64,000 bases of DNA, from NCBI GenBank assembly GCA_016215705.1, contig JACRIR010000051.1, forward strand, positions 7,771 to 71,770, given 5' to 3'. The position numbers and the translations under genes were made by a program. Below, piece after piece: positions 1-64,000 of this stretch (position 1 is its first letter; every line of letters starts with the position of its first letter). The notes beneath the pieces were generated by a model. The model ran no database searches. It was not told where the DNA came from and saw only the letters and a list, made by a program, of their open reading frames with translations. Source of the DNA: Candidatus Poribacteria bacterium. Its GTDB lineage: Bacteria; Abyssobacteria; SURF-5.

Positions 1-1
1 T

Positions 2-3000
2 ATGCCTGCCCTTGCAATCACGGACCATGGCAACATGTTCGGCGTCATCGATTTCTGCAACGCTGCAAAAAAACGGAACATAAAGCCGATCGTCGGGTCG
101 GAAATGTACGTGGCAAAGGGCAAACGCTCGGATCGGAAGTCGACGGAAAAGACCAGAGACTATCATCATCTCACACTGCTCGTCATGGACGAGGAGGGAT
201 ATAAGAACCTCATGTTCTTGTCCGCGGCCAGCTTCCGTGAAGGATTCTACTACAAACCTCGCATTGATAAAGAAATCTTGAAGGGCCACGCCCGCGGACT
301 ATTGGCTCTCAGTGGATGCCTTGAAGGCGAGCCGGCCAGTTTCCTGTTGCAGGGAAAAAAAGAAAAGGCGCTTGCAGCTGTGAGGGCCTTCCAGGACATA
401 TTCGGTCCGGAAAACTATTACCTCGAGCTGCAGGACAACGGCCTGAATGAACAGAAGACGATCTTCCGGGGAATGATCGAGTTGGCGCGGCAGACGGGCG
501 CCGGCCTGGTGGCGACCAACGACGTGCACTATGTGGACAGGGGCGATGCTCTTGCCCAGGACGTGCTCATGTGTATTCAGACCAACACTACAATCAAGGA
601 CCCCAACAGGCTCCGGTTCAGCACGCAGGAATTCTACCTGAAATCGCCGGAGGAGATGGCAGCCCTCTTTGCCGAAGTCCCTGATGCCATCTCGAACACC
701 TTACAGGTGGCTGAGCGATGCAACTACAAATTCGGCCACGCTGAAGCGCATCTTCCTCATTTCGACGTGCCTAAAGGCTACACTGCGGACGGCTACCTGC
801 GCGAGTTGTGCGAGGAAGGTCTGAAACAGCGTTACCCCCACGTGACGCCTGATATTCGCAAGCGCCTCGACATGGAGATGGAAGTCATCGCCAAGATGGG
901 CTATTCCGGCTATTTCCTTATCGTGTCGGATTTCGTCAGGTTTGCGCGTTCCAAAAAAATACCCGTCGGCCCCGGCCGCGGTTCGGCCGCCGGAAGCTTG
1001 GCCGCATACCTTCTCGGAATCACAAACCTCGATCCACTCAAACACGGCCTCCTCTTCGAGCGATTCCTCAACCCCGAACGGGTTACTCTTCCCGACATTG
1101 ACATCGACTTCTGTTACGAGCGCCGGGGCGAAATAATCAATTACGTCATCGAGAAATATCATAAGGACAATGTCGCCCAGATAATAACATTCGGCACAAT
1201 GGCGGCCAAGGCGGCGATTCGTGACGTGGGGCGCGCTCTCGGGCTCCCCTATGGGAGAGTCGACCAGATAGCCAAGCTCGTGCCGAACGAATTGAACATA
1301 ACACTTAAAGACGCCATTGCTCGAGTTCCTGAGATGCAAACGATCATGAAGGAAGACCCTGAAGTGGCTCAATTGCTCGAGATAGCGCAGTCGCTCGAAG
1401 GAATTTCGCGGCACACGTCAACGCACGCTGCCGGCGTTGTCATCTCGCCGAGGCCCATATACGAATTCGCCCCTCTCTACCAAAGCAGCAACGGCGATGT
1501 TACCACCCAGTACTCAATGACGAATCTGGAAGCAATCGGCCTCCTGAAGATGGATTTCCTGGGGCTCAAGACATTAACGGTCATCGATCAAACGTTGCAG
1601 ATGGTGAAACACCTGCACGGAAAACAGATCGACATCGACAACCTTCCGCTCGACGATCCGGCCACGTTCAGGCTTCTCAACAATGCCCAGACACTCGGAG
1701 TGTTCCAACTTGAAAGTGCGGGCATGCGAGACCTCGCGCGGAAAGTCGGCATTGACCGCTTCGATGAGCTTGTCGCCGTCGTGGCCTTGTTCCGACCCGG
1801 TCCGATGAATATGTTGCCCGATTACATCAAGCGCAAACATGGAGAGATACCTATCGAGTATGAGACGCCCGAATTGGAGCCGATCCTGAAAGAGACCTAT
1901 GGTGTGATGCTGTACCAGGAACAGGTCATGAAGATAGCCAGTGATCTGGCCGGTTTCTCGCTGAGTGAAGCCGATATCCTGCGCAAGGCCATGGGAAAGA
2001 AAGAGCCGGCTATCATGGAGCGCAACCGTGAAGCGTTTGTGAACGGCGCCCTCCGCAACGGGATCGCGAAAGGTGTGGCGGAAGAGATTTTCAAGAAAAT
2101 GGCTCAATTCGCAGGCTACGGATTCAATAAGTCCCATAGCGCGGCCTACGCGCTTATCGCGTATCAAACGGCGTATCTGAAAGCGAATTATCCTATCGAG
2201 TACATGGCGGCCTTGCTCAGCAGCGAAATGGGGAACACGCCAAAGCTGGCGTCGTACATCGAAGAGTGCCGCAAAATGAACATATCGGTGCTGCCACCCG
2301 ACGTCAATATCAGCCATCTCAGGTTCACGGTGGCTGAGAACGAAATTCGTTTTGGCCTGGCAGCCGTGAAGAACGTAGGCGAAAACGCAATCAAAGCCAT
2401 AATCGAGGAAAGGCGCAAGGGCGGACCTTTTAAATCACTGTTCGATTTCTGTGCGCGCATAGATAGCCACCTTGTGAACAAGCGTGTTATCGAAAGCCTC
2501 GTGAAATGCGGGGCCTTTGACACACCTGTCGCAAAACGGAGCCGGATTTTCGGAGCGATAGACTCAGCCTTGGAACAGGGTCAATCCGTTCAGCACGACA
2601 AGGAGATTGGCCAGACACAACTGTTCGATCTCGCAGCCGCAGAGAGTTCGCCGGCGACCGTCCGCTATCCGGCGGTGGAGGAATGGCCGGACTTCAAGCA
2701 ACTGAAACATGAAAAGGAAGTGCTCGGCCTCTTCATTTCCGGGCACCCGCTGGCAAAGTTCGCCGATAGATTGCACTCACTCGCAACGACGGATTCCGTG
2801 CGGCTTCCCCAAACCAAAGACGGTGAGGCCGTCATTCTGGGCGGAATGGTTTCCAAGATCAAAACGCACGTGCCCAAGCAGAAACAAGAACGCATGGGGT
2901 TCGTTACTCTTGAGGATATGGACGGTTTTGTTGAAGTGGTTGTGTTCTCTGATCTGTTCAGCCGCGCCTCGAGTTTGCTCGAGGAGGATGCCATCATCAT

Positions 3001-3364
3001 GGTTTCGGGCAGGGCGAGCTACCGGGACGGAGAAGCAAAGGTCGTAGCTGAAGACATCGTGCCGCTCGAGAAGGCGGAAGAACAGTTCGCGCGCGCTGCC
3101 CACGTCAAGCTGATGACTGCGGGAATGGAGGAAAGCACGCTCGAGCAACTCGCAAATATAGTGAACGGCGCATCAGGTGGCTGCAAACTTTTCATTCACT
3201 GCGTCACGCCCGAGAACCAGGAGGTGATAGTTCAATGCTCTGTTGTCAAGGGTCTCAAGCCGGGCCCTCAGACCAGAGAACAGATCGAGAACCTCATGGG
3301 GCCCGGTTCAGTATGGTTCAGCATCAGCGCCGACCCCGTTCCCTCGTGCGCCCCCACGGAATGA
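2..3364 (+). CDS. dnaE: DNA polymerase III alpha subunit, 5'-truncated at window start (about 30 aa missing)
   Basis: 1120-aa ORF. PHP-domain motif AITDHGNMFG sits at the N-terminus. The polymerase core (GYSGYFLIV, FNKSHSAAY) and an OB-fold C-terminus are present. The ORF has no start codon inside the window. Confidence 0.95.
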   Translation: MPALAITDHGNMFGVIDFCNAAKKRNIKPIVGSEMYVAKGKRSDRKSTEKTRDYHHLTLLVMDEEGYKNLMFLSAASFREGFYYKPRIDKEILKGHARGLLALSGCLEGEPASFLLQGKKEKALAAVRAFQDIFGPENYYLELQDNGLNEQKTIFRGMIELARQTGAGLVATNDVHYVDRGDALAQDVLMCIQTNTTIKDPNRLRFSTQEFYLKSPEEMAALFAEVPDAISNTLQVAERCNYKFGHAEAHLPHFDVPKGYTADGYLRELCEEGLKQRYPHVTPDIRKRLDMEMEVIAKMGYSGYFLIVSDFVRFARSKKIPVGPGRGSAAGSLAAYLLGITNLDPLKHGLLFERFLNPERVTLPDIDIDFCYERRGEIINYVIEKYHKDNVAQIITFGTMAAKAAIRDVGRALGLPYGRVDQIAKLVPNELNITLKDAIARVPEMQTIMKEDPEVAQLLEIAQSLEGISRHTSTHAAGVVISPRPIYEFAPLYQSSNGDVTTQYSMTNLEAIGLLKMDFLGLKTLTVIDQTLQMVKHLHGKQIDIDNLPLDDPATFRLLNNAQTLGVFQLESAGMRDLARKVGIDRFDELVAVVALFRPGPMNMLPDYIKRKHGEIPIEYETPELEPILKETYGVMLYQEQVMKIASDLAGFSLSEADILRKAMGKKEPAIMERNREAFVNGALRNGIAKGVAEEIFKKMAQFAGYGFNKSHSAAYALIAYQTAYLKANYPIEYMAALLSSEMGNTPKLASYIEECRKMNISVLPPDVNISHLRFTVAENEIRFGLAAVKNVGENAIKAIIEERRKGGPFKSLFDFCARIDSHLVNKRVIESLVKCGAFDTPVAKRSRIFGAIDSALEQGQSVQHDKEIGQTQLFDLAAAESSPATVRYPAVEEWPDFKQLKHEKEVLGLFISGHPLAKFADRLHSLATTDSVRLPQTKDGEAVILGGMVSKIKTHVPKQKQERMGFVTLEDMDGFVEVVVFSDLFSRASSLLEEDAIIMVSGRASYRDGEAKVVAEDIVPLEKAEEQFARAAHVKLMTAGMEESTLEQLANIVNGASGGCKLFIHCVTPENQEVIVQCSVVKGLKPGPQTREQIENLMGPGSVWFSISADPVPSCAPTE

Positions 3365-3459
3365 TACAATTGTTGCGGACTTGAAACCAGCAAATAAACA
3401 GAGATGACGAGCGCGTTGGGAAAGGCCTAGTCAAATTCTATTTTGACGCCGCAGAAAAT

Positions 3460-3486
3460 GGGGACACAATGCTGCATCGTGTCCCC
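3460..3486. repeat. REP-like palindrome family A (GGGGACAC-ATGC-GCAT-GTGTCCCC), copy 1
   Basis: ggggacacaatgctgcatcgtgtcccc sits about 100 bp after the dnaE stop. The same palindrome recurs at least five more times in the window. Confidence 0.7.
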
Positions 3487-3679
3487 TATTTTCTTCCTCC
3501 AGTCCCCGACTTGTTTTGTAAGTCACAGGAAGACATGCTATAGTAGTGTCTCGTTGCATGGACTCGTGTCACAATACTTCCGCTGCAAAATCCCCCACCC
3601 ACCCTTTAGCGTAGGGGGGTTGCAAAACGATCTCTCGGGGTACGATCCGAGAGGGATTGCCTAACGAAAGGATGCGAGG

Positions 3680-5362
3680 ATGCGCACACTGTTCTACGGG
3701 TCTTGCCTGTCTCTCCTGCTGGTGCTTTTACCCTTACGCAATTCCACGGCGCAGGAATATCATATGCTCGACACCGAAGAAGCCTTCACGGTGGGCCAAG
3801 GGAATATTAGAACAGAAGTCGAGTTCGGTATCACCAAACAGCCCGATGCATCGGAATTATACAATATACCGCGTCTTCGGCTGACCTACGGATTGAGCGA
3901 GTGGGCCGACTTGGAATTGGAATATGAAGTTCTCGCCGTCAACGACACCGACTTCACTGAGTTTAGTGAAGGGACCACCAATGTGGACCATGACGACGCG
4001 GGTACAGGAGACCTGAGGATCAAACTCAAGGTCATTCCCTACGAATTTGGTCGGCATGACATGGGCTTTCAATTCATAACAAAACTTCCAAATGCTGATC
4101 AGCACGAAGGGCTTGGCACAAACGAGACCGATCTCACAGGGCAGGTTCTATTCTCCAGTGATTGGGGCCGACTCAAGACTCATGTTAACGCCGGCTTGGC
4201 TGTTCTCGGAGACCCGGCGAGGAATGGAAACCAAAACGACTTCTTGATATGGGGAGCGGGAGGGGAATACACTCTCACCGATTCTCTGACGCTGATGGGC
4301 GAAGTCGAAGGATCAACAGCGGCCGAACACGGCACGGAAGGCTTCACCGAGAATATCACCGAGGGCTCCGAAGGGAACGCGCGCGCAAGGGTGCGCTTTG
4401 CTCTCACCGGGCCGATTGGGCGATGGAGATGGGGAATCAGCGGATTCAAGGGCATCAATAGTCACACGGAAGACTGGGGAGCTCAGTTCGGCCTCAGCCG
4501 AACGTGGGGCATCGGCAGCTCAAGAGAGACCGCAAAGCCGCCGCTGGCGCGAGGAACCATCCCTGAATCCTACTTCAACCCTCTGAAGACAGAAGAAGCT
4601 TACACTATCGGCGAACATGACTTCCGCACTGAAATAGGCACCGCCTATGTCAGGCAACCAGACGAATCTGACCTCTATGTAATCCCGGATTTGACCGTGG
4701 GATGGGGGATTGGACCCTGGGCTGACCTGCAATTCGAGTTCCAGTATTTGAAAGTGAAAGATACCGTCCGGCTCGACGTGAACGAAGGTGTTCTCGAAGA
4801 TAACATCGATGCGAATGGGAGGGGCGACGTCAGAATGAAGTTCAAGGCGTCTCCTTTTGAATGTAAATACGGCAGACTGGGAATCCAATTCATCACGAAG
4901 GCGCCAAGCGCAAGTGACGACGACGCCCTCGGCACGGATGAAGTCGATTTTATAGCCAAGGGTCTTTTTTCTACCGATTGGTCGCAGTTCTTCGCAGACG
5001 GTCCATTCAGTCGTCTGAGAACACATCTCAATGCGGGTTTATCAGTACAGGGGGACCGAAACAGGTTGGGAATACAACGTGACTACCTGCTGTGGGGAGT
5101 CGCAGCCGATTACGACATCATGCCTTCGCTTACTCTCTGGGCGGAAGCAGAAGGTTCCGAATCCGGAAAAGACAGCGCCAACATATCCGAAGGTGACTTC
5201 GGTAAAGCATATGCGGAAGCGCGTGTCGGGCTCACAGGCCCTCTCCCCAAAATGGCTTTTCTCGAAGATTGGAAATGGGGCGTCACCGCTTCGGCAGGCC
5301 TCAGCAATCGCTCACGAGATTGGACTGCAAGCGTGGGTCTCAGCCACACGTGGGGATTATGA
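3680..5362 (+). CDS. hypothetical secreted or outer-membrane protein with internal tandem duplication of a ~270-aa module
   Basis: N-terminal signal peptide (MRTLFYGSCLSLLLVLLPLRNSTAQE). The two halves align, for example LDTEEAFTVGQGNIRTEVEFG against LKTEEAYTIGEHDFRTEIGTA. Both halves end with GLSRTWGI or GLSHTWGL. Alternating polar and aromatic stretches suggest beta strands. Confidence 0.6.
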   Translation: MRTLFYGSCLSLLLVLLPLRNSTAQEYHMLDTEEAFTVGQGNIRTEVEFGITKQPDASELYNIPRLRLTYGLSEWADLELEYEVLAVNDTDFTEFSEGTTNVDHDDAGTGDLRIKLKVIPYEFGRHDMGFQFITKLPNADQHEGLGTNETDLTGQVLFSSDWGRLKTHVNAGLAVLGDPARNGNQNDFLIWGAGGEYTLTDSLTLMGEVEGSTAAEHGTEGFTENITEGSEGNARARVRFALTGPIGRWRWGISGFKGINSHTEDWGAQFGLSRTWGIGSSRETAKPPLARGTIPESYFNPLKTEEAYTIGEHDFRTEIGTAYVRQPDESDLYVIPDLTVGWGIGPWADLQFEFQYLKVKDTVRLDVNEGVLEDNIDANGRGDVRMKFKASPFECKYGRLGIQFITKAPSASDDDALGTDEVDFIAKGLFSTDWSQFFADGPFSRLRTHLNAGLSVQGDRNRLGIQRDYLLWGVAADYDIMPSLTLWAEAEGSESGKDSANISEGDFGKAYAEARVGLTGPLPKMAFLEDWKWGVTASAGLSNRSRDWTASVGLSHTWGL

Positions 5363-5501
5363 TGCCGCGGGTGTAGCGGCCATGGTTCTTGAGACTGTCC
5401 CGTAATCACTCCTGTCCGAGACAATTAAGAACCATATCATGAATCTTGTGACCCGTGGGGTTTTTCGGTATATCTTGTAAGAGCAGACCTCTTTACTAAT
5501 T

Positions 5502-5550
5502 GGCGACCCTTTCGCCTTGGTTCGCCTTCCGCTTGGCTCCTCCCGCCTTT
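5502..5550. repeat. CTTTCGCC-motif repeat (family F), copy 1
   Basis: ctttcgccttggttcgccttccgcttgg. Related CTTTCGCC clusters lie at 43171-43215 and 60108-60135, and a reverse-complement copy at 60291-60312. Confidence 0.5.
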
Positions 5551-5680
5551 ACTGCGCTTGCCGCGCGTCCAGTGGCTGTAACTCGCTTGAGTTTTAGACC
5601 TCATATCCCCTATAATAAAAGCCAAACTAGTAGTCCTTTACATACAACGAGTTATAACTGGGAGGTATTGCCGGCGAGAG

Positions 5681-6577
5681 ATGAAAGGGGTAGTTTTGAG
5701 GTGGGTTGCAGGCGTCCTGAGATGGATATTCGCCCGATTGTCACCCGAGGTTGCGGGTTCTGTCGGGATAATCCTCGGAGATGTCGTGCGTGTTCTTGAC
5801 GCCAGGCATCGGCGAATAGCGCGCTTCAACCTCCGAATGGCCTTCGGCGCCTCAAAGTCAGAAAAAGAAGTAAAACAAATAGTACGGGACGTTTTCCGCA
5901 ATATTGGGCAGACAGCCGTAGAATTCATGCAAATCCCGTCTCTCACCTATGAAAAAGCCCTCAGCATGATTACTCCGGAACACCGTGAGAGACTGGACGA
6001 ATGCTTGCGGGCGGGAAGAGGCGTCGTACTGCTTGGCTCGCATTTCGGCAACTGGGAGCTCATGGCTGCCGCAGGCGCTATTGCCGGATATAGACTGTCG
6101 GCTGTGGCCAGGCCGCTTGACGATCCGGACCTGGAGAGAATAGTCCGCGGAATCAGGGAATCGTCCGGACTTTGCATAATCCCGCGGCGCACGTCGGCGC
6201 TCGCAATAGTGAGGAAATTCAAGCGAAACGAGATCGTAGGCGTTCTCGCCGACCAGAATACAAGAAAACAGAACGTCTTTGTGGATTTCTTCGGGGTGAA
6301 GGCCGCAACGACACCCGGACCGGCGCTGCTCGCCATGAAAACCGGCGCCATTCTTGTGCCCGCATTCATGCTGCGTGAAGCGCGCGGCAAACACAAGCTC
6401 ATAATCGAGAAACCGATTGAAGTGATACGGACGGGTGATGAGGAGGCGGATGTGGTCGCCATGACTCAGAAATGCGCTGCCATTCTGGAAGAGTATGTCA
6501 GAAGATATCCGGAGCAATGGTTTTGGGTCCACAGGCGCTGGAGGACCCGGCCTCCCGGAGAACCGCCCCTTTATTAG
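5681..6577 (+). CDS. lipid A biosynthesis late acyltransferase (LpxL/HtrB family, lysophospholipid acyltransferase superfamily)
   Basis: 298 aa. Carries the GSHFGNWE motif characteristic of Kdo2-lipid IVA acyltransferases and sits adjacent to the heptose-pathway genes. Confidence 0.75.
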   Translation: MKGVVLRWVAGVLRWIFARLSPEVAGSVGIILGDVVRVLDARHRRIARFNLRMAFGASKSEKEVKQIVRDVFRNIGQTAVEFMQIPSLTYEKALSMITPEHRERLDECLRAGRGVVLLGSHFGNWELMAAAGAIAGYRLSAVARPLDDPDLERIVRGIRESSGLCIIPRRTSALAIVRKFKRNEIVGVLADQNTRKQNVFVDFFGVKAATTPGPALLAMKTGAILVPAFMLREARGKHKLIIEKPIEVIRTGDEEADVVAMTQKCAAILEEYVRRYPEQWFWVHRRWRTRPPGEPPLY

Positions 6578-6659
6578 TGATGAGCTTCTTGAGTACAGGA
6601 AGAGCGGCAGTGAAGGGCTCAGGTAGCAAGGCGCCGCGTGGCAGGCGCGTGAGGGAAAA

Positions 6660-7616
6660 ATGGCAAGAACAAGGCGATACAAACCCGCGAATCTCACGAA
6701 AGTGAGAACACATAGCATCAAGAGCCGGAAAACCAAAGTGTCGCTGCGGCAGTTTGCATCGCTGCCGGAGCCCGACGCAAGTTTCACCGAGTTTCTGGCT
6801 TCACTCCCGGATGTCCTCGCCGTCACTCGCCTCAGGAACTTAATCAACGATATTCTTTCCGCCCGAAAAGCCGACAGGCCCGTCGTGGCCGCGTTCGGTG
6901 GACATGTCGTAAAGTGCGGGCTTGGACCCATTATCATAGATTTGATGCGAAGAGGATTCATAACCGCCATCGCGATGCATGGGGCGACGGCTATTCATGA
7001 CTATGAGATCTCGCTCATAGGTCAGACCTCCGAGGACGTGGAGGCAGTCTTGAAGGATGGCTCGTTCGGCATGGCGCGTGAGACTCCTCATGCGTTCGGG
7101 CGCGCCGCGAAGCTGGCATCTAGAAAGCGAGTGGGCCTCGGGCGCGCACTCGGCGATCTGATATTATCGGAGAAGAATCCGTATTCGCCGTTCAGTATTC
7201 TCGGCGCTGCCGCTGATCTCGATACTCCCGCCGCCGTAATGCTTGCGCTTGGGACCGACACCGTTTGCATGCATCCGGACTTCAATGCTGAAAAGCTGGC
7301 TGCCGCCAGCTACGTTGATTTCCGCACTCTTGTGTCGATTGCCGCCGATCTCGAAGGGGGAGTCTGGATGAATATCGGTTCCGCTGTAATTCTGCCCGAA
7401 GTATTCCTGAAGGTATTGAGCGTTGCTCGAAACATGGGCAACCGGGTCGAAAAGTTCACCACCGCCAACCTCGACATGAATCAGCACTATCGTCCGAATA
7501 CCAATGTTGTGGGCAGGCCCACGAAGCGCGGGTATTCAATAACAGGCCACCACGAGATCATGACGCCGCTGCTGCGCATGGGAATTATTTCCGCGGCCAA
7601 AGGAAAGATTCTGTGA
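6660..7616 (+). CDS. deoxyhypusine synthase (DHS)-like family protein, function unknown
   Basis: 318 aa. VVAAFGGHVVKCGLGPIIIDLMRRGFITAIAMHGATAIHD resembles the DHS GG-x-TTGGG-EED NAD-binding segment. EKNPYSPFSILGAAADLDT resembles the DHS motif KN-x-x-x-FSPALTDGSLGD. The start is uncertain because the basic N-terminus may be an extension. There is a 4-bp overlap with hldE. Confidence 0.4.
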   Translation: MARTRRYKPANLTKVRTHSIKSRKTKVSLRQFASLPEPDASFTEFLASLPDVLAVTRLRNLINDILSARKADRPVVAAFGGHVVKCGLGPIIIDLMRRGFITAIAMHGATAIHDYEISLIGQTSEDVEAVLKDGSFGMARETPHAFGRAAKLASRKRVGLGRALGDLILSEKNPYSPFSILGAAADLDTPAAVMLALGTDTVCMHPDFNAEKLAAASYVDFRTLVSIAADLEGGVWMNIGSAVILPEVFLKVLSVARNMGNRVEKFTTANLDMNQHYRPNTNVVGRPTKRGYSITGHHEIMTPLLRMGIISAAKGKIL

Positions 7617-9094
7617 GGGAAGGGCTAATCTCTCGTCTGGAAACGACACAGAACCCGGCCATTCTTGTGACCGGCGACATCATGCTCGATATGTACGTGT
7701 GGGGGAACGTTGAACGGATTTCTCCGGAGGCGCCGGTCCAGGTGCTAAAGATAGAGTCCGAGGAGCCGCGTCCGGGCGGAGCCGGCAACGTGGCGGCGAA
7801 CCTCTCCGCACTCGGCGCAAGGGTCTCCTGCTGCGGCATTGTCGGTGACGATGCTAATGGCCGCCTGCTTTGCCGGCTGCTCGGAAAGCTCCGAGTCGAC
7901 ACATCCGGAATGCTGCGGGATAAGGAGCGCCCCACTACGGTAAAGACGCGAATGATCGCCCACGGTCAACAGTTGCTGCGGGTGGACAAAGAAGAGACAC
8001 GACCTCCCACGGAAACAATTGAGAAGAAGTTGCTTGAGCGCATAAACGCTTTGCTGCCCTCGTGCGACGCCGTGCTGCTATCAGACTATGGGAAGGGCAC
8101 TCTGTCTGACGACGCAATCAGGAAGATTGTGGCGGCCTCCAATAAGAACCATAAGCCTGTCCTTGTCGATCCCGCCAGGCATCGCTCTGTCGAGTCTTAC
8201 AGACAGTGCACCGTATTGAAACCGAATCGCACCGAAGCCGCTCTGGCCGCCGGCATGCAGATAACGGACGAGGTTTCGCTGGAAGCTGCGGCAACGAGAT
8301 TGCTCGACGTCTCCAAAGCCATGTGCGTTCTTGTAACCGAGGGAAGCAATGGGATGACGGTTTTCAGGAAGTCATCCGAACCGCTGCACGTCGGCGGTCT
8401 GAGTCGCCCCGTTTATGACATTACCGGCGCGGGTGACACCGTTCTGAGCCTCCTGGGATACGTTCTCGCCGGCGGGGGAACTATTGAGGAAGCCGCCGAG
8501 ATCGCAAATGTCGCGGGGAGCATCGTCGTAGGCAAGCTCGGCGCCGCGCCGGTCACGAAGCAGGAAATCATCCGAGAATTGATGAGTTTTCAGCACGTTG
8601 CGTCCCACAAAATCAAGACAAGCGACGAAATTGCGGCGGTCTGTAGGGAACACAGGCGGCGAAAAGAAAAAATCGTATTTACGAATGGCTGCTTTGACTT
8701 GCTCCACGTCGGCCACATAAAGCTTTTTCAGTTCGCCAAAAACAATGGGGAGGTTCTTGTCGTCGGACTGAACTCGGATGCCTCGGTGAGAAAGCTCAAG
8801 GGGCCCTCAAGGCCGCTGCTGAAACAGACCGAGCGGGCATACATCCTGTCGGCGCTCGAACAGATTGATTACATTGTCGTGTTCGAGGAGACTACTCCGC
8901 TGAAACTCATCAAGGTGGTCAAGCCCGATGTTCTTGTGAAAGGCGCTGATTATACCAGGGACACGGTCGTCGGCAGGGATTTTGTGGAGTCTTACGGCGG
9001 ACGTGTTGAACTTGCTCCACTCGTGGAAGGCGCATCTAGTTCCGGCATCATGTCGCGGATTGTCAATAACAAAAACATCCCTCAGAAATCGTGA
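7613..9094 (+). CDS. hldE: bifunctional D-glycero-beta-D-manno-heptose-7-phosphate kinase / heptose-1-phosphate adenylyltransferase
   Basis: 493 aa. N-terminal pfkB-type sugar kinase domain, and a C-terminal cytidylyltransferase domain with FTNGCFDLLHVGHIKLF. Uses a GTG start. Confidence 0.9.
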   Translation: MREGLISRLETTQNPAILVTGDIMLDMYVWGNVERISPEAPVQVLKIESEEPRPGGAGNVAANLSALGARVSCCGIVGDDANGRLLCRLLGKLRVDTSGMLRDKERPTTVKTRMIAHGQQLLRVDKEETRPPTETIEKKLLERINALLPSCDAVLLSDYGKGTLSDDAIRKIVAASNKNHKPVLVDPARHRSVESYRQCTVLKPNRTEAALAAGMQITDEVSLEAAATRLLDVSKAMCVLVTEGSNGMTVFRKSSEPLHVGGLSRPVYDITGAGDTVLSLLGYVLAGGGTIEEAAEIANVAGSIVVGKLGAAPVTKQEIIRELMSFQHVASHKIKTSDEIAAVCREHRRRKEKIVFTNGCFDLLHVGHIKLFQFAKNNGEVLVVGLNSDASVRKLKGPSRPLLKQTERAYILSALEQIDYIVVFEETTPLKLIKVVKPDVLVKGADYTRDTVVGRDFVESYGGRVELAPLVEGASSSGIMSRIVNNKNIPQKS

Positions 9095-9103
9095 AAGGTC
9101 TCC

Positions 9104-9706
9104 ATGACTTTGGCAAATCGAGCAGTGTTCCTCGACCGCGACGGAACCATCAACGAAGAATGCGGCTACCTGAACCATCCGGACCGGCTGAGGCTGATCG
9201 AAGGAGCCCCCGAGGCTGTCGCGCTGCTTAATCGTCACGGATTCAAGACGATCGTGGTGTCGAATCAGTCCGGGGTCGCCCGGGGGTATTTCCCCGAAAA
9301 ACTCCTGGGAGCCCTTCACGACAAGATTCAGGCCCTTCTCAAGGCGCATGGCGCAGCCCTGGACGCGATATATTACTGCCCTCATCACTCCAGCGTCGGC
9401 GAGCCGCCTTACAGGCAGGATTGCGAATGCCGGAAACCGAAACTCGGAATGATTCACAGGGCTGAAATAGAATTTGCGGTCGATGCGCGACGCTCCTATA
9501 TGGTCGGCGATAAACTGAGCGACGTCGAGTTCGGAAAGCGCGCGGGCTGCAAGACTATTCTGGTTCTGACGGGCTATGGCAAGGGCGAATGGGAATACAA
9601 TCGGGAGAAATGCCCCGTGAAACCGGACTACGTTGCGGCGGATGTCCTCGGCGCCGCAAGGTGGATTGTCAATGACCTGAAAAACCGGGAACAGAGTCCA
9701 CGATGA
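9104..9706 (+). CDS. gmhB: D,D-heptose 1,7-bisphosphate phosphatase (HAD family)
   Basis: 200 aa with the HAD motif FLDRDGTIN and a Cys-rich zinc site (CPHH...CECRKP), typical of GmhB. Confidence 0.85.
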   Translation: MTLANRAVFLDRDGTINEECGYLNHPDRLRLIEGAPEAVALLNRHGFKTIVVSNQSGVARGYFPEKLLGALHDKIQALLKAHGAALDAIYYCPHHSSVGEPPYRQDCECRKPKLGMIHRAEIEFAVDARRSYMVGDKLSDVEFGKRAGCKTILVLTGYGKGEWEYNREKCPVKPDYVAADVLGAARWIVNDLKNREQSPR

Positions 9707-11202
9707 AGGTTCTTTTTATATACCCGAACTTGAATGCTCAGGTTGGCTTCAATTACGGAGTCGCCTTCCTGTCTGCTTGCCTGAAGGAAAGCGGCCATTC
9801 TACGGCCCTCCTTAACATCAACGAACAACTCGGATTCGATTTTGACGTTGCAAGGATCAGACGCGAGGTAACCGCGTTCGCGCCGGACCTGATCGGTTTC
9901 TCGGTCGTGAGCAATCAATATCGCTTCGCCCGCGAGATCGCGCGCGACATAAAAACGTATTGCAAAGCGCCCATTGTCTGCGGCGGCATTCATCCGACAA
10001 TGGACCCCGAAAGCGTGCTGCGGGATGGATGCTTCGATTACGTGTGTGTTGGAGAAGGCGAGCGCGCAATAGTCGAGCTTGCGGACGCATTGGAAAACGG
10101 TAGCCCCACAACCGGTATCGAGAATATTTGGCTCAAAGTTGAGGGGGATATTATCCGGAACCACGTGCGGCCGTTTGTGCCACTCGAATCTCTCCCCCGA
10201 AAGGACTACGAGATTTTCGAGTTTCAGAAGATGATCGACGCGAAGGACGGCTGGGTCGGAATCATGAGTTCGAGGGGTTGCCCTTTCAGTTGCTCATATT
10301 GCTTCAATCATCGTTTGCGCGAGCTCTATGAGCGTGACCTTGGCTGCTCCGCAGCCGCGCTGCGCTACATCAGGTATCATCCCGTGACCGCCGTGATTGA
10401 CGAAATAGAGACGCTGCTGTCATCGTACAAGAATATAAAAACCATCATCTTCGACGATGATCTGTTCACACTGAACAAGAACTACTTGAGAGAGTTTTGC
10501 AGGGAATACGGCCGGCGCGTCGGCCTGCCTTTTGTGTGCAATGCGCATGTGAAAGTGTTTGACGAGGAGGCGGCAGGATGTCTGAAGGAAGCAGGCTGCC
10601 GGATTGTGAAATTCGGGCTCGAAAGCGGGAGCGACCGGGTCAGGCGCGAAATACTGAACCGGCGTATGTCCAATGACGACATCATTCGCGCGTTTGCGAC
10701 CGCCGAACGCTTCGGATTCCACACGTCTGCATTTGTGATTATCGGCTTCCCTCGCGAAACCATAGCCGAAATCCACGAAACAATAGAACTGCTCGCGCGC
10801 ATAAGGCCCGGCCGATTTCGCTGGTCGGTCTTTTTCCCGTTCGTTAACACGCGCGCATATGACATTGCGCGCGAAGGGGGGTTCATCGACTTCGAGAAGC
10901 TCGAGAGCCTTACCAATTTCACGGATGAATCCGCTCTCGACTTCGGGCCCACGCACAACCTGCTCCTCCGAAAACTGAGGACAACGTTTCCCTGGTACGT
11001 CAATGCCCGCGCAAATTTCAAGTGCTCCCCCCTCTATTCCGAACTCATCGAGCGCGTCGAGAAGATCACGCCGGAGGAATGGCCCAAAGTGGAGGAGTCC
11101 GTCACCCGGATTGATACCGACATCTCGCGAATGCTGGACCTCTCGGAAGAGCCGCATTACGGCTATAAGTACAATATGTTCACGGCGGTGAGAAGCTATT
11201 AA
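9703..11202 (+). CDS. B12-binding domain radical SAM protein
   Basis: 499 aa. N-terminal Rossmann-like B12-binding region and the radical SAM cluster motif GCPFSCSYC. Overlaps gmhB by 4 bp, so it is in the same operon. Confidence 0.85.
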   Translation: MKVLFIYPNLNAQVGFNYGVAFLSACLKESGHSTALLNINEQLGFDFDVARIRREVTAFAPDLIGFSVVSNQYRFAREIARDIKTYCKAPIVCGGIHPTMDPESVLRDGCFDYVCVGEGERAIVELADALENGSPTTGIENIWLKVEGDIIRNHVRPFVPLESLPRKDYEIFEFQKMIDAKDGWVGIMSSRGCPFSCSYCFNHRLRELYERDLGCSAAALRYIRYHPVTAVIDEIETLLSSYKNIKTIIFDDDLFTLNKNYLREFCREYGRRVGLPFVCNAHVKVFDEEAAGCLKEAGCRIVKFGLESGSDRVRREILNRRMSNDDIIRAFATAERFGFHTSAFVIIGFPRETIAEIHETIELLARIRPGRFRWSVFFPFVNTRAYDIAREGGFIDFEKLESLTNFTDESALDFGPTHNLLLRKLRTTFPWYVNARANFKCSPLYSELIERVEKITPEEWPKVEESVTRIDTDISRMLDLSEEPHYGYKYNMFTAVRSY

Positions 11203-11248
11203 GACCTCCACTGATTACAATCGAATCCTTGTTCGCCTGCCCAATTGG

Positions 11249-12271
11249 GTGGGAGACGTGGTCATGGCTACGCCGGCGCTGAGATGTCTCCGCCTCAATT
11301 TCCCCAAAGCTCAGATTGATCTGACGTTGATTCCATACGTGCGCAAAATTCTCGAAGGCGCGCCGTGGTTCGACGCAATCATCGAATACTCGCCCAAAGG
11401 CGAACACAAAGGGATCGTGGGCCACCGGCGATATCTTCGCGGCCTGCGGAAGAACGAGTACGACCTGATTCTCGTTTTTCCGAACTCCTTCATTTCGGCG
11501 CTCCTCGCATATCTTTCCGGCGCGAAACTGCGTGTCGGGTACAATCGCGAAGGTCGCAGGATTCTGTTGACCAATGCCCTCCCGCGTCCGGCTGAAAGCG
11601 GCAGGTTTGCGCCACAGCCAATGGTGGATTATTACCTGAAGCTTTGCGAAGAGGTCGGAGCGACGGCGGGCTCAAAGAAAACCGAACTCTTTGTGGACCA
11701 TGCCTCCGAGAAACGGGCGGAAGAGTTGTTCGCGAAATACGAGATAGGGCGGAGGAGGCCCGTCATCGCCATCAATCCGGGCGCTGCCTATGGCTCTTCC
11801 AAGCTGTGGGCTCCCGAGAATTTCTCCGAAGTCTGCGACACTCTTCTCGAACACGCAGATTGCGACGTGGTGCTCCTGGGTGGACCAAATGAGCAGAATA
11901 CCGTGTGTGAAATAGTGCACGCCGCGCGTGTGAAACCAACGAATCTTGCAGAAGAGAATGTGCCTCTTGATCTGCTTAAATCGGTCATCAAACGGTGCGA
12001 CCTGCTTATTACAGTCGATTCCGGTCCTCGACACATTGCGGTCGCGTTCGATAAGCCGGTGGTCGTGCTGATGGGTCCAACCGATCCTCGCTATACGAAC
12101 TGCAATCTCGAAAAGTCGGCGATCCTGAGAGTCAGCGACCTCGACTGCGCTCCGTGTCACATCAAGAAATGTCCGACCGACCACGAATGCATGACAAGGA
12201 TTACGCCCGATATGGTCATCCGGGCTGCCTCCGAGCTTCTCAGGAAATACGTGCGGGCGAGTCAGCTTTGA
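11249..12271 (+). CDS. ADP-heptose:LPS heptosyltransferase (glycosyltransferase family 9)
   Basis: 340 aa with GT9 hallmarks (VGDVVMATPALRCL, GPTDPRYT, CAPCHIKKC). The ORF starts at GTG 11249, but the upstream in-frame peptide NRILVRLPNWVGD suggests the true start lies a few codons upstream (about 11198). Confidence 0.8.
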   Translation: MGDVVMATPALRCLRLNFPKAQIDLTLIPYVRKILEGAPWFDAIIEYSPKGEHKGIVGHRRYLRGLRKNEYDLILVFPNSFISALLAYLSGAKLRVGYNREGRRILLTNALPRPAESGRFAPQPMVDYYLKLCEEVGATAGSKKTELFVDHASEKRAEELFAKYEIGRRRPVIAINPGAAYGSSKLWAPENFSEVCDTLLEHADCDVVLLGGPNEQNTVCEIVHAARVKPTNLAEENVPLDLLKSVIKRCDLLITVDSGPRHIAVAFDKPVVVLMGPTDPRYTNCNLEKSAILRVSDLDCAPCHIKKCPTDHECMTRITPDMVIRAASELLRKYVRASQL

Positions 12272-12388
12272 GCGGCGCAGAACGAATCTGTCGGGAGTTT
12301 GCAGAGTCTAAGTACGCGCCCTTCCGGGAACCGGTCGAGCCCTTCAGCAAACAGGCGAACACGTTCAAAATGGGTCTCAAGGTGAGGA

Positions 12389-14110
12389 ATGGAATCTCCT
12401 TTGAATAGGTCCGCAGATTCATCACGTGTGACGGCCCTGGATGTGACCTTCATATTCTGCTTGTGTCTGATTGTATATGCGAACTCATTCGGTGTTGGTT
12501 GGATTTCGGATGATGTTCGCTTTATCAAATCCAATCCGGGCATAAGGAGTCTATCAAATACGGGCGAATTCTTTACAAACCCTGCCGATACAGCGGCGTC
12601 AACCGGCCGCGAAGGGATTTATCGGCCCTTGCGAACATTGTCATTCGCGATTGACTATGCCATTTGGGGAGCCAACCCCTTCGGCTTCCATGTCACCAGC
12701 TTTGTCTTGCATTTTGTATCCTCGGTGCTTGTGTTTCTCTTGTGCATGTCCCTGGATGCGGGAAGGCGGTCAGCGCTTGTTGCGTCGGCGTTGTTTGCAG
12801 CGCATCCGGCGCAAGTGGAGGCCATTACCTGGATTTCCAGCCGTGCAGATTGTATGGCGACAGTCTTTCTGCTCATCTCATTCTTGCTTTTTGTCAGGGC
12901 GAGGAAGGAGAAAGGATCTGTTCCTGTCTTGCTTGGCGGTTCATGGCTTTGTTTTCTGCTCGCTCTTTTGAGCAAGGAGACGGCCATTGTTCTTCCTGCC
13001 CTTCTCATAACATACGATATTTTTGCCGGTAAGATGCGCGTAAAGGCTCTCCGCTCGCGGCTCGTTGAGTATTGCCTGTTCATTGGACTCGCAGTAACCT
13101 ATTTCGCCGCGCGCGCCCGCCTCCTTCAAATGGTATCGCAAGGCGGGTATTGGGGTGGAAGCCTGGTGGCCACAATGCTGACTATGGCGAAATGCTTCCT
13201 CATTTATCTGCGGATCGTTTTTCTTCCGCGCGCAAGCAGTTGCCTCGAATACATGGTTCCGCTTGCAGGATTTCCGCTGACCTTTGCGATTGTGTGGCCT
13301 TTGATACTCGTCGCGATTTTTGTGACGGCGACGATCGCCGTGTGGCGGCTTTCACCGCGCGCCGGATTCGGCCTGTCATGGTATCTCATAGCGCTGGCGC
13401 CGGTTTCGAATGTCCTGCCGATGTCAATGCTGATGGCGGAACGCTTCTTGTACTTTCCTATGGTCGGCATATGTATTGCCGCGCTTCCTATCATGGAAAC
13501 CGCCACGCGCAAGAGGAGTCGGCGGGTCCATCTCATGGCAAACGCATCCTTTTGCGCGCTCTTGTTCCTGCTCGGAGTTACCAGCGTTGTGAAAAACTCG
13601 GCATGGCGAGACCCTGTCGTTCTCTGGAATCAGTCGCTGCACGATTATCCCGATAGCTACCGGGCCCGAATGGGTCTGGCCGGCGAGTACTACGACCGCG
13701 GCGAAAACCTCGAAGCAATCAAGCAGTACGGTATTGCGCTCCGACTTTTCCCGAATGTGCAGGTAATGCATGACATCGGGAATGCTTATCGGCAGGTGGG
13801 CGATATCGCTTCAGCAATCGCGGCATACAGGGCTGCGCTCGCAATGGACCCCAATTCGTCTTGGACACTGACGAGTCTGGGAATCGCTTACATGAAGCAG
13901 GGCAAGATGGATCAGGCAATCGAGGTTTTACAGCGCGCGACAGAAATCGACAAGAGCTATGCCGCAGCTCATTTCTTTCTTGGGAATGCCCTGGCGGAAG
14001 AAGGCGACCTTGAAACGGCGCTGAAGGAATACAGAACCGCCCTCGTCTATGCTCCGGACGCCGAAGAGGTGCGCCGCCGGATTGCTGATATCGAACGCAG
14101 ACAGAAGTGA
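12389..14110 (+). CDS. polytopic membrane glycosyltransferase-like protein (PMT/ArnT-like fold) with C-terminal TPR repeats
   Basis: 573 aa with about 11 predicted TM helices and an SDDVRF acidic loop motif. C-terminal TPR repeats include YDRGENLEAIKQYGIALRL and AIAAYRAALAMDP. Confidence 0.6.
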   Translation: MESPLNRSADSSRVTALDVTFIFCLCLIVYANSFGVGWISDDVRFIKSNPGIRSLSNTGEFFTNPADTAASTGREGIYRPLRTLSFAIDYAIWGANPFGFHVTSFVLHFVSSVLVFLLCMSLDAGRRSALVASALFAAHPAQVEAITWISSRADCMATVFLLISFLLFVRARKEKGSVPVLLGGSWLCFLLALLSKETAIVLPALLITYDIFAGKMRVKALRSRLVEYCLFIGLAVTYFAARARLLQMVSQGGYWGGSLVATMLTMAKCFLIYLRIVFLPRASSCLEYMVPLAGFPLTFAIVWPLILVAIFVTATIAVWRLSPRAGFGLSWYLIALAPVSNVLPMSMLMAERFLYFPMVGICIAALPIMETATRKRSRRVHLMANASFCALLFLLGVTSVVKNSAWRDPVVLWNQSLHDYPDSYRARMGLAGEYYDRGENLEAIKQYGIALRLFPNVQVMHDIGNAYRQVGDIASAIAAYRAALAMDPNSSWTLTSLGIAYMKQGKMDQAIEVLQRATEIDKSYAAAHFFLGNALAEEGDLETALKEYRTALVYAPDAEEVRRRIADIERRQK

Positions 14111-14144
14111 TTCAACTCATCATCGCTCAAAGCTGTCGATGCGA

Positions 14145-14828
14145 TCAGCCGCCGTCTTCCCTCTTGCTCGGCGCGCCACGAGATGATTTACCAATCAATA
14201 TCCACGAGATATGATGATGGGTTTCTCCTGTCGCGCGCGGCTCATCATACTCACGCTCGCGAAGCTCTTCGATATCAAGAAATGCAAAATCCTCCGCTAA
14301 TTCTTCTTTCGTGCATAAATGCAAGTAGACCCTGTCTTGGAACGAATTGGGTTCTCCGGGAATTGCGACCCCCTTGCCGCGATGTTCCGGATCGCTCACG
14401 GAGAGAGTACTGAGGAAAAACAGCCCGCCCGGTTTCAGGGCTTCGCGCGCCGCCTGGCGCAAATCGTTTCGCCCTTCCTTGTTGAGCAACTGGTAAAGGT
14501 TTGAGACGAAGACGATATCATAGACGTTTTGAGTCAGCTCCCTGAAATCACGAAGCTCGAATTCAACGCCTTGCTTACGGTTATCCACGACGGTTTTCGA
14601 GGCTATTTCTATTGCCTTCTTGGAGATGTCTATGCCGCGGACTGAGCATTTACAGTTGTCGAGGAGGTAGAACGCATCCCGGCCATAACCACAGCCTATG
14701 TCCAATATGCTAAACGACTCGCCTGGCGGCCGATGTGACCGTAAATACTCAAGCGCGGCGACTGCCAGGATGCTCGGTCCCTCGCCCCAGATACGCTCCT
14801 GGCTCTTATATTGGTCATCCCAAAACAT
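14145..14828 (-). CDS. class I SAM-dependent methyltransferase
   Basis: 227 aa with SAM-binding motif I, ILDIGCGYGRDAFYL. Confidence 0.8.
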   Translation of the reverse strand: MFWDDQYKSQERIWGEGPSILAVAALEYLRSHRPPGESFSILDIGCGYGRDAFYLLDNCKCSVRGIDISKKAIEIASKTVVDNRKQGVEFELRDFRELTQNVYDIVFVSNLYQLLNKEGRNDLRQAAREALKPGGLFFLSTLSVSDPEHRGKGVAIPGEPNSFQDRVYLHLCTKEELAEDFAFLDIEELREREYDEPRATGETHHHISWILIGKSSRGAPSKREDGG

Positions 14829-14908
14829 ATCTCGATGTCCCTCCCGTTATTTCATAACTGAATTTCGGTGGCACGAGGTCTGTAATCAAGTGAGCGCCTT
14901 GATTTGGA

Positions 14909-15148
14909 TCATGGCTTGAAAGTCTTTCTTATCCGCTCTGCTGCATAGCCGACTCTCGGGAAACGCCGCTTGATCCATGCCCACATTCTTTGAAGGAACG
15001 GCAAATCCCGATAGAGCAATAATGTCCCTAACGCGATGAACAGCCACCCCTGCAGAATCGGGAGCAGAAAGCCGATGAGACCAACAAAAATGAGGATACA
15101 GCCCAGGACGATTCGTATATATCGTCCATATTCTCTCGGCCACGCCAT
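14909..15148 (-). CDS. small two-TM membrane protein, hypothetical
   Basis: 79 aa, two hydrophobic helices and a basic C-tail. An overlapping alternative-frame ORF (14886-15152) was judged less likely. Confidence 0.4.
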   Translation of the reverse strand: MAWPREYGRYIRIVLGCILIFVGLIGFLLPILQGWLFIALGTLLLYRDLPFLQRMWAWIKRRFPRVGYAAERIRKTFKP

Positions 15149-15273
15149 GCAATAGTATCCAATCGTTTCAGTGAATTAGGACGCTTGAAACAGGATATCT
15201 TCGTTTCACTTCTGCGAAACGGTTTCCGGTTTCGAGTGTTGGGTTTCTGAGGACTTGCACTCCGTAGATGCGA

Positions 15274-16404
15274 CTATCGCGATCTCAACGGCCTTTCCTG
15301 TTTGAATAGTTCACTTGCAGCTTCGAGAACATCCTCCGGTTTGACCGCTTCCATGCACTTCGCGTAGACGCAATCCTCATCGCATGGGTGGCACGGGACT
15401 TCGCTCCTTACGATTCTGTTCGGCTTCCAGTAGGGCGCGTTTATTCGCTCATCCGTCGGCCCGAAAATCGCCACCACCGGCGTTCCCATCGCGGAGCCTA
15501 TGTGCATGGGGCCCGAGTCCACAGTGACCATCATCTCGCACAATTCCAACAAAGCGGCCAGCTCGAGCAGACTATCGGTCTGCATTCCGATCAGAGGGCG
15601 TGTTCTTGTCAAGGAGCGTATTTGCTCGACCTCTTCACGCTCACCCGGTCCCCACGTGAGAATTACCCTTGCCCCGAGCTTCTGTGTCAAGAGATCGCAG
15701 AGAGCGGCAAACGACTGCAAAGGCCACTTTTTCAGGGGGCGGCTGGTCCCCGGATGAACGGCTACCAGTGGATGGCAATCTCCAAGCTTGTCATGGATGA
15801 ATTTGTGTGCTTTCGCGCGATGTTTATCCGTCACACCCAACGCCGGCCTTTGCGTCAGATTTCCAGGCAGTACGAACTGTTTTATCAATTCGAGATTCCT
15901 GACTACACGGGGCAAGCCTGCGTCAGAAGGCCTTATTCGGAGATTCGTGAAGAAATAGCTGAATTCCTTGACATAGCCTTCCTTGAAGCCGATCCTCTTC
16001 GGAGAATGGGACAAGTATGCGATGAGGCCGCTCTTGAGTATTCCGTGGAAGTCGAACGCAAGGTCATATTTGACACTTCGCAAGCGGGATAAGAATCGAA
16101 TGAGCAACGCAACGGCTTCGGGAAAACGCAAAGGGTTCTTCAATGACCGCACAATTCTTTTTCTCTCAAACACCAATACCTCATCGAGATACGGATGCCC
16201 CTCTAATATGCCGCTCGATTTGTCTTCGACGACCCAAGTGATGTGAGCTTTGGGATAGTTCTGCCTGAGAGAAGTGAGCGCCGGCAGCGTTCGGACCACG
16301 TCGCCGATTGAGCTGAGCCTTATGATCAGGATACTACTGGGCGTGACAGTGCCAACCATGCGTGGATTATAACTTAGCCGGTCTGCTGTGTCAAAAGTAG
16401 ACAC
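15274..16404 (-). CDS. ADP-heptose:LPS heptosyltransferase (GT9; WaaF/WaaC-like)
   Basis: 376 aa with ILIIRLSSIGDVV, GPTDERINAPY and CHPCDEDC motifs. The true start is possibly the internal Met (MVGTVTPSS) near 16359. Confidence 0.85.
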   Translation of the reverse strand: MSTFDTADRLSYNPRMVGTVTPSSILIIRLSSIGDVVRTLPALTSLRQNYPKAHITWVVEDKSSGILEGHPYLDEVLVFERKRIVRSLKNPLRFPEAVALLIRFLSRLRSVKYDLAFDFHGILKSGLIAYLSHSPKRIGFKEGYVKEFSYFFTNLRIRPSDAGLPRVVRNLELIKQFVLPGNLTQRPALGVTDKHRAKAHKFIHDKLGDCHPLVAVHPGTSRPLKKWPLQSFAALCDLLTQKLGARVILTWGPGEREEVEQIRSLTRTRPLIGMQTDSLLELAALLELCEMMVTVDSGPMHIGSAMGTPVVAIFGPTDERINAPYWKPNRIVRSEVPCHPCDEDCVYAKCMEAVKPEDVLEAASELFKQERPLRSR

Positions 16405-16515
16405 GGAAGCGCCAGAGGCGCCTGAGACGGCCGAAGATTCACTCGGAGAAGCTTCCGGAATACCTAAAGTGAGTCAAAGTGACCAGAGCTTCAATCAAGT
16501 GTGTTTGTCCGCCAC

Positions 16516-16962
16516 CTAATTCTTCTTTTTCAGGAGTTGGTTAAACAAGAACCGTCTGAACGGGGCGTTTCGGCATTCGTTGAAGCATGCTTCCAGGTCA
16601 TCTATAGACGTACAATGGCCCGGACAATCCTTCGTGCCCGCCAGCAGGAAAAAAGGAAGTGGCTCTTGAATGAGGTCGACGAACTCACTCACAGATGTGG
16701 CGAGCGTAGTCCCGCACGCGGCATGGTTGAAGAAATAGTATGTGTCAAGAAAACTTTCGGGTGTCAGAAACGTTAACCCGATGGGGCGAACATCGGGGTC
16801 GACAAGAAAAGAGTCGCGATCTGCCCACGAAACCCCACAACTGCAATGTTTGAAATCACTCGCCATATGTTTCACCCTCTCCGCGGCCTTATCCTTCGCT
16901 CTCCGACAACGAATTCCTCCGACACCTCGAATGTCAACTGCACTTATATTCTGCCCCGTCAA
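16516..16962 (-). CDS. Cys-rich hypothetical protein (possible extension through an in-frame TGA at 17026-17028)
   Basis: Contains motifs HCSCG, AACGTT, DCPGHC and CFNEC. The TTG start is called by the ORF track. Upstream in frame lies TGA, followed further upstream by ATG (MTILTAL-TGA-STVSFGQHAGTCAGTAIADALL...). Coding status is uncertain. Confidence 0.3.
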   Translation of the reverse strand: MTGQNISAVDIRGVGGIRCRRAKDKAAERVKHMASDFKHCSCGVSWADRDSFLVDPDVRPIGLTFLTPESFLDTYYFFNHAACGTTLATSVSEFVDLIQEPLPFFLLAGTKDCPGHCTSIDDLEACFNECRNAPFRRFLFNQLLKKKN

Positions 16963-17043
16963 AAGCGCGTCCGCAATAGCTGTGCCTGCGCACGTACCGG
17001 CGTGTTGCCCGAATGAAACTGTGCTTCATAGTGCTGTCAGAAT

Positions 17044-17163
17044 TGTCATTCTGAGGAGCGAAGCGACGAAGAATCTCTCGTTTTTCTTGCAGATTTGCGA
17101 CCCATAGACAGAGATTCTTCGCTTCGCTCAGAATGACAAAGACCTCGCTCAGAATGACAAAGG
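17044..17163. repeat. inverted pair of family D repeats (GTCATTCTGAGCGAAGCGAAGAATCT) plus a tandem partial copy
   Basis: gtcattctgaggagcgaagcgacgaagaatctct (17044-17077) and its reverse complement agagattcttcgcttcgctcagaatgacaaag (17110-17141). Then cctcgctcagaatgacaaag follows. Confidence 0.7.
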
Positions 17164-17311
17164 GCTATTACCATTTGGGCAACACGCCGGTACGACAAGA
17201 CTCTGCGCACGACACCCCGTCTATACTGCAATTCTTATGGCAGCCGCTGGCGCATACGCCATTCCGAGCAAAGCGAGGAATCTCGTTTCGTGCGCCGGCA
17301 CGGCTTTCTGC

Positions 17312-17340
17312 GAGAGATTCTTCGCCTCGCTCAGAATGCC
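17312..17340. repeat. family D repeat, additional copy
   Basis: gagagattcttcgcctcgctcagaatgcc. Confidence 0.6.
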
Positions 17341-17493
17341 GGGGAAGAGAGCAGAACAGAGCGGAAAGTCTCAGGATGGCGCGTTTTCACCCACTATATC
17401 GCAGGCCCCCTCATTCAGCCTTGATATTTTCCCGCCATTGGTATATTTTATTTCAGCCATTATCCATAAAATGGGCCGATTGAGGGAGGAAAT

Positions 17494-18642
17494 ATGCGCA
17501 GATACTTCGTGCTCGGGCTCTGCTTTCTGGTGGGCGGGTTCTTTTGCGCCTGCCAGCGCGGCGCTCAAGAGAAGGTCCTTACTCTGGGGGCTGTAGTGCC
17601 TTTGAGTGGGCCGGCGGCGGCGCCCGGCAACGAGATGAACAACGCAGTGTTGCTTGCCGTTGATGAGTGGAATGCCGCCAATAAGATGGGTGGCTATCGA
17701 ATAGCTCTGGAGTCCAAGGACGACGCATCGGACCCAAAGCAGGCGGTATCAGCGGCGCATGCTCTCATGTCCGACTCGCAAGTCGTCGCAGTAGTGGCTC
17801 ATCTGAACAGCGGTTGCTTTCTGCCGGCCTCCAAAATATATCATGATGCGGGCGTGGTTGCGATGAGCGGCGCGACAACGAATCCACAAATTACGCTCCA
17901 GGGATTCCCTGAGATATTCCGGATATGCACCACCGATCTCGTTCAGGGGGAGCTTACCGCGCCTTTCATACAGCAGCTTGGCCTCAAGCGCATCGCCATC
18001 ATCCACGACAAGACGCAGTACGGCCAAGGTTTGGCCGAGGTGGTCCGCGATGCAGGGCCCCGAAGCGGTTCAGAGATTCTGAGCTTCGACGGCATCGACA
18101 TCGGCGACAAGGATTTCAGAGCGCTTCTTACGAAGATCAAGGACGCGCACCCTGATGTCATCTATTTCGGCGGCATGTATGACGAAGCCGGTCTGCTCGT
18201 CAAACAGATGCGGGATTTGGGCATGCAGCAGCAATTCATCAGTGATGACGGAGCCTTCGGGCAGGATTTTATTGACGCTGGCGGCGACGGCACCGAGGGG
18301 GCGATCGTCAGCATGGTGGGCGCGCCTCTGACAGATCTCAAGAAGGCCGAGGATTTCATGCGCAAATATGAGCAGCGGTTCGGCGTCAAGATTCAGAACT
18401 ACGGTCCCTATGCATATGACGTTGCGAACATCCTTCTCACGGCCATCTCGAGTGTGATTGAGCAGAAGGGTGTGCCTGACAAGAAAGCTCTCATCGAGGA
18501 AGCGCGCAAGACGGAATACGACGGCGTCATTGGGCATACTTCATTCGACGAGCACGGTGACACGAAGAACAAAGTGATTACCTTTTATAGGGTGGAAAAG
18601 GGAAAGTTTACGCCGGTGAAGACCGTGAGCATGAACAAATAG
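17494..18642 (+). CDS. branched-chain amino acid ABC transporter substrate-binding protein (LivJ/LivK family), lipoprotein
   Basis: 382 aa. Lipobox-like signal peptide (LCFLVGGFFCAC) and type I periplasmic-binding fold. First gene of the liv operon, preceded by a strong RBS (gagggagg). Confidence 0.9.
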   Translation: MRRYFVLGLCFLVGGFFCACQRGAQEKVLTLGAVVPLSGPAAAPGNEMNNAVLLAVDEWNAANKMGGYRIALESKDDASDPKQAVSAAHALMSDSQVVAVVAHLNSGCFLPASKIYHDAGVVAMSGATTNPQITLQGFPEIFRICTTDLVQGELTAPFIQQLGLKRIAIIHDKTQYGQGLAEVVRDAGPRSGSEILSFDGIDIGDKDFRALLTKIKDAHPDVIYFGGMYDEAGLLVKQMRDLGMQQQFISDDGAFGQDFIDAGGDGTEGAIVSMVGAPLTDLKKAEDFMRKYEQRFGVKIQNYGPYAYDVANILLTAISSVIEQKGVPDKKALIEEARKTEYDGVIGHTSFDEHGDTKNKVITFYRVEKGKFTPVKTVSMNK

Positions 18643-18643
18643 C

Positions 18644-19570
18644 ATGAGCCCGACCGCATTTTTCCAGCAACTGGTGAATGGACTGACGTTGGGAGGCATG
18701 TACGCTCTTGTGGCCTTAGGCTATACGATGGTCTATGGCATTATTCAGCTCATCAATTTCGCACACGGCGAAGTATTCATGGTTGGCGCATTCCTCGGCC
18801 TGCTTGCGTTGAGTTTCGCGGCGCAGTTGGGTCTGGAGGGAGTTGCTTTCACCCTCTGCCTGGCCTTCCTGGTTTCGATGGTGTTGACGAGCCTGGTAGG
18901 AATGGCCATCGAACACGTCGCCTACAGGCCGTTGCGTCAATCCCCTCGAATAACTCTCCTCCTCTCGGCCGTCGGAATGTCCATATTCCTTCAAAACCTG
19001 GTTATGCTCATCCGCAGCCGCGACCTCCAGCCGTTTCCCCGTATTATCACCGGCGGAGTGAACATCCAGGGCGTGATTCTGGATTATATCCAGATTCTCA
19101 TAGCCGTCGCCAGCCTGGTCCTGATGCTCGCACTGGATTTGTTTGTCAACAGGACGCGGCTCGGCCAGGCCATGCGGGCAATTGCGCAAGACATGGAAGC
19201 CGCCCAAATGATGGGTATTGACATAAGCCACGTTATTCGTTTGACGTTTATGGTCGGCTCAGGTCTCGCCGCCGCCGGCGGCATAATGAGCGGGTTATAT
19301 TATGGAGGCATAAAGTTTGACATGGGATTCATCGTGGGCATCAAAGCCTTCAGCGCAGCGGTCCTGGGCGGCATCGGGAGCATCCGGGGAGCGATGCTGG
19401 GCGGGTTTGTCCTCGGATTATGCGAAACATTGCTGGTTGCCTTTCTCTCGGCGGCCGGAGTCACGGAGGCGTTTGCATACAAAGATGTCATCGCGTTTGC
19501 CATCCTGATTCTGGTTCTCATCCTCAAGCCTTCGGGTCTGATGGGTGAGCGCATCGTCGAAAAGGTGTAG
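18644..19570 (+). CDS. livH: branched-chain amino acid ABC transporter permease
   Basis: 308 aa polytopic permease of the LivH type (GLTLGGMYALVALGYTMVYG). Confidence 0.9.
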   Translation: MSPTAFFQQLVNGLTLGGMYALVALGYTMVYGIIQLINFAHGEVFMVGAFLGLLALSFAAQLGLEGVAFTLCLAFLVSMVLTSLVGMAIEHVAYRPLRQSPRITLLLSAVGMSIFLQNLVMLIRSRDLQPFPRIITGGVNIQGVILDYIQILIAVASLVLMLALDLFVNRTRLGQAMRAIAQDMEAAQMMGIDISHVIRLTFMVGSGLAAAGGIMSGLYYGGIKFDMGFIVGIKAFSAAVLGGIGSIRGAMLGGFVLGLCETLLVAFLSAAGVTEAFAYKDVIAFAILILVLILKPSGLMGERIVEKV

Positions 19571-19576
19571 CATGCG

Positions 19577-19615
19577 TTATTCGGGGACACCGTGCCGCAT
19601 GATGTCCCCAAATAA
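19577..19615. repeat. REP-like palindrome family A, copy 2 (inside the liv operon between livH and livM)
   Basis: ttattcggggacaccgtgccgcatgatgtccccaaataa. Confidence 0.7.
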
Positions 19616-19694
19616 ACAATGACTGCGTCCGGGAAATCACGACGGGATTCTACAAATTGAGCGTGAGTACCGCAATGTGACCTAGTGGAGAAGA

Positions 19695-20858
19695 ATGGAC
19701 GTTATATACACAATCCTCCTTGTATTCTGCGGCTTCGCAATAATTGTGATCGGCCTGTCGCTTCAGCATGTGGGCCCGTTTCTGGTTTTTCTCGCATTTG
19801 TGACTGCCGGAGCGATCTTCCTTTCGCGTCTCGGCTGGCTCAGGAATTTTCGGCAAATTACGAATCGCAACCCGCGTTCTCTCTACTTTGCTCTTGCTCT
19901 CTGCATTGTCGCTTACCCATTCATATTCACCTTGTTGAAGAGCGCTTATTGGATACATGTCGCCGCCATTGCCGGAATATACGCATGCCTTGCGCTCGGC
20001 TTGAATATCACCGTCGGGTTTGCCGGACTTCTCGATCTGGGATATGTCGCATTCTATGCAATCGGAGCATATTCGTCCGCCATCTTCTTCCGGCATTATC
20101 CTGATGCCCGATGGATGTTCTGGGTCATACTGCCCGCAGCGGCTCTACTCGCGGGCATATTCGGACTGCTCCTGGGCAGTCCCACATTGAGGCTGCGCGG
20201 AGATTATCTTGCCATTGTCACTCTCGGATTCGGACAGATAGTCCGCATTATCGCGACCAATTGGGAATCGGTCACCAACGGCCCAAAAGGTATTGCCGAC
20301 ATCCCGGGCCCCACAATCGGGCGCTATTCCTTCGAGACAGGAATTCCGGTGGGGAGCCTCGTCCTGCCGCGAGTTGCCAACTACTATTTTCTCATAGTTC
20401 TGCTTGCCCTCGGAATAGGAGTTGCCGCCAACCGGCTGAATCATTCGCGCATCGGGCGCGCATGGATAGCCATACGTGAAGACGAACTGGCTGCGAGTTG
20501 TTCGGGCGTCAACGTAACGGCAATCAAACTGCTGGCCTTCGCAATCGGCGCGAGTTTCGCAGGCATAGCAGGTGTCGTTTACTCGAGCCTGATAGGTTTC
20601 GTCGACCCGATGAGCTTCACTTTCATGGAATCGGCAATGATCGTTTGCATGGTGGTCCTCGGCGGCATGGGAAGCATCCCGGGCGTAATCGTCGGCGCCA
20701 TCGTGCTGGCGATACTGCCGGAAAAATTGCGCGAGTTCGAACAGATTCGGATGCTCCTGTTCGGGGCTGCGTTGATAGCTATGATGGCGTTCCGACCTGA
20801 AGGCCTGATCCCGAGTAAGCGAAGGGAACAGGAACTGCTCGAGACGACAGATGAATGA
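19695..20858 (+). CDS. livM: branched-chain amino acid ABC transporter permease
   Basis: 387 aa LivM-type permease. Confidence 0.9.
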   Translation: MDVIYTILLVFCGFAIIVIGLSLQHVGPFLVFLAFVTAGAIFLSRLGWLRNFRQITNRNPRSLYFALALCIVAYPFIFTLLKSAYWIHVAAIAGIYACLALGLNITVGFAGLLDLGYVAFYAIGAYSSAIFFRHYPDARWMFWVILPAAALLAGIFGLLLGSPTLRLRGDYLAIVTLGFGQIVRIIATNWESVTNGPKGIADIPGPTIGRYSFETGIPVGSLVLPRVANYYFLIVLLALGIGVAANRLNHSRIGRAWIAIREDELAASCSGVNVTAIKLLAFAIGASFAGIAGVVYSSLIGFVDPMSFTFMESAMIVCMVVLGGMGSIPGVIVGAIVLAILPEKLREFEQIRMLLFGAALIAMMAFRPEGLIPSKRREQELLETTDE

Positions 20859-21654
20859 GAACACTCCGCTTCTGCAAATCCGACGATTGAGCAAATCTTT
20901 CGGCGGCCTGAAAGCCGTGGACGCCGTCGATCTCGGAGTGCAGCCCGGCGAAATCCTGAGCATCATCGGCCCAAACGGCTCAGGCAAAACAACGCTCTTC
21001 AACGTTATCTCCGGTATCTACCTGCCCGACGAAGGAGAAATCCTGCTTCGATCGCCGGACCAGCCTGAGATAAACCTGGTAGGTCTCAGGCCGCATCAAG
21101 TCACAGCCAAAGGCGTTGGCCGCACTTTTCAGAACATCCGCCTCTTCGCCAACATGACCGTGCTCGAAAACGTAATGGTCGGCATGCACTGCAGGTCGTC
21201 CTCAGGAGCATTGGGCGCTGTCCTGCAAGCCAAATCCGCGCGGAGGGAGGAGCGCAGGGTTGTCCAGGAGTCGCAACGACTTCTCGCCCTGTTCCACAGT
21301 CAACTGATTCCGGTCATGAACCAACCTGCGAAAGCCCTGCCTTTCGCCGACCGGAAGCGGTTGGAGATTATTCGCGCGATCGCATCCGAACCCAGGCTGC
21401 TCTTGCTTGATGAGCCCGCCGCAGGCATGAATCCGCACGAGACAAGGGCTTTCATGGATGACCTGAAACGCCTTCGCGACAGGGGACACACACTCATGGT
21501 TATCGAGCACGACATGATGATGGTCAAAGGGCTGTCTGACCGCGTGATTGCATTTGACTACGGCCGCAAGATTGCCGAAGGCGTCTTCGAGCAAGTGCGC
21601 CGAAATGAGATGGTGATCGAGGCTTACCTGGGAAGAAAGCATGGCATTGCTTGA
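20851..21654 (+). CDS. livG: branched-chain amino acid ABC transporter ATP-binding protein
   Basis: 267 aa with Walker A GPNGSGKTT, signature motif and LivG-type insertion. Confidence 0.9.
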   Translation: MNENTPLLQIRRLSKSFGGLKAVDAVDLGVQPGEILSIIGPNGSGKTTLFNVISGIYLPDEGEILLRSPDQPEINLVGLRPHQVTAKGVGRTFQNIRLFANMTVLENVMVGMHCRSSSGALGAVLQAKSARREERRVVQESQRLLALFHSQLIPVMNQPAKALPFADRKRLEIIRAIASEPRLLLLDEPAAGMNPHETRAFMDDLKRLRDRGHTLMVIEHDMMMVKGLSDRVIAFDYGRKIAEGVFEQVRRNEMVIEAYLGRKHGIA

Positions 21655-22354
21655 GATGACAAATGTGGTCAGTTTTTATGGCCTCATCCAAGTGCTCAGG
21701 GGCGTGAGCCTCAGAGTCGAAAACGGAGAGATTGTCTGCCTCCTCGGAAGCAATGGCGCGGGCAAGAGCACAACTATGAAGACTATTTTGGGCATTGTGC
21801 GCCCGCGCGAGGGCGCCATAAGCTTCAAGGGGGAACTGATTGATCGCTTGCCCACCTCCGCTGTCGTGTCGCGAGGAATATCGACCGTACCCGAATCCCG
21901 CCGCATATTCCCGCGTCTCTCCGTCGAGGAAAACCTTGAAATAGGAGCATATGTTCGCGGAGTCGGGCTTCACAGGTTGCGGCCTCAACTGGATCACGTA
22001 TATTCGCTTTTCCCTCGATTGAAAGAACGCCGCCGTCAGGCCGGTGGAACCCTCAGCGGCGGCGAGCAACAAATGCTCGCAATCGGACGCGCGCTCATGG
22101 TGCAGCCTAAACTGGTGCTCATGGACGAGCCCTCAATGGGGCTTTCACCCGTCCTTGTCGATCAGATATTCGAAATCATCCAGTCCATAAACCAGGGAGG
22201 AACCTCGATCTTGCTCGTCGAACAGAACGCTCGGATGGCCCTGTCCATCGCCGGGCGCGGCTATGTGATGCAAACGGGGCGAATCGTTGCTGAAGGCACG
22301 GGCCAGGAACTCCTACACAGCGAGGAAATCCGAACCGCTTATTTGGGAGAGTAA
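21641..22354 (+). CDS. livF: branched-chain amino acid ABC transporter ATP-binding protein
   Basis: 237 aa with Walker A GSNGAGKST, signature LSGGEQQ, Walker B LVLMDEPS. Confidence 0.9.
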   Translation: MALLEMTNVVSFYGLIQVLRGVSLRVENGEIVCLLGSNGAGKSTTMKTILGIVRPREGAISFKGELIDRLPTSAVVSRGISTVPESRRIFPRLSVEENLEIGAYVRGVGLHRLRPQLDHVYSLFPRLKERRRQAGGTLSGGEQQMLAIGRALMVQPKLVLMDEPSMGLSPVLVDQIFEIIQSINQGGTSILLVEQNARMALSIAGRGYVMQTGRIVAEGTGQELLHSEEIRTAYLGE

Positions 22355-22390
22355 GCCGTTTGTGTCGCACGCTCTGTATCGAATTTTAGC

Positions 22391-22420
22391 TTGACAAACC
22401 TTTTTTTTGAGCGGTATAAT
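22391..22420 (+). promoter_or_regulatory. sigma70-like promoter upstream of the subtilase gene
   Basis: TTGACA (22391-22396), an 18-nt spacer, then TATAAT (22415-22420). Predicts a 5' leader of about 300 nt. Confidence 0.55.
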
Positions 22421-22635
22421 CAACCAGTCCCTCAGCTTGTGAAGTGGCTGCGTTATACATAATTGAGTCAGTCACACGAGGGACTATTTGAATCAGATCG
22501 CTACGGGTGCGAATTCATTTGCACAATCAGACGCATTTTGGCAAGACCCCGGGAAGCTTGAGTTCATTCATACAATATTTTCCTGCTTGCAGAGCCAGAG
22601 AAGAGGTTTGCAGTCGCCCTATGTGATTATTCTCG

Positions 22636-22678
22636 AACCGGAAAGGCGCGGCGCAAGAGCATTGCGCCGGTTTCCGGT
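22636..22678 (+). other. stable near-perfect hairpin in the subtilase 5' leader
   Basis: aaccggaaaggcgcggcgcaagagcattgcgccggtttccggtt. The arms accggaaa/tttccggt and ggcgc/gcgcc pair. Confidence 0.45.
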
Positions 22679-22736
22679 TTAATGAGTTTGACAAGGTTAT
22701 AACTGAAGTTTGGGATGGAAGCTTTGGGAGGAACAC

Positions 22737-25229
22737 ATGAAGAAGCGCTTGGGTTGGATTGCGGTCTTGTCGGCTCTGCCGGTCCTTTTCTTTCTCGCGC
22801 TGTCGCTCAGAAAAGAAGGAACGTCTGAAGCCGCGTCGGGAATGAGAAGGGTTGGAGTGCCCCTGGAGAGTCCCCTCTACAAAGAGGGCGAAATACTCGT
22901 GCAAATGAAGCCGGGGATATCAAAAAGCGCCTCCCTCAGTGTTCATTCGGCTTTTGGCGCAGCAAAGATCGAGGATCTAGGTGGCGGGGCTGAGCTTGTG
23001 AAGTTACCGGCCGGTATGTCGGTGAATGAAGCAGTTGCGCTCTATTCCGCCAATGCCAATGTCTCGGAAGCATCTCCCAACTACTATCAGCGTGTCAGGC
23101 AAACATTCCCCAATGATCCGTCGTTCGGATTCCTCTGGGGAATGAATAACACCGGGCAAACCGGGGGAACTCCGGACGCTGACATCGATGCCCCCGAGGC
23201 ATGGGAGCTCACAACCGGTGACCCGGGTGTGGTGATCGCTGTCGTGGATACGGGCGTGGACTATAATCACCCCGACCTTGTCGCTAACATGTGGATTAAT
23301 CCGGGCGAGGTTGCTGGAAACGGAATCGACGACGATCTTAACGGTTACATCGATGACGTTCATGGGATAAATGCAATCGACGGAGTTACAAGCCCGGGAG
23401 ATCCGCTTGATGACAATGGGCATGGCACGCACGTAGCCGGCACTATCGGAGCCGTAGGCAACAACAGCGCCGGTGTCACCGGCATCAATTGGAACGTGAA
23501 AATAATGGCGCTGAAGTTTCTGACATCCGAAGGTTTTGGCGCAGTTAGCGACGAAGTCGAGTGCCTCAATTACATAGCCGACCAGGCTGATCGTGGCCAG
23601 AAGATCGTCGCCGTAAACGCCTCATTCGGCAGCTACTCGCCATTGTTCAGTTTCGAGCAGAATGCCATAGACAATCTGCGGCAGCGCGGTATCCTTTTCG
23701 TGGCCGCAGCCGGCAATGGGGATGTGAATGGCAATGGAGTGGAGAATGATGAATTGTTGCATATTCCCTCGAGCTACGACCTGCCAAATCTGATTTCTGT
23801 CGCCGCCACCAATGACACGGACAATCTGTCGGGCTTCTCGAATTTCGGCCGAAGGACAGTCCACGTTGGAGCGCCCGGAGAGAGTATTTTCAGCACTCTC
23901 TTAGGTGGAACATATGGACCTTTCGATACGGGATTTTCCGGCACGTCAATGGGAACTCCGCACGTGGTCGGCACAATCGGTTTGCTCTATGCCCGATTCC
24001 CGGTTCTGAATCCGGTGACGGATTGGCCTCTCGTAAGAAATCGGATTCTTACCGGTGGCGACATCGATCAATTCCTCGCCGGCAGAACAGTCACCGGCAG
24101 ACGATTGAACGCGTTTGGCGCTTTGACATGTTCCGGGACTACCGTCCTCGCCAGAATCAGACCCCTCACAAGCTTGACAAAATCCTGGCTATCCGGTGGT
24201 ATCACATTTTACATACCAGATCCTCTACCTGAGCGGAATGAGGCCACTGTTTTCTTCGGGCAAGACATCTTCGGCAATGCGTTCAGCATTCCTCTTAAGC
24301 TCTCAGCGCTTCACATCAACTGCGAGCAGCCCAACGGCAATGTCGTTGTTAATGTCGGCGGGCAGGCTGTCACCCTGCTCGATGGCGGCGTTTCGCCCGA
24401 CCGTGTTGCCGGCGACGGCGTCTATACTTCCGCGTGGAATCCCCCTCTTGCTGAAACAGACCTTGTTGCCACTTTTCCCAACACCGGCACTTCTATCGCT
24501 CCTTTTACCGACAGCTTTGTAGTTCACGTGCGCAGAACCGACGACCGGAACGGATTCGTTGTGGCGGACGCCGGAGTTTCTCAGACAGTCGAAGGAGGAA
24601 GTGTCGTGGATCTGGACGGCAGAATAAGCACGAGACGTCCCGAGATGTCGCCGGTGCTCACTTATACATGGACGCAAACGAGGGGGACGAATGTAACTCT
24701 TAATTTTGACGATACTCCATTCCCATTCTTCACGGCTCCGAGCGCAACAGGTGGCCCGGATGATACCTTGGTATTCGAATTGGAGGTGTCGGATCTTGAT
24801 GGAAACACGGCCACTGATACGACTGCGGTTACTGTAGCAGCCCCGGCGGCGGCGGGTGGCGGCGGCGGGGGTGGCGGAAGCTCGTGCTTCATCGCGACTG
24901 CGGCCTACGGTTCGGAAAATGCGCGAGACGTTGTGGTTCTCCGGCAGTTCCGGGACCGATACCTGATTACGAACGCGCCAGGCGCTGCATTTACGAACCT
25001 ATACTACAAGCTGTCACCTCCCGTAGCTTCGCTGATCGCAAACCGTCCCGCCCTTAAGAAAACTGTAAGGATTGGTCTGACTCCTGCGGTAGGGTTTGCA
25101 CAAGTCATGCTTGAAACAACAGGGGCCGAAAAACTTGTCATGAGCCTCCTGCTCGTTTCACTTGCCATCTCGCTTGTTATTTTCAGACAGCGGCACAAGA
25201 GGCTTGTTCACAGCGGAGATTCGATATAG
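22737..25229 (+). CDS. S8 family serine peptidase (subtilisin-like), secreted, with C-terminal Ig/PKD-like region, Gly8 linker and CFIATAAYGS-type C-terminal anchor module
   Basis: Catalytic triad motifs VVDTGVDYNHPDL, HGTHVAGTIG and GTSMGTPHV. Signal peptide MKKRLGWIAVLSALPVLFFLALS, preceded by the RBS gggagg. The ORF track starts 27 nt earlier at 22710. The C-terminus has GGGGGGGGSSCFIATAAYGS, then about 100 aa, a terminal TM helix and a basic tail. Confidence 0.85.
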   Translation: MKKRLGWIAVLSALPVLFFLALSLRKEGTSEAASGMRRVGVPLESPLYKEGEILVQMKPGISKSASLSVHSAFGAAKIEDLGGGAELVKLPAGMSVNEAVALYSANANVSEASPNYYQRVRQTFPNDPSFGFLWGMNNTGQTGGTPDADIDAPEAWELTTGDPGVVIAVVDTGVDYNHPDLVANMWINPGEVAGNGIDDDLNGYIDDVHGINAIDGVTSPGDPLDDNGHGTHVAGTIGAVGNNSAGVTGINWNVKIMALKFLTSEGFGAVSDEVECLNYIADQADRGQKIVAVNASFGSYSPLFSFEQNAIDNLRQRGILFVAAAGNGDVNGNGVENDELLHIPSSYDLPNLISVAATNDTDNLSGFSNFGRRTVHVGAPGESIFSTLLGGTYGPFDTGFSGTSMGTPHVVGTIGLLYARFPVLNPVTDWPLVRNRILTGGDIDQFLAGRTVTGRRLNAFGALTCSGTTVLARIRPLTSLTKSWLSGGITFYIPDPLPERNEATVFFGQDIFGNAFSIPLKLSALHINCEQPNGNVVVNVGGQAVTLLDGGVSPDRVAGDGVYTSAWNPPLAETDLVATFPNTGTSIAPFTDSFVVHVRRTDDRNGFVVADAGVSQTVEGGSVVDLDGRISTRRPEMSPVLTYTWTQTRGTNVTLNFDDTPFPFFTAPSATGGPDDTLVFELEVSDLDGNTATDTTAVTVAAPAAAGGGGGGGGSSCFIATAAYGSENARDVVVLRQFRDRYLITNAPGAAFTNLYYKLSPPVASLIANRPALKKTVRIGLTPAVGFAQVMLETTGAEKLVMSLLLVSLAISLVIFRQRHKRLVHSGDSI

Positions 25230-25276
25230 TCATGCAGAGTGAATAGAAATTTCTGCCTTGTTGTCACTAACAATCA

Positions 25277-25312
25277 GACCCCGGGGCTTTCCAGCCTCGG
25301 GGTCTTTCTTCT
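25277..25312. terminator. bidirectional Rho-independent terminator between convergent genes
   Basis: gaccccggggctttccagcctcggggtc followed by tttcttctc. Confidence 0.55.
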
Positions 25313-25373
25313 CGGACCTGCCCCAAATCGCCCTGAGCTCCTCTGCGTCCTCCACGGTGAATCATTTACTTGA

Positions 25374-26534
25374 TTAGGCTCGCCCGCGCATCGTGCGCCG
25401 CCCGAGGTAGACGCCGGCCAGGAATATCACGAGCAGAACGGCCCCCGCTCCGATTGCGGCTGTCTTCAGGTTGTCAGGGTTGATGAACATGTCGAGTCTT
25501 TCGAGGAGCTTGTTCCTCTCAGCTTCGAGAGTGTTGAGTTGCGCTGTCAAATCCTCATTCTTCTTTTCCGCTGCCTGCAAGCTGTTTTGGAGCCCCTTGA
25601 CTTTTTCAAAGCCGGCGGTCAGATCGCTCTCGTATTTCGTTTGTTTCTCCGTCGAGACCTTGAGGTTGCCCTCGAGGTCCTTCACTTGTGAACGAAGGCC
25701 AAAGAGGCTTCGATCACGCTCCAGTTCAGTTTCGCCTGCGGCTGCCAAGCGCTCAAACACGGTCTTCACCCATTTCGCATTCTGATAAGCGTCGATGCAT
25801 GCGTTGCTCAGCATGGTCCGGTCGCTCTTCACAAAGAGTACACCCCGCCCGACATAAGCTACGGCGGCTACGGGAGGAAATGACCCGATGCTATATAAGC
25901 CATTGTCGGAATAACAATCCTCGTCCCCCGTCGCAACCTCGACGGCATCCCGCGACAGAACAAGCGGTGCGCCGCCGTAGAAGCCTATGTTTTTGATTTC
26001 GGCGAGTTCAAAGCCTGAACGGGGTGGAAAACGCGTCAGTACGAATTTGCGGCCGGCGGGTGACTCTTTCATCGCAGAAGTAATATCCACGAGATCGCTC
26101 GCATCCATCGATACGCCGAAAATCTCGATGAACGGATTGACGATCTTGGCGGTTCCGCCATGAACGAAAACCGCGCCCCCCTTCTGCACTACAAACCAAA
26201 CAAGCGCAGACACCTCATCTTCTCTGAGAGGCCTCTCCGGGCTGGGATGCAGAACCACGATGTCATAAGGCGCCAGCTTCTGTTGAGTGATATCTCCCGA
26301 CGTCATCGAGGCGACCAGCGTACCGGCGGCGCGCAGCATCGCCGTCAGCTTTGAGTACCCGGCCGGCTCGGCGCTGAATGTTGTGTCGGCAGGAGCGAGA
26401 GCGGCCTCAAAGAACAATACTTTCTTCGGTTGGGCAGACGCTTCGGAACAGAGCAACAGCAGAAATGAGACGGCAACAAGTCCGATTCTCTTCAAGATAT
26501 TGTCCTCCTCCCAATGAGCGGGTCCACGGTTCAA
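25374..26534 (-). CDS. hypothetical exported protein with N-terminal DUF4350-like domain, coiled-coil segment and C-terminal TM anchor
   Basis: 386 aa. Signal peptide and heptad-rich region (EKVKGLQNSLQAAEKKNEDLTAQLNTLEAERNKLLERL). Terminal helix AAIGAGAVLLVIFLAGVYLG with a basic tail. Confidence 0.5.
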   Translation of the reverse strand: MNRGPAHWEEDNILKRIGLVAVSFLLLLCSEASAQPKKVLFFEAALAPADTTFSAEPAGYSKLTAMLRAAGTLVASMTSGDITQQKLAPYDIVVLHPSPERPLREDEVSALVWFVVQKGGAVFVHGGTAKIVNPFIEIFGVSMDASDLVDITSAMKESPAGRKFVLTRFPPRSGFELAEIKNIGFYGGAPLVLSRDAVEVATGDEDCYSDNGLYSIGSFPPVAAVAYVGRGVLFVKSDRTMLSNACIDAYQNAKWVKTVFERLAAAGETELERDRSLFGLRSQVKDLEGNLKVSTEKQTKYESDLTAGFEKVKGLQNSLQAAEKKNEDLTAQLNTLEAERNKLLERLDMFINPDNLKTAAIGAGAVLLVIFLAGVYLGRRTMRGRA

Positions 26535-26592
26535 AGTTCACGGTTCACGTTGAATCACGAAGAATCTGAGCGCCTAACGTCATTCTCACTTC
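26521..26592. repeat. composite repeat: family E (GTTCACGGTT/TGAATC) plus a family D fragment
   Basis: ggtccacggttcaaagttcacggttcacgttgaatcacgaagaatctgagcgcctaacgtcattctcac. Confidence 0.6.
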
Positions 26593-26914
26593 AGGAAATG
26601 ATTACAGCACGTACCACGCAATACGCACGACGCGCCACGTTTTTCGGGAATGACCAATGGTATTCTATTTTGTGTAGTTACGTTTGTCAAACAATCTTGA
26701 GAAGGCAGTCGAGACAAATGGAGTCTGCCACGACTAAGCACGTTCAACGTCTTCTGAACAAAGCGAAGAATCCCGTGCCTTCTGAGACCATTCTAACCCT
26801 GCACCCGCTCAACTCCACAAGGAGCGCCTGAGGCGTCGAACCCTTTCGCAATGATGTGCACGCTGGCGCGTACACCTTTAGCAAACGTCAATATGAATTA
26901 ATCTCCCCGCTACC

Positions 26915-26955
26915 TTGACAAACCATCTTCACTTTGATACATTGAGAATGTATTC
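26915..26955 (+). promoter_or_regulatory. candidate tetR promoter with overlapping palindromic operator
   Basis: TTGACA (26915-26920), a 17-nt spacer, then TACATT. The inverted repeat ATACATT-gag-AATGTAT (26936-26955) overlaps the -10 element. Confidence 0.4.
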
Positions 26956-27035
26956 GATGAATGTGCATTGCCCCTCTCATAGATCCCGATCCGTTGTGGT
27001 TCCGCCAGGGAAACCAATCGTGAGCAGAGGAATGT

Positions 27036-27659
27036 TTGCGAATGACGAGTGACCCCACCTTTGAACCTCTTGTCTCCGAAACGCGCGAGCGCATACTGCG
27101 AGCCGCGATGGAGCTCTTCCGCAAACACGGATTCAATAACACCTCCATAGCTCAGATTCTGCAGCACGCAAAGATCACCAAGGGCGGATTCTACTTCCAC
27201 TTCAAGAGCAAGGAAGAACTCGGATTCATAGTCCTCGAGCGCACCCGGGATTTCTGGATGGAGAATGTCATCGACGTAATCGCCCAGGAAGCCGGCGTCA
27301 GGCGCCGCATAAGCCGCATGGTTGAGATTATGACCGAGATGTATCGCGGCGACATCTTTCACGGTTGCGCGCTGCTTGCCGTGCTGACCGCCGAGATGAT
27401 GGAACATCCGACGGAATTCGCCGACCGCATAAGAAGCATAATAGCCGAATGGCAAAAGAGCATCATTGACATCCTTGAACAGGGCAAGACCGAAGGCATC
27501 TTCCGCAAGGATATGGATTCAAGCGCCTTGGCTCTGATTCTGATCGGATGCTGCCAGGGCACGACCATGATGGGACACCTTGACCCCGAAAACGTCAACT
27601 ACGACCTGCTTCTTCATGACCTCGAGAAATGGATTCTCGAGGGCTGCGCCCGACGCTGA
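27036..27659 (+). CDS. TetR/AcrR family transcriptional regulator
   Basis: 207 aa with the N-terminal HTH RILRAAMELFRKHGFNNTSIAQILQHAKITKGGFYFHF. Confidence 0.9.
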   Translation: MRMTSDPTFEPLVSETRERILRAAMELFRKHGFNNTSIAQILQHAKITKGGFYFHFKSKEELGFIVLERTRDFWMENVIDVIAQEAGVRRRISRMVEIMTEMYRGDIFHGCALLAVLTAEMMEHPTEFADRIRSIIAEWQKSIIDILEQGKTEGIFRKDMDSSALALILIGCCQGTTMMGHLDPENVNYDLLLHDLEKWILEGCARR

Positions 27660-27743
27660 AATGGCCATCTGACTGCGTCCTTGTCTGTCGTTCCGACACG
27701 GTCGGCATTCGTGCGCGCATGCTGGTGCCTGGTGGCCGCCTAC

Positions 27744-27786
27744 TTGACAACGAATGTTCATGTCCTGTATAATTCATCTTGTGAAT
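27744..27786 (+). promoter_or_regulatory. sigma70-like promoter plus candidate MarR operator
   Basis: TTGACA (27744-27749), an 18-nt spacer, then TATAAT (27768-27773). The inverted repeat ATTCA-N5-TGAAT (27772-27786) overlaps the -10 element. Confidence 0.5.
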
Positions 27787-27834
27787 AATTCGGGCCATGA
27801 AATACATAATCTCTCTCACTACCTTTGAGCAACT

Positions 27835-28284
27835 ATGATAACGCAAGACGCAGCCACAAGTTTTTGGAAAGCGTTCGACAAACTCATTCGTTCCTTCTCC
27901 TCGATGAACAACGTTTCCGGAATCATTGTCCTCGGCAAGCCGGATATCATTGCGCTTGAGGCTGTCTCCAGGAATGAGGGGCTCATTATGAGCGAGATGG
28001 CGCGGCTTCTGGAGATCAGGTTCAATACCGCAACGGGAATTGCTGACCGACTTGTTGAAAAGAAACTGTTAAAGCGCGAAGGAAAACATGGGGACAGGCG
28101 AGTAATTCGACTGTGTTTGACTGAAAAGGGCAGGAAAACCGTTACGGCTTATCAAAGGCATAGGGGAAAGTTTTTCAGGGAAATGATGGTCGCTCTTACG
28201 AAAAGTGAACAGGAAGCTTTTGTTTCTGTCCTCGTGAAAATCGCCGGCGTAATGGACAAGAAAAAAGGGGAAATGGCGAGGTGA
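27835..28284 (+). CDS. MarR family transcriptional regulator
   Basis: 149 aa winged HTH (MSEMARLLEIRFNTATGIADRLVEKKLLKREGKHGDRRVIRL). A 4-bp overlap with the downstream mutase gene indicates an operon. Confidence 0.85.
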   Translation: MITQDAATSFWKAFDKLIRSFSSMNNVSGIIVLGKPDIIALEAVSRNEGLIMSEMARLLEIRFNTATGIADRLVEKKLLKREGKHGDRRVIRLCLTEKGRKTVTAYQRHRGKFFREMMVALTKSEQEAFVSVLVKIAGVMDKKKGEMAR

Positions 28285-29957
28285 TGTCGATGTTCAGCGA
28301 AAAGTTTCTGGAAAGCCTCAAAGCGGAATACGGACGATGGGAGCAGAGTACTCTCAAGAAGATCCTTGATAAATATGGCATGACTTCGGATTCTATTCCC
28401 CGGCAGACATATACGCCGCTCGACATTGAGACGACCGACTTCTCGAATTGTGTCGGATTTCCGGGCGAGTTCCCGTTCACACGCGGAATCTACCCCACCA
28501 TGATAGTCGGAACAGGCATCGGAGGGCGGGCGTATTCCGGTTTCGGGAACCCGGAGGATACCCGCGACAGGCTCAGATTCTTGCTGTCGCAGGGACAGTT
28601 CGGCTTCAGCCTGGCCTTCGATCTGCCGACGCAGATAGGTCTCGATTCGGACCATCCGCTGGCGACCGGCGAGGTCGGCAGGGTAGGGGTGGCCCTCAGC
28701 TCACTGCAGGACATGGAGACTATTCTGTCGGCGTTCGACGGCGGCGCGCCTCTTGACAGAATTCGCTCCTCCTTTACGACCAACGCCCAGGCGGTTGTCG
28801 TCCTGTCGATGTACATCGCGATGGCGGAGAAACTGGGCATTCCCCTGAACCAGCTTACCGGCACGATTCAAAACGATATCTTGAAGGAATACATCGCGCG
28901 GGGCACATATATCTTCCCGCCAACACCCTCGATGCGTCTTACAGGGGACATCTTCGAGTTTTGCTCCAGGAATATGCCGCGGTTCAACATGATAAGCATT
29001 TGCGGGTATCACATACGCGAGGCGGGCGCTACCGCCTCGCAGGAATTGGCATTCATGTTGTGCAACGCCATCGCTTATTCGGAAGTGGCGCTCAAACGCG
29101 GACTCGGCCCGGACGACTTCCTCCCGAGATTCAGCTTCCTGTTCAGCAGCCACAGCAATTTCTTCGAGGAGGTTGCCAAATTCCGCGCTGCCCGCAGAAT
29201 GTGGGCAAAGATAGCGCGTGACCGGCTGGGCGCAAAGAAGACTGATTCGATGCGTTTCCGCGTTGCCTCCGGTTACGCGGGTTCCACGTTCACGGCGCAG
29301 AAACCTCTTAATAATATCGCGCGCGGCACGCTCGAATGTTTTGCGTCAATCATAGGCGGGAACATGGGGAGCGCCTCGGCGCCGTATGATGAAGCATTGG
29401 GATTGCCGACCGAAGAGGCCACCATAGTGGCGCTTGATACGCCTCGCATAATCCACTTCGAGGCGCGCGGCGCCGACGTGATAGACCCGCTCGGCGGCTC
29501 ATACTATGTCGAACATCTGACCGACGCCCTGGAAGCGCGCGCCACCGATCTCATCAACAAGGTCGACGCCCTGGGCGGAGCAGTCGCTGCAATTGAAAAG
29601 GGATTCATTCAGGCGGAGGTTGAAAGCAGTTCGTACAAGATGCAAAAGGAAATTGAGGAAGGGATGCGCCGGATTGTCGGAGTGAACGAGTTTGTAGGTG
29701 AGACGCCGCCATTGCATCCGATGGAATTGGCGTCAGACATCGAGGATCGCAGAATCCGTGCGCTCAGGCAGTTGCGTGCTGAACGCAACAACGCAGCGGT
29801 CGAGAAATGTTTGAACCGGGTTCGCGTCGCAGCCGAAGGAACAGAAAATCTTATTCCGTCTGTCATGGATGCGGTCAAGGCTATGGCCACCAACGGCGAG
29901 ATATGCGGCGTCCTAAGAGAAGTTTTCGGCGAAGCGCAACCGTTTACTTCGTACTAG
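28281..29957 (+). CDS. B12-dependent acyl-CoA mutase large (catalytic, CoA-binding) subunit, divergent methylmalonyl-CoA-mutase-like paralog lacking a fused B12 domain
   Basis: 558 aa. Substrate-barrel motifs [33 protein letters not shown] and [12 protein letters not shown] are conserved. GGRAYSGF replaces the canonical MCM motif RQYAGF. The MCM segment TQSLHTNS is replaced by NMGSASAPY. Confidence 0.85.
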   Translation: MMSMFSEKFLESLKAEYGRWEQSTLKKILDKYGMTSDSIPRQTYTPLDIETTDFSNCVGFPGEFPFTRGIYPTMIVGTGIGGRAYSGFGNPEDTRDRLRFLLSQGQFGFSLAFDLPTQIGLDSDHPLATGEVGRVGVALSSLQDMETILSAFDGGAPLDRIRSSFTTNAQAVVVLSMYIAMAEKLGIPLNQLTGTIQNDILKEYIARGTYIFPPTPSMRLTGDIFEFCSRNMPRFNMISICGYHIREAGATASQELAFMLCNAIAYSEVALKRGLGPDDFLPRFSFLFSSHSNFFEEVAKFRAARRMWAKIARDRLGAKKTDSMRFRVASGYAGSTFTAQKPLNNIARGTLECFASIIGGNMGSASAPYDEALGLPTEEATIVALDTPRIIHFEARGADVIDPLGGSYYVEHLTDALEARATDLINKVDALGGAVAAIEKGFIQAEVESSSYKMQKEIEEGMRRIVGVNEFVGETPPLHPMELASDIEDRRIRALRQLRAERNNAAVEKCLNRVRVAAEGTENLIPSVMDAVKAMATNGEICGVLREVFGEAQPFTSY

Positions 29958-29975
29958 TAGAGTGCTTCCTAAATA
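29955..29975. repeat. short repeat TAGT(A/G)GAGTGCTTCCTAAAT immediately after a stop codon
   Basis: Also found at 46325-46345, after the DUF374 gene. Confidence 0.5.
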
Positions 29976-30046
29976 AGATGCATTGATTCGGCTACGGTCT
30001 CCCCCTTCGCCTTCTCAATGTACACCCTGTATCCCGGGAGAATATT

Positions 30047-30850
30047 ATGAACGACAACCACATGCTGCTTGAAAAAGACGGCTACGTCGCCACCATAACC
30101 ATCAATCGACCCGATCAGCGCAACGCCATGCTGTCAATCATGTGGAAATGGCTCGGCGAAACGATGGATAAGCTAAGCGAAGACAACGACGTCAGGTGTG
30201 TTATCATCCGTGGCGCGGGCGACAAGGCGTTTGCGTCGGGAGCTGACATCTCAGAATTTGAGGTGTGGACCAGCCAGGAGAAAGCGCGGGAATATGGCGG
30301 CCGCATCGAATACGCCCTCCAGAGCATCGAGAAGCACAGAAACCCGGTGATTGCGATGATTCAGGGCTATGCCCTTGGCGCGGGCTGCGAGCTCGCGGTC
30401 GCCTGCGACCTCCGGATTCTCGCCGACGGCTCAAAAATCGGCATCCCGTCGGCAAAACTCGGCGTAATGCTGAATTACGAGAATTATCATAGAGTTGTCG
30501 ACCTGGTAGGCATCTCGATTGCGCGAGAAATATTCTTCCTGGGCCATCCCCTTGATGCGCAGCGCGCGAAAGAAGTCGGATTGGCCAATTTCGTTGTGCC
30601 CAAACCGGAACTGCAAACGTTCACTTGCGAGATCGCACGCGAGATTTCGGAAAATGCTCCGCTATCGGTGAGGGGAAGCAAGCGTGTTCTGCACGCATGC
30701 GCCGTGCACGGAATGCTTGATCGCGACCGCGACGCCGATGCGCTCGCGCAGCTCGATGACTTGAGCGCAGCTTGCTTCTTGAGCGAGGACGTGAAGGAGG
30801 GCGTAAGCGCCTTCTTCGGCCGCCGCAAGGCCGATTTCAAAGGGGAATGA
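30047..30850 (+). CDS. enoyl-CoA hydratase/isomerase (crotonase) family protein
   Basis: 267 aa with crotonase oxyanion and active-site segments (RGAGDKAFASGADI; GYALGAGCELAVACD). Confidence 0.85.
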   Translation: MNDNHMLLEKDGYVATITINRPDQRNAMLSIMWKWLGETMDKLSEDNDVRCVIIRGAGDKAFASGADISEFEVWTSQEKAREYGGRIEYALQSIEKHRNPVIAMIQGYALGAGCELAVACDLRILADGSKIGIPSAKLGVMLNYENYHRVVDLVGISIAREIFFLGHPLDAQRAKEVGLANFVVPKPELQTFTCEIAREISENAPLSVRGSKRVLHACAVHGMLDRDRDADALAQLDDLSAACFLSEDVKEGVSAFFGRRKADFKGE

Positions 30851-30894
30851 ACCAGGTTCACGGTTTACAGCCTACAGTTTACGGTTGAATCGAG
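30847..30894. repeat. family E repeat copy
   Basis: tgaaccaggttcacggtttacagcctacagtttacggttgaatcgagg. Confidence 0.5.
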
Positions 30895-31019
30895 GAGAAG
30901 CTGACAACTTTACCTTATTCCCTCGAAAGCGGGAATCCACGTTCGTGATGTCTCAGCGCACAAATCTGGATTCCTGCTTTCGCGGGAATGACGGTGAGGG
31001 TGTGGTAGGGAGATTACCG

Positions 31020-32348
31020 ATGAACATGACACGTGAACTCTGTGACGCAATTGAAAGGACTACTTTCGAGCAGATTCCGACTGACGCCATTGCGGAAGCG
31101 AAGCTCTGCCTGCTCGACTGGCTGGGCGTAACGCTAGGCGGCGCCCATGAGCCGCTCACGAAGATTCTTATGGAGATTGGCGACCTCGTCGGGGGCGAGA
31201 AGCAGTCCAGCATTGTCGGCCATGCGCGCAAGACCTCGATTCTGAACGCGGCCTTGATTAACGGCTCCGCGTCGCATGCGCTCGATTTCGATGACGTACA
31301 CTTCCAGATGATGGGTCATCCGACCGTGCCGGTCATGCCCGCGCTACTCTCATTGGCCGAAGTTCGAAAGAGCAGCGGGCGTGATGTTCTCACTGCATTT
31401 TTGCTCGGATTCGAGGCGGAGTGCAGAATCGGATCCTCAGTCTTCCCGTTTCATTACCAGCAAGGCTGGCATGCGACCTCGACAATCGGACGCTTCGGAG
31501 CAGCGGCCGCATGTTCAAAGTTGCTCGGCCTCGACGCGGCGCGCATGAGTTTCGGCCTTGGCGTGGCCGGCACACAAGCGGCCGGCCTCAAGCAGGTCTT
31601 CGGTACAATGTCCAAGCCGTTCCACGCCGGAAAAGCCGCGATGGATGGGCTTCTTGCGGCTTTGCTCGCCGAAAAAGGCTTCACTTGCTCCGAGGATATC
31701 ATTGCAGGCGAGGGCGGTTTCTGCAAAGTGCTCTCGCCGGACGCGAATCCTGAATTGATCATGCAGGACTTTGGCAAGACATACGCCATCGGGAACGTTA
31801 TGTTCAAGCGGCATGCCTCTTGTTTTGAGACGCATCCGACCATCGACGCGGCCCTCGATATTCGCAGTAAGGTGCGCGCGGACGATATCGCGGAAGTGCG
31901 AGTCTCCGCGGTTCCGGTCGCTCTCGAGATCGCCGGAAAAACTGAACCTAGCACCGGTCTCGAAGGCAAGTTCAGCCTTGCCTATTGCGCTGCGCTTGCA
32001 CTCGTCGACGGCGAGACGGGTGAAGACCGTTTCTCGGATGAAAATGTTCTGAGCGATCAACTGGTCGCAATGCGCAAGAAGATAACAGTGACCCCTGACG
32101 AACAACTCGGCTTGACACAAGCGGAAATCACCGTGCGGATGCGCGACGGTCGCCAATTGAAGAGCAGCGCCGACACGCTCGAGTCCGGCTCAAACAAAGA
32201 AAAGCGAAAAGCCGACCTTGTTCGGAAGTTCCGCTCTTTCGCCGAACGGCTCCTTCCGCCAGGCAGGGCGGATGCCATAATTAGATTTGTCGAGAACATG
32301 GAAGCGCAGAAGAACGTGGCAAAACTCTTAGCCCTCTGCCGTCCATGA
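31020..32348 (+). CDS. MmgE/PrpD family protein (2-methylcitrate dehydratase / cis-aconitate decarboxylase superfamily)
   Basis: The ORF extends to 30885, but ATG 31020 has a GGGAG RBS 6 nt upstream, and the extension covers a repeat or hairpin region. PrpD-family motifs are present throughout (GSASHALDFDD, HPTVPV). Confidence 0.8.
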   Translation: MNMTRELCDAIERTTFEQIPTDAIAEAKLCLLDWLGVTLGGAHEPLTKILMEIGDLVGGEKQSSIVGHARKTSILNAALINGSASHALDFDDVHFQMMGHPTVPVMPALLSLAEVRKSSGRDVLTAFLLGFEAECRIGSSVFPFHYQQGWHATSTIGRFGAAAACSKLLGLDAARMSFGLGVAGTQAAGLKQVFGTMSKPFHAGKAAMDGLLAALLAEKGFTCSEDIIAGEGGFCKVLSPDANPELIMQDFGKTYAIGNVMFKRHASCFETHPTIDAALDIRSKVRADDIAEVRVSAVPVALEIAGKTEPSTGLEGKFSLAYCAALALVDGETGEDRFSDENVLSDQLVAMRKKITVTPDEQLGLTQAEITVRMRDGRQLKSSADTLESGSNKEKRKADLVRKFRSFAERLLPPGRADAIIRFVENMEAQKNVAKLLALCRP

Positions 32349-32373
32349 TATTGGACGGCGTGCTGTGGAGGCG

Positions 32374-32414
32374 CTTATTCGGGGACATCATGCCGCATGG
32401 TGTTGCCGAATGAG
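32374..32414. repeat. REP-like palindrome family A, copy 3
   Basis: cttattcggggacatcatgccgcatggtgttgccgaatgag. Confidence 0.7.
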
Positions 32415-32460
32415 CGGCTGCGGCGCGGTCCCCGCTTAGCAACCAAACAAAGGAGCCAAA

Positions 32461-33654
32461 ATGCAGAAAATTCTCGAAGGCGTCAGGATACTCGACCTCT
32501 CACGCATGCTCGCGGGCCCATATGGCTCCATGCTTCTCGGAGACCTCGGCGCAGAAGTCATTAAAATCGAAGAACCCGGCAGCGGTGACCTCACCCGGAC
32601 AACTTCCGCTCAGGCCGCTCTTCGGGGCATCAGCGCATACTTTCTGAGCATCAATCGAAGCAAGAAGAGCGTTACGCTGAATATGAAGACCGAAAAAGGG
32701 CGCGCCATCTTCTACGAACTCGTCAAGAAGGCTGATGTTGTCTACGACAACTTCCGGCCGGATGCTCTCGAGAGGCTCGGATGCACATATGAGATTCTTT
32801 CAAAACACAACCCCGGAATTATTTGCTGTTCGGTATCGGCATTCGGACACGACGGTCCCTATCGCGACCTGCCCGCATACGATGTCATTCTTCAGGCAAT
32901 CGGCGGCACAATGGGCCTTACAGGACCCGAAGGCGGCGACCCGGTTCTGATGGGAGTGCCGATGGGCGACCTTGGCGGCGGCATTTTCGGGGCGCTCGCG
33001 ATATCAGCGGCGCTTTACAATCGTGAGAAAACCGGCTGCGGCCAGAAGCTGGATATCAGTCTGCTCGACAGCCAGATATCGTTGCTGGTCTACATGGCGC
33101 AAACTTACATAGCCAACGGACAGGTTCCTAAGCCCCGCGGCACAATGCACCCGCTGATCGCCCCTTTCCGTGCGTTCAAAACAAGGGACGGCCACATTGC
33201 GGTGGTCGCTTTCCAGGATAAATTCTTTGAGAGCTTTTGCCGGATAATCGAACGCGAAGACCTCCTGACCGATGAACGGTTTGACAACTTGATTAATCGC
33301 GCTTTGAACAAGACTGAGTTGTATGCTATATTGGATACGATTTTCCCGAGAAAAACGACCGCTGAGTGGCTTGCGCCGTTGCGTGAAGCTCAAATTCCCT
33401 CGGGTCCCGTGAACGACATCAAGGATGCCTTGAATGATATCCAGGTGCGACACAGAAAGATGGTTGTCGAGATTGACCACCCCGAAATCGGGCGCTACGA
33501 GGCTCTGGGGAATCCTATAAAATCGTCGGCGATGCACGATGGCGAATTCATGCCGCCGCCTGCGCTTGGCCAACATACGGACGAAGTGCTCGGCGCGCTG
33601 GCCGGTCTTTCGGCCGATGAGATCAAGTCTTTGCGCAATGAAGGCGTGATCTGA
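32461..33654 (+). CDS. CoA transferase family III (CaiB/BaiF family)
   Basis: 397 aa. The N-terminus ILEGVRILDLSRMLAGPYGSMLLGDLGAEVIKIE is the hallmark of family III CoA-transferases. Confidence 0.85.
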   Translation: MQKILEGVRILDLSRMLAGPYGSMLLGDLGAEVIKIEEPGSGDLTRTTSAQAALRGISAYFLSINRSKKSVTLNMKTEKGRAIFYELVKKADVVYDNFRPDALERLGCTYEILSKHNPGIICCSVSAFGHDGPYRDLPAYDVILQAIGGTMGLTGPEGGDPVLMGVPMGDLGGGIFGALAISAALYNREKTGCGQKLDISLLDSQISLLVYMAQTYIANGQVPKPRGTMHPLIAPFRAFKTRDGHIAVVAFQDKFFESFCRIIEREDLLTDERFDNLINRALNKTELYAILDTIFPRKTTAEWLAPLREAQIPSGPVNDIKDALNDIQVRHRKMVVEIDHPEIGRYEALGNPIKSSAMHDGEFMPPPALGQHTDEVLGALAGLSADEIKSLRNEGVI

Positions 33655-33665
33655 TATCCCCTAGG

Positions 33666-33686
33666 TCGGGGACATCACGCCGATCT
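33666..33686. repeat. REP-like palindrome family A, partial copy 4
   Basis: gtcggggacatcacgccgatc. Confidence 0.45.
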
Positions 33687-33753
33687 CTTAGCACACTTTT
33701 TCATAAATACGGTGACGAATAAACTCTAAGCTCTGAACCCCAAACCAGATATC

Positions 33754-34170
33754 TTGGGAGGACATGAGGGTATGCCTGAAAAGAAAATACGAGTGTTGGT
33801 TGCCAAGCCCGGTCTTGACGGCCACGACCGCGGCGCAAAAGTCATTGCGCGCGCGCTCCGCGACGCCGGAATGGAAGTCATTTACACTGGTCTTCGTCAA
33901 ACCCCTGAGCAGATCGTTTCTGCGGCTTTGCAGGAGGACGTGGACGTGATAGGTCTGAGCGTCCTTTCGGGCGCTCATATGGGACTGACTCAGAAAATCA
34001 TAGCCAGGCTCAAAGAGCAAAATGCCGGCGACAAAATGGTGCTGGTGGGGGGAACCATCCTCGCAAAAGATATCCCTAAGTTGAAAGATATGGGTGTTGC
34101 CGAAGTCTTTCCGACGGGCAGTCGCCTCGAAGAACCGATCAAATTTATCAAAGAACGACTCGGAAACTGA
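33754..34170 (+). CDS. cobalamin B12-binding domain protein (acyl-CoA mutase small subunit)
   Basis: 138 aa. The DxHxxG motif is present in [22 protein letters not shown]. SxL and GG motifs are also present, giving the classic MCM C-terminal domain. Confidence 0.85.
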
Positions 34171-34233
34171 TGGGCAGTGGCGCAGGTCTTTCCATGTGAC
34201 GGCACTCAGTCGCGTATACCATGCAGCGTGGCG

Positions 34234-34277
34234 TTTATTCGGGTACACCATGTCGCATGGGGTGTCCCCGAATAGAC
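34234..34277. repeat. REP-like palindrome family A, copy 5
   Basis: tttattcgggtacaccatgtcgcatggggtgtccccgaataga. Confidence 0.7.
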
Positions 34278-34377
34278 GCTCATCGTGTCCCAGAGTAAAT
34301 GTGGTTTCTCAGGAGCGCCTGACCGCACATAACGTGGTTAATTGTAGAGGAAAGGTGGAGCGAGGGGAATTAACGTG

Positions 34378-34550
34378 ATTTCATGCTGAGCGAAGCGAAG
34401 AATCTCTTTTCTTGGCTTCCTTCCCTTTCGCCATTCGTCTCTTTCTTAAGGAGGCATAACCCGTGCCTGAACACAGTCGAAGTCACCTGAATCCTAAACC
34501 ATGAACCGTGAACTATGAACCATGAACCCTAAACCCTAAACCCTGAACCA
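34378..34550. repeat. composite repeat: family D copy (tcatgctgagcgaagcgaagaatctc) plus family E (tgaaccgtgaac, ctaaaccc x3)
   Basis: gatttcatgctgagcgaagcgaagaatctcttttcttgg, then cctgaatcctaaaccatgaaccgtgaactatgaaccatgaaccctaaaccctaaaccctgaacc. Confidence 0.6.
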
Positions 34551-34567
34551 ACCAAAGGTGCGAACAC

Positions 34568-35644
34568 ATGCCTGAAATAAGAAAACTTGATATCGACACC
34601 CCCGCTCTTCTCATTGACCTCGACAGAATGGAACATAACATCAAGAAGATGGCAAGTTTCTTCGATATGCAGTTCTCCAACTTGAGGCCGCACACAAAGA
34701 CCCATAAATGTCCCGTCCTGGCGCACAAACAGCTTCAGGCAGGCGCTCAAGGGATAACGTGCGCAAAATTGGGCGAAGCAGAGGTAATGGCCGCCGCAGG
34801 CATACGGGATATCCTTATCGCCAACCAGATAGTGGGCCCCGACAAAATCGCGCGTCTGGCAAATCTCGCCCGACATTGCGACATCATGGTGGCCGTCGAA
34901 TCTCGCCACAATGTCGCAGACCTCTCCATGGCGGCGAGGCATGCGGGCTCCACTATTCGCATTCTCATCGAGGTCGATGTCGGAATGCACCGGTGCGGCG
35001 TGAAGAGCCCGGAAGAAGCGGTCTCGCTTGCTCAAAAGATTCTGGAAAGCCCGGGGCTGCAATTCGAGGGCATCATGGGTTACGAGGGCCACGCGGTAAT
35101 GATTCCGGAACTCGACGACCGGCGACAGGCCTGTCTCAAGTCGATGCAAGTCCTGATAGGCGCCAGAGATGCCCTGCTGAAGAGCGGAATCGAAGTGAAG
35201 ATTGTAAGCGCAGGCGGAACCGGAACGTACAACATCGCAGGTTCGTACCCGGGAGTAACGGAAATCCAGGCGGGCTCCTACATACTCATGGATGCAAAAT
35301 ATCGAAGCGTGCTGCAGGATTTTGAATCGGCCCTCACAATCCTTTCTACGGTCACGAGTCGGCCCGACAAGGAAACAGCGATCCTCGACGCGGGCATGAA
35401 GGCGATGACGTTTGAATTCGGGATGCCGGAGCTTGTCGGAGTCGCCGGCGCCGCCGTCTCTTTCCTCTCCGAGGAACACGGCCACCTGTATCTTGAGGAT
35501 GCGGACCCCCAGGTGGGTGAAAAAGTCGAGCTCATTCCCAGTCATTGCTGCACAACCATCAATCTCCATGACCGCTTTTACGCCGTTCGCGGAGATCGTC
35601 TGGAGGCCGTCTGGTCTGTTGCCGGCCGCGGCAAATTCGCGTAG
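34568..35644 (+). CDS. alanine racemase N-terminal domain protein, DSD1 family PLP-dependent enzyme (D-serine dehydratase / D-threonine aldolase / D-3-hydroxyaspartate dehydratase-like)
   Basis: 358 aa. PLP-lysine segment LRPHTKTHKCPVLAHKQ. Fold-type III barrel plus a C-terminal domain. Confidence 0.75.
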   Translation: MPEIRKLDIDTPALLIDLDRMEHNIKKMASFFDMQFSNLRPHTKTHKCPVLAHKQLQAGAQGITCAKLGEAEVMAAAGIRDILIANQIVGPDKIARLANLARHCDIMVAVESRHNVADLSMAARHAGSTIRILIEVDVGMHRCGVKSPEEAVSLAQKILESPGLQFEGIMGYEGHAVMIPELDDRRQACLKSMQVLIGARDALLKSGIEVKIVSAGGTGTYNIAGSYPGVTEIQAGSYILMDAKYRSVLQDFESALTILSTVTSRPDKETAILDAGMKAMTFEFGMPELVGVAGAAVSFLSEEHGHLYLEDADPQVGEKVELIPSHCCTTINLHDRFYAVRGDRLEAVWSVAGRGKFA

Positions 35645-35729
35645 GCCAGTTCCACACGTGTAGGAGATGCCAACTTGTGTCCTGGAGGCGGAAAAGGCAA
35701 GGTTATCTTGGTCTCAGCGTTTATGTCTG

Positions 35730-35758
35730 TTGACAAACATAGATATGTGTGGTATAAT
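35730..35758 (+). promoter_or_regulatory. consensus sigma70 promoter with no downstream protein-coding gene on its strand
   Basis: TTGACA (35730-35735), a 17-nt spacer, then TATAAT (35753-35758). Confidence 0.55.
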
Positions 35759-35764
35759 TCCATT

Positions 35765-35835
35765 GTTCCAATTTCCCAACCCCCATGCACGAAGAGGGGG
35801 AAGTGCGAAAGCCTTCCCCCTCTTATGCTTTAATG
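35765..35835 (+). ncRNA. candidate small RNA (promoter to intrinsic terminator), unknown family
   Basis: Predicted TSS about 35765. The GC-rich hairpin gaagagggggaag-tgcgaaagc-cttccccctctt (35791-35824) is followed by atgctttaat. It lies in the convergent gap between the DSD1-like gene and selB. Confidence 0.3.
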
Positions 35836-35942
35836 TCCTCAGCACAAAAACGCCGTTGAAAACCCCACGGTGCTTCCAGAGAAGAACGAACTCCTTTTCA
35901 CCGCAAAGCCGCAAGTGGTGCAAGGGAAAAGCAAGAGTGTTG

Positions 35943-37877
35943 CTATGAGTTCTTGCTCTTCAACACACGGTAGTCCCCGACTCTCGCCGTCAACCCAATC
36001 TTGTCAAAGTACTCAAGCAGCGGGACCGCATGCTTGCGGCTTACGCCAAGGACGGTCTTCAGGTCGCCAACGCCAAGCTTGTCGGCCTTTTGGAAATGCT
36101 CTTTGATTCTGCGTATCGCGGGCTCGAGGAAATCCTTGTGGTAGGCCATCGTGGGACTGATCTTTATGATCATCCCCTCCTCCAGCAGCAACGAAATCAT
36201 CTGCTTTGCGCTTTTGGAATCACCAATCTGTTCTTCAACCTGGCTGAATGTCGGCGGCGAGTAACCGGCATCTCGAAAGATTGATTCCATTCTGTGTCTT
36301 GCCGCTTTCTGGGCTTCGGTTATCTGAGCTTTTCTGCCTTTGAATCTAATCCCTTCGGCGGCAGCCTCGATCACATCAGATTGGATGAGTTCAATCATGA
36401 TTCTGTCAAAAATGTGCGCATCGATCTCGCCCAACCGGCTCCGCAATTCCTCCCTTGGCATGAACAGGCGGTGCGGCTGAGACGCAAAGAATCCTTTCAT
36501 CTCCTCAGTGGCGCGTTTTCTTATCTGCTCGAAGCGATCCCGAAAGACGATAAGCATGTCATCGCCGCCGGCGAACGATAGGATGGTTCCCTTCTTGATG
36601 TGCGCGTCCACCACCGCGCGCACCTTTTCTATTGGCTCCCCCACGCGTGAAGCAAGGGCGCGTAGCCTTTCGCCCGTATCCTTTTGGGCAAGGAACGCGA
36701 GAGCAACTTCTCCCGAGGTGGCTTTCTCAAGCTTCTTGAGACAATCTGACCTATCCGTCTCTTTTCGTCTCAATTTGGCCGGCCCCACGTCGATAACAAC
36801 CCCTCCGCCAATCGTGAATTCAGGCGATTCTCCCCTGAGCACAAAACGGTCGCCCCGAAACGCGCACAGCGCATGCGCTGGATGAATCTGCACGTAAGCC
36901 TCTTCGCCCGGGTTGAGCTTAAGCGTATCGATGAGATTCATGCGCGCAAGCCGCTGGCTTGTAGCGAGATAGAGCTTGACACTCGAGGTCCTTGGAATCG
37001 CTCGAGGCGCAGAAGCCAACAACTGAATCCTCGCGTCGAGAATGCTCGTTGCTTCTGCCGTACCCTGTCTCACAAGGGTATCGCCGCGCTCGATTTGCTG
37101 AACGGAAATATTGGCCAGGTTCATCGCAGCCCGCATCCCGGCGGAAATCCTCTCCTGCTTGACGCCATGGCTCTGCAATTGACGCGCTCGTGTCGATAAT
37201 CCGGAAGGGAGAACAACCACAGGCTCATCCTCGGAAAGATGGCCCGAGAACACGGTTCCCGTGACCACCGTTCCAAAACCCTTCATGGTGAAAACGCGAT
37301 CTATGGGGAATCGGAACAGCCCCTCTTCGTCCTTTTGCCGCTGTTCCTCCACGGCCTGCCTGATCAATTCCCTGATTCGATCAAGTCCTTCACCTGTCTT
37401 CGCCGACACTCTTTCAATGGGCGCCCCCTCGAGGAATGTGCCTTTCACAATCTCCTCGATTTCCGCCTCGACGATCGCCACCATTTCGCTGTCGGCCGCG
37501 TCGATCTTATTAATCGCTACGATTCCCCGAGGAATAGCAAGGAGTTTCATGATCTCGAGGTGCTCGCGCGTTTGTGGCATCACACTCTCCGTGGCGTCCA
37601 CCACGAGGATGACAATATCCATGCCTGCCGCCCCTGCAAGCATGTTCTTTACGAATTTTTCGTGTCCGGGAACGTCCACGAACGCAACGCGAGTGCCGTC
37701 AGGAAGATCGAAATGCGCAAAACCGAGATCTATTGTCATCCCGCGCTCTTGTTCCTCCTTGAGGCGGTCCGGATCAATGCCCGTGAGAGCTTTTACCAGC
37801 GCGGATTTTCCGTGATCTATGTGGCCGGCAGTGCCGACAATGAGGTGTTTCATTGGGAACCGTATCCCCTTCACCAA
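35943..37877 (-). CDS. selB: selenocysteine-specific translation elongation factor
   Basis: 644 aa. GTPase domain with G1 motif GHIDHGKS, followed by domains II to IV and C-terminal winged-helix (SECIS-binding) repeats. Confidence 0.9.
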
Positions 37878-37920
37878 AAGGAATGCTGATGCTCCCCCTG
37901 TTGAATTTGTCCAACAATCG

Positions 37921-37953
37921 TTGTAGGGGCACGGCGCGCCGTGCCCCTACAGG
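37921..37953. repeat. palindrome family C (TGTAGGGGC...GCCCCTACA), copy 1
   Basis: ttgtaggggcacggcgcgccgtgcccctacagg, immediately upstream of the selB start. Confidence 0.6.
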
Positions 37954-38022
37954 CGATACTGCCTCGAAATAGCAATTGCAGAGCAGTCTCTCCTAACTTT
38001 TTGTCAAAAGGCGGTTCTTCTT

Positions 38023-38082
38023 CCCCCCTTTGAAAAAGGACCATCTTTCTTCACCCCCCTTTGATAAAGGGGGAAGGGGGGA
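38023..38082. repeat. hairpin family B (CCCCCCTTTGAAAAAGGGGG), two tandem copies
   Basis: cccccctttgaaaaagg...cccccctttgataaagggggaagggggg. Confidence 0.6.
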
Positions 38083-38178
38083 TTTTACAGTCCGGGTGTG
38101 TGTGCCGCGTTTACCGGTGGAGCACTACCACACGTTCACATACGAAGCACTAAGTAGGTCGCTTCATAAATCCTGTAT

Positions 38179-38214
38179 CGTATTTTGTAGGGGCGACTCG
38201 GTGAGCCGCCCTCG
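38179..38214. repeat. repeat family C variant (CGTATTTTGTAGGGGCGACTCGG)
   Basis: cgtattttgtaggggcgactcggtgagccgccctcg. A reverse-complement copy lies at 60187-60218. Confidence 0.6.
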
Positions 38215-38257
38215 CTAAATCCAGGCGCCTACGTCACCGTATTTATGAAAACATGCG

Positions 38258-39667
38258 CTAAGCCCCGGCGGCAATCTCCCGAAACGCTGCCACTATCTCA
38301 GACAATTCATCCGCCTGCACCGTTCTGAAATCGAGGCAAAAAGAATCGTTTCGGATTATCCCTATGATGGGAGGCGAATTTCGCCTCAAGCGGCTCGCAA
38401 TCTGCTCGGGTGAGAGCTTCTCCGGCTTGATGATTAGCAACTTTGTGGGGAGCGTCTGCCCCGGACACGAACCGCCGCCAATCTGCGATTCTCCGTCAGC
38501 GATATCGGCGCGCAGGATCCTTCGCAACTGACTACCCATCTCATCAAGAACTCTTCCTGCCATCTTGCCGATATCATCCGGCGTGCGAGAGATTATTCCA
38601 AGCGTCGGTATCTCTTTTTCCGGCGCGCGCGATGATTGCAGAATCTGGAAAAGCACGCCGAGCGCAGAAAGCGTCATCTTGTCGACACGCAGGGCCCGCA
38701 TCAGAGGGTTCTTGCGAATTGCCCGCACGTATTCAGCCTTTCCCACGACTATGCCCGCCTGCGGGCCACCCAACAGCTTGTCGCCACTGAATGTTACGAT
38801 ATCGGCGCCGGTCTTGACGCTGGCCTGGGGCGTTGGCTCACCGCTGATTCCGAACTTCGTCATATCCACGATTGCGCCGCTGCCGAGGTCTTCCATCACG
38901 GGAACGCCGTGTTTTCGGCCGAGTTCAACCAACTCTGACAGTGGCGTCTGATTCGTGAATCCGACGATGCGGTAATTGCTCGGGTGAACTTTGAGCAGTA
39001 GAGCAGTTTCAGGCGAGAGCGCTCGCTCATAGTCATATATATATGTTCGGTTTGTGGCGCCTACCTCCACGAGTTTCGCGCCGCTCTTGGCCATTACCTC
39101 CGGTATCCGGAACGAGCCGCCTATTTCCACAAGCTCACCACGTGACACGATAACCTCGCGCCCCTTGGCAAATGTGTCCAGCGCAAGCATGACCGCTGCC
39201 GCATTGTTGTTTACGACGGTCGCAGCCTCGGCCCCCGTAACCGAGCAGATGACCGGCTCGATGACAGAATCGCGGTGGCCTCGCTCGCCTGTCGAAAGGT
39301 CAATCTCGAGGTTGCAGTAGCGAGCTGCCACGTCCGCCATTGCTGCGATAACCTTGGGCCCGACGAGAGAACGGCCCAAATTTGTATGAATCACCACCCC
39401 CGTGCCGTTTATCACTCGGCGCAGAGCAGGGGAGAGGCGAGCCGATGCTCTGCCCACCACTTCATCCTCGATGGCGCCCAACTCAAGGGGCGGTGAGTTC
39501 TTACGAGCTTTCTTTTGGCCGGACCGGATTTCCTCGAGCACCTCGCGAACGACCTCCGTCACAAACGCATCTGTCAGCCCCTGAAGGAGACCCATCACTT
39601 TGGGAGTCTGCTTCACCTTCTCCACGCTGGGAATGCGGCTCAGATTTGTCCGGGATTCTTGTGCCAT
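38258..39667 (-). CDS. selA: L-seryl-tRNA(Sec) selenium transferase
   Basis: PLP-lysine region FSGDKLLGGPQAGIVVGK and conserved SelA core. The ORF track extends to 39760, but the Met at 39667 gives the typical ~469 aa length. Confidence 0.88.
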   Translation of the reverse strand: MAQESRTNLSRIPSVEKVKQTPKVMGLLQGLTDAFVTEVVREVLEEIRSGQKKARKNSPPLELGAIEDEVVGRASARLSPALRRVINGTGVVIHTNLGRSLVGPKVIAAMADVAARYCNLEIDLSTGERGHRDSVIEPVICSVTGAEAATVVNNNAAAVMLALDTFAKGREVIVSRGELVEIGGSFRIPEVMAKSGAKLVEVGATNRTYIYDYERALSPETALLLKVHPSNYRIVGFTNQTPLSELVELGRKHGVPVMEDLGSGAIVDMTKFGISGEPTPQASVKTGADIVTFSGDKLLGGPQAGIVVGKAEYVRAIRKNPLMRALRVDKMTLSALGVLFQILQSSRAPEKEIPTLGIISRTPDDIGKMAGRVLDEMGSQLRRILRADIADGESQIGGGSCPGQTLPTKLLIIKPEKLSPEQIASRLRRNSPPIIGIIRNDSFCLDFRTVQADELSEIVAAFREIAAGA

Positions 39668-39906
39668 AAGTAGTTGTATCCAATTGTCAAAATCCCTGCA
39701 ATTCTTACACAATACGCAACCAATTGTCAACCGCCCCTTGAGGTTCGGTGCTTGCCGCATTCAGCGATGCCTGCCGGGCGCATATACGGGCGCATATAGG
39801 CGCAAATACTTGAACAGTTGCTCATTCTTGCTAACATCGGCGAAGCATGACATATTAGTTAAAGTAAGAAGCAACCAGACCAAAACTATGGAAAGGAGAG
39901 ACTACA

Positions 39907-40575
39907 ATGATGAAAGCCTTTTCTAGTCTTTTGGCTTTGTTAACGATTCTGTGTATTCCATCTCTCGGATACGGACAGGTGCTTGGTTTTCAGGCGAACC
40001 TTACGGGGGCGCAAGAAGTGCCTCCAGTGGCGACTATCTCAACTGGCAGCGCAGATGTGACCTTCGACGCGGGCCTTACTACGGCGATGGTCAATCTCAC
40101 GGTATTTGACGGCATCGGCGTAACCCAGGCGCACATGCATTGCGCAGCGGCCGGAGCAAATGGCCCTGTTGTGGCATTCCTTTTCGGGTTTGTTCCCGCT
40201 GGCGTTGACGTCGACGGTCTCCTCGCACAACTCGTTCTGACAGACGCCGACATTATCCCGCAGAATCCGCCCGCGCCGACCTGCGGCATGGTCATAACTG
40301 ATGTCGCATCTCTTCAGGCGGCAATGATGGCCGGCAAAATCTACGCGAATGTCCATACTCTTTTCTTTCCCGGCGGAGAAATCAGAGGGCAACTGTTACC
40401 CAGGCTGTCGTCATCTGAAGAGCTAGACGAAGCAGAAATCGAGGAACCGGAAGAGCCGGAAGTTGAAGAGCCGGAGGTCGAAGAACCGGATGTTGATGAA
40501 CCTGAAATCGAGGAACCGGATGTCAGCGATTCTGATTTCGGTCAGATCGTGATCGGCAATCCAACCATCAATTGA
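39907..40575 (+). CDS. CHRD domain-containing secreted protein with acidic EEPEV-type C-terminal repeats
   Basis: Signal peptide. CHRD signature (LTGAQEVPPV...AHMHCAAAGANGPV...ANVHTLFFPGGEIRGQL). C-terminal EEPEEPEVEEPEVEEPDVDEPEIEEPDV. Confidence 0.7.
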   Translation: MMKAFSSLLALLTILCIPSLGYGQVLGFQANLTGAQEVPPVATISTGSADVTFDAGLTTAMVNLTVFDGIGVTQAHMHCAAAGANGPVVAFLFGFVPAGVDVDGLLAQLVLTDADIIPQNPPAPTCGMVITDVASLQAAMMAGKIYANVHTLFFPGGEIRGQLLPRLSSSEELDEAEIEEPEEPEVEEPEVEEPDVDEPEIEEPDVSDSDFGQIVIGNPTIN

Positions 40576-40980
40576 GTCCGATGGGGATACGGATGAACCC
40601 ACACATAGAGAGTGAAGGAGGTTTCGCCCAAAGCGGTTTCGCGACATATCGTACTGATTCAAGCGCCTGAATCAAATTCTGCTCGGCATCGGCGAGGAGG
40701 GGATTGAATCCCGACAAGAGCCGACGCGAGCAGAAAGGCGCTTTTTTCGTCTTTCAACCGCCTTGACATCATTTGGGGTATATGATAGACTACGCCCGCT
40801 TTTGACAGAGCCAATAAGAACTCACCTGATCTGGCTGTTATTTCTTCAATTATCTCCCGGTGCGAACAAGCGAATATTGAAGAAAGGTGTACGCATCTTT
40901 GGCCCTGACATCGTAAATTTATAGCATTCAAGGACTTAAGATAAGCAATCTTTTGTGAGAACCCATTTCGGGATAATAGC

Positions 40981-42531
40981 ATGTCGACTTTCGAGCAGAT
41001 CGATAAACTTAAGAAACTCCAGGAGCAGGCGCTCATGGGGGGTGGTGAGGAACGCATCAAGGAGCAACATGAAAAGGGTAAACTCACTGCCCGCGAAAGA
41101 ATTGATATGCTCTTAGATAAGGGTTCTTTCACAGAGTTGGGCGCATTTGTTACACATAAATGCGCACACTTCGGAATGGAGAAAAGAAAATATCTCGGCG
41201 ACGGAATCGTTACCGGCTATGGCGCTATTGCCGGACGGCAGGTGTATGTCTTTGCGCATGATTTCACCGTCGTCGGAGGCACTCTCGGCCACGCATTTGC
41301 AGAAAAAACGTGCAGACTAATGGAATTGGCGATGCGCAACGGCGCACCCGTCATCGGCCTGAACGACTCCGGTGGAGCGCGCATCCAGGAAGGCGTCGAA
41401 AGCCTTGCCGGATATGCAGACATATTCTTGCGCAATACGCTGGCCTCGGGCGTCATCCCGCAAATATCGGTCATTCTGGGTCCGTGCGCGGGCGGCTCGG
41501 TGTATTCTCCCGCGCTGACGGATTTCATCTTCATGGTCGACAACACGAGTTACATGTTCATAACCGGTCCCGAAGTGATCAAAGCGACCACCTACGAGGA
41601 AGTCACCAAGGAAGACCTTGGGGGGTCGCATACCCATTCGACCCGGAGCGGTGTTTGCCATTTCGCGATGCCCGATGAGACCAGTTGCTTTGACGCCATA
41701 CGCGAGCTCTTGTCATACGTTCCTCAGAACAACATCGAGGAACCTCCGTTCGTGCCGACTGCCGATCCGCCTGACCGCGCGGACGAATCGTTGAACTCAA
41801 TCATTCCTGACAATCCAAAGGAATCATATGACATGTACAAAGTCATTCGCTCGGTTGCGGATGACGGCCGTTTCTTGGAAGTCCATGCCGGGTTCGCGCG
41901 CAACATAATCGTGGGTTTCGCTCGACTTGGAGGACGGTCCGTCGGCATTGTGGCAAATCAGCCGATGGCGCTGGCCGGCTGCCTCGACATAAATGCGTCC
42001 GTTAAAGCAGCCCGGTTCGTACGGTTCTGCGATGCGTTCAACATCCCGATAGTTACCTTCGAGGATGTGCCGGGGTTCCTGCCGGGCACAGCCCAGGAAT
42101 TCGGCGGGATAATCGTTCATGGCGCGAAACTCTTGTACGCTTACTGCGAAGCTACCGTGCCCCGTGTTACCGTTATCACCCGCAAGGCCTATGGCGGCGC
42201 ATACTGCGTGATGTCGTCTAAACATGTGCGGTGCGACATCAATTATGCATGGCCCTCAGCCGAGATCGCCGTAATGGGTCCTGACGGAGCCATCAATATC
42301 GTCTTTCGGAAAGAACTCGCCGAGGCAAAAGACCGCGAAGAGGCCCGCAAAAAGCTGCTCGAGGACTATAAGGAGAAGTTTGCGAGTCCGTACATCGCCG
42401 CCGAACTCGGATATGTGGACGAAGTAATCGAACCCGGGATGACGCGGGTGAAGCTAATAAGAGCGCTTGAGTCGCTCCGGAATAAACGCGATACAAATCC
42501 ACCCAAGAAACACGGGAATATTCCCCTGTGA
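40981..42531 (+). CDS. acyl-CoA carboxylase carboxyltransferase subunit (propionyl-CoA carboxylase beta / methylmalonyl-CoA decarboxylase alpha / transcarboxylase 12S family)
   Basis: 516 aa with both CT half-domains ([14 protein letters not shown]; [16 protein letters not shown]; [17 protein letters not shown]). Confidence 0.9.
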
Positions 42532-42593
42532 CTTTCGACCTTCGACCGTGCGATGACATGGGTTTTGGCTGCGGCTACACCGCGTCGTGAGAT

Positions 42594-43082
42594 GTGAGGC
42601 CTTTCGTTGTGAAGAAACTGGAGTTGCTGGTCAACGGGAAATCGTATAATGTGGAAGTAATCCGGACCGGCGGCGAAGTCGCTCGTGTGATCGTAAATGG
42701 CTCGCCATACGACGTCGTCATCAAGGACCTGCCGGAAGGGCATTTCCCGCAGGTGAGGACCACGGCCGAGAAGGCTGCGCAAGCCGCTGCTGTCGGTTTT
42801 CCACCCGCGCAGATGAAACATGAGTTCGCGGCCGCCGAAGGCGTTACCGTCGTAAAGTCGCCTCTCCCCGGCCTCATCCTCGACGTCAAGACGGGCGTAG
42901 GAGACTCAGTAAATGCCGGTGACACACTTGTCGTCATCGAAACCATGAAAATGGAGAATAATGTCGTATCGCCTGTTTCGGGTGTGGTCAAAGAAATCAA
43001 AGTCTCGAAAGACCAAACCGTGAACGAAGGGGTTCCTCTCATAGTCATCGGTCCCCTTTCCCCCTTTATTGTGAACGACTGA
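42594..43082 (+). CDS. biotin carboxyl carrier / biotin-requiring subunit (MmdC/OadG-like N-terminus plus biotinyl domain)
   Basis: Biotinyl-lysine motif IETMKMEN within LVVIETMKMENNVVSPVSGVVKEIKV. Confidence 0.8.
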   Translation: MRPFVVKKLELLVNGKSYNVEVIRTGGEVARVIVNGSPYDVVIKDLPEGHFPQVRTTAEKAAQAAAVGFPPAQMKHEFAAAEGVTVVKSPLPGLILDVKTGVGDSVNAGDTLVVIETMKMENNVVSPVSGVVKEIKVSKDQTVNEGVPLIVIGPLSPFIVND

Positions 43083-43170
43083 CCACGCCTTTGGTGTGAT
43101 TAACTGTGAAAGGAAGGCTCGTTGCGCTATGGTCATGCGGGTGGAGAGTAGCAATCTCTTCATCTTTGCT

Positions 43171-43215
43171 TTTCCCCTTTCGCCTTTGACCTTTCGCCTT
43201 TCGCCTTCCTTGGGA
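43171..43215. repeat. CTTTCGCC-motif repeat (family F), copy 2, directly upstream of the mutase RBS
   Basis: ttttcccctttcgcctttgacctttcgcctttcgccttccttggg. Confidence 0.5.
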
Positions 43216-43222
43216 GACGACT

Positions 43223-44887
43223 ATGAACATGGAAGAGCTTGGAAAACTACACAAGCAGTGGGAAGAAAAAACTCTGGGCAAGGTTTTGAGCAAGTTCCCC
43301 GAGCGATCAAACAAGTTCCAAACCGACTCCGGCATCGAACTTCGCCGCGTGTACTCACCCCTCGATCTTGACGACGTCGACTACCAGAGGGAACTGGCCT
43401 TTCCGGGCGAGTATCCCTATACGCGCGGAATTCAGCCGACCATGTATCGCGGCCGCCTTTGGACAATGCGCCAATATGCCGGCTTTGCCAACGCGCGGGA
43501 ATCGAATCGTCGTTACCGCTTCCTGCTTGAGCACGGACAAACGGGCCTGAGCATCGCGTTCGATCTGCCCACTCAGATAGGCTACGATTCCGATCATCCC
43601 CTGGCCGATGGGGAAGTCGGCAAGGTCGGCGTCGTCATCGATTCTTTGAGAGACGTCGAAATCCTTTTCGACCAGATTCCTCTCGATAAGGTGACGACCT
43701 CGATGACAATCAATTCGACTGCCGCGATCTTGCTTGCCATGTATGTGGCGCTTGCGAAGAAACGGGGGACCCCGCTCGACAAACTCGGTGGCACGATACA
43801 GAACGATATCCTCAAGGAATACGTTGCTCGCGGGACACACAGGTTTCCGATAAATCCCTCGATGCGCCTAGTAACCGACACTTTTAAATACTGCACGAAG
43901 AATCTGCCCCGTTGGAACATGATCAGCATCAGCGGGTATCACATACGCGAGGCGGGCTCCACGGCAGTCCAGGAAGTAGCCTTCACCCTTGCGAATGCGA
44001 TTGCCTACGTGCAAGCCGCAGTTGACGCCGGCCTCGATGTCGACGACTTTGCCGGACGCCTTTCGTTCTTCTTCAATTCGCATAACAACTTTTTTGAAGA
44101 AATTGCGAAATTCCGGGCCGCGAGGCGACTGTGGGCTCGCATTGTGAGAGACCGTTTCCATGCGAAGAAACCCGGCTCGGAAATGCTTCGCTTTCATACG
44201 CAGACCGCCGGATGCACGCTCACCGTTCAGCAATATGAGAACAACGTCGTGCGCGTGGCTTTCCAGGCGTTGGCAGCCGTGCTGGGCGGAACGCAATCGC
44301 TTCATACCAACTCGAGGGATGAGGCTCTGTGCCTGCCGACCGAGGAATCCGTCCGGTTGGCGCTGCGCACCCAGCAGCTGATTGGTTACGAGAGCGGTGT
44401 CGCCGATGTCGTCGACCCGCTGGGCGGCTCCTACTTCATTGAGCGTCTTACATCCGAGATCGAAAAGGCCGCAGCCGACTACATTCAAAAGATCGACTCG
44501 ATGGGCGGTTCGATCTCTGCGATCAAAAACGCCTATCTGCAAAAGGAAATCCAGGATAGTTCATACAGGTATCAGCAAGCAATCGAGAGCGGCGAAAAAG
44601 TAATTGTGGGAGTCAATAAGTTCCAGACCGAAGAGCCGCCTCCGGAGAAACTGCTCGAGGTCGATCCGAAAACACAGGCCGAGCAAATCGAAGGGCTGAA
44701 AAAAGTGCGCGCCGAGCGAGACAACGCTTCCGCGCAAGCATCGCTCGAGCGCCTGCGGGAAGCCGCATCGGGCGACGTTAACCTCATGGAGCCCATAATC
44801 GAGTGCGTCGAGAGATATGTAACCCTTGGTGAGATATGCTCAACGCTGGCGCAGGTTTTTGGAGAAGCGGCCGAAACCAATCCGTAG
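43223..44887 (+). CDS. methylmalonyl-CoA mutase large subunit (catalytic domain only, canonical)
   Basis: 554 aa. The canonical MCM substrate residues are present (RQYAGF Tyr, VARGTH Arg, [16 protein letters not shown]). No fused B12 domain. Confidence 0.9.
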
Positions 44888-44942
44888 AAGGGCTTATTTC
44901 AGGAGAGCCTACTTTCCCCTTTTATCCATCAAAGGATACGCA

Positions 44943-45455
44943 ATGATACATAACTACGGCGACCGCAAACCCTCCATCTCTCCGACCGCCTTTCTCGCCG
45001 ACGGCGTCCAAATCATCGGCGCCGTCGAAATCCGCGACAACGCGAGCATCTGGTTCAACACGGTGCTTCGCGGCGACATCAACGACGTGCGTGTGGGCGC
45101 TTGCAGCAACATTCAGGATAATTCCACCCTTCACGTCGCGGACGAATGGCCGTGCATAGTTGGGGATTACGTGACCGTCGGGCATGGCGCCAATCTGCAT
45201 GGATGCGTCATCGAAAATGAGGTCGTTGTAGGAATGGGCGCCGTCATATTGAACGGCGCAGTGGTTGGATATCAGTCGGTCATCGGCGCAGGATCTGTCA
45301 TCCCGCCGAATACCAAAATTCCTCCTCGCAGCATGGTAATAGGTGTGCCTGCGAAAGTAACGAAACAACTTTCGGAAACTGAGGCGGCTGGCAACAAATA
45401 CTGGGCCGAGAAGTACGTGCGCGTGAGCCGCGCGTATCTCGGCGCTGCGGTCTAG
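44943..45455 (+). CDS. gamma-class carbonic anhydrase family protein (left-handed beta-helix, hexapeptide repeats)
   Basis: Start at MIHNYG. The ORF-track start at 44826 overlaps the mutase gene. Gamma-CA/PaaY-like motifs NASIWFNTVLRGD and HGANLHGC. Confidence 0.8.
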   Translation: MIHNYGDRKPSISPTAFLADGVQIIGAVEIRDNASIWFNTVLRGDINDVRVGACSNIQDNSTLHVADEWPCIVGDYVTVGHGANLHGCVIENEVVVGMGAVILNGAVVGYQSVIGAGSVIPPNTKIPPRSMVIGVPAKVTKQLSETEAAGNKYWAEKYVRVSRAYLGAAV

Positions 45456-45489
45456 CACGCGTCCACAATCTTATTTGTGGGTATAGGTG

Positions 45490-45529
45490 TATAGCTTCGT
45501 AGGGGCGTCACGCCTCGGCGTGACTGTGC
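45490..45529. repeat. palindrome family C, copy 2
   Basis: cgtaggggcgtcacgcctcggcgtgactgtgcccctacag. Confidence 0.6.
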
Positions 45530-45577
45530 CCCTACAGAAACTGGCAAAAACAAAATTTACCAAGCATTAGGCTACAC

Positions 45578-46327
45578 ATGGAGAAACAAACAAAATCTCG
45601 AAGAGTGCATCCGCTGGTTCGAGCCATCCTTTGGATGCTCCCGCCTGTCTACAAGGCCTACATGGGCCTTGTTTTCCTCACCAGTAAGCGGACGTTCTAT
45701 AATTTCGGTGCTATGAAGAAACTGCGCGATGAGGGGGCAAGCATACTGGGCGCAATTTGGCACCAGAATGTCGTACTTGTGCCATTTACGTTCCGTAGCT
45801 ACAACGTCGTCACAATGGTGAGCCACAGCGACCAGGGGGCGGTCATGGCGCCCATCGCCAAAAGGCTTGGCTTCATTCCCATCCGCGGAGGCAGCTCGAT
45901 GGGAGGCAGCGAAGCGCTCGCCACCGTCATCGACTATGTCCGCACACACGATAGAATCTTCTGCGGACTTACAGTTGACGGCTCGCGCGGGCCGAATCGA
46001 AAAGTGAAGAAAGGCATAATTGTCATTGCGAAGGAATCCGGAGCACCCATCTACCCCGTGATGGCTTGGGCCAAACGCAAAATACTGCTTCCCACTTGGG
46101 ACCACACTTTGGTTCCCCTTCCGTTCAACGAATTCGTGTACTTTTGCGGAACACCGGTTACTGTGTCTCGCGAAGCTGCCCTCGAGGGAATTGAGGCCAA
46201 AAGGAAAGAACTCGAAGACAACCTTCTAAAATTGGCGGAAAGAGCCGAGAACCATTTCACCTCCGACCGGCCAAAGGAATATCCGAACGACTCGAAAGCC
46301 GTTCACTACGGCACCCGCACTGTCTAG
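45578..46327 (+). CDS. DUF374-like lysophospholipid-acyltransferase-superfamily protein
   Basis: 249 aa. ILGAIWHQNVVLVPF...MVSHSDQGAVMA...GGSSMGG pattern, typical of DUF374/LPLAT. Confidence 0.55.
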   Translation: MEKQTKSRRVHPLVRAILWMLPPVYKAYMGLVFLTSKRTFYNFGAMKKLRDEGASILGAIWHQNVVLVPFTFRSYNVVTMVSHSDQGAVMAPIAKRLGFIPIRGGSSMGGSEALATVIDYVRTHDRIFCGLTVDGSRGPNRKVKKGIIVIAKESGAPIYPVMAWAKRKILLPTWDHTLVPLPFNEFVYFCGTPVTVSREAALEGIEAKRKELEDNLLKLAERAENHFTSDRPKEYPNDSKAVHYGTRTV

Positions 46328-46357
46328 TGGAGTGCTTCCTAAATTTTGTTGCAACAC

Positions 46358-46467
46358 TCCCCCTTTGAAAAAGGGGGACAAAAAGGAATTTAAGAAGTCG
46401 CAGAAGTCTTTGGGAACGAAAGTATTAAATCCCTCCCTACCCCCCTTTGCAAAGGGGGGTAGGGGGA
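46358..46467. repeat. hairpin family B, two copies
   Basis: ctccccctttgaaaaagggggac (46358-46379) and ccctaccccccctttgcaaaggggggtagggggac (46433-46467). Confidence 0.6.
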
Positions 46468-46532
46468 CTTAGACTCTTGTGTCGCAAGGCCCCCCGTGCT
46501 CCCCATGGCATGAAAAGTTAGAATTTGTTTCC

Positions 46533-47234
46533 CTATTCTGAGAAGTAGCTCTCATTGCGATCATTTGAAGATACTGGGGACTTGCCAAACAGGTAGCTTA
46601 CGTATCGTTTTGCCTTTGTTAACCCTGGAAGATCGTTGTCATTTACGGTGGCAAGAAACCTGGCCTCTTCCTCTTTAGCTAATGAGGCCGAGACAAAGAT
46701 TTCGGGATGTCCGGTAACTAATTGTTCATATCCCGTTCCGTTCAAATGCGTTCCGTCTCCCATCCTTTGTGCGAGTTCATGGACTTCGAAAGGCGAAATC
46801 ACATAAACCTTTTCAGGGCGCAATGACTTCCTAATCGTCTCAGTGAATTCGCGAAGGTTCCTGTCCACTATCTCCCGTGGGTCTCCACGAATGATGTCAA
46901 ACGTACCGGCAATCACGATCAGTCTCTTGCCGGTCCATCCCGACGGGCGCTTGAATTTCGTCTTCTTCATTTCATCTAAACCGGTCGCCACCTGGAAAAG
47001 ACGATGGGCGCAGTATACCTCCTGTTTCCACGTTCCGACGTTGCAGTCCCCAATAATCAACGTGTCATGATCCATCGGCAAGCTGGATAACTCCTGTCGG
47101 CTGATAATGATAGGCTTCCGAAATATCCTCTGTTCCGGAAGCATCCAGACAACTGCGACATACAATAGAATTATGTATATGTAACATGTTACAAGTATCA
47201 CTAGTTTTCTATCTTTGCCTGTCAGAAAACTCAT
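46533..47234 (-). CDS. membrane-anchored SGNH/GDSL-hydrolase-like protein with Cys at the nucleophile position
   Basis: N-terminal TM helix. Block I reads IIGDCNVG, where the usual motif is GDS. Block V reads DGTHLNGTGY (DxxH). Confidence 0.45.
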   Translation of the reverse strand: MSFLTGKDRKLVILVTCYIYIILLYVAVVWMLPEQRIFRKPIIISRQELSSLPMDHDTLIIGDCNVGTWKQEVYCAHRLFQVATGLDEMKKTKFKRPSGWTGKRLIVIAGTFDIIRGDPREIVDRNLREFTETIRKSLRPEKVYVISPFEVHELAQRMGDGTHLNGTGYEQLVTGHPEIFVSASLAKEEEARFLATVNDNDLPGLTKAKRYVSYLFGKSPVSSNDRNESYFSE

Positions 47235-47437
47235 TGTCCGCTCGCAGTACTACAACATTATCCCTATGTAGCGTTGGCGTTCCTATTCTATCATATCACA
47301 AAGATACATTGGTTTTGCCGCGAACGACCTCACCGGAACAGAGACAAAGAAATCGGCTGTCACAGTCTATCTTCTCATCTCCGTTTCGGGAGCGGTTACC
47401 GATGTGGACACGGCCTTGAGAATCGAGAACCCGCTGA

Positions 47438-47470
47438 CCTTGAATCTTGAACCCTAAACCATAAACCGAG
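47438..47470. repeat. family E repeat copy
   Basis: ccttgaatcttgaaccctaaaccataaaccgag. Confidence 0.5.
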
Positions 47471-47545
47471 TTTATTGGCCGGTTGCATGATATCTCGTTT
47501 CCTGATAGAATCCATTCACGCAAAATGACGGGTGATGAACGATGA

Positions 47546-49690
47546 ATGCGGAATGAAGAGGAGTGGGTAATGAGAAGAGGAATTGCGATAGTATCTGCCA
47601 TATGCGTTGCAATTGGCGCCGTCATAATAATTCATCTATTTGGCGAAAAGGGAAATGCGGAGGCGGTTCCCACCGGCAAGACTTATGACGTTCGCATCTT
47701 GCGAGACACATGGGGTGTGCCCCACATTTTCGGCCGCACCGATGCAGATGTTGCATATGGGCTTGCTTATGCCCATGCCGAGGATGACTTCAAAACCATT
47801 CAAGATTCATTGCTTGCCGCACGCGGACAACTGGCTTCTGTTTACGGCCGGAAGTCAGCGCCCATGGACTATTTGGTTCACCTGCTGCGCATCTGGGACG
47901 TAGTTGACTCAAAATACGAGGCCGACCTCAGCCCCGAAACAAAGGCGATCTGCGAAGCCTATGCCGCAGGTCTGACACGCTATGCCGAACAGCATCCGCG
48001 CGAGGTTGCGCCCGGTCTCCTTCCATTTAGGGGCAAAGACATCGTTGCCGGATTTGTCCAGAAAGTGCCTCTGTTTTTCGGACTCGATTCGACTCTTTCC
48101 AAGTTGTATGCCTCAAAACCGGCGCAATCGGCCCCGGCGCGATCATCGACTCACGCGCTTCTGTGGACTCCGACACCGGACGCGATGACGGGCTCCAACA
48201 CGTTCGCGGTTAGCCCCGCGCGTTCAGCCGACGGCAAGACGCGGCTTGCCATCAATTCGCACCAGCCATGGACCGGGCCGGTCGCATGGTACGAAACTCA
48301 CCTCCACAGCGAAGAAGGATGGGACATGGTCGGCGGCGTTTTTCCAGGCTCGCCGACAATTCTTCACGGACACAACCGGAATCTCGGATGGGCGCATACA
48401 GTGAACAGGCCCGATCTTATCGATGTCTACGTTCTCGAGATCAATCCCGAAAATCCAACCCGGTACAAGTTTGACGGCAGTTGGCGTGACCTCGAGGTCA
48501 GGTCCGCGCCAATCAAGGTGAAATTGCTAGGTCCGATCTCGTGGACATTCAAGAAAGAGGTTCTCTGGTCGGTGTACGGTCCGGTCATTCGGTTACCCCA
48601 CGGGACCTATGCCCTCCGCTACGCGGGCATGGGAGACGTACGTCAGGTCGAGCAATGGTACCGCATGAACAAGGCGCGCAATCTCGATGAATGGCTGGAC
48701 GCCATGCGCATTCAGGGCATTCCTTCATTCAATTGTGGCTACGCTGACCGCGAAGGAAACATATACTATATCTATAATGCTCGATTGCCCTTACGCGCAG
48801 AAGGCTACGATTGGTCGGGCTATTTGCCCGGAAACACTTCGGAAACCCTTTGGACAGAGTATCTGCCGTTCGATAAGTTGCCCCAAGTCAAGAACCCGGC
48901 TTCCGGCTTCTTCCAGAACTGCAATAGCTGCCCCTTTCAAACGACCATTGGTTCAGATAATCCAAAGCCCGAGAGTTTCTCGCCGACGTTTGGAATCGAG
49001 ACCCGCATGACGAACCGGGCCCTTAGGGCGCTCGAGCTGTTCGGCTCGGATGAATCCATTACGGAAGAGGAGTTTTATACGTACAAGTACGATGTAACTT
49101 ACTCGAAGAAGTCACAGGTCGCTCAGCTTGTTGGAACAGTCCTCTCAGCGCCTCGTTCCGACGACCCCGTTGTCCGGGAGGCGGTCGAGGTTCTGCGGGC
49201 GTGGGACCTTCGGACAAACCCCGAGAACACCAATGCCGCCATCGCAGCATTGACAGTGGACCCTATTCTCAGGGCACAATACCGCGACAAACAGCCACCG
49301 GATGTCATGACGACCTTCGTTGATGCCGCTCACGGGTTGAAACGGTTCTATGGCCGAATAGATGTTCCTTGGAATCAGGTCAACCGCCTGCGGCGTGGCA
49401 AGCTCGACCTCGGCCTCGGTGGTGGTCCGGACGTTCTTCACGCCATTCATGGCAAGTTCAAGGACGGCCACATGATCGGCGATTCCGGCGAGTGTTACGT
49501 ACTCATGGTCACATTTGACAAAAAGGGAGTTGCCTCACGCAGTATCCATCAGTACGGTAGCGCGACGCTCGACTCGAAATCGCCACACTATGCCGATCAG
49601 TCGCTGTTGTTCGTGAAGTGTGAGATGAAGCCGGTGTGGCTCGACGAATCCGAGATACGCGCCCATCTCGAACGAGAATACAGACCGTAA
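47546..49690 (+). CDS. penicillin acylase family protein (Ntn-hydrolase, S45; penicillin amidase / acyl-homoserine-lactone acylase-like)
   Basis: 714 aa. The N-terminal alpha region has DTWGVPHIFGRTDADVAYGLAYAHAEDDF. Predicted autoprocessing site and Ser nucleophile at GSNTFAVSP. Confidence 0.85.
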   Translation: MRNEEEWVMRRGIAIVSAICVAIGAVIIIHLFGEKGNAEAVPTGKTYDVRILRDTWGVPHIFGRTDADVAYGLAYAHAEDDFKTIQDSLLAARGQLASVYGRKSAPMDYLVHLLRIWDVVDSKYEADLSPETKAICEAYAAGLTRYAEQHPREVAPGLLPFRGKDIVAGFVQKVPLFFGLDSTLSKLYASKPAQSAPARSSTHALLWTPTPDAMTGSNTFAVSPARSADGKTRLAINSHQPWTGPVAWYETHLHSEEGWDMVGGVFPGSPTILHGHNRNLGWAHTVNRPDLIDVYVLEINPENPTRYKFDGSWRDLEVRSAPIKVKLLGPISWTFKKEVLWSVYGPVIRLPHGTYALRYAGMGDVRQVEQWYRMNKARNLDEWLDAMRIQGIPSFNCGYADREGNIYYIYNARLPLRAEGYDWSGYLPGNTSETLWTEYLPFDKLPQVKNPASGFFQNCNSCPFQTTIGSDNPKPESFSPTFGIETRMTNRALRALELFGSDESITEEEFYTYKYDVTYSKKSQVAQLVGTVLSAPRSDDPVVREAVEVLRAWDLRTNPENTNAAIAALTVDPILRAQYRDKQPPDVMTTFVDAAHGLKRFYGRIDVPWNQVNRLRRGKLDLGLGGGPDVLHAIHGKFKDGHMIGDSGECYVLMVTFDKKGVASRSIHQYGSATLDSKSPHYADQSLLFVKCEMKPVWLDESEIRAHLEREYRP

Positions 49691-49763
49691 GAATTGGTTC
49701 CTGGTTTGGATGGCGAGTGGGCGTGCGTGTTCAACCTTCGACTTTCTTGGGAGGGAATGATTC

Positions 49764-52004
49764 ATGACTGACTGGAAGAAGACGACATGCGTTCTGTGCG
49801 CGGTTAATTGCGGCCTTGAGGTGCAGACCCAGGGCAACCGCATAACGAATGTTCGGGGTGACAAAGATTCGCCTCGAAGTCAGGGTTATGCCTGTCGCAA
49901 AGGTCTTTCGATAGCGTATTTTCAGGACAATGCGCAACGACTCAAGCATCCGCTCAAGAGAGTCGGCAAAACATTCGAGAAAATATCGTGGGAGCAGGCG
50001 ACAAGCGAGATCGCTGCAAAGCTTAAAGAGTTGGTGGGAACGTATGGACCTAAGTGTCTCGCATATATGGGAGGCGGCGGACAGGGCTGTCATTTCGAGG
50101 CTGCGTTCGGCGTTCGCCTGTTGAGGGCCCTTGGCTCGAGGTACCACTACTCCGCGCTCGCGCAGGAGTTGACCGGCTTCTTTTACGTGCAGGGAGAGGC
50201 GTATGGCCGTCAATACCTGCATGCGGTTCCCGACACTGACCGCACGGAGGTTCTCGTATTTTGGGGCAGCAACGCATGGCGGAGTCATGGGATGCTTCGG
50301 GCTCGACCCGAGATCACGAGGCTGTGGAAGGACAGAAAGAAATACGTGGTTGTGATCGACCCTTGCCAGACCGACACCGCCTTACGCGCAGACATCCATC
50401 TCTCGCCAAGACCGGGGACGGACACCCTGCTCCTGAAAGCGATGATATGTATTCTGCTCGACGAAATGCTTTACGACGAGGAATACGTGAGGCAACATAC
50501 AACAGGCTTCGGGGATGTATTGAAACTCTTCGAGGGCTTCGACATCAGCGCCGCATTGAAAGTCTGTGAGCTTGAAGAGAAGGAGGTCGTCAACCTCGTC
50601 CACTTGCTCGCGGCCGGCAGATGTAGTTTTCGCTCCGACCTGGGATTACTCATGGGGCGGAACAGCACGCTGAATTCGTACCTCGAGATGATATTCATAA
50701 ACCTGCTCGGCCGCGTCGGCGCCGAGGGGGGAAACGTCTTCCTGGGTCATCTAGTTCCCCTGGGCAGCCACACTCCTGTTGACGATCCTGCAAACTGGCG
50801 AACCGTCGAGACTGGCTTTCCGGCAATAATGGGGGTGTATCCGCCGAACGTGATGCCCGAGGAAATCCTGAGCGAGAAGCCGGATCGCCTCCGCGCGGTG
50901 ATTGCCAGCGGCTCGAATCCGCTTCGCTCGTACGCTGACACATCGGCTTATGAGCGCGCGTTCAAGGAACTCGATCTGCTGGTGACCGTCGAGGTCGCAA
51001 TGACCGAGACCGCTGCGCTTTCTCATTATGTCCTTCCCGCGAAATCCGCATACGAAAAATGGGACGGCTCATTCTTTTCCTGGAAATATCCCGAGTATTA
51101 CTTCCATATGCGCAGGCCTTTATGCGAAGCGCTCGGCGAGCCAAAGGAAGAAGCTGAAATATTCACTGATATCGCCGATGCTCTCGGCCTTATTCCGCGA
51201 TATCCGGCGGAGCTCGAGGAACTTGCCTCGGGCGATCGGCTCCGGTACGGAATGGCTCTGATGAGCTACGTGAGCGAGAACCCGGCATGCGCCGACATGC
51301 TGCCGTTCATCGTTGCCCGAACTCTTGGTAAGGCGCTTGGCTCGCACGCTCTGTCGCTCCTGTGGGCGATACTGGCGCGATACTGCCAATCCGCCGGAAG
51401 TCGCCTGGAGCGGGCAGGGTATACACTCTCGCCGGCGCTCGGTGACCAGCTTTTTGAGAAGGTAAAGAATACCCCTGGAGACGTCTTGATCTCCGTCGAA
51501 AACAAGGAAGAAAACCTTCGCGAGAATATCAAGACCCCCGACGGCAAGGTTCACCTTAATATCCCGGCGCTCGACAAATGGGTGGCAGAGATTAAGCCGG
51601 CCGACGAACTCAAGAAACTGGAAAGCACGGGTTATCCGATGGTCTTGGTCGCGGGAGAGCGCACTGACTTCAATGCGAATACGCTCATGCGCAATCCAGA
51701 GTGGACGGGCGGAGTGCGCGCCGGCACGATGAAAATTCACCCCGACGATGCAAAAGGCCTCGGCCTTGTGACGGGTGGAAAAGCGCTCATCGAAACCGAG
51801 GCCGGTTCACTCGAGGTCGACGTCGAAGTGAGCAACAGACCACGACGCGGAATGGTGATTATTCCTCACGGGTTTGGCCTCAACTACGGCGGACAGATCG
51901 ACGGCGTAAACGTCAACTACCTTGCGCCCGCTCGCAATCGTGATCACTTCGCGGCGACTCCATTGCATCGGTTCGTGCCTTGCCGCGTCTCAGCGATTCG
52001 CTGA
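49764..52004 (+). CDS. molybdopterin-dependent oxidoreductase (MopB/DMSO-reductase superfamily), substrate unknown
   Basis: 746 aa. N-terminal 4Fe-4S motif CVLCAVNCG...C. C-terminal molybdopterin-dinucleotide-binding domain. No Cys or in-frame TGA at the position aligning to the FdhF Sec. Confidence 0.8.
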   Translation: MTDWKKTTCVLCAVNCGLEVQTQGNRITNVRGDKDSPRSQGYACRKGLSIAYFQDNAQRLKHPLKRVGKTFEKISWEQATSEIAAKLKELVGTYGPKCLAYMGGGGQGCHFEAAFGVRLLRALGSRYHYSALAQELTGFFYVQGEAYGRQYLHAVPDTDRTEVLVFWGSNAWRSHGMLRARPEITRLWKDRKKYVVVIDPCQTDTALRADIHLSPRPGTDTLLLKAMICILLDEMLYDEEYVRQHTTGFGDVLKLFEGFDISAALKVCELEEKEVVNLVHLLAAGRCSFRSDLGLLMGRNSTLNSYLEMIFINLLGRVGAEGGNVFLGHLVPLGSHTPVDDPANWRTVETGFPAIMGVYPPNVMPEEILSEKPDRLRAVIASGSNPLRSYADTSAYERAFKELDLLVTVEVAMTETAALSHYVLPAKSAYEKWDGSFFSWKYPEYYFHMRRPLCEALGEPKEEAEIFTDIADALGLIPRYPAELEELASGDRLRYGMALMSYVSENPACADMLPFIVARTLGKALGSHALSLLWAILARYCQSAGSRLERAGYTLSPALGDQLFEKVKNTPGDVLISVENKEENLRENIKTPDGKVHLNIPALDKWVAEIKPADELKKLESTGYPMVLVAGERTDFNANTLMRNPEWTGGVRAGTMKIHPDDAKGLGLVTGGKALIETEAGSLEVDVEVSNRPRRGMVIIPHGFGLNYGGQIDGVNVNYLAPARNRDHFAATPLHRFVPCRVSAIR

Positions 52005-52042
52005 CATGCGAGAAACGACTCTATGCGGTAATCGTTCACAAG

Positions 52043-52112
52043 AAACCGGGGATACGATGCGACATCGTGTCCCCGGTTTCTTGATGAAGCATCGTGCCCC
52101 CGGTTTTCTTGC
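52043..52112. repeat. REP-like palindrome family A, copy 6 plus a partial tandem copy
   Basis: gaaaccggggatacgatgcgacatcgtgtccccggtttcttg, then gaagcatcgtgcccccggttttcttg. Confidence 0.65.
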
Positions 52113-52205
52113 GGAACTCTCTCGCAATTCTGATTCAAACGGCAATTCCTTCGTAGGAGCCCGCGGCCGTGCGCCTCTACGGGCAATTACAGGACTCAGT
52201 TGGCT

Positions 52206-53354
52206 CTACTGACTCTTCGCCATCTCTGAAATGGCGTCCCACGCATTGTCTATCTCTTCATTCGTTCTCAGAATCTTGAACAAGAAATCGCGGGTCATGG
52301 CGCCCGCTTTCTGCTCCTCCTGCAAGAGGCTCCACGCACTCGTGTTCTTCATGGCTTCTACGCACCGTCGCATCGCTGCGTCGCCTACAACAGCTTTGTT
52401 ATCCGATGCATACGCGCCAAGGAATTGCCCGGCGGCATACCCCATACTCATTCCTGTGAGGATGCCCGAGGCGCCTTTTGCGCCAACATGGCCGCCGGCG
52501 TCTCCGACGAGCACAAGCCCGGGCCGCGCAAAGTCATCGGGCAATCCTCCAAAGACGAGCTTGTCGACGCTGGTCAGCGTGTAGGAGGCGTTTCTCAGCC
52601 TCTGATTCAGTATCGGGTGCTCGCTCCTGTGCTTTTCCCAAACGTCTGCTATGTCAACTCCCTGCGCCTCGCGGGTTTGTTCCCATATGGTCATACCGCA
52701 TTCCGCGCTCTTATCCGCACGCGGGAAAATCCACAGCGCTCCGGCCGGATTGTTGAGCAGAAAAAATTCCAGCATGTCAGAGTCCGGAATATCTGCGCTC
52801 TCCACAATCACCTTGTAGGCCGCGCAAATGTTTGGCGCGGGCAATCCCGCTTGTTCCCTCAGAAACGAACTATGGCCATCGGCCCCGACTACAGCTTTGC
52901 ATCTCAGGTTGAAAGACCTGTTTGACGACAATCCTTCAATGCCGCAGACTTCGCCGGAGTCGTTCTGCATCAGTTCTGTAATCGCCGTATTCAGAAGCAG
53001 TGTGGCGCCGGACTCTACACAGGCTTTTGCAATTTCATGTGTTAATAGACGATAGTCGATCACCAGCGATGCGACTCGAGGCGCCAGTATCATATGCTTC
53101 TTGCATGACGGGCTGAATATCCTTCGCCGCTTGCTCGTTCCCTTGATGACGCAATCCGGCAGCGGTTTACGTAAAATCTCCGCGACGATTGTGTTGTCGC
53201 GCTTGATCACCTCGCCCTTCACCTTCAAGGCGATCTCGGGAGATCGGTCAAGCACGAGTGTTTTTGCCCCGGCTCTTGCAGAGCCGGTTGCGGCGGCCAA
53301 TCCCGCAACGCCGGCTCCGACAACAATCACGTCATATTCGGATTGAAGGTCCAT
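52206..53354 (-). CDS. FAD-dependent oxidoreductase (geranylgeranyl-reductase / FixC-like family)
   Basis: Dinucleotide-binding motif DVIVVGAGVAGLAAA at the N-terminus when started at Met 53354. The ORF track extends to 53561 with no supporting features. Confidence 0.7.
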   Translation of the reverse strand: MDLQSEYDVIVVGAGVAGLAAATGSARAGAKTLVLDRSPEIALKVKGEVIKRDNTIVAEILRKPLPDCVIKGTSKRRRIFSPSCKKHMILAPRVASLVIDYRLLTHEIAKACVESGATLLLNTAITELMQNDSGEVCGIEGLSSNRSFNLRCKAVVGADGHSSFLREQAGLPAPNICAAYKVIVESADIPDSDMLEFFLLNNPAGALWIFPRADKSAECGMTIWEQTREAQGVDIADVWEKHRSEHPILNQRLRNASYTLTSVDKLVFGGLPDDFARPGLVLVGDAGGHVGAKGASGILTGMSMGYAAGQFLGAYASDNKAVVGDAAMRRCVEAMKNTSAWSLLQEEQKAGAMTRDFLFKILRTNEEIDNAWDAISEMAKSQ

Positions 53355-53545
53355 ATGATTCGCCGCCTTTATTGCTGAACATAACTTCAATGGATTTGTC
53401 AGATTATAAGTTGTCGCAGCATGCGAAGTCAAAAAGGCTGATGTCAAGTGGAGTATAGGGACTGCCCCGCAATTGGACATCGGGAGTAGTCCCTGTAAAT
53501 GCGAATTTATTTGCATGGTTTTTCCGCGTTGTTTTTGCCTCGTGA

Positions 53546-53563
53546 GTGTGAATATATTCACAC
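53546..53563. promoter_or_regulatory. perfect 18-bp palindrome matching the CRP/FNR-family consensus TGTGA-N6-TCACA
   Basis: GTGTGAATATATTCACAC, about 130 bp upstream of the alpha-glucan phosphorylase start, in a divergent intergenic region. Confidence 0.5.
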
Positions 53564-53693
53564 CTACAGAATTGGAAAACAGTCTCTATAGGGCGCTCGC
53601 GTCACGATTTTGATTATCAAGGCGTGAGATGATAGTATTATGCGGTTAAAGTTCGCAGGAAAACTCGAGGGACCCAAATGAGGAGAGCCACTT

Positions 53694-55832
53694 ATGACGA
53701 ATCCGGGCAATCGTCTTCACGAACGACTACATGCGTTGGCCCAAAATCTCTGGTGGACATGGCATCCCGAAGTAATCAGCATTTTCACTGATCTTGACCC
53801 ACAGTTGTGGCGTCGGGCTGATCACAATCCGATTGCCTTCCTGAACCAGATTGGTCCGGAGGAGGTTGAGGAGCGCGCCGCTGAACTTGTGCTGCACAGC
53901 CGCATCAATTATGCATTCCGCCGCCTTAGCGAGTATCTTGGCAAAAGCGAGACATGGGGATCGGTTCATTGTGGCAATCTTAAGGGCAGGCCGGTCGTCT
54001 ATTTTTCTGCGGAATTCGGGTTGCACGAATCCATGCCGATTTACTCCGGCGGTCTCGGCATCCTGGCCGGTGACCATCTGAAGAGCGCATCCGACCTCGG
54101 AATCCCGCTGATAGGGATCGGACTTCTCTATCATCAAGGCTACTTCAGCCAGCGCATCAACAAGGATGGTTGGCAAGAGGAAGAGTACGTAAATCTGGAC
54201 ATACGGCAGCTTCCGCTGCAGCAAGTCGCAGACTTGAACAACAATCCTCTCATTGTCAAAGTTGAAACTCGGAGCGGGATGCTTCAGGCCCGTGTGTGGC
54301 GATTGCAAGTGGGGCGAATCAACTTGTTGCTGCTTGATTCTAATGTAGAGGGGAATTCAGCCGAGGACCGTGAGCTCACGTCGCGCCTGTATGGCGGCAA
54401 TAACCGTGTTCGAATCCGACAGGAGCTCCTGTTGGGTGTTGGTGGCGCGCGCATTCTTCAAGCCCTGAACATATACCCCGGGGTCTTGCACCTGAACGAA
54501 GGACATAGCGCCTTTGCCATCCTGGAGGAAATCCGCCGCGTGATGGTGGATGACGCGCTTCCGTTCTCAAGGTCGCGGCGCCGTGTCTCGCTCTATACCG
54601 TCTTCACCACGCATACTCCCGTGGAAGCCGGACATGATCGTTTCTCGCCCGATCTCGTCGAGGAACATCTCGGAGTGCTGCGCGAAAGAATGGGATTGTC
54701 TCACGAAGACTTCATGGCCCAGGGCCGTGTCAATCCGGGCGACAGGTCTGAACCTTTCTGTATGACCGTTCTGGCGCTGAAGAATTCGCGCCAGGCAAAC
54801 GCGGTGTCGGCGATTCATGCTGATATCAGCCGTCGTATGTGGCATCGTCTCTGGCCTGAGCGCCCGGAGGTGGAAGTTCCCATAGGGCACATAACGAATG
54901 GCGTGCACGTGCCTTCGTGGCTGGCGCCGCAAATGCACCAACTGTTCGAGACCCGCCTTGCGCAGGATTGGCCTACCCGCATGGTTCACCCCGACGTATG
55001 GGAGAAAGTGGCTGAGATCGATGACGGAGAATTGTGGGAGACGCACCAAAGCTTGAAGATGCGGCTCATTCGCTTCGTGAGACGCCGCCTTCAGGTGCAG
55101 GCGAAGCGAGTCGGGAACCAGGAAATCATTCAGCAAATCGACCACATCCTGGATCCGGAAATTCTTACAATCGGCTCCGCACGCCGGTTTGCAACTTACA
55201 AACGCGGAGATATCATTCTCTCGCAACCCGATCGGCTCGCCAAATTGATTGGCGATACGCAGCGGCCGGTCCAGATTATATTCGCCGGCAAAGCCCATCC
55301 GCACGACGAGGACGGCAAACGGATGTTACAGCGAATCTTTCGCGAATCCGGTCACCCGGCCTACAGGTTCCGGATTGTGTTTGTGGAGGACTACGACTAT
55401 AATGTTGCGCGCCATCTTGTCCAGGGTGTAGACGTGTGGCTGAACACTCCACGACGGCCTCTGGAGGCATGTGGCACAAGCGGCCAGAAAGTGGTCTTGA
55501 ACGGAGTCCTCAACCTGTCTGTGCTCGACGGCTGGTGGAATGAAGCATACAATGGCGATAATGGTTTTGCAGTCGGACATGGCGGCATGCACAATGACCC
55601 GAACGTACAGTACCAACGCGATGCCGAATTCCTTTATCAAACCCTGGAACGAGAAGTTATACCGCTCTACTATGAGCGTAACACGAGCGGAATTCCGCAC
55701 AAGTGGTTGCAGCGGATGAAGGCCGGATTCCAGACCCTCGGCTGGCGGTTCAACGCCGACCGAATGGTCAAGGACTACGTTGAACGACTCTATCTTCCGG
55801 CGGCGAGCGCTACCTCTGCCGAGATGCTGTAG
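53694..55832 (+). CDS. alpha-glucan phosphorylase (GT35, DUF3417-type maltodextrin/glycogen phosphorylase)
   Basis: 712 aa. N-terminal NLWWTWHPE motif. PLP-lysine region ARRFATYKRGD. GT35 core. Confidence 0.9.
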   Translation: MTNPGNRLHERLHALAQNLWWTWHPEVISIFTDLDPQLWRRADHNPIAFLNQIGPEEVEERAAELVLHSRINYAFRRLSEYLGKSETWGSVHCGNLKGRPVVYFSAEFGLHESMPIYSGGLGILAGDHLKSASDLGIPLIGIGLLYHQGYFSQRINKDGWQEEEYVNLDIRQLPLQQVADLNNNPLIVKVETRSGMLQARVWRLQVGRINLLLLDSNVEGNSAEDRELTSRLYGGNNRVRIRQELLLGVGGARILQALNIYPGVLHLNEGHSAFAILEEIRRVMVDDALPFSRSRRRVSLYTVFTTHTPVEAGHDRFSPDLVEEHLGVLRERMGLSHEDFMAQGRVNPGDRSEPFCMTVLALKNSRQANAVSAIHADISRRMWHRLWPERPEVEVPIGHITNGVHVPSWLAPQMHQLFETRLAQDWPTRMVHPDVWEKVAEIDDGELWETHQSLKMRLIRFVRRRLQVQAKRVGNQEIIQQIDHILDPEILTIGSARRFATYKRGDIILSQPDRLAKLIGDTQRPVQIIFAGKAHPHDEDGKRMLQRIFRESGHPAYRFRIVFVEDYDYNVARHLVQGVDVWLNTPRRPLEACGTSGQKVVLNGVLNLSVLDGWWNEAYNGDNGFAVGHGGMHNDPNVQYQRDAEFLYQTLEREVIPLYYERNTSGIPHKWLQRMKAGFQTLGWRFNADRMVKDYVERLYLPAASATSAEML

Positions 55833-55888
55833 GTCATGGAACTTCAATGCCGGATTCTGTCTGAATAGCACGGGAGGCGAAGAGAATT

Positions 55889-56617
55889 ATGAAACTGAAG
55901 GGCAAGGTGGCAATTGTTACGGGGAGTGGCCGGGGAATCGGGCGCGAGATAGCTGAGCTTTTTGCAAGTGAAGGCGCTCGCGTTGTTGTCTCAGCTCGAA
56001 GCTCGGAGCAGATCGCCGGAGTTGTCGAAAAAATTGTCGGCGATGGCGGCGAAGCCATAGGCGTGAGCATCGACGTGTCGCGCGAGCAAGACGCCAATCG
56101 ATTGGTGGAAGAGACGATGGCCAGGTTCGGGCGCGTAGACATTCTCGTGAACAACGCCGGCATCCTTCGAAGCAGCCCGCTTGTCGCGTTCGACCCGGCT
56201 GAATGGCGACAGGTGATCGAGATCAATCTCATGGGCACGTTCTATTGCACGAGAGCCGTGGCGCCGATTATGGTCGAGCGCCAATGGGGTCGTATTATCA
56301 ATATGGCTTCGCGAAGCGGCAAGATAGGCCATCCCTATTTGACTCCCTATTGCGCCTCGAAACACGGCGTTGTCGGATTCACAAAGTCGCTCGCGGAGGA
56401 GTTGGCGCCGTTCAACATAACGGTAAACGCGATCTGTCCCGGCCTCGTCGAAACCGACATGGTCCCGGACACGATCAGACAGCAGGCGGGTGGCGGAATC
56501 ATAAAGCCGCGCCAGATCGCCGACCTTGCTCTCTATCTTGCAAGCGATTCGGCGAGTGCGGTCAATGGAGAATCGATCAACATCTTCGGCAGTACGAAGC
56601 TGAACCTGAGTTTTTAG
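55889..56617 (+). CDS. SDR family oxidoreductase (3-oxoacyl-ACP-reductase-like)
   Basis: 242 aa with GKVAIVTGSGRGIGREIA, NNAG, and catalytic YCASKHG. Confidence 0.85.
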   Translation: MKLKGKVAIVTGSGRGIGREIAELFASEGARVVVSARSSEQIAGVVEKIVGDGGEAIGVSIDVSREQDANRLVEETMARFGRVDILVNNAGILRSSPLVAFDPAEWRQVIEINLMGTFYCTRAVAPIMVERQWGRIINMASRSGKIGHPYLTPYCASKHGVVGFTKSLAEELAPFNITVNAICPGLVETDMVPDTIRQQAGGGIIKPRQIADLALYLASDSASAVNGESINIFGSTKLNLSF

Positions 56618-56711
56618 CTCATGCCCGCGCCGCAATCATGGATAAGTGCGCGGACTAACAAGCTGCCCGTGGCGCATCATGTCTCTCTGACGATAAAGGA
56701 GAACGGACCCG

Positions 56712-58004
56712 GTGGGAGAATCTTTCAAGAGAACGATGGACGTCGTTGACGGTATCCTCAGGCCGATGGCCCAGGTTTGGAAGCAGAGCCCCATGCCGCC
56801 TTACGAGGATTACGGACACCTTTTCACCGAGTTGATTGACACTAACGCCGAGCATTTCGGGGACATTGCCGGCGCGATGGCGAACAAAGACCGCAGAGTC
56901 GCTCTGTTTGAATTCGGACTTGTCCCTCAACTCTTCTTTGCCTTCGACTGCGCGCCGCTTTGTCTCGAGTTCTACCCATCGTTTTTTACCCGGACCAATA
57001 TGAGTGTGGTTTACGAATTCCTCGATGCCGCTGAAGAAGCGGGAGTCCCGACGGATGTTTGCTCGACCGACCGGTTTATCCTGGGCGCGGCGTTGAGCGG
57101 AGAGCTGCCCCATAATTCGTTCTTCGTCACCTCGTCCGCGCCGTGTGACGGAACGCGAATAGCGTATCCGATCCTGCACAGAATATTGGATTGTCCCATA
57201 CTCTTCCTCGATGCCCCTTTCAGATACGATAGGGAGGCTGTGCAATATTACGCAAAGCAGTTGAGGGACGACCTTATCCCGTTCCTGGAGAAGAACACGG
57301 GAAAGAAGTTTGATCTCGACAGGTTTCGACAAGTTGTCACCGAGTCGAACACTGCCTATGAGTATCTGGTCGACACGCACGACGCATACACGGTGATGCC
57401 GGCCCCGCATCCCGGCATTCTGCGAATGTTCCCCTTTTCGAGCTTCATCATGGACGCGGGACACGCGCGACTCACAAAGACTTTGAGAATCCTGAGTGAG
57501 GACGCCGGCCGGAGAGTAAAGGAGGGCCGCACACAAGGGCCGTTCAAGGAGAAGCACCGTGTGCTCTGGGTGCATGTGCCTCCGACATACGATATGGATC
57601 TCTTTGCCTGGATGGAGGAGCAGTTTGGAGCGATGGTCGTGTCGAACTCGCTCTCAAGCACAACGATTCTTGAGCCCGTCGACACCACGAGCTTGGACTC
57701 TATGCTTGAGGGCGTGGCATGGCAGGGGCTCGATATGACAATGTCGCTTATGCGATTCGAAACGGAGAAACTCATTAACTTTTCGCTCGACGCATATGCC
57801 CGATATAATTGTGACTGCATGTTCGTCACTCAACACGTCGGGTGCAAGAGCATCTGCGGAGCCAGCGGCATGCTTGCCAAAATATGCCGCAAGAAAGATA
57901 TCCCCGTGCTTTTCATCGAGTTCGACTACAACGACGACAGGGTGCTGCCGCCGCAGTTGATGCGAAATCAGATCGAAGAGTTCTTCACAACCGTCATGGA
58001 TTGA
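56712..58004 (+). CDS. 2-hydroxyacyl-CoA dehydratase / benzoyl-CoA reductase B/C family protein (HGD-D component)
   Basis: 430 aa with the family Cys pattern (CSTDRF...SSAPCDGTR). Confidence 0.75.
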   Translation: MGESFKRTMDVVDGILRPMAQVWKQSPMPPYEDYGHLFTELIDTNAEHFGDIAGAMANKDRRVALFEFGLVPQLFFAFDCAPLCLEFYPSFFTRTNMSVVYEFLDAAEEAGVPTDVCSTDRFILGAALSGELPHNSFFVTSSAPCDGTRIAYPILHRILDCPILFLDAPFRYDREAVQYYAKQLRDDLIPFLEKNTGKKFDLDRFRQVVTESNTAYEYLVDTHDAYTVMPAPHPGILRMFPFSSFIMDAGHARLTKTLRILSEDAGRRVKEGRTQGPFKEKHRVLWVHVPPTYDMDLFAWMEEQFGAMVVSNSLSSTTILEPVDTTSLDSMLEGVAWQGLDMTMSLMRFETEKLINFSLDAYARYNCDCMFVTQHVGCKSICGASGMLAKICRKKDIPVLFIEFDYNDDRVLPPQLMRNQIEEFFTTVMD

Positions 58005-58015
58005 GGAGTGCCGAC

Positions 58016-59137
58016 TTGGAATGGCTGCGCTACTTTACTGAGACAGCTTCCCCTCTGAAAAACCCGGAAATCATCGCGTGGAAAGAAGCGGGGAAGCGCA
58101 TCATCGGAACCGTGTGCTCGAACATACCGGAGGAAGTGCTGCACGCAGCCGGCCTCCTGCCGGTTCGCCTTCGCGCGCCGGGTTTGCACGACACATCGAA
58201 TGCTGATTCTCAACTTCACAGGATTAACTGCTCCTATACGCGGTCGATTCTCGAAGAACTGCTGCGTGGCGACTTGGAGTTCCTCGATGGAATTATCACT
58301 ACCAACACGTGTGACCACATGCTGAGACTTGCCGGCGAGATTCAGGATCAGGCAGGCGTGTTTGTTCATTACTTCTCTATGTATCACACGCTCGGGAATG
58401 CAGCGGCCGAATGGTTTGTTCGCGAAATGGAAAGACTGATTGCCAGGGTCGAAGAATCATTCGGCGTCGAGGTCGCTGAGCGGAATCTCAGACAATCAAT
58501 AGCGGTCTATAATCGCACCCGCGAGCTCATGGCCGGGATAAACGAATTGAGAAAGAAAGACCCGCCCGCCGTGAGCGGCGCTGAATATCTCCGGATTGTC
58601 CTCAGCGGGATGTCAGGCCCCAAAGAGCGGTTCAACGACAGAATCGAGGCGCTGCTGCCGGAGCTTCGGAACAGGCGCGCAGGTGAGGCCGGCTTGCCGC
58701 GTCTTATGATTGTCGGAGGCGCTTGCGACTGTCCTGAGTTCATAGACTTTATCGAGCGCAAAGGCGCATCCATAGTAGCCGACGCCCTATGCTTTGGAGC
58801 GCGGCACTATCTCGGGACAATCAAAGAGGATTCCGCTTCTCCTTTGCGCGCAATCGCAGATCGCTACATCAGCCGGCCCGCTTGCCCCTCGATCATCGAC
58901 GGCTTTGAGCATAGCTACCGAATCCTCAGGCAATTCATCCAGGATTGGCGTGTTCAGGGTATCATCTGCGCCAGGCTCAAGTTCTGCGACCACTGGGGCG
59001 GCGCTCGAAAGATGCTGGCCGACGAATTGCGCAAGGAGGGAATTCCCCTTCTCGACCTCGAGCGCGAGTATGCCGCAACCGGCTCGGGCCAGATCAATAC
59101 GAGGGTACAGGCGTTCCTGGAAATGCTCAGGGGATAG
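58016..59137 (+). CDS. 2-hydroxyacyl-CoA dehydratase family protein (second HGD-D component subunit)
   Basis: TTG start with GAGGAG RBS 7 nt upstream. The ORF track extends to 57842, overlapping the previous gene. RIIGTVCSNIPEEVLHAAG and TTNTCDHMLR motifs. Confidence 0.75.
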   Translation: MEWLRYFTETASPLKNPEIIAWKEAGKRIIGTVCSNIPEEVLHAAGLLPVRLRAPGLHDTSNADSQLHRINCSYTRSILEELLRGDLEFLDGIITTNTCDHMLRLAGEIQDQAGVFVHYFSMYHTLGNAAAEWFVREMERLIARVEESFGVEVAERNLRQSIAVYNRTRELMAGINELRKKDPPAVSGAEYLRIVLSGMSGPKERFNDRIEALLPELRNRRAGEAGLPRLMIVGGACDCPEFIDFIERKGASIVADALCFGARHYLGTIKEDSASPLRAIADRYISRPACPSIIDGFEHSYRILRQFIQDWRVQGIICARLKFCDHWGGARKMLADELRKEGIPLLDLEREYAATGSGQINTRVQAFLEMLRG

Positions 59138-59191
59138 AATTCGAAGCCTGTTCCCTTGAGGCGAATAAAAAGCGAAAGTCATACCCACAAA

Positions 59192-59347
59192 TTAATCGCT
59201 GTTGTAAATTCGCGAATAATCGCCGGAAAGAACGTCTTGGTCCGCCTCGAAAGCTGACGCGGAGCAGCATGGGCTCCATCCGCAATTGATGCAAAGTTCG
59301 CAACCCTCAAGTATCGCCACGATTCCCCCACAATCCGGACAACTCAT
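59192..59347 (-). CDS. unannotated small Cys-rich (zinc-ribbon-like) protein, 51 aa
   Basis: MSCPDCGGIVAILEGCELCINCGWSPCCSASAFEADQDVLSGDYSRIYNSD. It has an ATG start with a GGGAG RBS. It lies downstream of and co-directional with lexA. It is below the 60-aa cutoff of the supplied ORF track. Confidence 0.35.
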   Translation of the reverse strand: MSCPDCGGIVAILEGCELCINCGWSPCCSASAFEADQDVLSGDYSRIYNSD

Positions 59348-59485
59348 GTTTACGTCTCCCTTCTTGAACAACGTTTACCGCAATCTCTTCGCAACATATG
59401 CCCATTCGGAAACACCGTGCCGACTGATATTCCCGGATAGGCTTCCATTCTCACGGTGACGATCTAAGTGCTTTCAAGATAGAAT

Positions 59486-60103
59486 TCAGTATCTGCGCAT
59501 CAAGCCTACGACTATTCCCTGGATGCGAATGTCGCGGTCCTTGACGATTATCGGCTGCAGAGATTCGTTGGCAGGCTGCAATCGAACCGAATCCTTTTCG
59601 CGATAGTACCTCTTGAGCGTCGCGTTCTCATTGTCGAGCAGAGCGACGACCGTTTGTCCGTTGTCCGCAGAGCGTCCTTCGACTACGATCACATAGTCGC
59701 CGTCCAAAATGTGATCGTCGACCATCGAATCTCCCTTCACCTTGAGAACAAACATCCTCCTCCCGCGCCTCGGCGCGAGTTCAGCCGGTACGGCTATCGA
59801 GTCTTTGTTCTCGACGGCCTGGATGGGCTCACCGGCGGCTATCGTCCCGAGCAGGGGAAGGTCAACCATTGGCGACATTTCCGGCAAATGTGACTCCACT
59901 ACTTCCACGGAACGTTTCCGATTGGGTTCGTGCCGGATGAATCCCTTTTGCCTCAAATGAGTAAGATGTTTATGGACCGTCGCAACCGAGGACATTCCAA
60001 ATCCCGCGCCGATTTCCTCGAGACTTGGAGAATAGCCTTTTTCCGCAACAAAATCTCTGACGAAATCGAGCACTTCCTTCTGCCTCCTGGTAAGTGTCGC
60101 CAT
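59486..60103 (-). CDS. lexA: SOS transcriptional repressor LexA
   Basis: 205 aa. N-terminal winged HTH. C-terminal S24 autopeptidase with Ser (VKGDSM) and Lys (NATLKRY) dyad. The Ala-Gly cleavage site is present (EPIQAVE...). Confidence 0.9.
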   Translation of the reverse strand: MATLTRRQKEVLDFVRDFVAEKGYSPSLEEIGAGFGMSSVATVHKHLTHLRQKGFIRHEPNRKRSVEVVESHLPEMSPMVDLPLLGTIAAGEPIQAVENKDSIAVPAELAPRRGRRMFVLKVKGDSMVDDHILDGDYVIVVEGRSADNGQTVVALLDNENATLKRYYREKDSVRLQPANESLQPIIVKDRDIRIQGIVVGLMRRY

Positions 60104-60186
60104 CTACAGGGATCTCCTTTCGCCTTCCTTAGTGCTCATTTTCAGAAATACGATGACGTATCCGTGCAACCTCCATAGGGATGACC

Positions 60187-60218
60187 CGCCGGGTCGCTCC
60201 TACAAAATACGTCGTAGG
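60187..60218. repeat. repeat family C variant, reverse-complement copy
   Basis: cgccgggtcgctcctacaaaatacgtcgtagg, upstream of lexA. Confidence 0.55.
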
Positions 60219-60366
60219 ATTTAGGAAACTGACTACTTGGGAGCGCCTGATCGCGCCCGCAGCCCATTCATTCTTCAAGCTTTAATTATAGGCGAAAGTT
60301 AGGCGAAAGTCAAGTCCAAAGTCAATCCCGCGAATACGACATAGGCGGAACTCACAACAAACGTAT

Positions 60367-61836
60367 TCACTTCGACAGCAACAGCGTGGTGAGGTTCTGT
60401 TTGGCCTTATCCGGATAGGTGATCACAATATCGGTGCGACCGTCGGAATTGAGGTCCATGGTCGTCATATCGCCATATGCCGGAACCCTAAGTTGAGAAT
60501 CAGGCTCATTAGGGAGGATTTCCACATGATTGGCGAAATAGAAGGAAAGCTGATCCTCCGATGTGCCGACTGCAAGGTCTTCCAGACCGTCACCGTTGAA
60601 GTCACCCGTGCCCCGCGCCGGTTCGCTTCCCGAATCGCTCACACTGATATAAATTGTGCGGCTGACCGAGGGTGAGTCCTCGTATCGCCCGTCCGACCCT
60701 AGTTTCCTGAGTTCGGCTTCGACGGCGATCCGGTTGGCAATAAAGTAATTGATGAAGAAACTGAATCCGACGCTGATATCCTGCAGAAGCATTTCCATCT
60801 TGCCGTCACCGGTGGCGTCGAGGAAGACAGGGAGAACTAGACGCGCTTTGCCGCCGTATGTATGGGCGGGCCGGCTGCCATATGAGAAATCACGATTCCC
60901 TAAGTAAATTCTGACTTCGCTCTCCAGGTCCTTTTTCTGCGACATCAGAGCAATGACGGCATCCGGAACCCCGTCGGCATTGAGGTCACGAAAATCAGTA
61001 GCCGCAATAAAGTCTTTCGTGAACTCCCTGATCAGTGGCGCACTGACGTGTCGCGTCGGCGAATCCGAGCCGCCGGTCAGGATAAAATCCATCCGTTCGA
61101 TGTCGAACATCCCGACGTCTGTCTTTTTATCCTTGTCGAAATCATTAAACTCGATCATGGGAAGTCGATAGCTCAAATGATCCTGTCCGCCCTCTTCCGC
61201 AACCGACGCAATCAGAGGGAATTCAAATTCTCGTGATTCAAGAAAGCCGGACTTTCCGTTACTGAGGAACAGTCTGAATCCGTCGACTACGGGCAGTATT
61301 ACATCCACTTTGTTGTCCGAGTTGAGATCTGCGGTCCAATTCACTTCAACAAGACGCCGGCTGGAGCGGGGGAGGAGCGTTTGATGCTGAACTCGTCTGC
61401 TGATCTTGGCGGCAGAGTCGGTTGTTGGCTTAAACACGACCATTCCCTCCGAATCAAATCCGCATAGCTCGTCCATGCCGTTGGAATCGACATCATCAAT
61501 GTCCACTGCGCTTATGTTCTTGCCCAGCCGGATTTCGGCTTGCGGCTCAGACGCGAATATGCCGCCCTGCTGGAAATAGATGGAACACGTTTTCTCGAAG
61601 GATTCCCTCGAAGGCTTATGGAACAGCAGCAGGTCGGTTGTGCCGTCACCGTTCAGGTCGCCGCTGGATGCCAGGAGCACCACTGTCGGCCGCTTCAAAG
61701 ATATAATATTGAAGTGAGAACCCCTTGCCGCATGGGCATGTCCGCCATCATCGGATTCGGCATCGGAAGTCATCGCCCCAAGAAGCAAAAGGGAAGAGAG
61801 AAGTAGTCGGTAAGCAGGCAAACGTGGGATGCTCAT
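60367..61836 (-). CDS. secreted FG-GAP / VCBS repeat beta-propeller protein
   Basis: Signal peptide. About 8 Ca-binding D-x-N/D-x-D-G repeats (DLNGDGTTDLLLF, DLNSDNKVDVIL, DLNADGVPDAVIA, DFNGDGLEDLAVG, DLNSDGRTDIVI). The start codon overlaps the recN stop (ATGA). Confidence 0.7.
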   Translation of the reverse strand: MSIPRLPAYRLLLSSLLLLGAMTSDAESDDGGHAHAARGSHFNIISLKRPTVVLLASSGDLNGDGTTDLLLFHKPSRESFEKTCSIYFQQGGIFASEPQAEIRLGKNISAVDIDDVDSNGMDELCGFDSEGMVVFKPTTDSAAKISRRVQHQTLLPRSSRRLVEVNWTADLNSDNKVDVILPVVDGFRLFLSNGKSGFLESREFEFPLIASVAEEGGQDHLSYRLPMIEFNDFDKDKKTDVGMFDIERMDFILTGGSDSPTRHVSAPLIREFTKDFIAATDFRDLNADGVPDAVIALMSQKKDLESEVRIYLGNRDFSYGSRPAHTYGGKARLVLPVFLDATGDGKMEMLLQDISVGFSFFINYFIANRIAVEAELRKLGSDGRYEDSPSVSRTIYISVSDSGSEPARGTGDFNGDGLEDLAVGTSEDQLSFYFANHVEILPNEPDSQLRVPAYGDMTTMDLNSDGRTDIVITYPDKAKQNLTTLLLSK

Positions 61837-63557
61837 CTGTTTCTTCGCGAGAGCGCCAGAAGCTCCTGGGCATGCTTGAGCGAGATTTGGCCGGTTGCCC
61901 CGCCGCCGAGCATTCTCGCAATTTCTTGCACACGTTCGCGGCCCGCGGGAAACGTGATCTCGGTGCGAGTGCGTCCGCCGCTCACAATCTTGTCAACGAC
62001 GATGTGGTTATCGGCCATGGCGGCTATTTGTGGCAGATGTGTTACGCAGATGACTTGATGCGAACCCGCCACGGAGAGCAGCTTTTCCCCGATGGGCATT
62101 CCCATGCTTGCGCCGACGCCGGCGTCTATCTCGTCGAATATGATCACCGGGACCTTGTCGGTTTCAGCCAGTATTGTTCGGATTGCAAGCATGATGCGCG
62201 ATATTTCGCCTCCGGACGCGATTGCCCGCAGCGGTCGGGGAGGCTCGCCCACGTTGGCCGACAGAAAGAATTCGACTCTGTCCACCCCCGTGCTCCAGAG
62301 TCTCCAGCGTTTTTCTTTATACTGCACGAGTCCTTCCGCGTCATGCTCCTGCCGGACGGAAACCAGGAATCTCGCTTTTCCCATGCCGAGGTCTCGCAGG
62401 TGCATTTCTATCTTTTTCTCAAGCAGCGCCGCGGCCTCGCTCCGCTTCTGAGATAACACAAATGCCACCTTGCCGGTTTCCTCTCGAAGATGCTCCATCT
62501 CCTGTTCAAGCCTGGTTCTTTCTCCGGATGAGTCGGCGAGCTGATTATACTCCTCATGCATGGTTCGTTTCAGTTCAATCAGTTCCCGGAGAGAATTGCA
62601 GCCGTGGCGTCGTTTCAATCTTGATATTGTCTCGAGGCGCCGCTCGAGAGTTTCCAATTCGGCCGGGTCATACTCGAGTTTCGATGAATAGACCCGAAGC
62701 ATTTCCGCCAGTTCGGAGAACCTGAACTTCAGTTCCTCATACTGCGCGAGAGATTGCCGAAATGGGAGGTCGATATCGGCTATCTCCTTGAGCGCTTGCA
62801 TTATGTTTTCCCACATATTGACCAGAGGTTGAGAGTGAGTCTCGCCCCCATAGAGCGTGTCATATGCGTCGGTAGCCAGACGGAAAAGTTTCTCCGAGTT
62901 TGCGATGACATCGCGCCGCGACTTGATCTCCTCGTCCTCGCCTTCCTTGAGTTCCGCACGGTCGAGCAATTCGAGTTCTTGCTGTAGTTCTGCAACACGT
63001 TGGCCGAGTGATGCTTCTCTTGCGAGGAAGCGCTCCAAAGACGATACGAGATGTTTCAGTTCCTGGTAACGTTGGCGGACAACGGCGGCGTCCGCCCCTA
63101 ATCCCGCAAAATCATCGAGAAGAGAGAGATGCCTTTCCGGGCTCATGAGTGATTGGTGTTCGTGCTGGCCGTGCATATCAACAAGCAGGCTTCCGACTTT
63201 GGATAGCAGGCTCAACGTCGCGACGGTCCCATTTAGGAAACATCTGCTCTTGCCTTCTATGCTGATAATTCGTCGGAGGACCAACTCATCGTGTGTCCCG
63301 TCGAGTTCCATCGAGTCCAGCAAATCCTTTACATGTATGCAATTGCTGATATCGAAGAGCGCCTGAATGTCCGCCATCTCGGCGCCCTTTCGGATGAAGA
63401 CACCGGCTGCCCTTTCGCCGAGCAGAAGGCTCATCGCGTCCACTATTATGGATTTCCCGGCGCCGGTCTCACCAGTCAATACGTTGAGACCTGTTTTCCA
63501 GGGAATGACAAGATCGTCGATCAACGCGAAGTTTCGGATGTGTAGGGTCTCGAGCAT
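61833..63557 (-). CDS. recN: DNA repair protein RecN
   Basis: 574 aa SMC-like protein. Walker A GETGAGKS and a coiled-coil middle. C-terminal signature and Walker B. Confidence 0.9.
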   Translation of the reverse strand: MLETLHIRNFALIDDLVIPWKTGLNVLTGETGAGKSIIVDAMSLLLGERAAGVFIRKGAEMADIQALFDISNCIHVKDLLDSMELDGTHDELVLRRIISIEGKSRCFLNGTVATLSLLSKVGSLLVDMHGQHEHQSLMSPERHLSLLDDFAGLGADAAVVRQRYQELKHLVSSLERFLAREASLGQRVAELQQELELLDRAELKEGEDEEIKSRRDVIANSEKLFRLATDAYDTLYGGETHSQPLVNMWENIMQALKEIADIDLPFRQSLAQYEELKFRFSELAEMLRVYSSKLEYDPAELETLERRLETISRLKRRHGCNSLRELIELKRTMHEEYNQLADSSGERTRLEQEMEHLREETGKVAFVLSQKRSEAAALLEKKIEMHLRDLGMGKARFLVSVRQEHDAEGLVQYKEKRWRLWSTGVDRVEFFLSANVGEPPRPLRAIASGGEISRIMLAIRTILAETDKVPVIIFDEIDAGVGASMGMPIGEKLLSVAGSHQVICVTHLPQIAAMADNHIVVDKIVSGGRTRTEITFPAGRERVQEIARMLGGGATGQISLKHAQELLALSRRNR

Positions 63558-63560
63558 ATG

Positions 63561-64000
63561 TTATCTGCGTCCCCAATTGAGTTTTGTGCGCAGGACCTCG
63601 AAGTAACTCTTGTTCGGAGAGGCGGCAAGATTAAGAGAGGAAGGAGACTTCCTCACAATGATATTGTCCCATTGATGAACCCGGATGGCGATCTGTCCGT
63701 CGATCATCAACCCTGTAGACACTCCCTCCGACACAACGATAACACGCAGCGTCTGCTCGGATGAAAGCACCAGCGGTCTGTTAGTGAGCATGTGGGGGCA
63801 TATTGGCGTAAGAACTATTACCTGCGCCTCCGGATAGACTATCGGTCCTCCTGCGGAGAGAGAGTGGGCCGTCGATCCGGTGGGGGTAGACACGATCAAA
63901 CCGTCGCAAGCGTAGGACGCAAGGAACTCATTGTCTACGTACGTTTCAAGAGTGAGCATCCGCTCCAGCGAGTCTCGCTGCACAACGACGTCATTCAGCG
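63561..64000 (-). CDS. nadK: NAD+ kinase, C-terminal part (gene continues beyond window end)
   Basis: DGLIVSTPTGSTAHSLSAGGPIV motif. 3 nt upstream of the recN start. Confidence 0.8.
   Translation of the reverse strand, partial: LNDVVVQRDSLERMLTLETYVDNEFLASYACDGLIVSTPTGSTAHSLSAGGPIVYPEAQVIVLTPICPHMLTNRPLVLSSEQTLRVIVVSEGVSTGLMIDGQIAIRVHQWDNIIVRKSPSSLNLAASPNKSYFEVLRTKLNWGRR

Follow-up and report, generated by a model that had tools for sequence, protein, structure and literature searches.

This locus raises the question of why one stretch of DNA should encode two large subunits of the B12-dependent acyl-CoA mutase family, one with altered conserved motifs, together with a single mutase-type B12-binding subunit. 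Here, we discuss a 64-kb window, which is the whole stretch of DNA that was analyzed. Our preferred answer, which we regard as evenly poised on the sequences compared, is that the product of 28290-29957 is the catalytic large subunit of a two-subunit AdoCbl acyl-CoA mutase that belongs to an uncharacterized specificity class, rather than a second methylmalonyl-CoA mutase (MCM). It would pair with the B12 subunit encoded four genes downstream, and its substrate would most likely be a 2-substituted succinyl-CoA. The features on which the argument draws are as follows.

27036-27659, + strand: TetR-family regulator, conserved and preceding the cluster in every relative
27744-27773, + strand: sigma-70-type promoter-like site (TTGACA-18-TATAAT, 12/12, by consensus match only) upstream of the MarR gene, a candidate operon promoter
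27835-28284, + strand: MarR-family regulator, with its stop 5 nt before the mutase ATG
28290-29957, + strand: divergent acyl-CoA mutase large subunit, probable start ATG 28290 with a GAGGTG Shine-Dalgarno sequence
30047-30850, + strand: crotonase-fold protein, first catalytic Glu (GAGCE) kept, second changed to Ser (QPE to IPS)
31020-32348, + strand: MmgE/PrpD-family protein of the epimerase type, from the homologue start ATG 31020 (the ORF is listed from TTG 30885)
32461-33654, + strand: family III CoA-transferase, closest to SUGCT-, oxalate-, and mesaconate-type dicarboxylate CoA-transferases
33772-34170, + strand: B12-binding mutase small subunit with DGHDRG, SVLSG, and GG motifs (ORF from TTG 33754, Met at 33772)
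34568-35644, + strand: PLP enzyme (D-threonine aldolase / D-3-hydroxyaspartate aldolase family), encoded after the B12 gene in four of four complete contexts
40981-43082, + strand: MmdA-like carboxyltransferase (40981-42531) and biotin carrier (42594-43082), preceding the canonical mutase gene
43223-44887, + strand: canonical split-type MCM large subunit, 554 aa, with every MCM signature residue

A preliminary description of the window had recognized two large subunits, both without a fused B12 domain, and the profile search bore this out: both are full-length matches to PF01642, that of the divergent copy covering residues 41-550 at 590.9 bits (cut-off 22.1). Its ORF opens at GTG 28281 (558 aa) and encodes 555 aa from the likelier ATG 28290. 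The divergent copy scored 600.3 bits against TIGR00641 (cut-off 303.8); against NF006944, an NCBIfam MCM equivalog that was built on fused enzymes and has a cut-off of 876, it scored 493.7 and the split canonical copy 649.1. Its best solved-structure match was 2-hydroxyisobutyryl-CoA mutase (HCM; 4R3U, 3e-132), with MCMs next. The two copies are 49% identical over 551 aa, lower than the 55-60% that had been estimated by eye.

The motif changes reported for the divergent copy proved to be real, with one correction. RFRVASGY and NMGSASAPY replace RFHTQTAG and TQSLHTNS at the aligned positions, and TQSLHTNS and the other motifs ascribed to the canonical copy were likewise seen there. GGRAYSGF for RQYAGF stands as a motif change (GIGGRAYSGF in place of the corresponding split-type MCM stretch) and falls as a loss of the tyrosine, as R-A-Y-S-G-F aligns with R-Q-Y-A-G-F and keeps Tyr89; Arg207 (ARGT) is kept too. 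In the numbering of Propionibacterium shermanii MutB (PDB 1REQ), our structural reference for split-type MCM, the divergent copy retains Tyr89, Gln197, Arg207, Tyr243, His244, and Glu370, with RAYSGF, ARGT, and GYH aligned to Y89, R207, and H244. The swaps are His328 to Ala, Gln330 to Gly, Thr331 to Tyr, Gln361 to Met, His364 to Ala, and Asn366 to Ala, and the full MCM signature is absent. His328, Gln330, Gln361, His364, and Asn366 are present in MCM, ICM-type, and HCM sequences whatever the substrate. A location of the changed positions outside the pocket, which would have told against the preliminary description, was not borne out: 327-331 lie on a barrel beta-strand, and 328 and 363 neighbor residue 87 on the Tyr89-bearing strand (MD study of MCM, mapped via the 1REQ alignment). 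The loss of Gln330 and Asn366 could mean altered cofactor handling and not extra substrate room, because both residues presumably contact 5'-deoxyadenosine in MCM. An AF2 model of the divergent copy, built on a 19-sequence alignment, had a mean pLDDT of 68, with values below 50 precisely in segments 34-81 and 327-403, and is too poor in the rebuilt segments for a reading of pocket geometry.

The residues at the known specificity sites were also compared. The ICM/HCM-type signature (a non-polar residue at Tyr89, Gln at Arg207 in ICM, and Asp in the S-x-D-F-D strand in HCM) is absent from the divergent copy, which has Tyr, Arg, and SLAFD. ICM-type loci carry RMFAGF and AQKE at these sites and HCM carries RQIAGF and STDFD, the HCM specificity positions being Ile and Asp. 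HcmAB (4R3U) has the same two-subunit architecture as the divergent enzyme, but HCM retains FHCQT and QSLHTN, unlike the divergent copy. Because the latter has Tyr89 and SLAFD as in MCM, we read its specificity as not HCM-like.

Judged by its residues, 43223-44887 is an ordinary MCM with a housekeeping role in the methylmalonyl-CoA pathway. The divergent copy has in common with this split type the fold, PF01642 and TIGR00641 membership, and a separate His-on B12 subunit, whereas the contexts differ: the canonical gene has a carboxyltransferase and a biotin carrier, and the divergent gene has neither of these, nor an epimerase or MeaB, and adjoins a CoA-transferase, a crotonase, and a PrpD-family protein. 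That MeaB and an epimerase are missing had been stated before and was upheld across all sizeable ORFs of the 64-kb window, among which neither PF03308 (MeaB/ArgK) nor a glyoxalase-type epimerase was found.

We investigated whether the altered motifs are maintained among relatives. None of the replacement motifs varies across 8 orthologue clusters (77-90% identity) from uncultured Hydrogenedentota-type MAGs, and the dN/dS of the mutase is 0.03-0.07 (around 0.05), with similar values for the partner genes; on these grounds, chance drift can be set aside as the source of the motif changes. Among about 185,000 species genomes, a single one carries the clade. Many such uncharacterized branches exist in the superfamily. 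The cluster order is kept in L001, L002, L004, and L093, with differing outer flanks; the MarR gene is present in the first two and absent from the last two. A Hydrogenedentota chromosome (L097) that appeared to lack the mutase and ECH was set aside, as a 500-N gap lies at that spot. The cluster sirtuin of relatives did not show a Sirt5-type YxxR motif at the expected position.

These data also bear on the idea that the divergent protein has no catalytic role and, like the MutA beta chain of Propionibacterium MCM, serves as the heterodimer partner of the canonical large subunit. Two paralogous large subunits beside one B12 subunit in a 64-kb window would suit such a pairing, and MutA-type chains are detectable as homologues. 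Nevertheless, we regard it as very improbable: in contrast to MutA, the divergent protein still has its substrate-binding and catalytic residues; the two genes lie 13 kb apart in separate operons; there are relatives with the divergent gene that have no canonical copy within 10 kb; and purifying selection is strong, with no variation in the pocket motifs.

As to the B12 subunit, Pfam and tblastn agreed on a single one of the mutase type in the window, as previously described (ORF 33754-34170); the claim that it is the sole B12-binding subunit holds for mutases, whereas another PF02310 domain in the window is part of a B12-binding radical-SAM protein (9703-11202). The small subunit matches PF02310 and TIGR00640 and has an intact DxHxxG His-on motif. 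Its placement in the operon of the divergent copy was also borne out, as it is a cluster member in four of four complete contexts of the divergent clade (clade 1). Of 26 canonical split MCM loci flanked by at least 5 kb, 18 had no small-subunit gene next to the large-subunit gene, and a split-type mutase cluster with its small subunit encoded elsewhere in the genome has been published (PMC5719088). The puzzle of one B12 subunit for two large subunits is thus softened, because the B12 gene is constant in the divergent cluster and unlinked small subunits are common for canonical MCM. The B12 subunit showed no sign of having diverged together with the divergent large subunit: its identity is 59-67% to the partners of mutases of either kind, canonical or non-canonical. 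A search of the window for RNA elements found neither a cobalamin riboswitch nor any other, and no tRNA.

Alternatively, AdoCbl chemistry may have been lost, leaving a B12-independent TIM-barrel enzyme (a lyase, isomerase, or binding protein) that acts on a CoA ester, while the nearby B12 subunit serves another mutase. His328, Gln330, His364, and Asn366 are gone although characterized mutases of all specificities keep them; no B12 gene was found within 10 kb of the loci of the sister clade 3; and in L002 the gene immediately upstream of the B12 gene encodes a second large subunit. We nonetheless consider such a loss quite improbable. The other three complete clade-1 contexts, including the window, have the B12 gene without a second mutase of the L002 kind nearby, the clusters of sister clades 2 and 4 also include it, and small-subunit genes are often unlinked even for canonical MCM, while the radical-handling Tyr89 and the ribose-binding Glu370 are kept.

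We return to the preferred reading, a catalytic AdoCbl mutase of a separate specificity class, and to what the neighboring genes suggest about its substrate. The crotonase-fold protein does not have the canonical two-Glu hydratase set (GGGCE ... QPE), with IPS at QPE when aligned to the solved hydratases 5Z7R and 7EUM. It is a candidate decarboxylase or isomerase rather than a canonical hydratase; its overall similarity is nearer to hydratases than to methylmalonyl-CoA decarboxylase. In the PrpD-family protein, the IDS-epimerase residues H85, D88, H99, Y145 (second base), H150, K198, and K266 are all kept (alignment to 2HP3; residue list for MmgE/PrpD epimerases from PMC12290011). It is about 35% identical to probable methylsuccinate isomerases and equally close to IDS-epimerase and the B. 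subtilis 'IRG1'. The known substrates of this family are all substituted succinates, and a PrpD-family (S)-(R)-methylsuccinate isomerase takes the free acid as its substrate and supplies a stereoselective CoA-transferase of family III (PMC12290011).

By analogy, the MmgE/PrpD-type enzyme would epimerize a free acid, the family III CoA-transferase would activate one stereoisomer, the mutase would form a malonyl-type ester by shifting the thioester carbon, and the crotonase-fold protein, without the second hydratase Glu, would decarboxylate that ester. The retained Tyr89/Arg207 pair may hold the free carboxylate of the substrate, and the substituent may fit the pocket rebuilt at 328-331 and 361-368. 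Read from gene context only, methylsuccinyl-CoA is the leading, if unproven, candidate substrate: methylsuccinate would be converted via ethylmalonyl- or dimethylmalonyl-CoA to butyryl- or isobutyryl-CoA. Split-type mutases have been proposed for alkyl-substituted succinyl- and malonyl-CoA (PMC5719088). Against this scheme, the D-threonine-aldolase-like gene has no place in it although it is conserved, and the absence of a B12 gene within 10 kb of the clade-3 loci also counts against it.

The same neighborhood allows a second methylmalonyl-CoA/succinyl-CoA mutase isoenzyme, with its deoxyadenosine pocket rebuilt for another property, e.g., resistance to suicide inactivators such as itaconyl-CoA from the adjoining pathway. 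Tyr89, Arg207, and His244, which contact methylmalonyl-/succinyl-CoA, are kept; the PrpD protein, the SUGCT/Ict-like CoA-transferase, and the crotonase resemble itaconate/C5-dicarboxylate metabolism; and itaconyl-CoA is a known MCM inactivator (PDB 6oxc/6oxd). However, the canonical MCM 13 kb away would stay sensitive, and the epimerase-type residue set of the PrpD protein implies a chiral (sp3) substituted succinate, not itaconate. In addition, clade 3 (L088) repeats the module of mutase, CoA-transferase III, crotonase, and PrpD with further pocket changes in the mutase, which looks more like specificity diversification. The clade-3 and clade-1 mutases are 55% identical, and the partners run parallel at 53%, 54%, and 44%. 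We therefore hold the isoenzyme to be unlikely.

Clade-3 clusters also carry TctABC tricarboxylate-type transporters. A clade-3 flavoprotein was tried as a tricarballylate dehydrogenase and rejected, scoring 131.6 with the TcuA model against a cut-off of 369. Clades 2 and 4 adjoin carboxyltransferases, which are another possible decarboxylase for a malonyl-type product. The transporters and carboxyltransferases are relevant to the proposal that the mutase takes bulkier substituted succinyl-CoAs of a different origin, e.g., alkyl-/arylsuccinates from fumarate addition or carboxymethylsuccinyl-CoA (tricarballylyl-CoA) from tricarboxylates. Its pocket is enlarged by the changes of Gln330 to Gly, Asn366 to Ala, and His328 to Ala, a carboxyltransferase is expected for alkylsuccinate-type routes, and a pentylsuccinyl-CoA-forming mutase has been proposed (PMC5719088). 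Conversely, no glycyl-radical fumarate-adding enzyme was found in the window or the clade-1 loci, and the CoA-transferase is closest to short-dicarboxylate enzymes. We assign this proposal a low probability.

If the leading substrate is right, the reaction would match that of Ecm/MeaA (ethylmalonyl-CoA <-> methylsuccinyl-CoA), which also has a carboxylated substrate, a likeness drawn from the reaction; Ecm is a fused single chain with an assimilatory role in aerobes and phototrophs. Two Streptomyces plasmid matches (H2 and H3) considered as ethylmalonyl-CoA mutase references were rejected, as both are canonical MCM. The proposed logic is also like that of E. coli Sbm (ScpA)-YgfG (ScpB)-YgfH (ScpC), which converts succinate to propionate with a CoA-transferase, a succinyl-to-malonyl B12 mutase, and a crotonase-fold decarboxylase. 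Sbm is a canonical fused MCM that has a MeaB-type protein, ArgK/YgfD, as its partner; YgfH belongs to the family I transferases, and the E. coli operon is not known to include a PrpD-family gene. The Pseudomonas/Cupriavidus itaconate/methylsuccinate cluster (Ict, PrpD-family methylsuccinate isomerase, methylsuccinyl-C4-CoA dehydrogenase, Ich, and Ccl) likewise places a family III dicarboxylate CoA-transferase beside an epimerase-type PrpD with the same set of catalytic residues, although identity between the PrpD proteins is only about 35% (PMC12290011). That aerobic cluster oxidizes methylsuccinyl-CoA by means of an acyl-CoA dehydrogenase, whereas the window cluster has no dehydrogenase, and a B12 mutase and a crotonase-fold protein stand in its place. 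ActD/MatB-MatQ (actinonin/matlystatin), likened here by description, are split-type and proposed to interconvert alkylmalonyl-CoA and 2-alkylsuccinyl-CoA (PMC5719088); unlike the window cluster, they are biosynthetic, actinomycete, and linked to CCR and an epimerase.

Taken further, the four-gene module (epimerase-type PrpD, family III CoA-transferase, Gly330-type B12 mutase, and single-Glu crotonase) might degrade methylsuccinate and other C5 branched dicarboxylates of its kind, formed by the reduction of itaconate, along an anaerobic route that needs neither oxygen nor a dehydrogenase and leads via rearrangement and decarboxylation to (iso)butyryl-CoA. The mutase would then define a new class of specificity in which the 5'-deoxyadenosine/substrate pocket has been rebuilt. 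As a whole, this is possible though rather doubtful. In anoxic habitats, methylsuccinate arises from itaconate by reduction, and a fermentative route for these acids is not known (PMC12290011); if it is true that the module degrades methylsuccinate-type acids without oxygen, a recognized gap would be filled.

The divergent copy belongs to a rare and conserved branch of the B12 mutase family in which the active-site pocket has been rebuilt. Its probable task is the rearrangement of a substituted succinate, as part of an anaerobic breakdown route that has yet to be described. Each new mutase specificity (ICM, ECM, HCM, and PCM) opened a new metabolism and a tool for branched building blocks. The present clade drops residues that every characterized mutase keeps, yet it is under strong purifying selection beside a B12 subunit, and it may therefore serve as a natural experiment in rebuilding a radical pocket. 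'Methylmalonyl-CoA mutase' labels in MAGs conceal many distinct enzymes.

The window encodes two full-length acyl-CoA mutase large-subunit paralogs and a single mutase-type B12 subunit that lies in the gene cluster of the divergent copy, as the preliminary description had stated:

28281-29957, + strand: divergent mutase large subunit (longest ORF, 558 codons from GTG)
43223-44887, + strand: canonical mutase large subunit, a split-type methylmalonyl-CoA mutase (MCM; 554 codons)
33754-34170, + strand: mutase-type B12 subunit (ORF; Met at 33772; DGHDRG, SVLSG and GG motifs)

PF01642, spanning the whole domain, was the sole Pfam match of both large subunits, which confirms that neither carries a fused B12 domain. 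Their identity was 49% over 551 residues by BLASTP, below the 55–60% estimated earlier. Translation of the divergent gene probably begins at ATG 28290, 5 nt beyond the end of the MarR gene; this start agrees with the 555-residue length of homologues, and a GAGGTG Shine-Dalgarno sequence lies 6 nt upstream. No second mutase-type B12 subunit was found elsewhere in the window by tblastn; the only other PF02310 domain is inside a B12-binding radical-SAM protein (9703-11202) amid LPS-core genes (heptosyltransferases, lipid A acyltransferase, and a PfkB/cytidylyltransferase fusion). Likewise, neither MeaB/ArgK nor a glyoxalase-type epimerase was detected in the window by a Pfam scan of essentially all ORFs, in line with the earlier reading; this absence concerns the window and has no bearing on the remaining genome. 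Directly 3' of the canonical mutase are a gamma-carbonic-anhydrase-like hexapeptide-repeat protein (44826-45455), whose longest ORF overlaps the mutase by ~60 nt and whose Logan gene call at locus L007 is shorter (170 aa), and then a DUF374 gene.

Residues of the divergent copy were numbered after P. shermanii MutB (1REQ) by alignment with solved chains, with Y89, R207, Y243, and H244 as checks. All previously cited motifs were found in the two copies, those of the divergent one being GGRAYSGF, ARGTY, RFRVASGY, and GGNMGSASAPY:

Kept: Arg87, Tyr89, Gln197, Arg207, Tyr243, His244, Glu247, Arg326, Asp369, Glu370
Replaced: Gln88 to Ala, Ala90 to Ser
Replaced: His328 to Ala, Gln330 to Gly, Thr331 to Tyr
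Replaced: Gln361 to Met, Ser362 to Gly, Leu363 to Ser, His364 to Ala, Thr365 to Ser, Asn366 to Ala, Ser367 to Pro

Thus, GGRAYSGF does replace RQYAGF, but the catalytic Tyr is not removed, and both residues of the carboxylate anchor, Tyr89 and Arg207, are preserved. The retention of Tyr89, Arg207, and His244 would also suit an MCM isoenzyme with a rebuilt, perhaps inhibitor-resistant pocket, a reading we consider unlikely. That the divergent copy is an inactive, MutA-like partner is highly improbable, given that catalytic residues are kept and the two large subunits are in separate operons. The lost FH(T/C)QT and QSLHTN motifs, which include Gln330 and Asn366, presumably contacts to 5'-deoxyadenosine in MCM, are kept in human and bacterial MCM, 2-hydroxyisobutyryl-CoA mutase (4R3U), and isobutyryl-CoA mutase-type sequences (RMFAGF/AQKE), and are therefore substrate-independent in characterized enzymes. 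According to a paper on the human MCM, the substrate is contacted by Tyr110, His265, and Arg228 (89, 244, and 207 here), Ala349-Thr353 (327-331) forms a barrel strand, and residue 108 (87) adjoins His350 and Leu385 (328 and 363). The changed positions therefore map inside the barrel, beside the Tyr89-bearing strand, and not outside the pocket.

We searched 5.8 billion proteins and found eight clusters with 77–90% identity to the divergent copy (clade 1); the next matches were all at or below 57%. The replacement motifs were identical in all eight. Orthologues of the mutase had dN/dS values of 0.03–0.07, and those of the B12 subunit, crotonase, and CoA-transferase had similar ones; dS was near saturation. 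Judged from these comparisons, clade 1 is a conserved clade whose pocket changes are not drift: the predicted carboxylate anchor and radical-handling residues are kept, and alignment and substitution rates show a putative pocket that is rebuilt yet conserved, under purifying selection. All of its members derive from uncultured MAGs that carry the label Abyssobacteria, Lindowbacteria, or Poribacteria and are without exception annotated as plain methylmalonyl-CoA mutase; ~185,000 species genomes contained one clade-1 locus.

The cluster in the window reads TetR, MarR (with a perfect sigma-70 consensus upstream), mutase, crotonase-fold protein, MmgE/PrpD-family protein, family III CoA-transferase, B12 subunit, and D-threonine-aldolase-like PLP enzyme. 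Related loci compare as follows:

L001: order as in the window
L002 (Ca. Abyssobacteria SURF_17): sirtuin added, and a further large subunit, of a third type, ahead of the B12 gene
L004: same genes up to and including the sirtuin, after which the contig ends
L093: sirtuin, without a second mutase

The divergent mutase is constantly linked to the B12 subunit and three CoA-ester or succinate-type enzymes; the B12 gene was within the cluster in all four complete contexts, and the outer flanks varied. This constancy argues that the small subunit serves the divergent mutase. It is of the ordinary His-on type, with 59–67% identity to partners of canonical and non-canonical large subunits alike. That no small-subunit gene adjoins the canonical copy is nothing out of the ordinary (among 26 genes for canonical split MCMs that had 5 kb or more of flanking sequence, 8 adjoined a B12 gene and 18 had none), and in the actinonin cluster the small partner of a large subunit is encoded elsewhere (PMC5719088). 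The 64-kb window is compatible with the canonical enzyme either borrowing the small subunit or having its own elsewhere.

Four relatives carry a CobB-like sirtuin (NAD-dependent protein deacylase) between the CoA-transferase and B12 genes (L002:15337-16146, L004:12757-13554, L093:15140-15946, L097:12615-13382), which is missing from the window and L001 and may have to do with the acylation of lysines by reactive dicarboxylyl-CoA intermediates. The PLP enzyme (34568-35644; D-threonine aldolase/D-3-hydroxyaspartate aldolase-like) is encoded downstream of the B12 gene in all complete clade-1 contexts and has neither an obvious part in a CoA-ester pathway nor a place in our proposed scheme. Between it and selB, a 93-codon ORF without family match (35667-35948) contains a second perfect sigma-70 consensus (35730-35758; TTGACA-17-TATAAT with upstream TG). 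Immediately downstream of the cluster are selB and selA (35943-39760, − strand; selenocysteine elongation factor and synthase), and neither tRNA-Sec nor any other tRNA was found in the 64 kb (ARAGORN, Rfam).

At L088, a locus of the sister clade 3, genes for mutase, CoA-transferase III, crotonase, and PrpD occur together again, accompanied by TctABC transporters, Iso_dh, a flavocytochrome-c-type flavoprotein, ferredoxin, and an HpcH/CitE-type lyase. Its partner proteins share 53%, 54%, and 44% identity with those of the window and the mutases 55%, indicating that the four genes co-diverged as a module. Both clade-3 loci, L005 and L088, are from Thermodesulfobacteriota-type MAGs with the module and TctABC transporters. 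No mutase-type B12 subunit was found within 10 kb of them, raising the question of whether the cofactor subunit is encoded elsewhere or dispensable. This absence and the loss of universal residues would fit a divergent copy that has lost B12 chemistry; the clade-1 linkage to the B12 gene speaks against this reading, which we regard as decidedly unlikely. Clades 2 and 4 have the B12 gene, with adjoining carboxyltransferases.

Most likely, the divergent enzyme is an adenosylcobalamin (AdoCbl) mutase for 2-substituted succinyl-CoA with epimerizing, CoA-transferring, and decarboxylating partners. The PrpD-type enzyme would equilibrate free-acid stereoisomers, the CoA-transferase would then yield the 2-substituted succinyl-CoA, the large and co-encoded small subunits would act on it as an AdoCbl-dependent mutase, and the crotonase-fold protein would decarboxylate the malonyl-type product. 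Such a scheme mirrors E. coli Sbm-YgfG-YgfH and the linkage to carboxyltransferases seen in clades 2 and 4. Crotonase-fold decarboxylases acting on malonyl-type CoA esters exist, and methylmalonyl-CoA decarboxylase was among the matches of the crotonase, which retains GAGCE but has IPS at the place of the QPE of solved hydratases and so is not a canonical hydratase. The CoA-transferase best matched SUGCT, glutarate, oxalate, and mesaconate CoA-transferases. The PrpD-family protein, whose N-terminal extension (30885-31019) is probably not translated, the longest ORF starting at TTG 30885, 135 nt upstream of the homologues' ATG 31020, was closest to IDS-epimerase and B. subtilis 'IRG1'. It keeps IDS-epimerase H85, D88, H99, Y145, H150, K198, and K266, the two-base epimerase set described for (S)-(R)-methylsuccinate isomerase. 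That PrpD-family isomerase uses the free acid and supplies a stereoselective family III itaconate/methylsuccinate CoA-transferase, and known substrates of the family are all 2- or 3-substituted succinates (PMC12290011). Methylsuccinate, formed in anoxic habitats via flavin-dependent itaconate reduction (no itaconate-fermenting bacteria are known; PMC12290011), is, by analogy, our leading candidate substrate, although the PrpD-family protein shares only ~35% identity with probable methylsuccinate isomerases; bulkier or tricarboxylic substrates seem rather unlikely.

Besides clade 1, there are at least four other non-canonical clades, one being the second large subunit of L002. Of the columns with 95% or higher invariance among canonical sequences, all five clades altered His328, Gln330, Thr331, Phe287, Thr259, Trp235, and residues 363-367, with Gly at 330 throughout. 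In a neighbor-joining tree (no bootstrap, indicative only), they grouped together as the sister of the canonical split MCMs, and clade 1 adjoined clades 2 and 3. The L002 protein (16185-17852), encoded immediately before the only B12 gene of that cluster, has SIASCH for SISGYH (Tyr243 to Cys), CFRFAAGVGG, and VQSMLVAAKDEA. Its identity to each window copy is 44–50%, and it occurs in neither the window nor L001. More uncharacterized types occur in Chloroflexota/SAR202/Tepidiformaceae genomes (L014, L033, L035, L044, L050, L054, L060, L087; L016, L027; L048), where GGVQS(L/M/I)ALSC, IGFTFANACAY, or GGVQSMAVAS replaces the canonical ten-residue motif. Elsewhere in the window, a short-chain dehydrogenase (55889-56617) is followed by two neighboring HGD-D family genes (56712-59137; 2-hydroxyacyl-CoA dehydratase/benzoyl-CoA reductase-like; listed ORFs overlapping by ~160 nt), and at L089 and L090 a similar pair, with an activator, adjoins the mutase of clade 2.

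When 1.84 billion representatives were searched with a profile, 27,429 family members were returned, and clades 1–3 fell within a single 50%-identity representative; a crude motif test found the H-T-N signature missing in 115 of the best 150. By this measure, the acyl-CoA mutase superfamily is rich in uncharacterized branches, which makes a divergent paralogue as such less surprising. On the sequence evidence, we regard the divergent copy as real and functional, belonging to one rare, uncharacterized branch, and its gene module as a conserved, previously undescribed, and predicted catabolic one.
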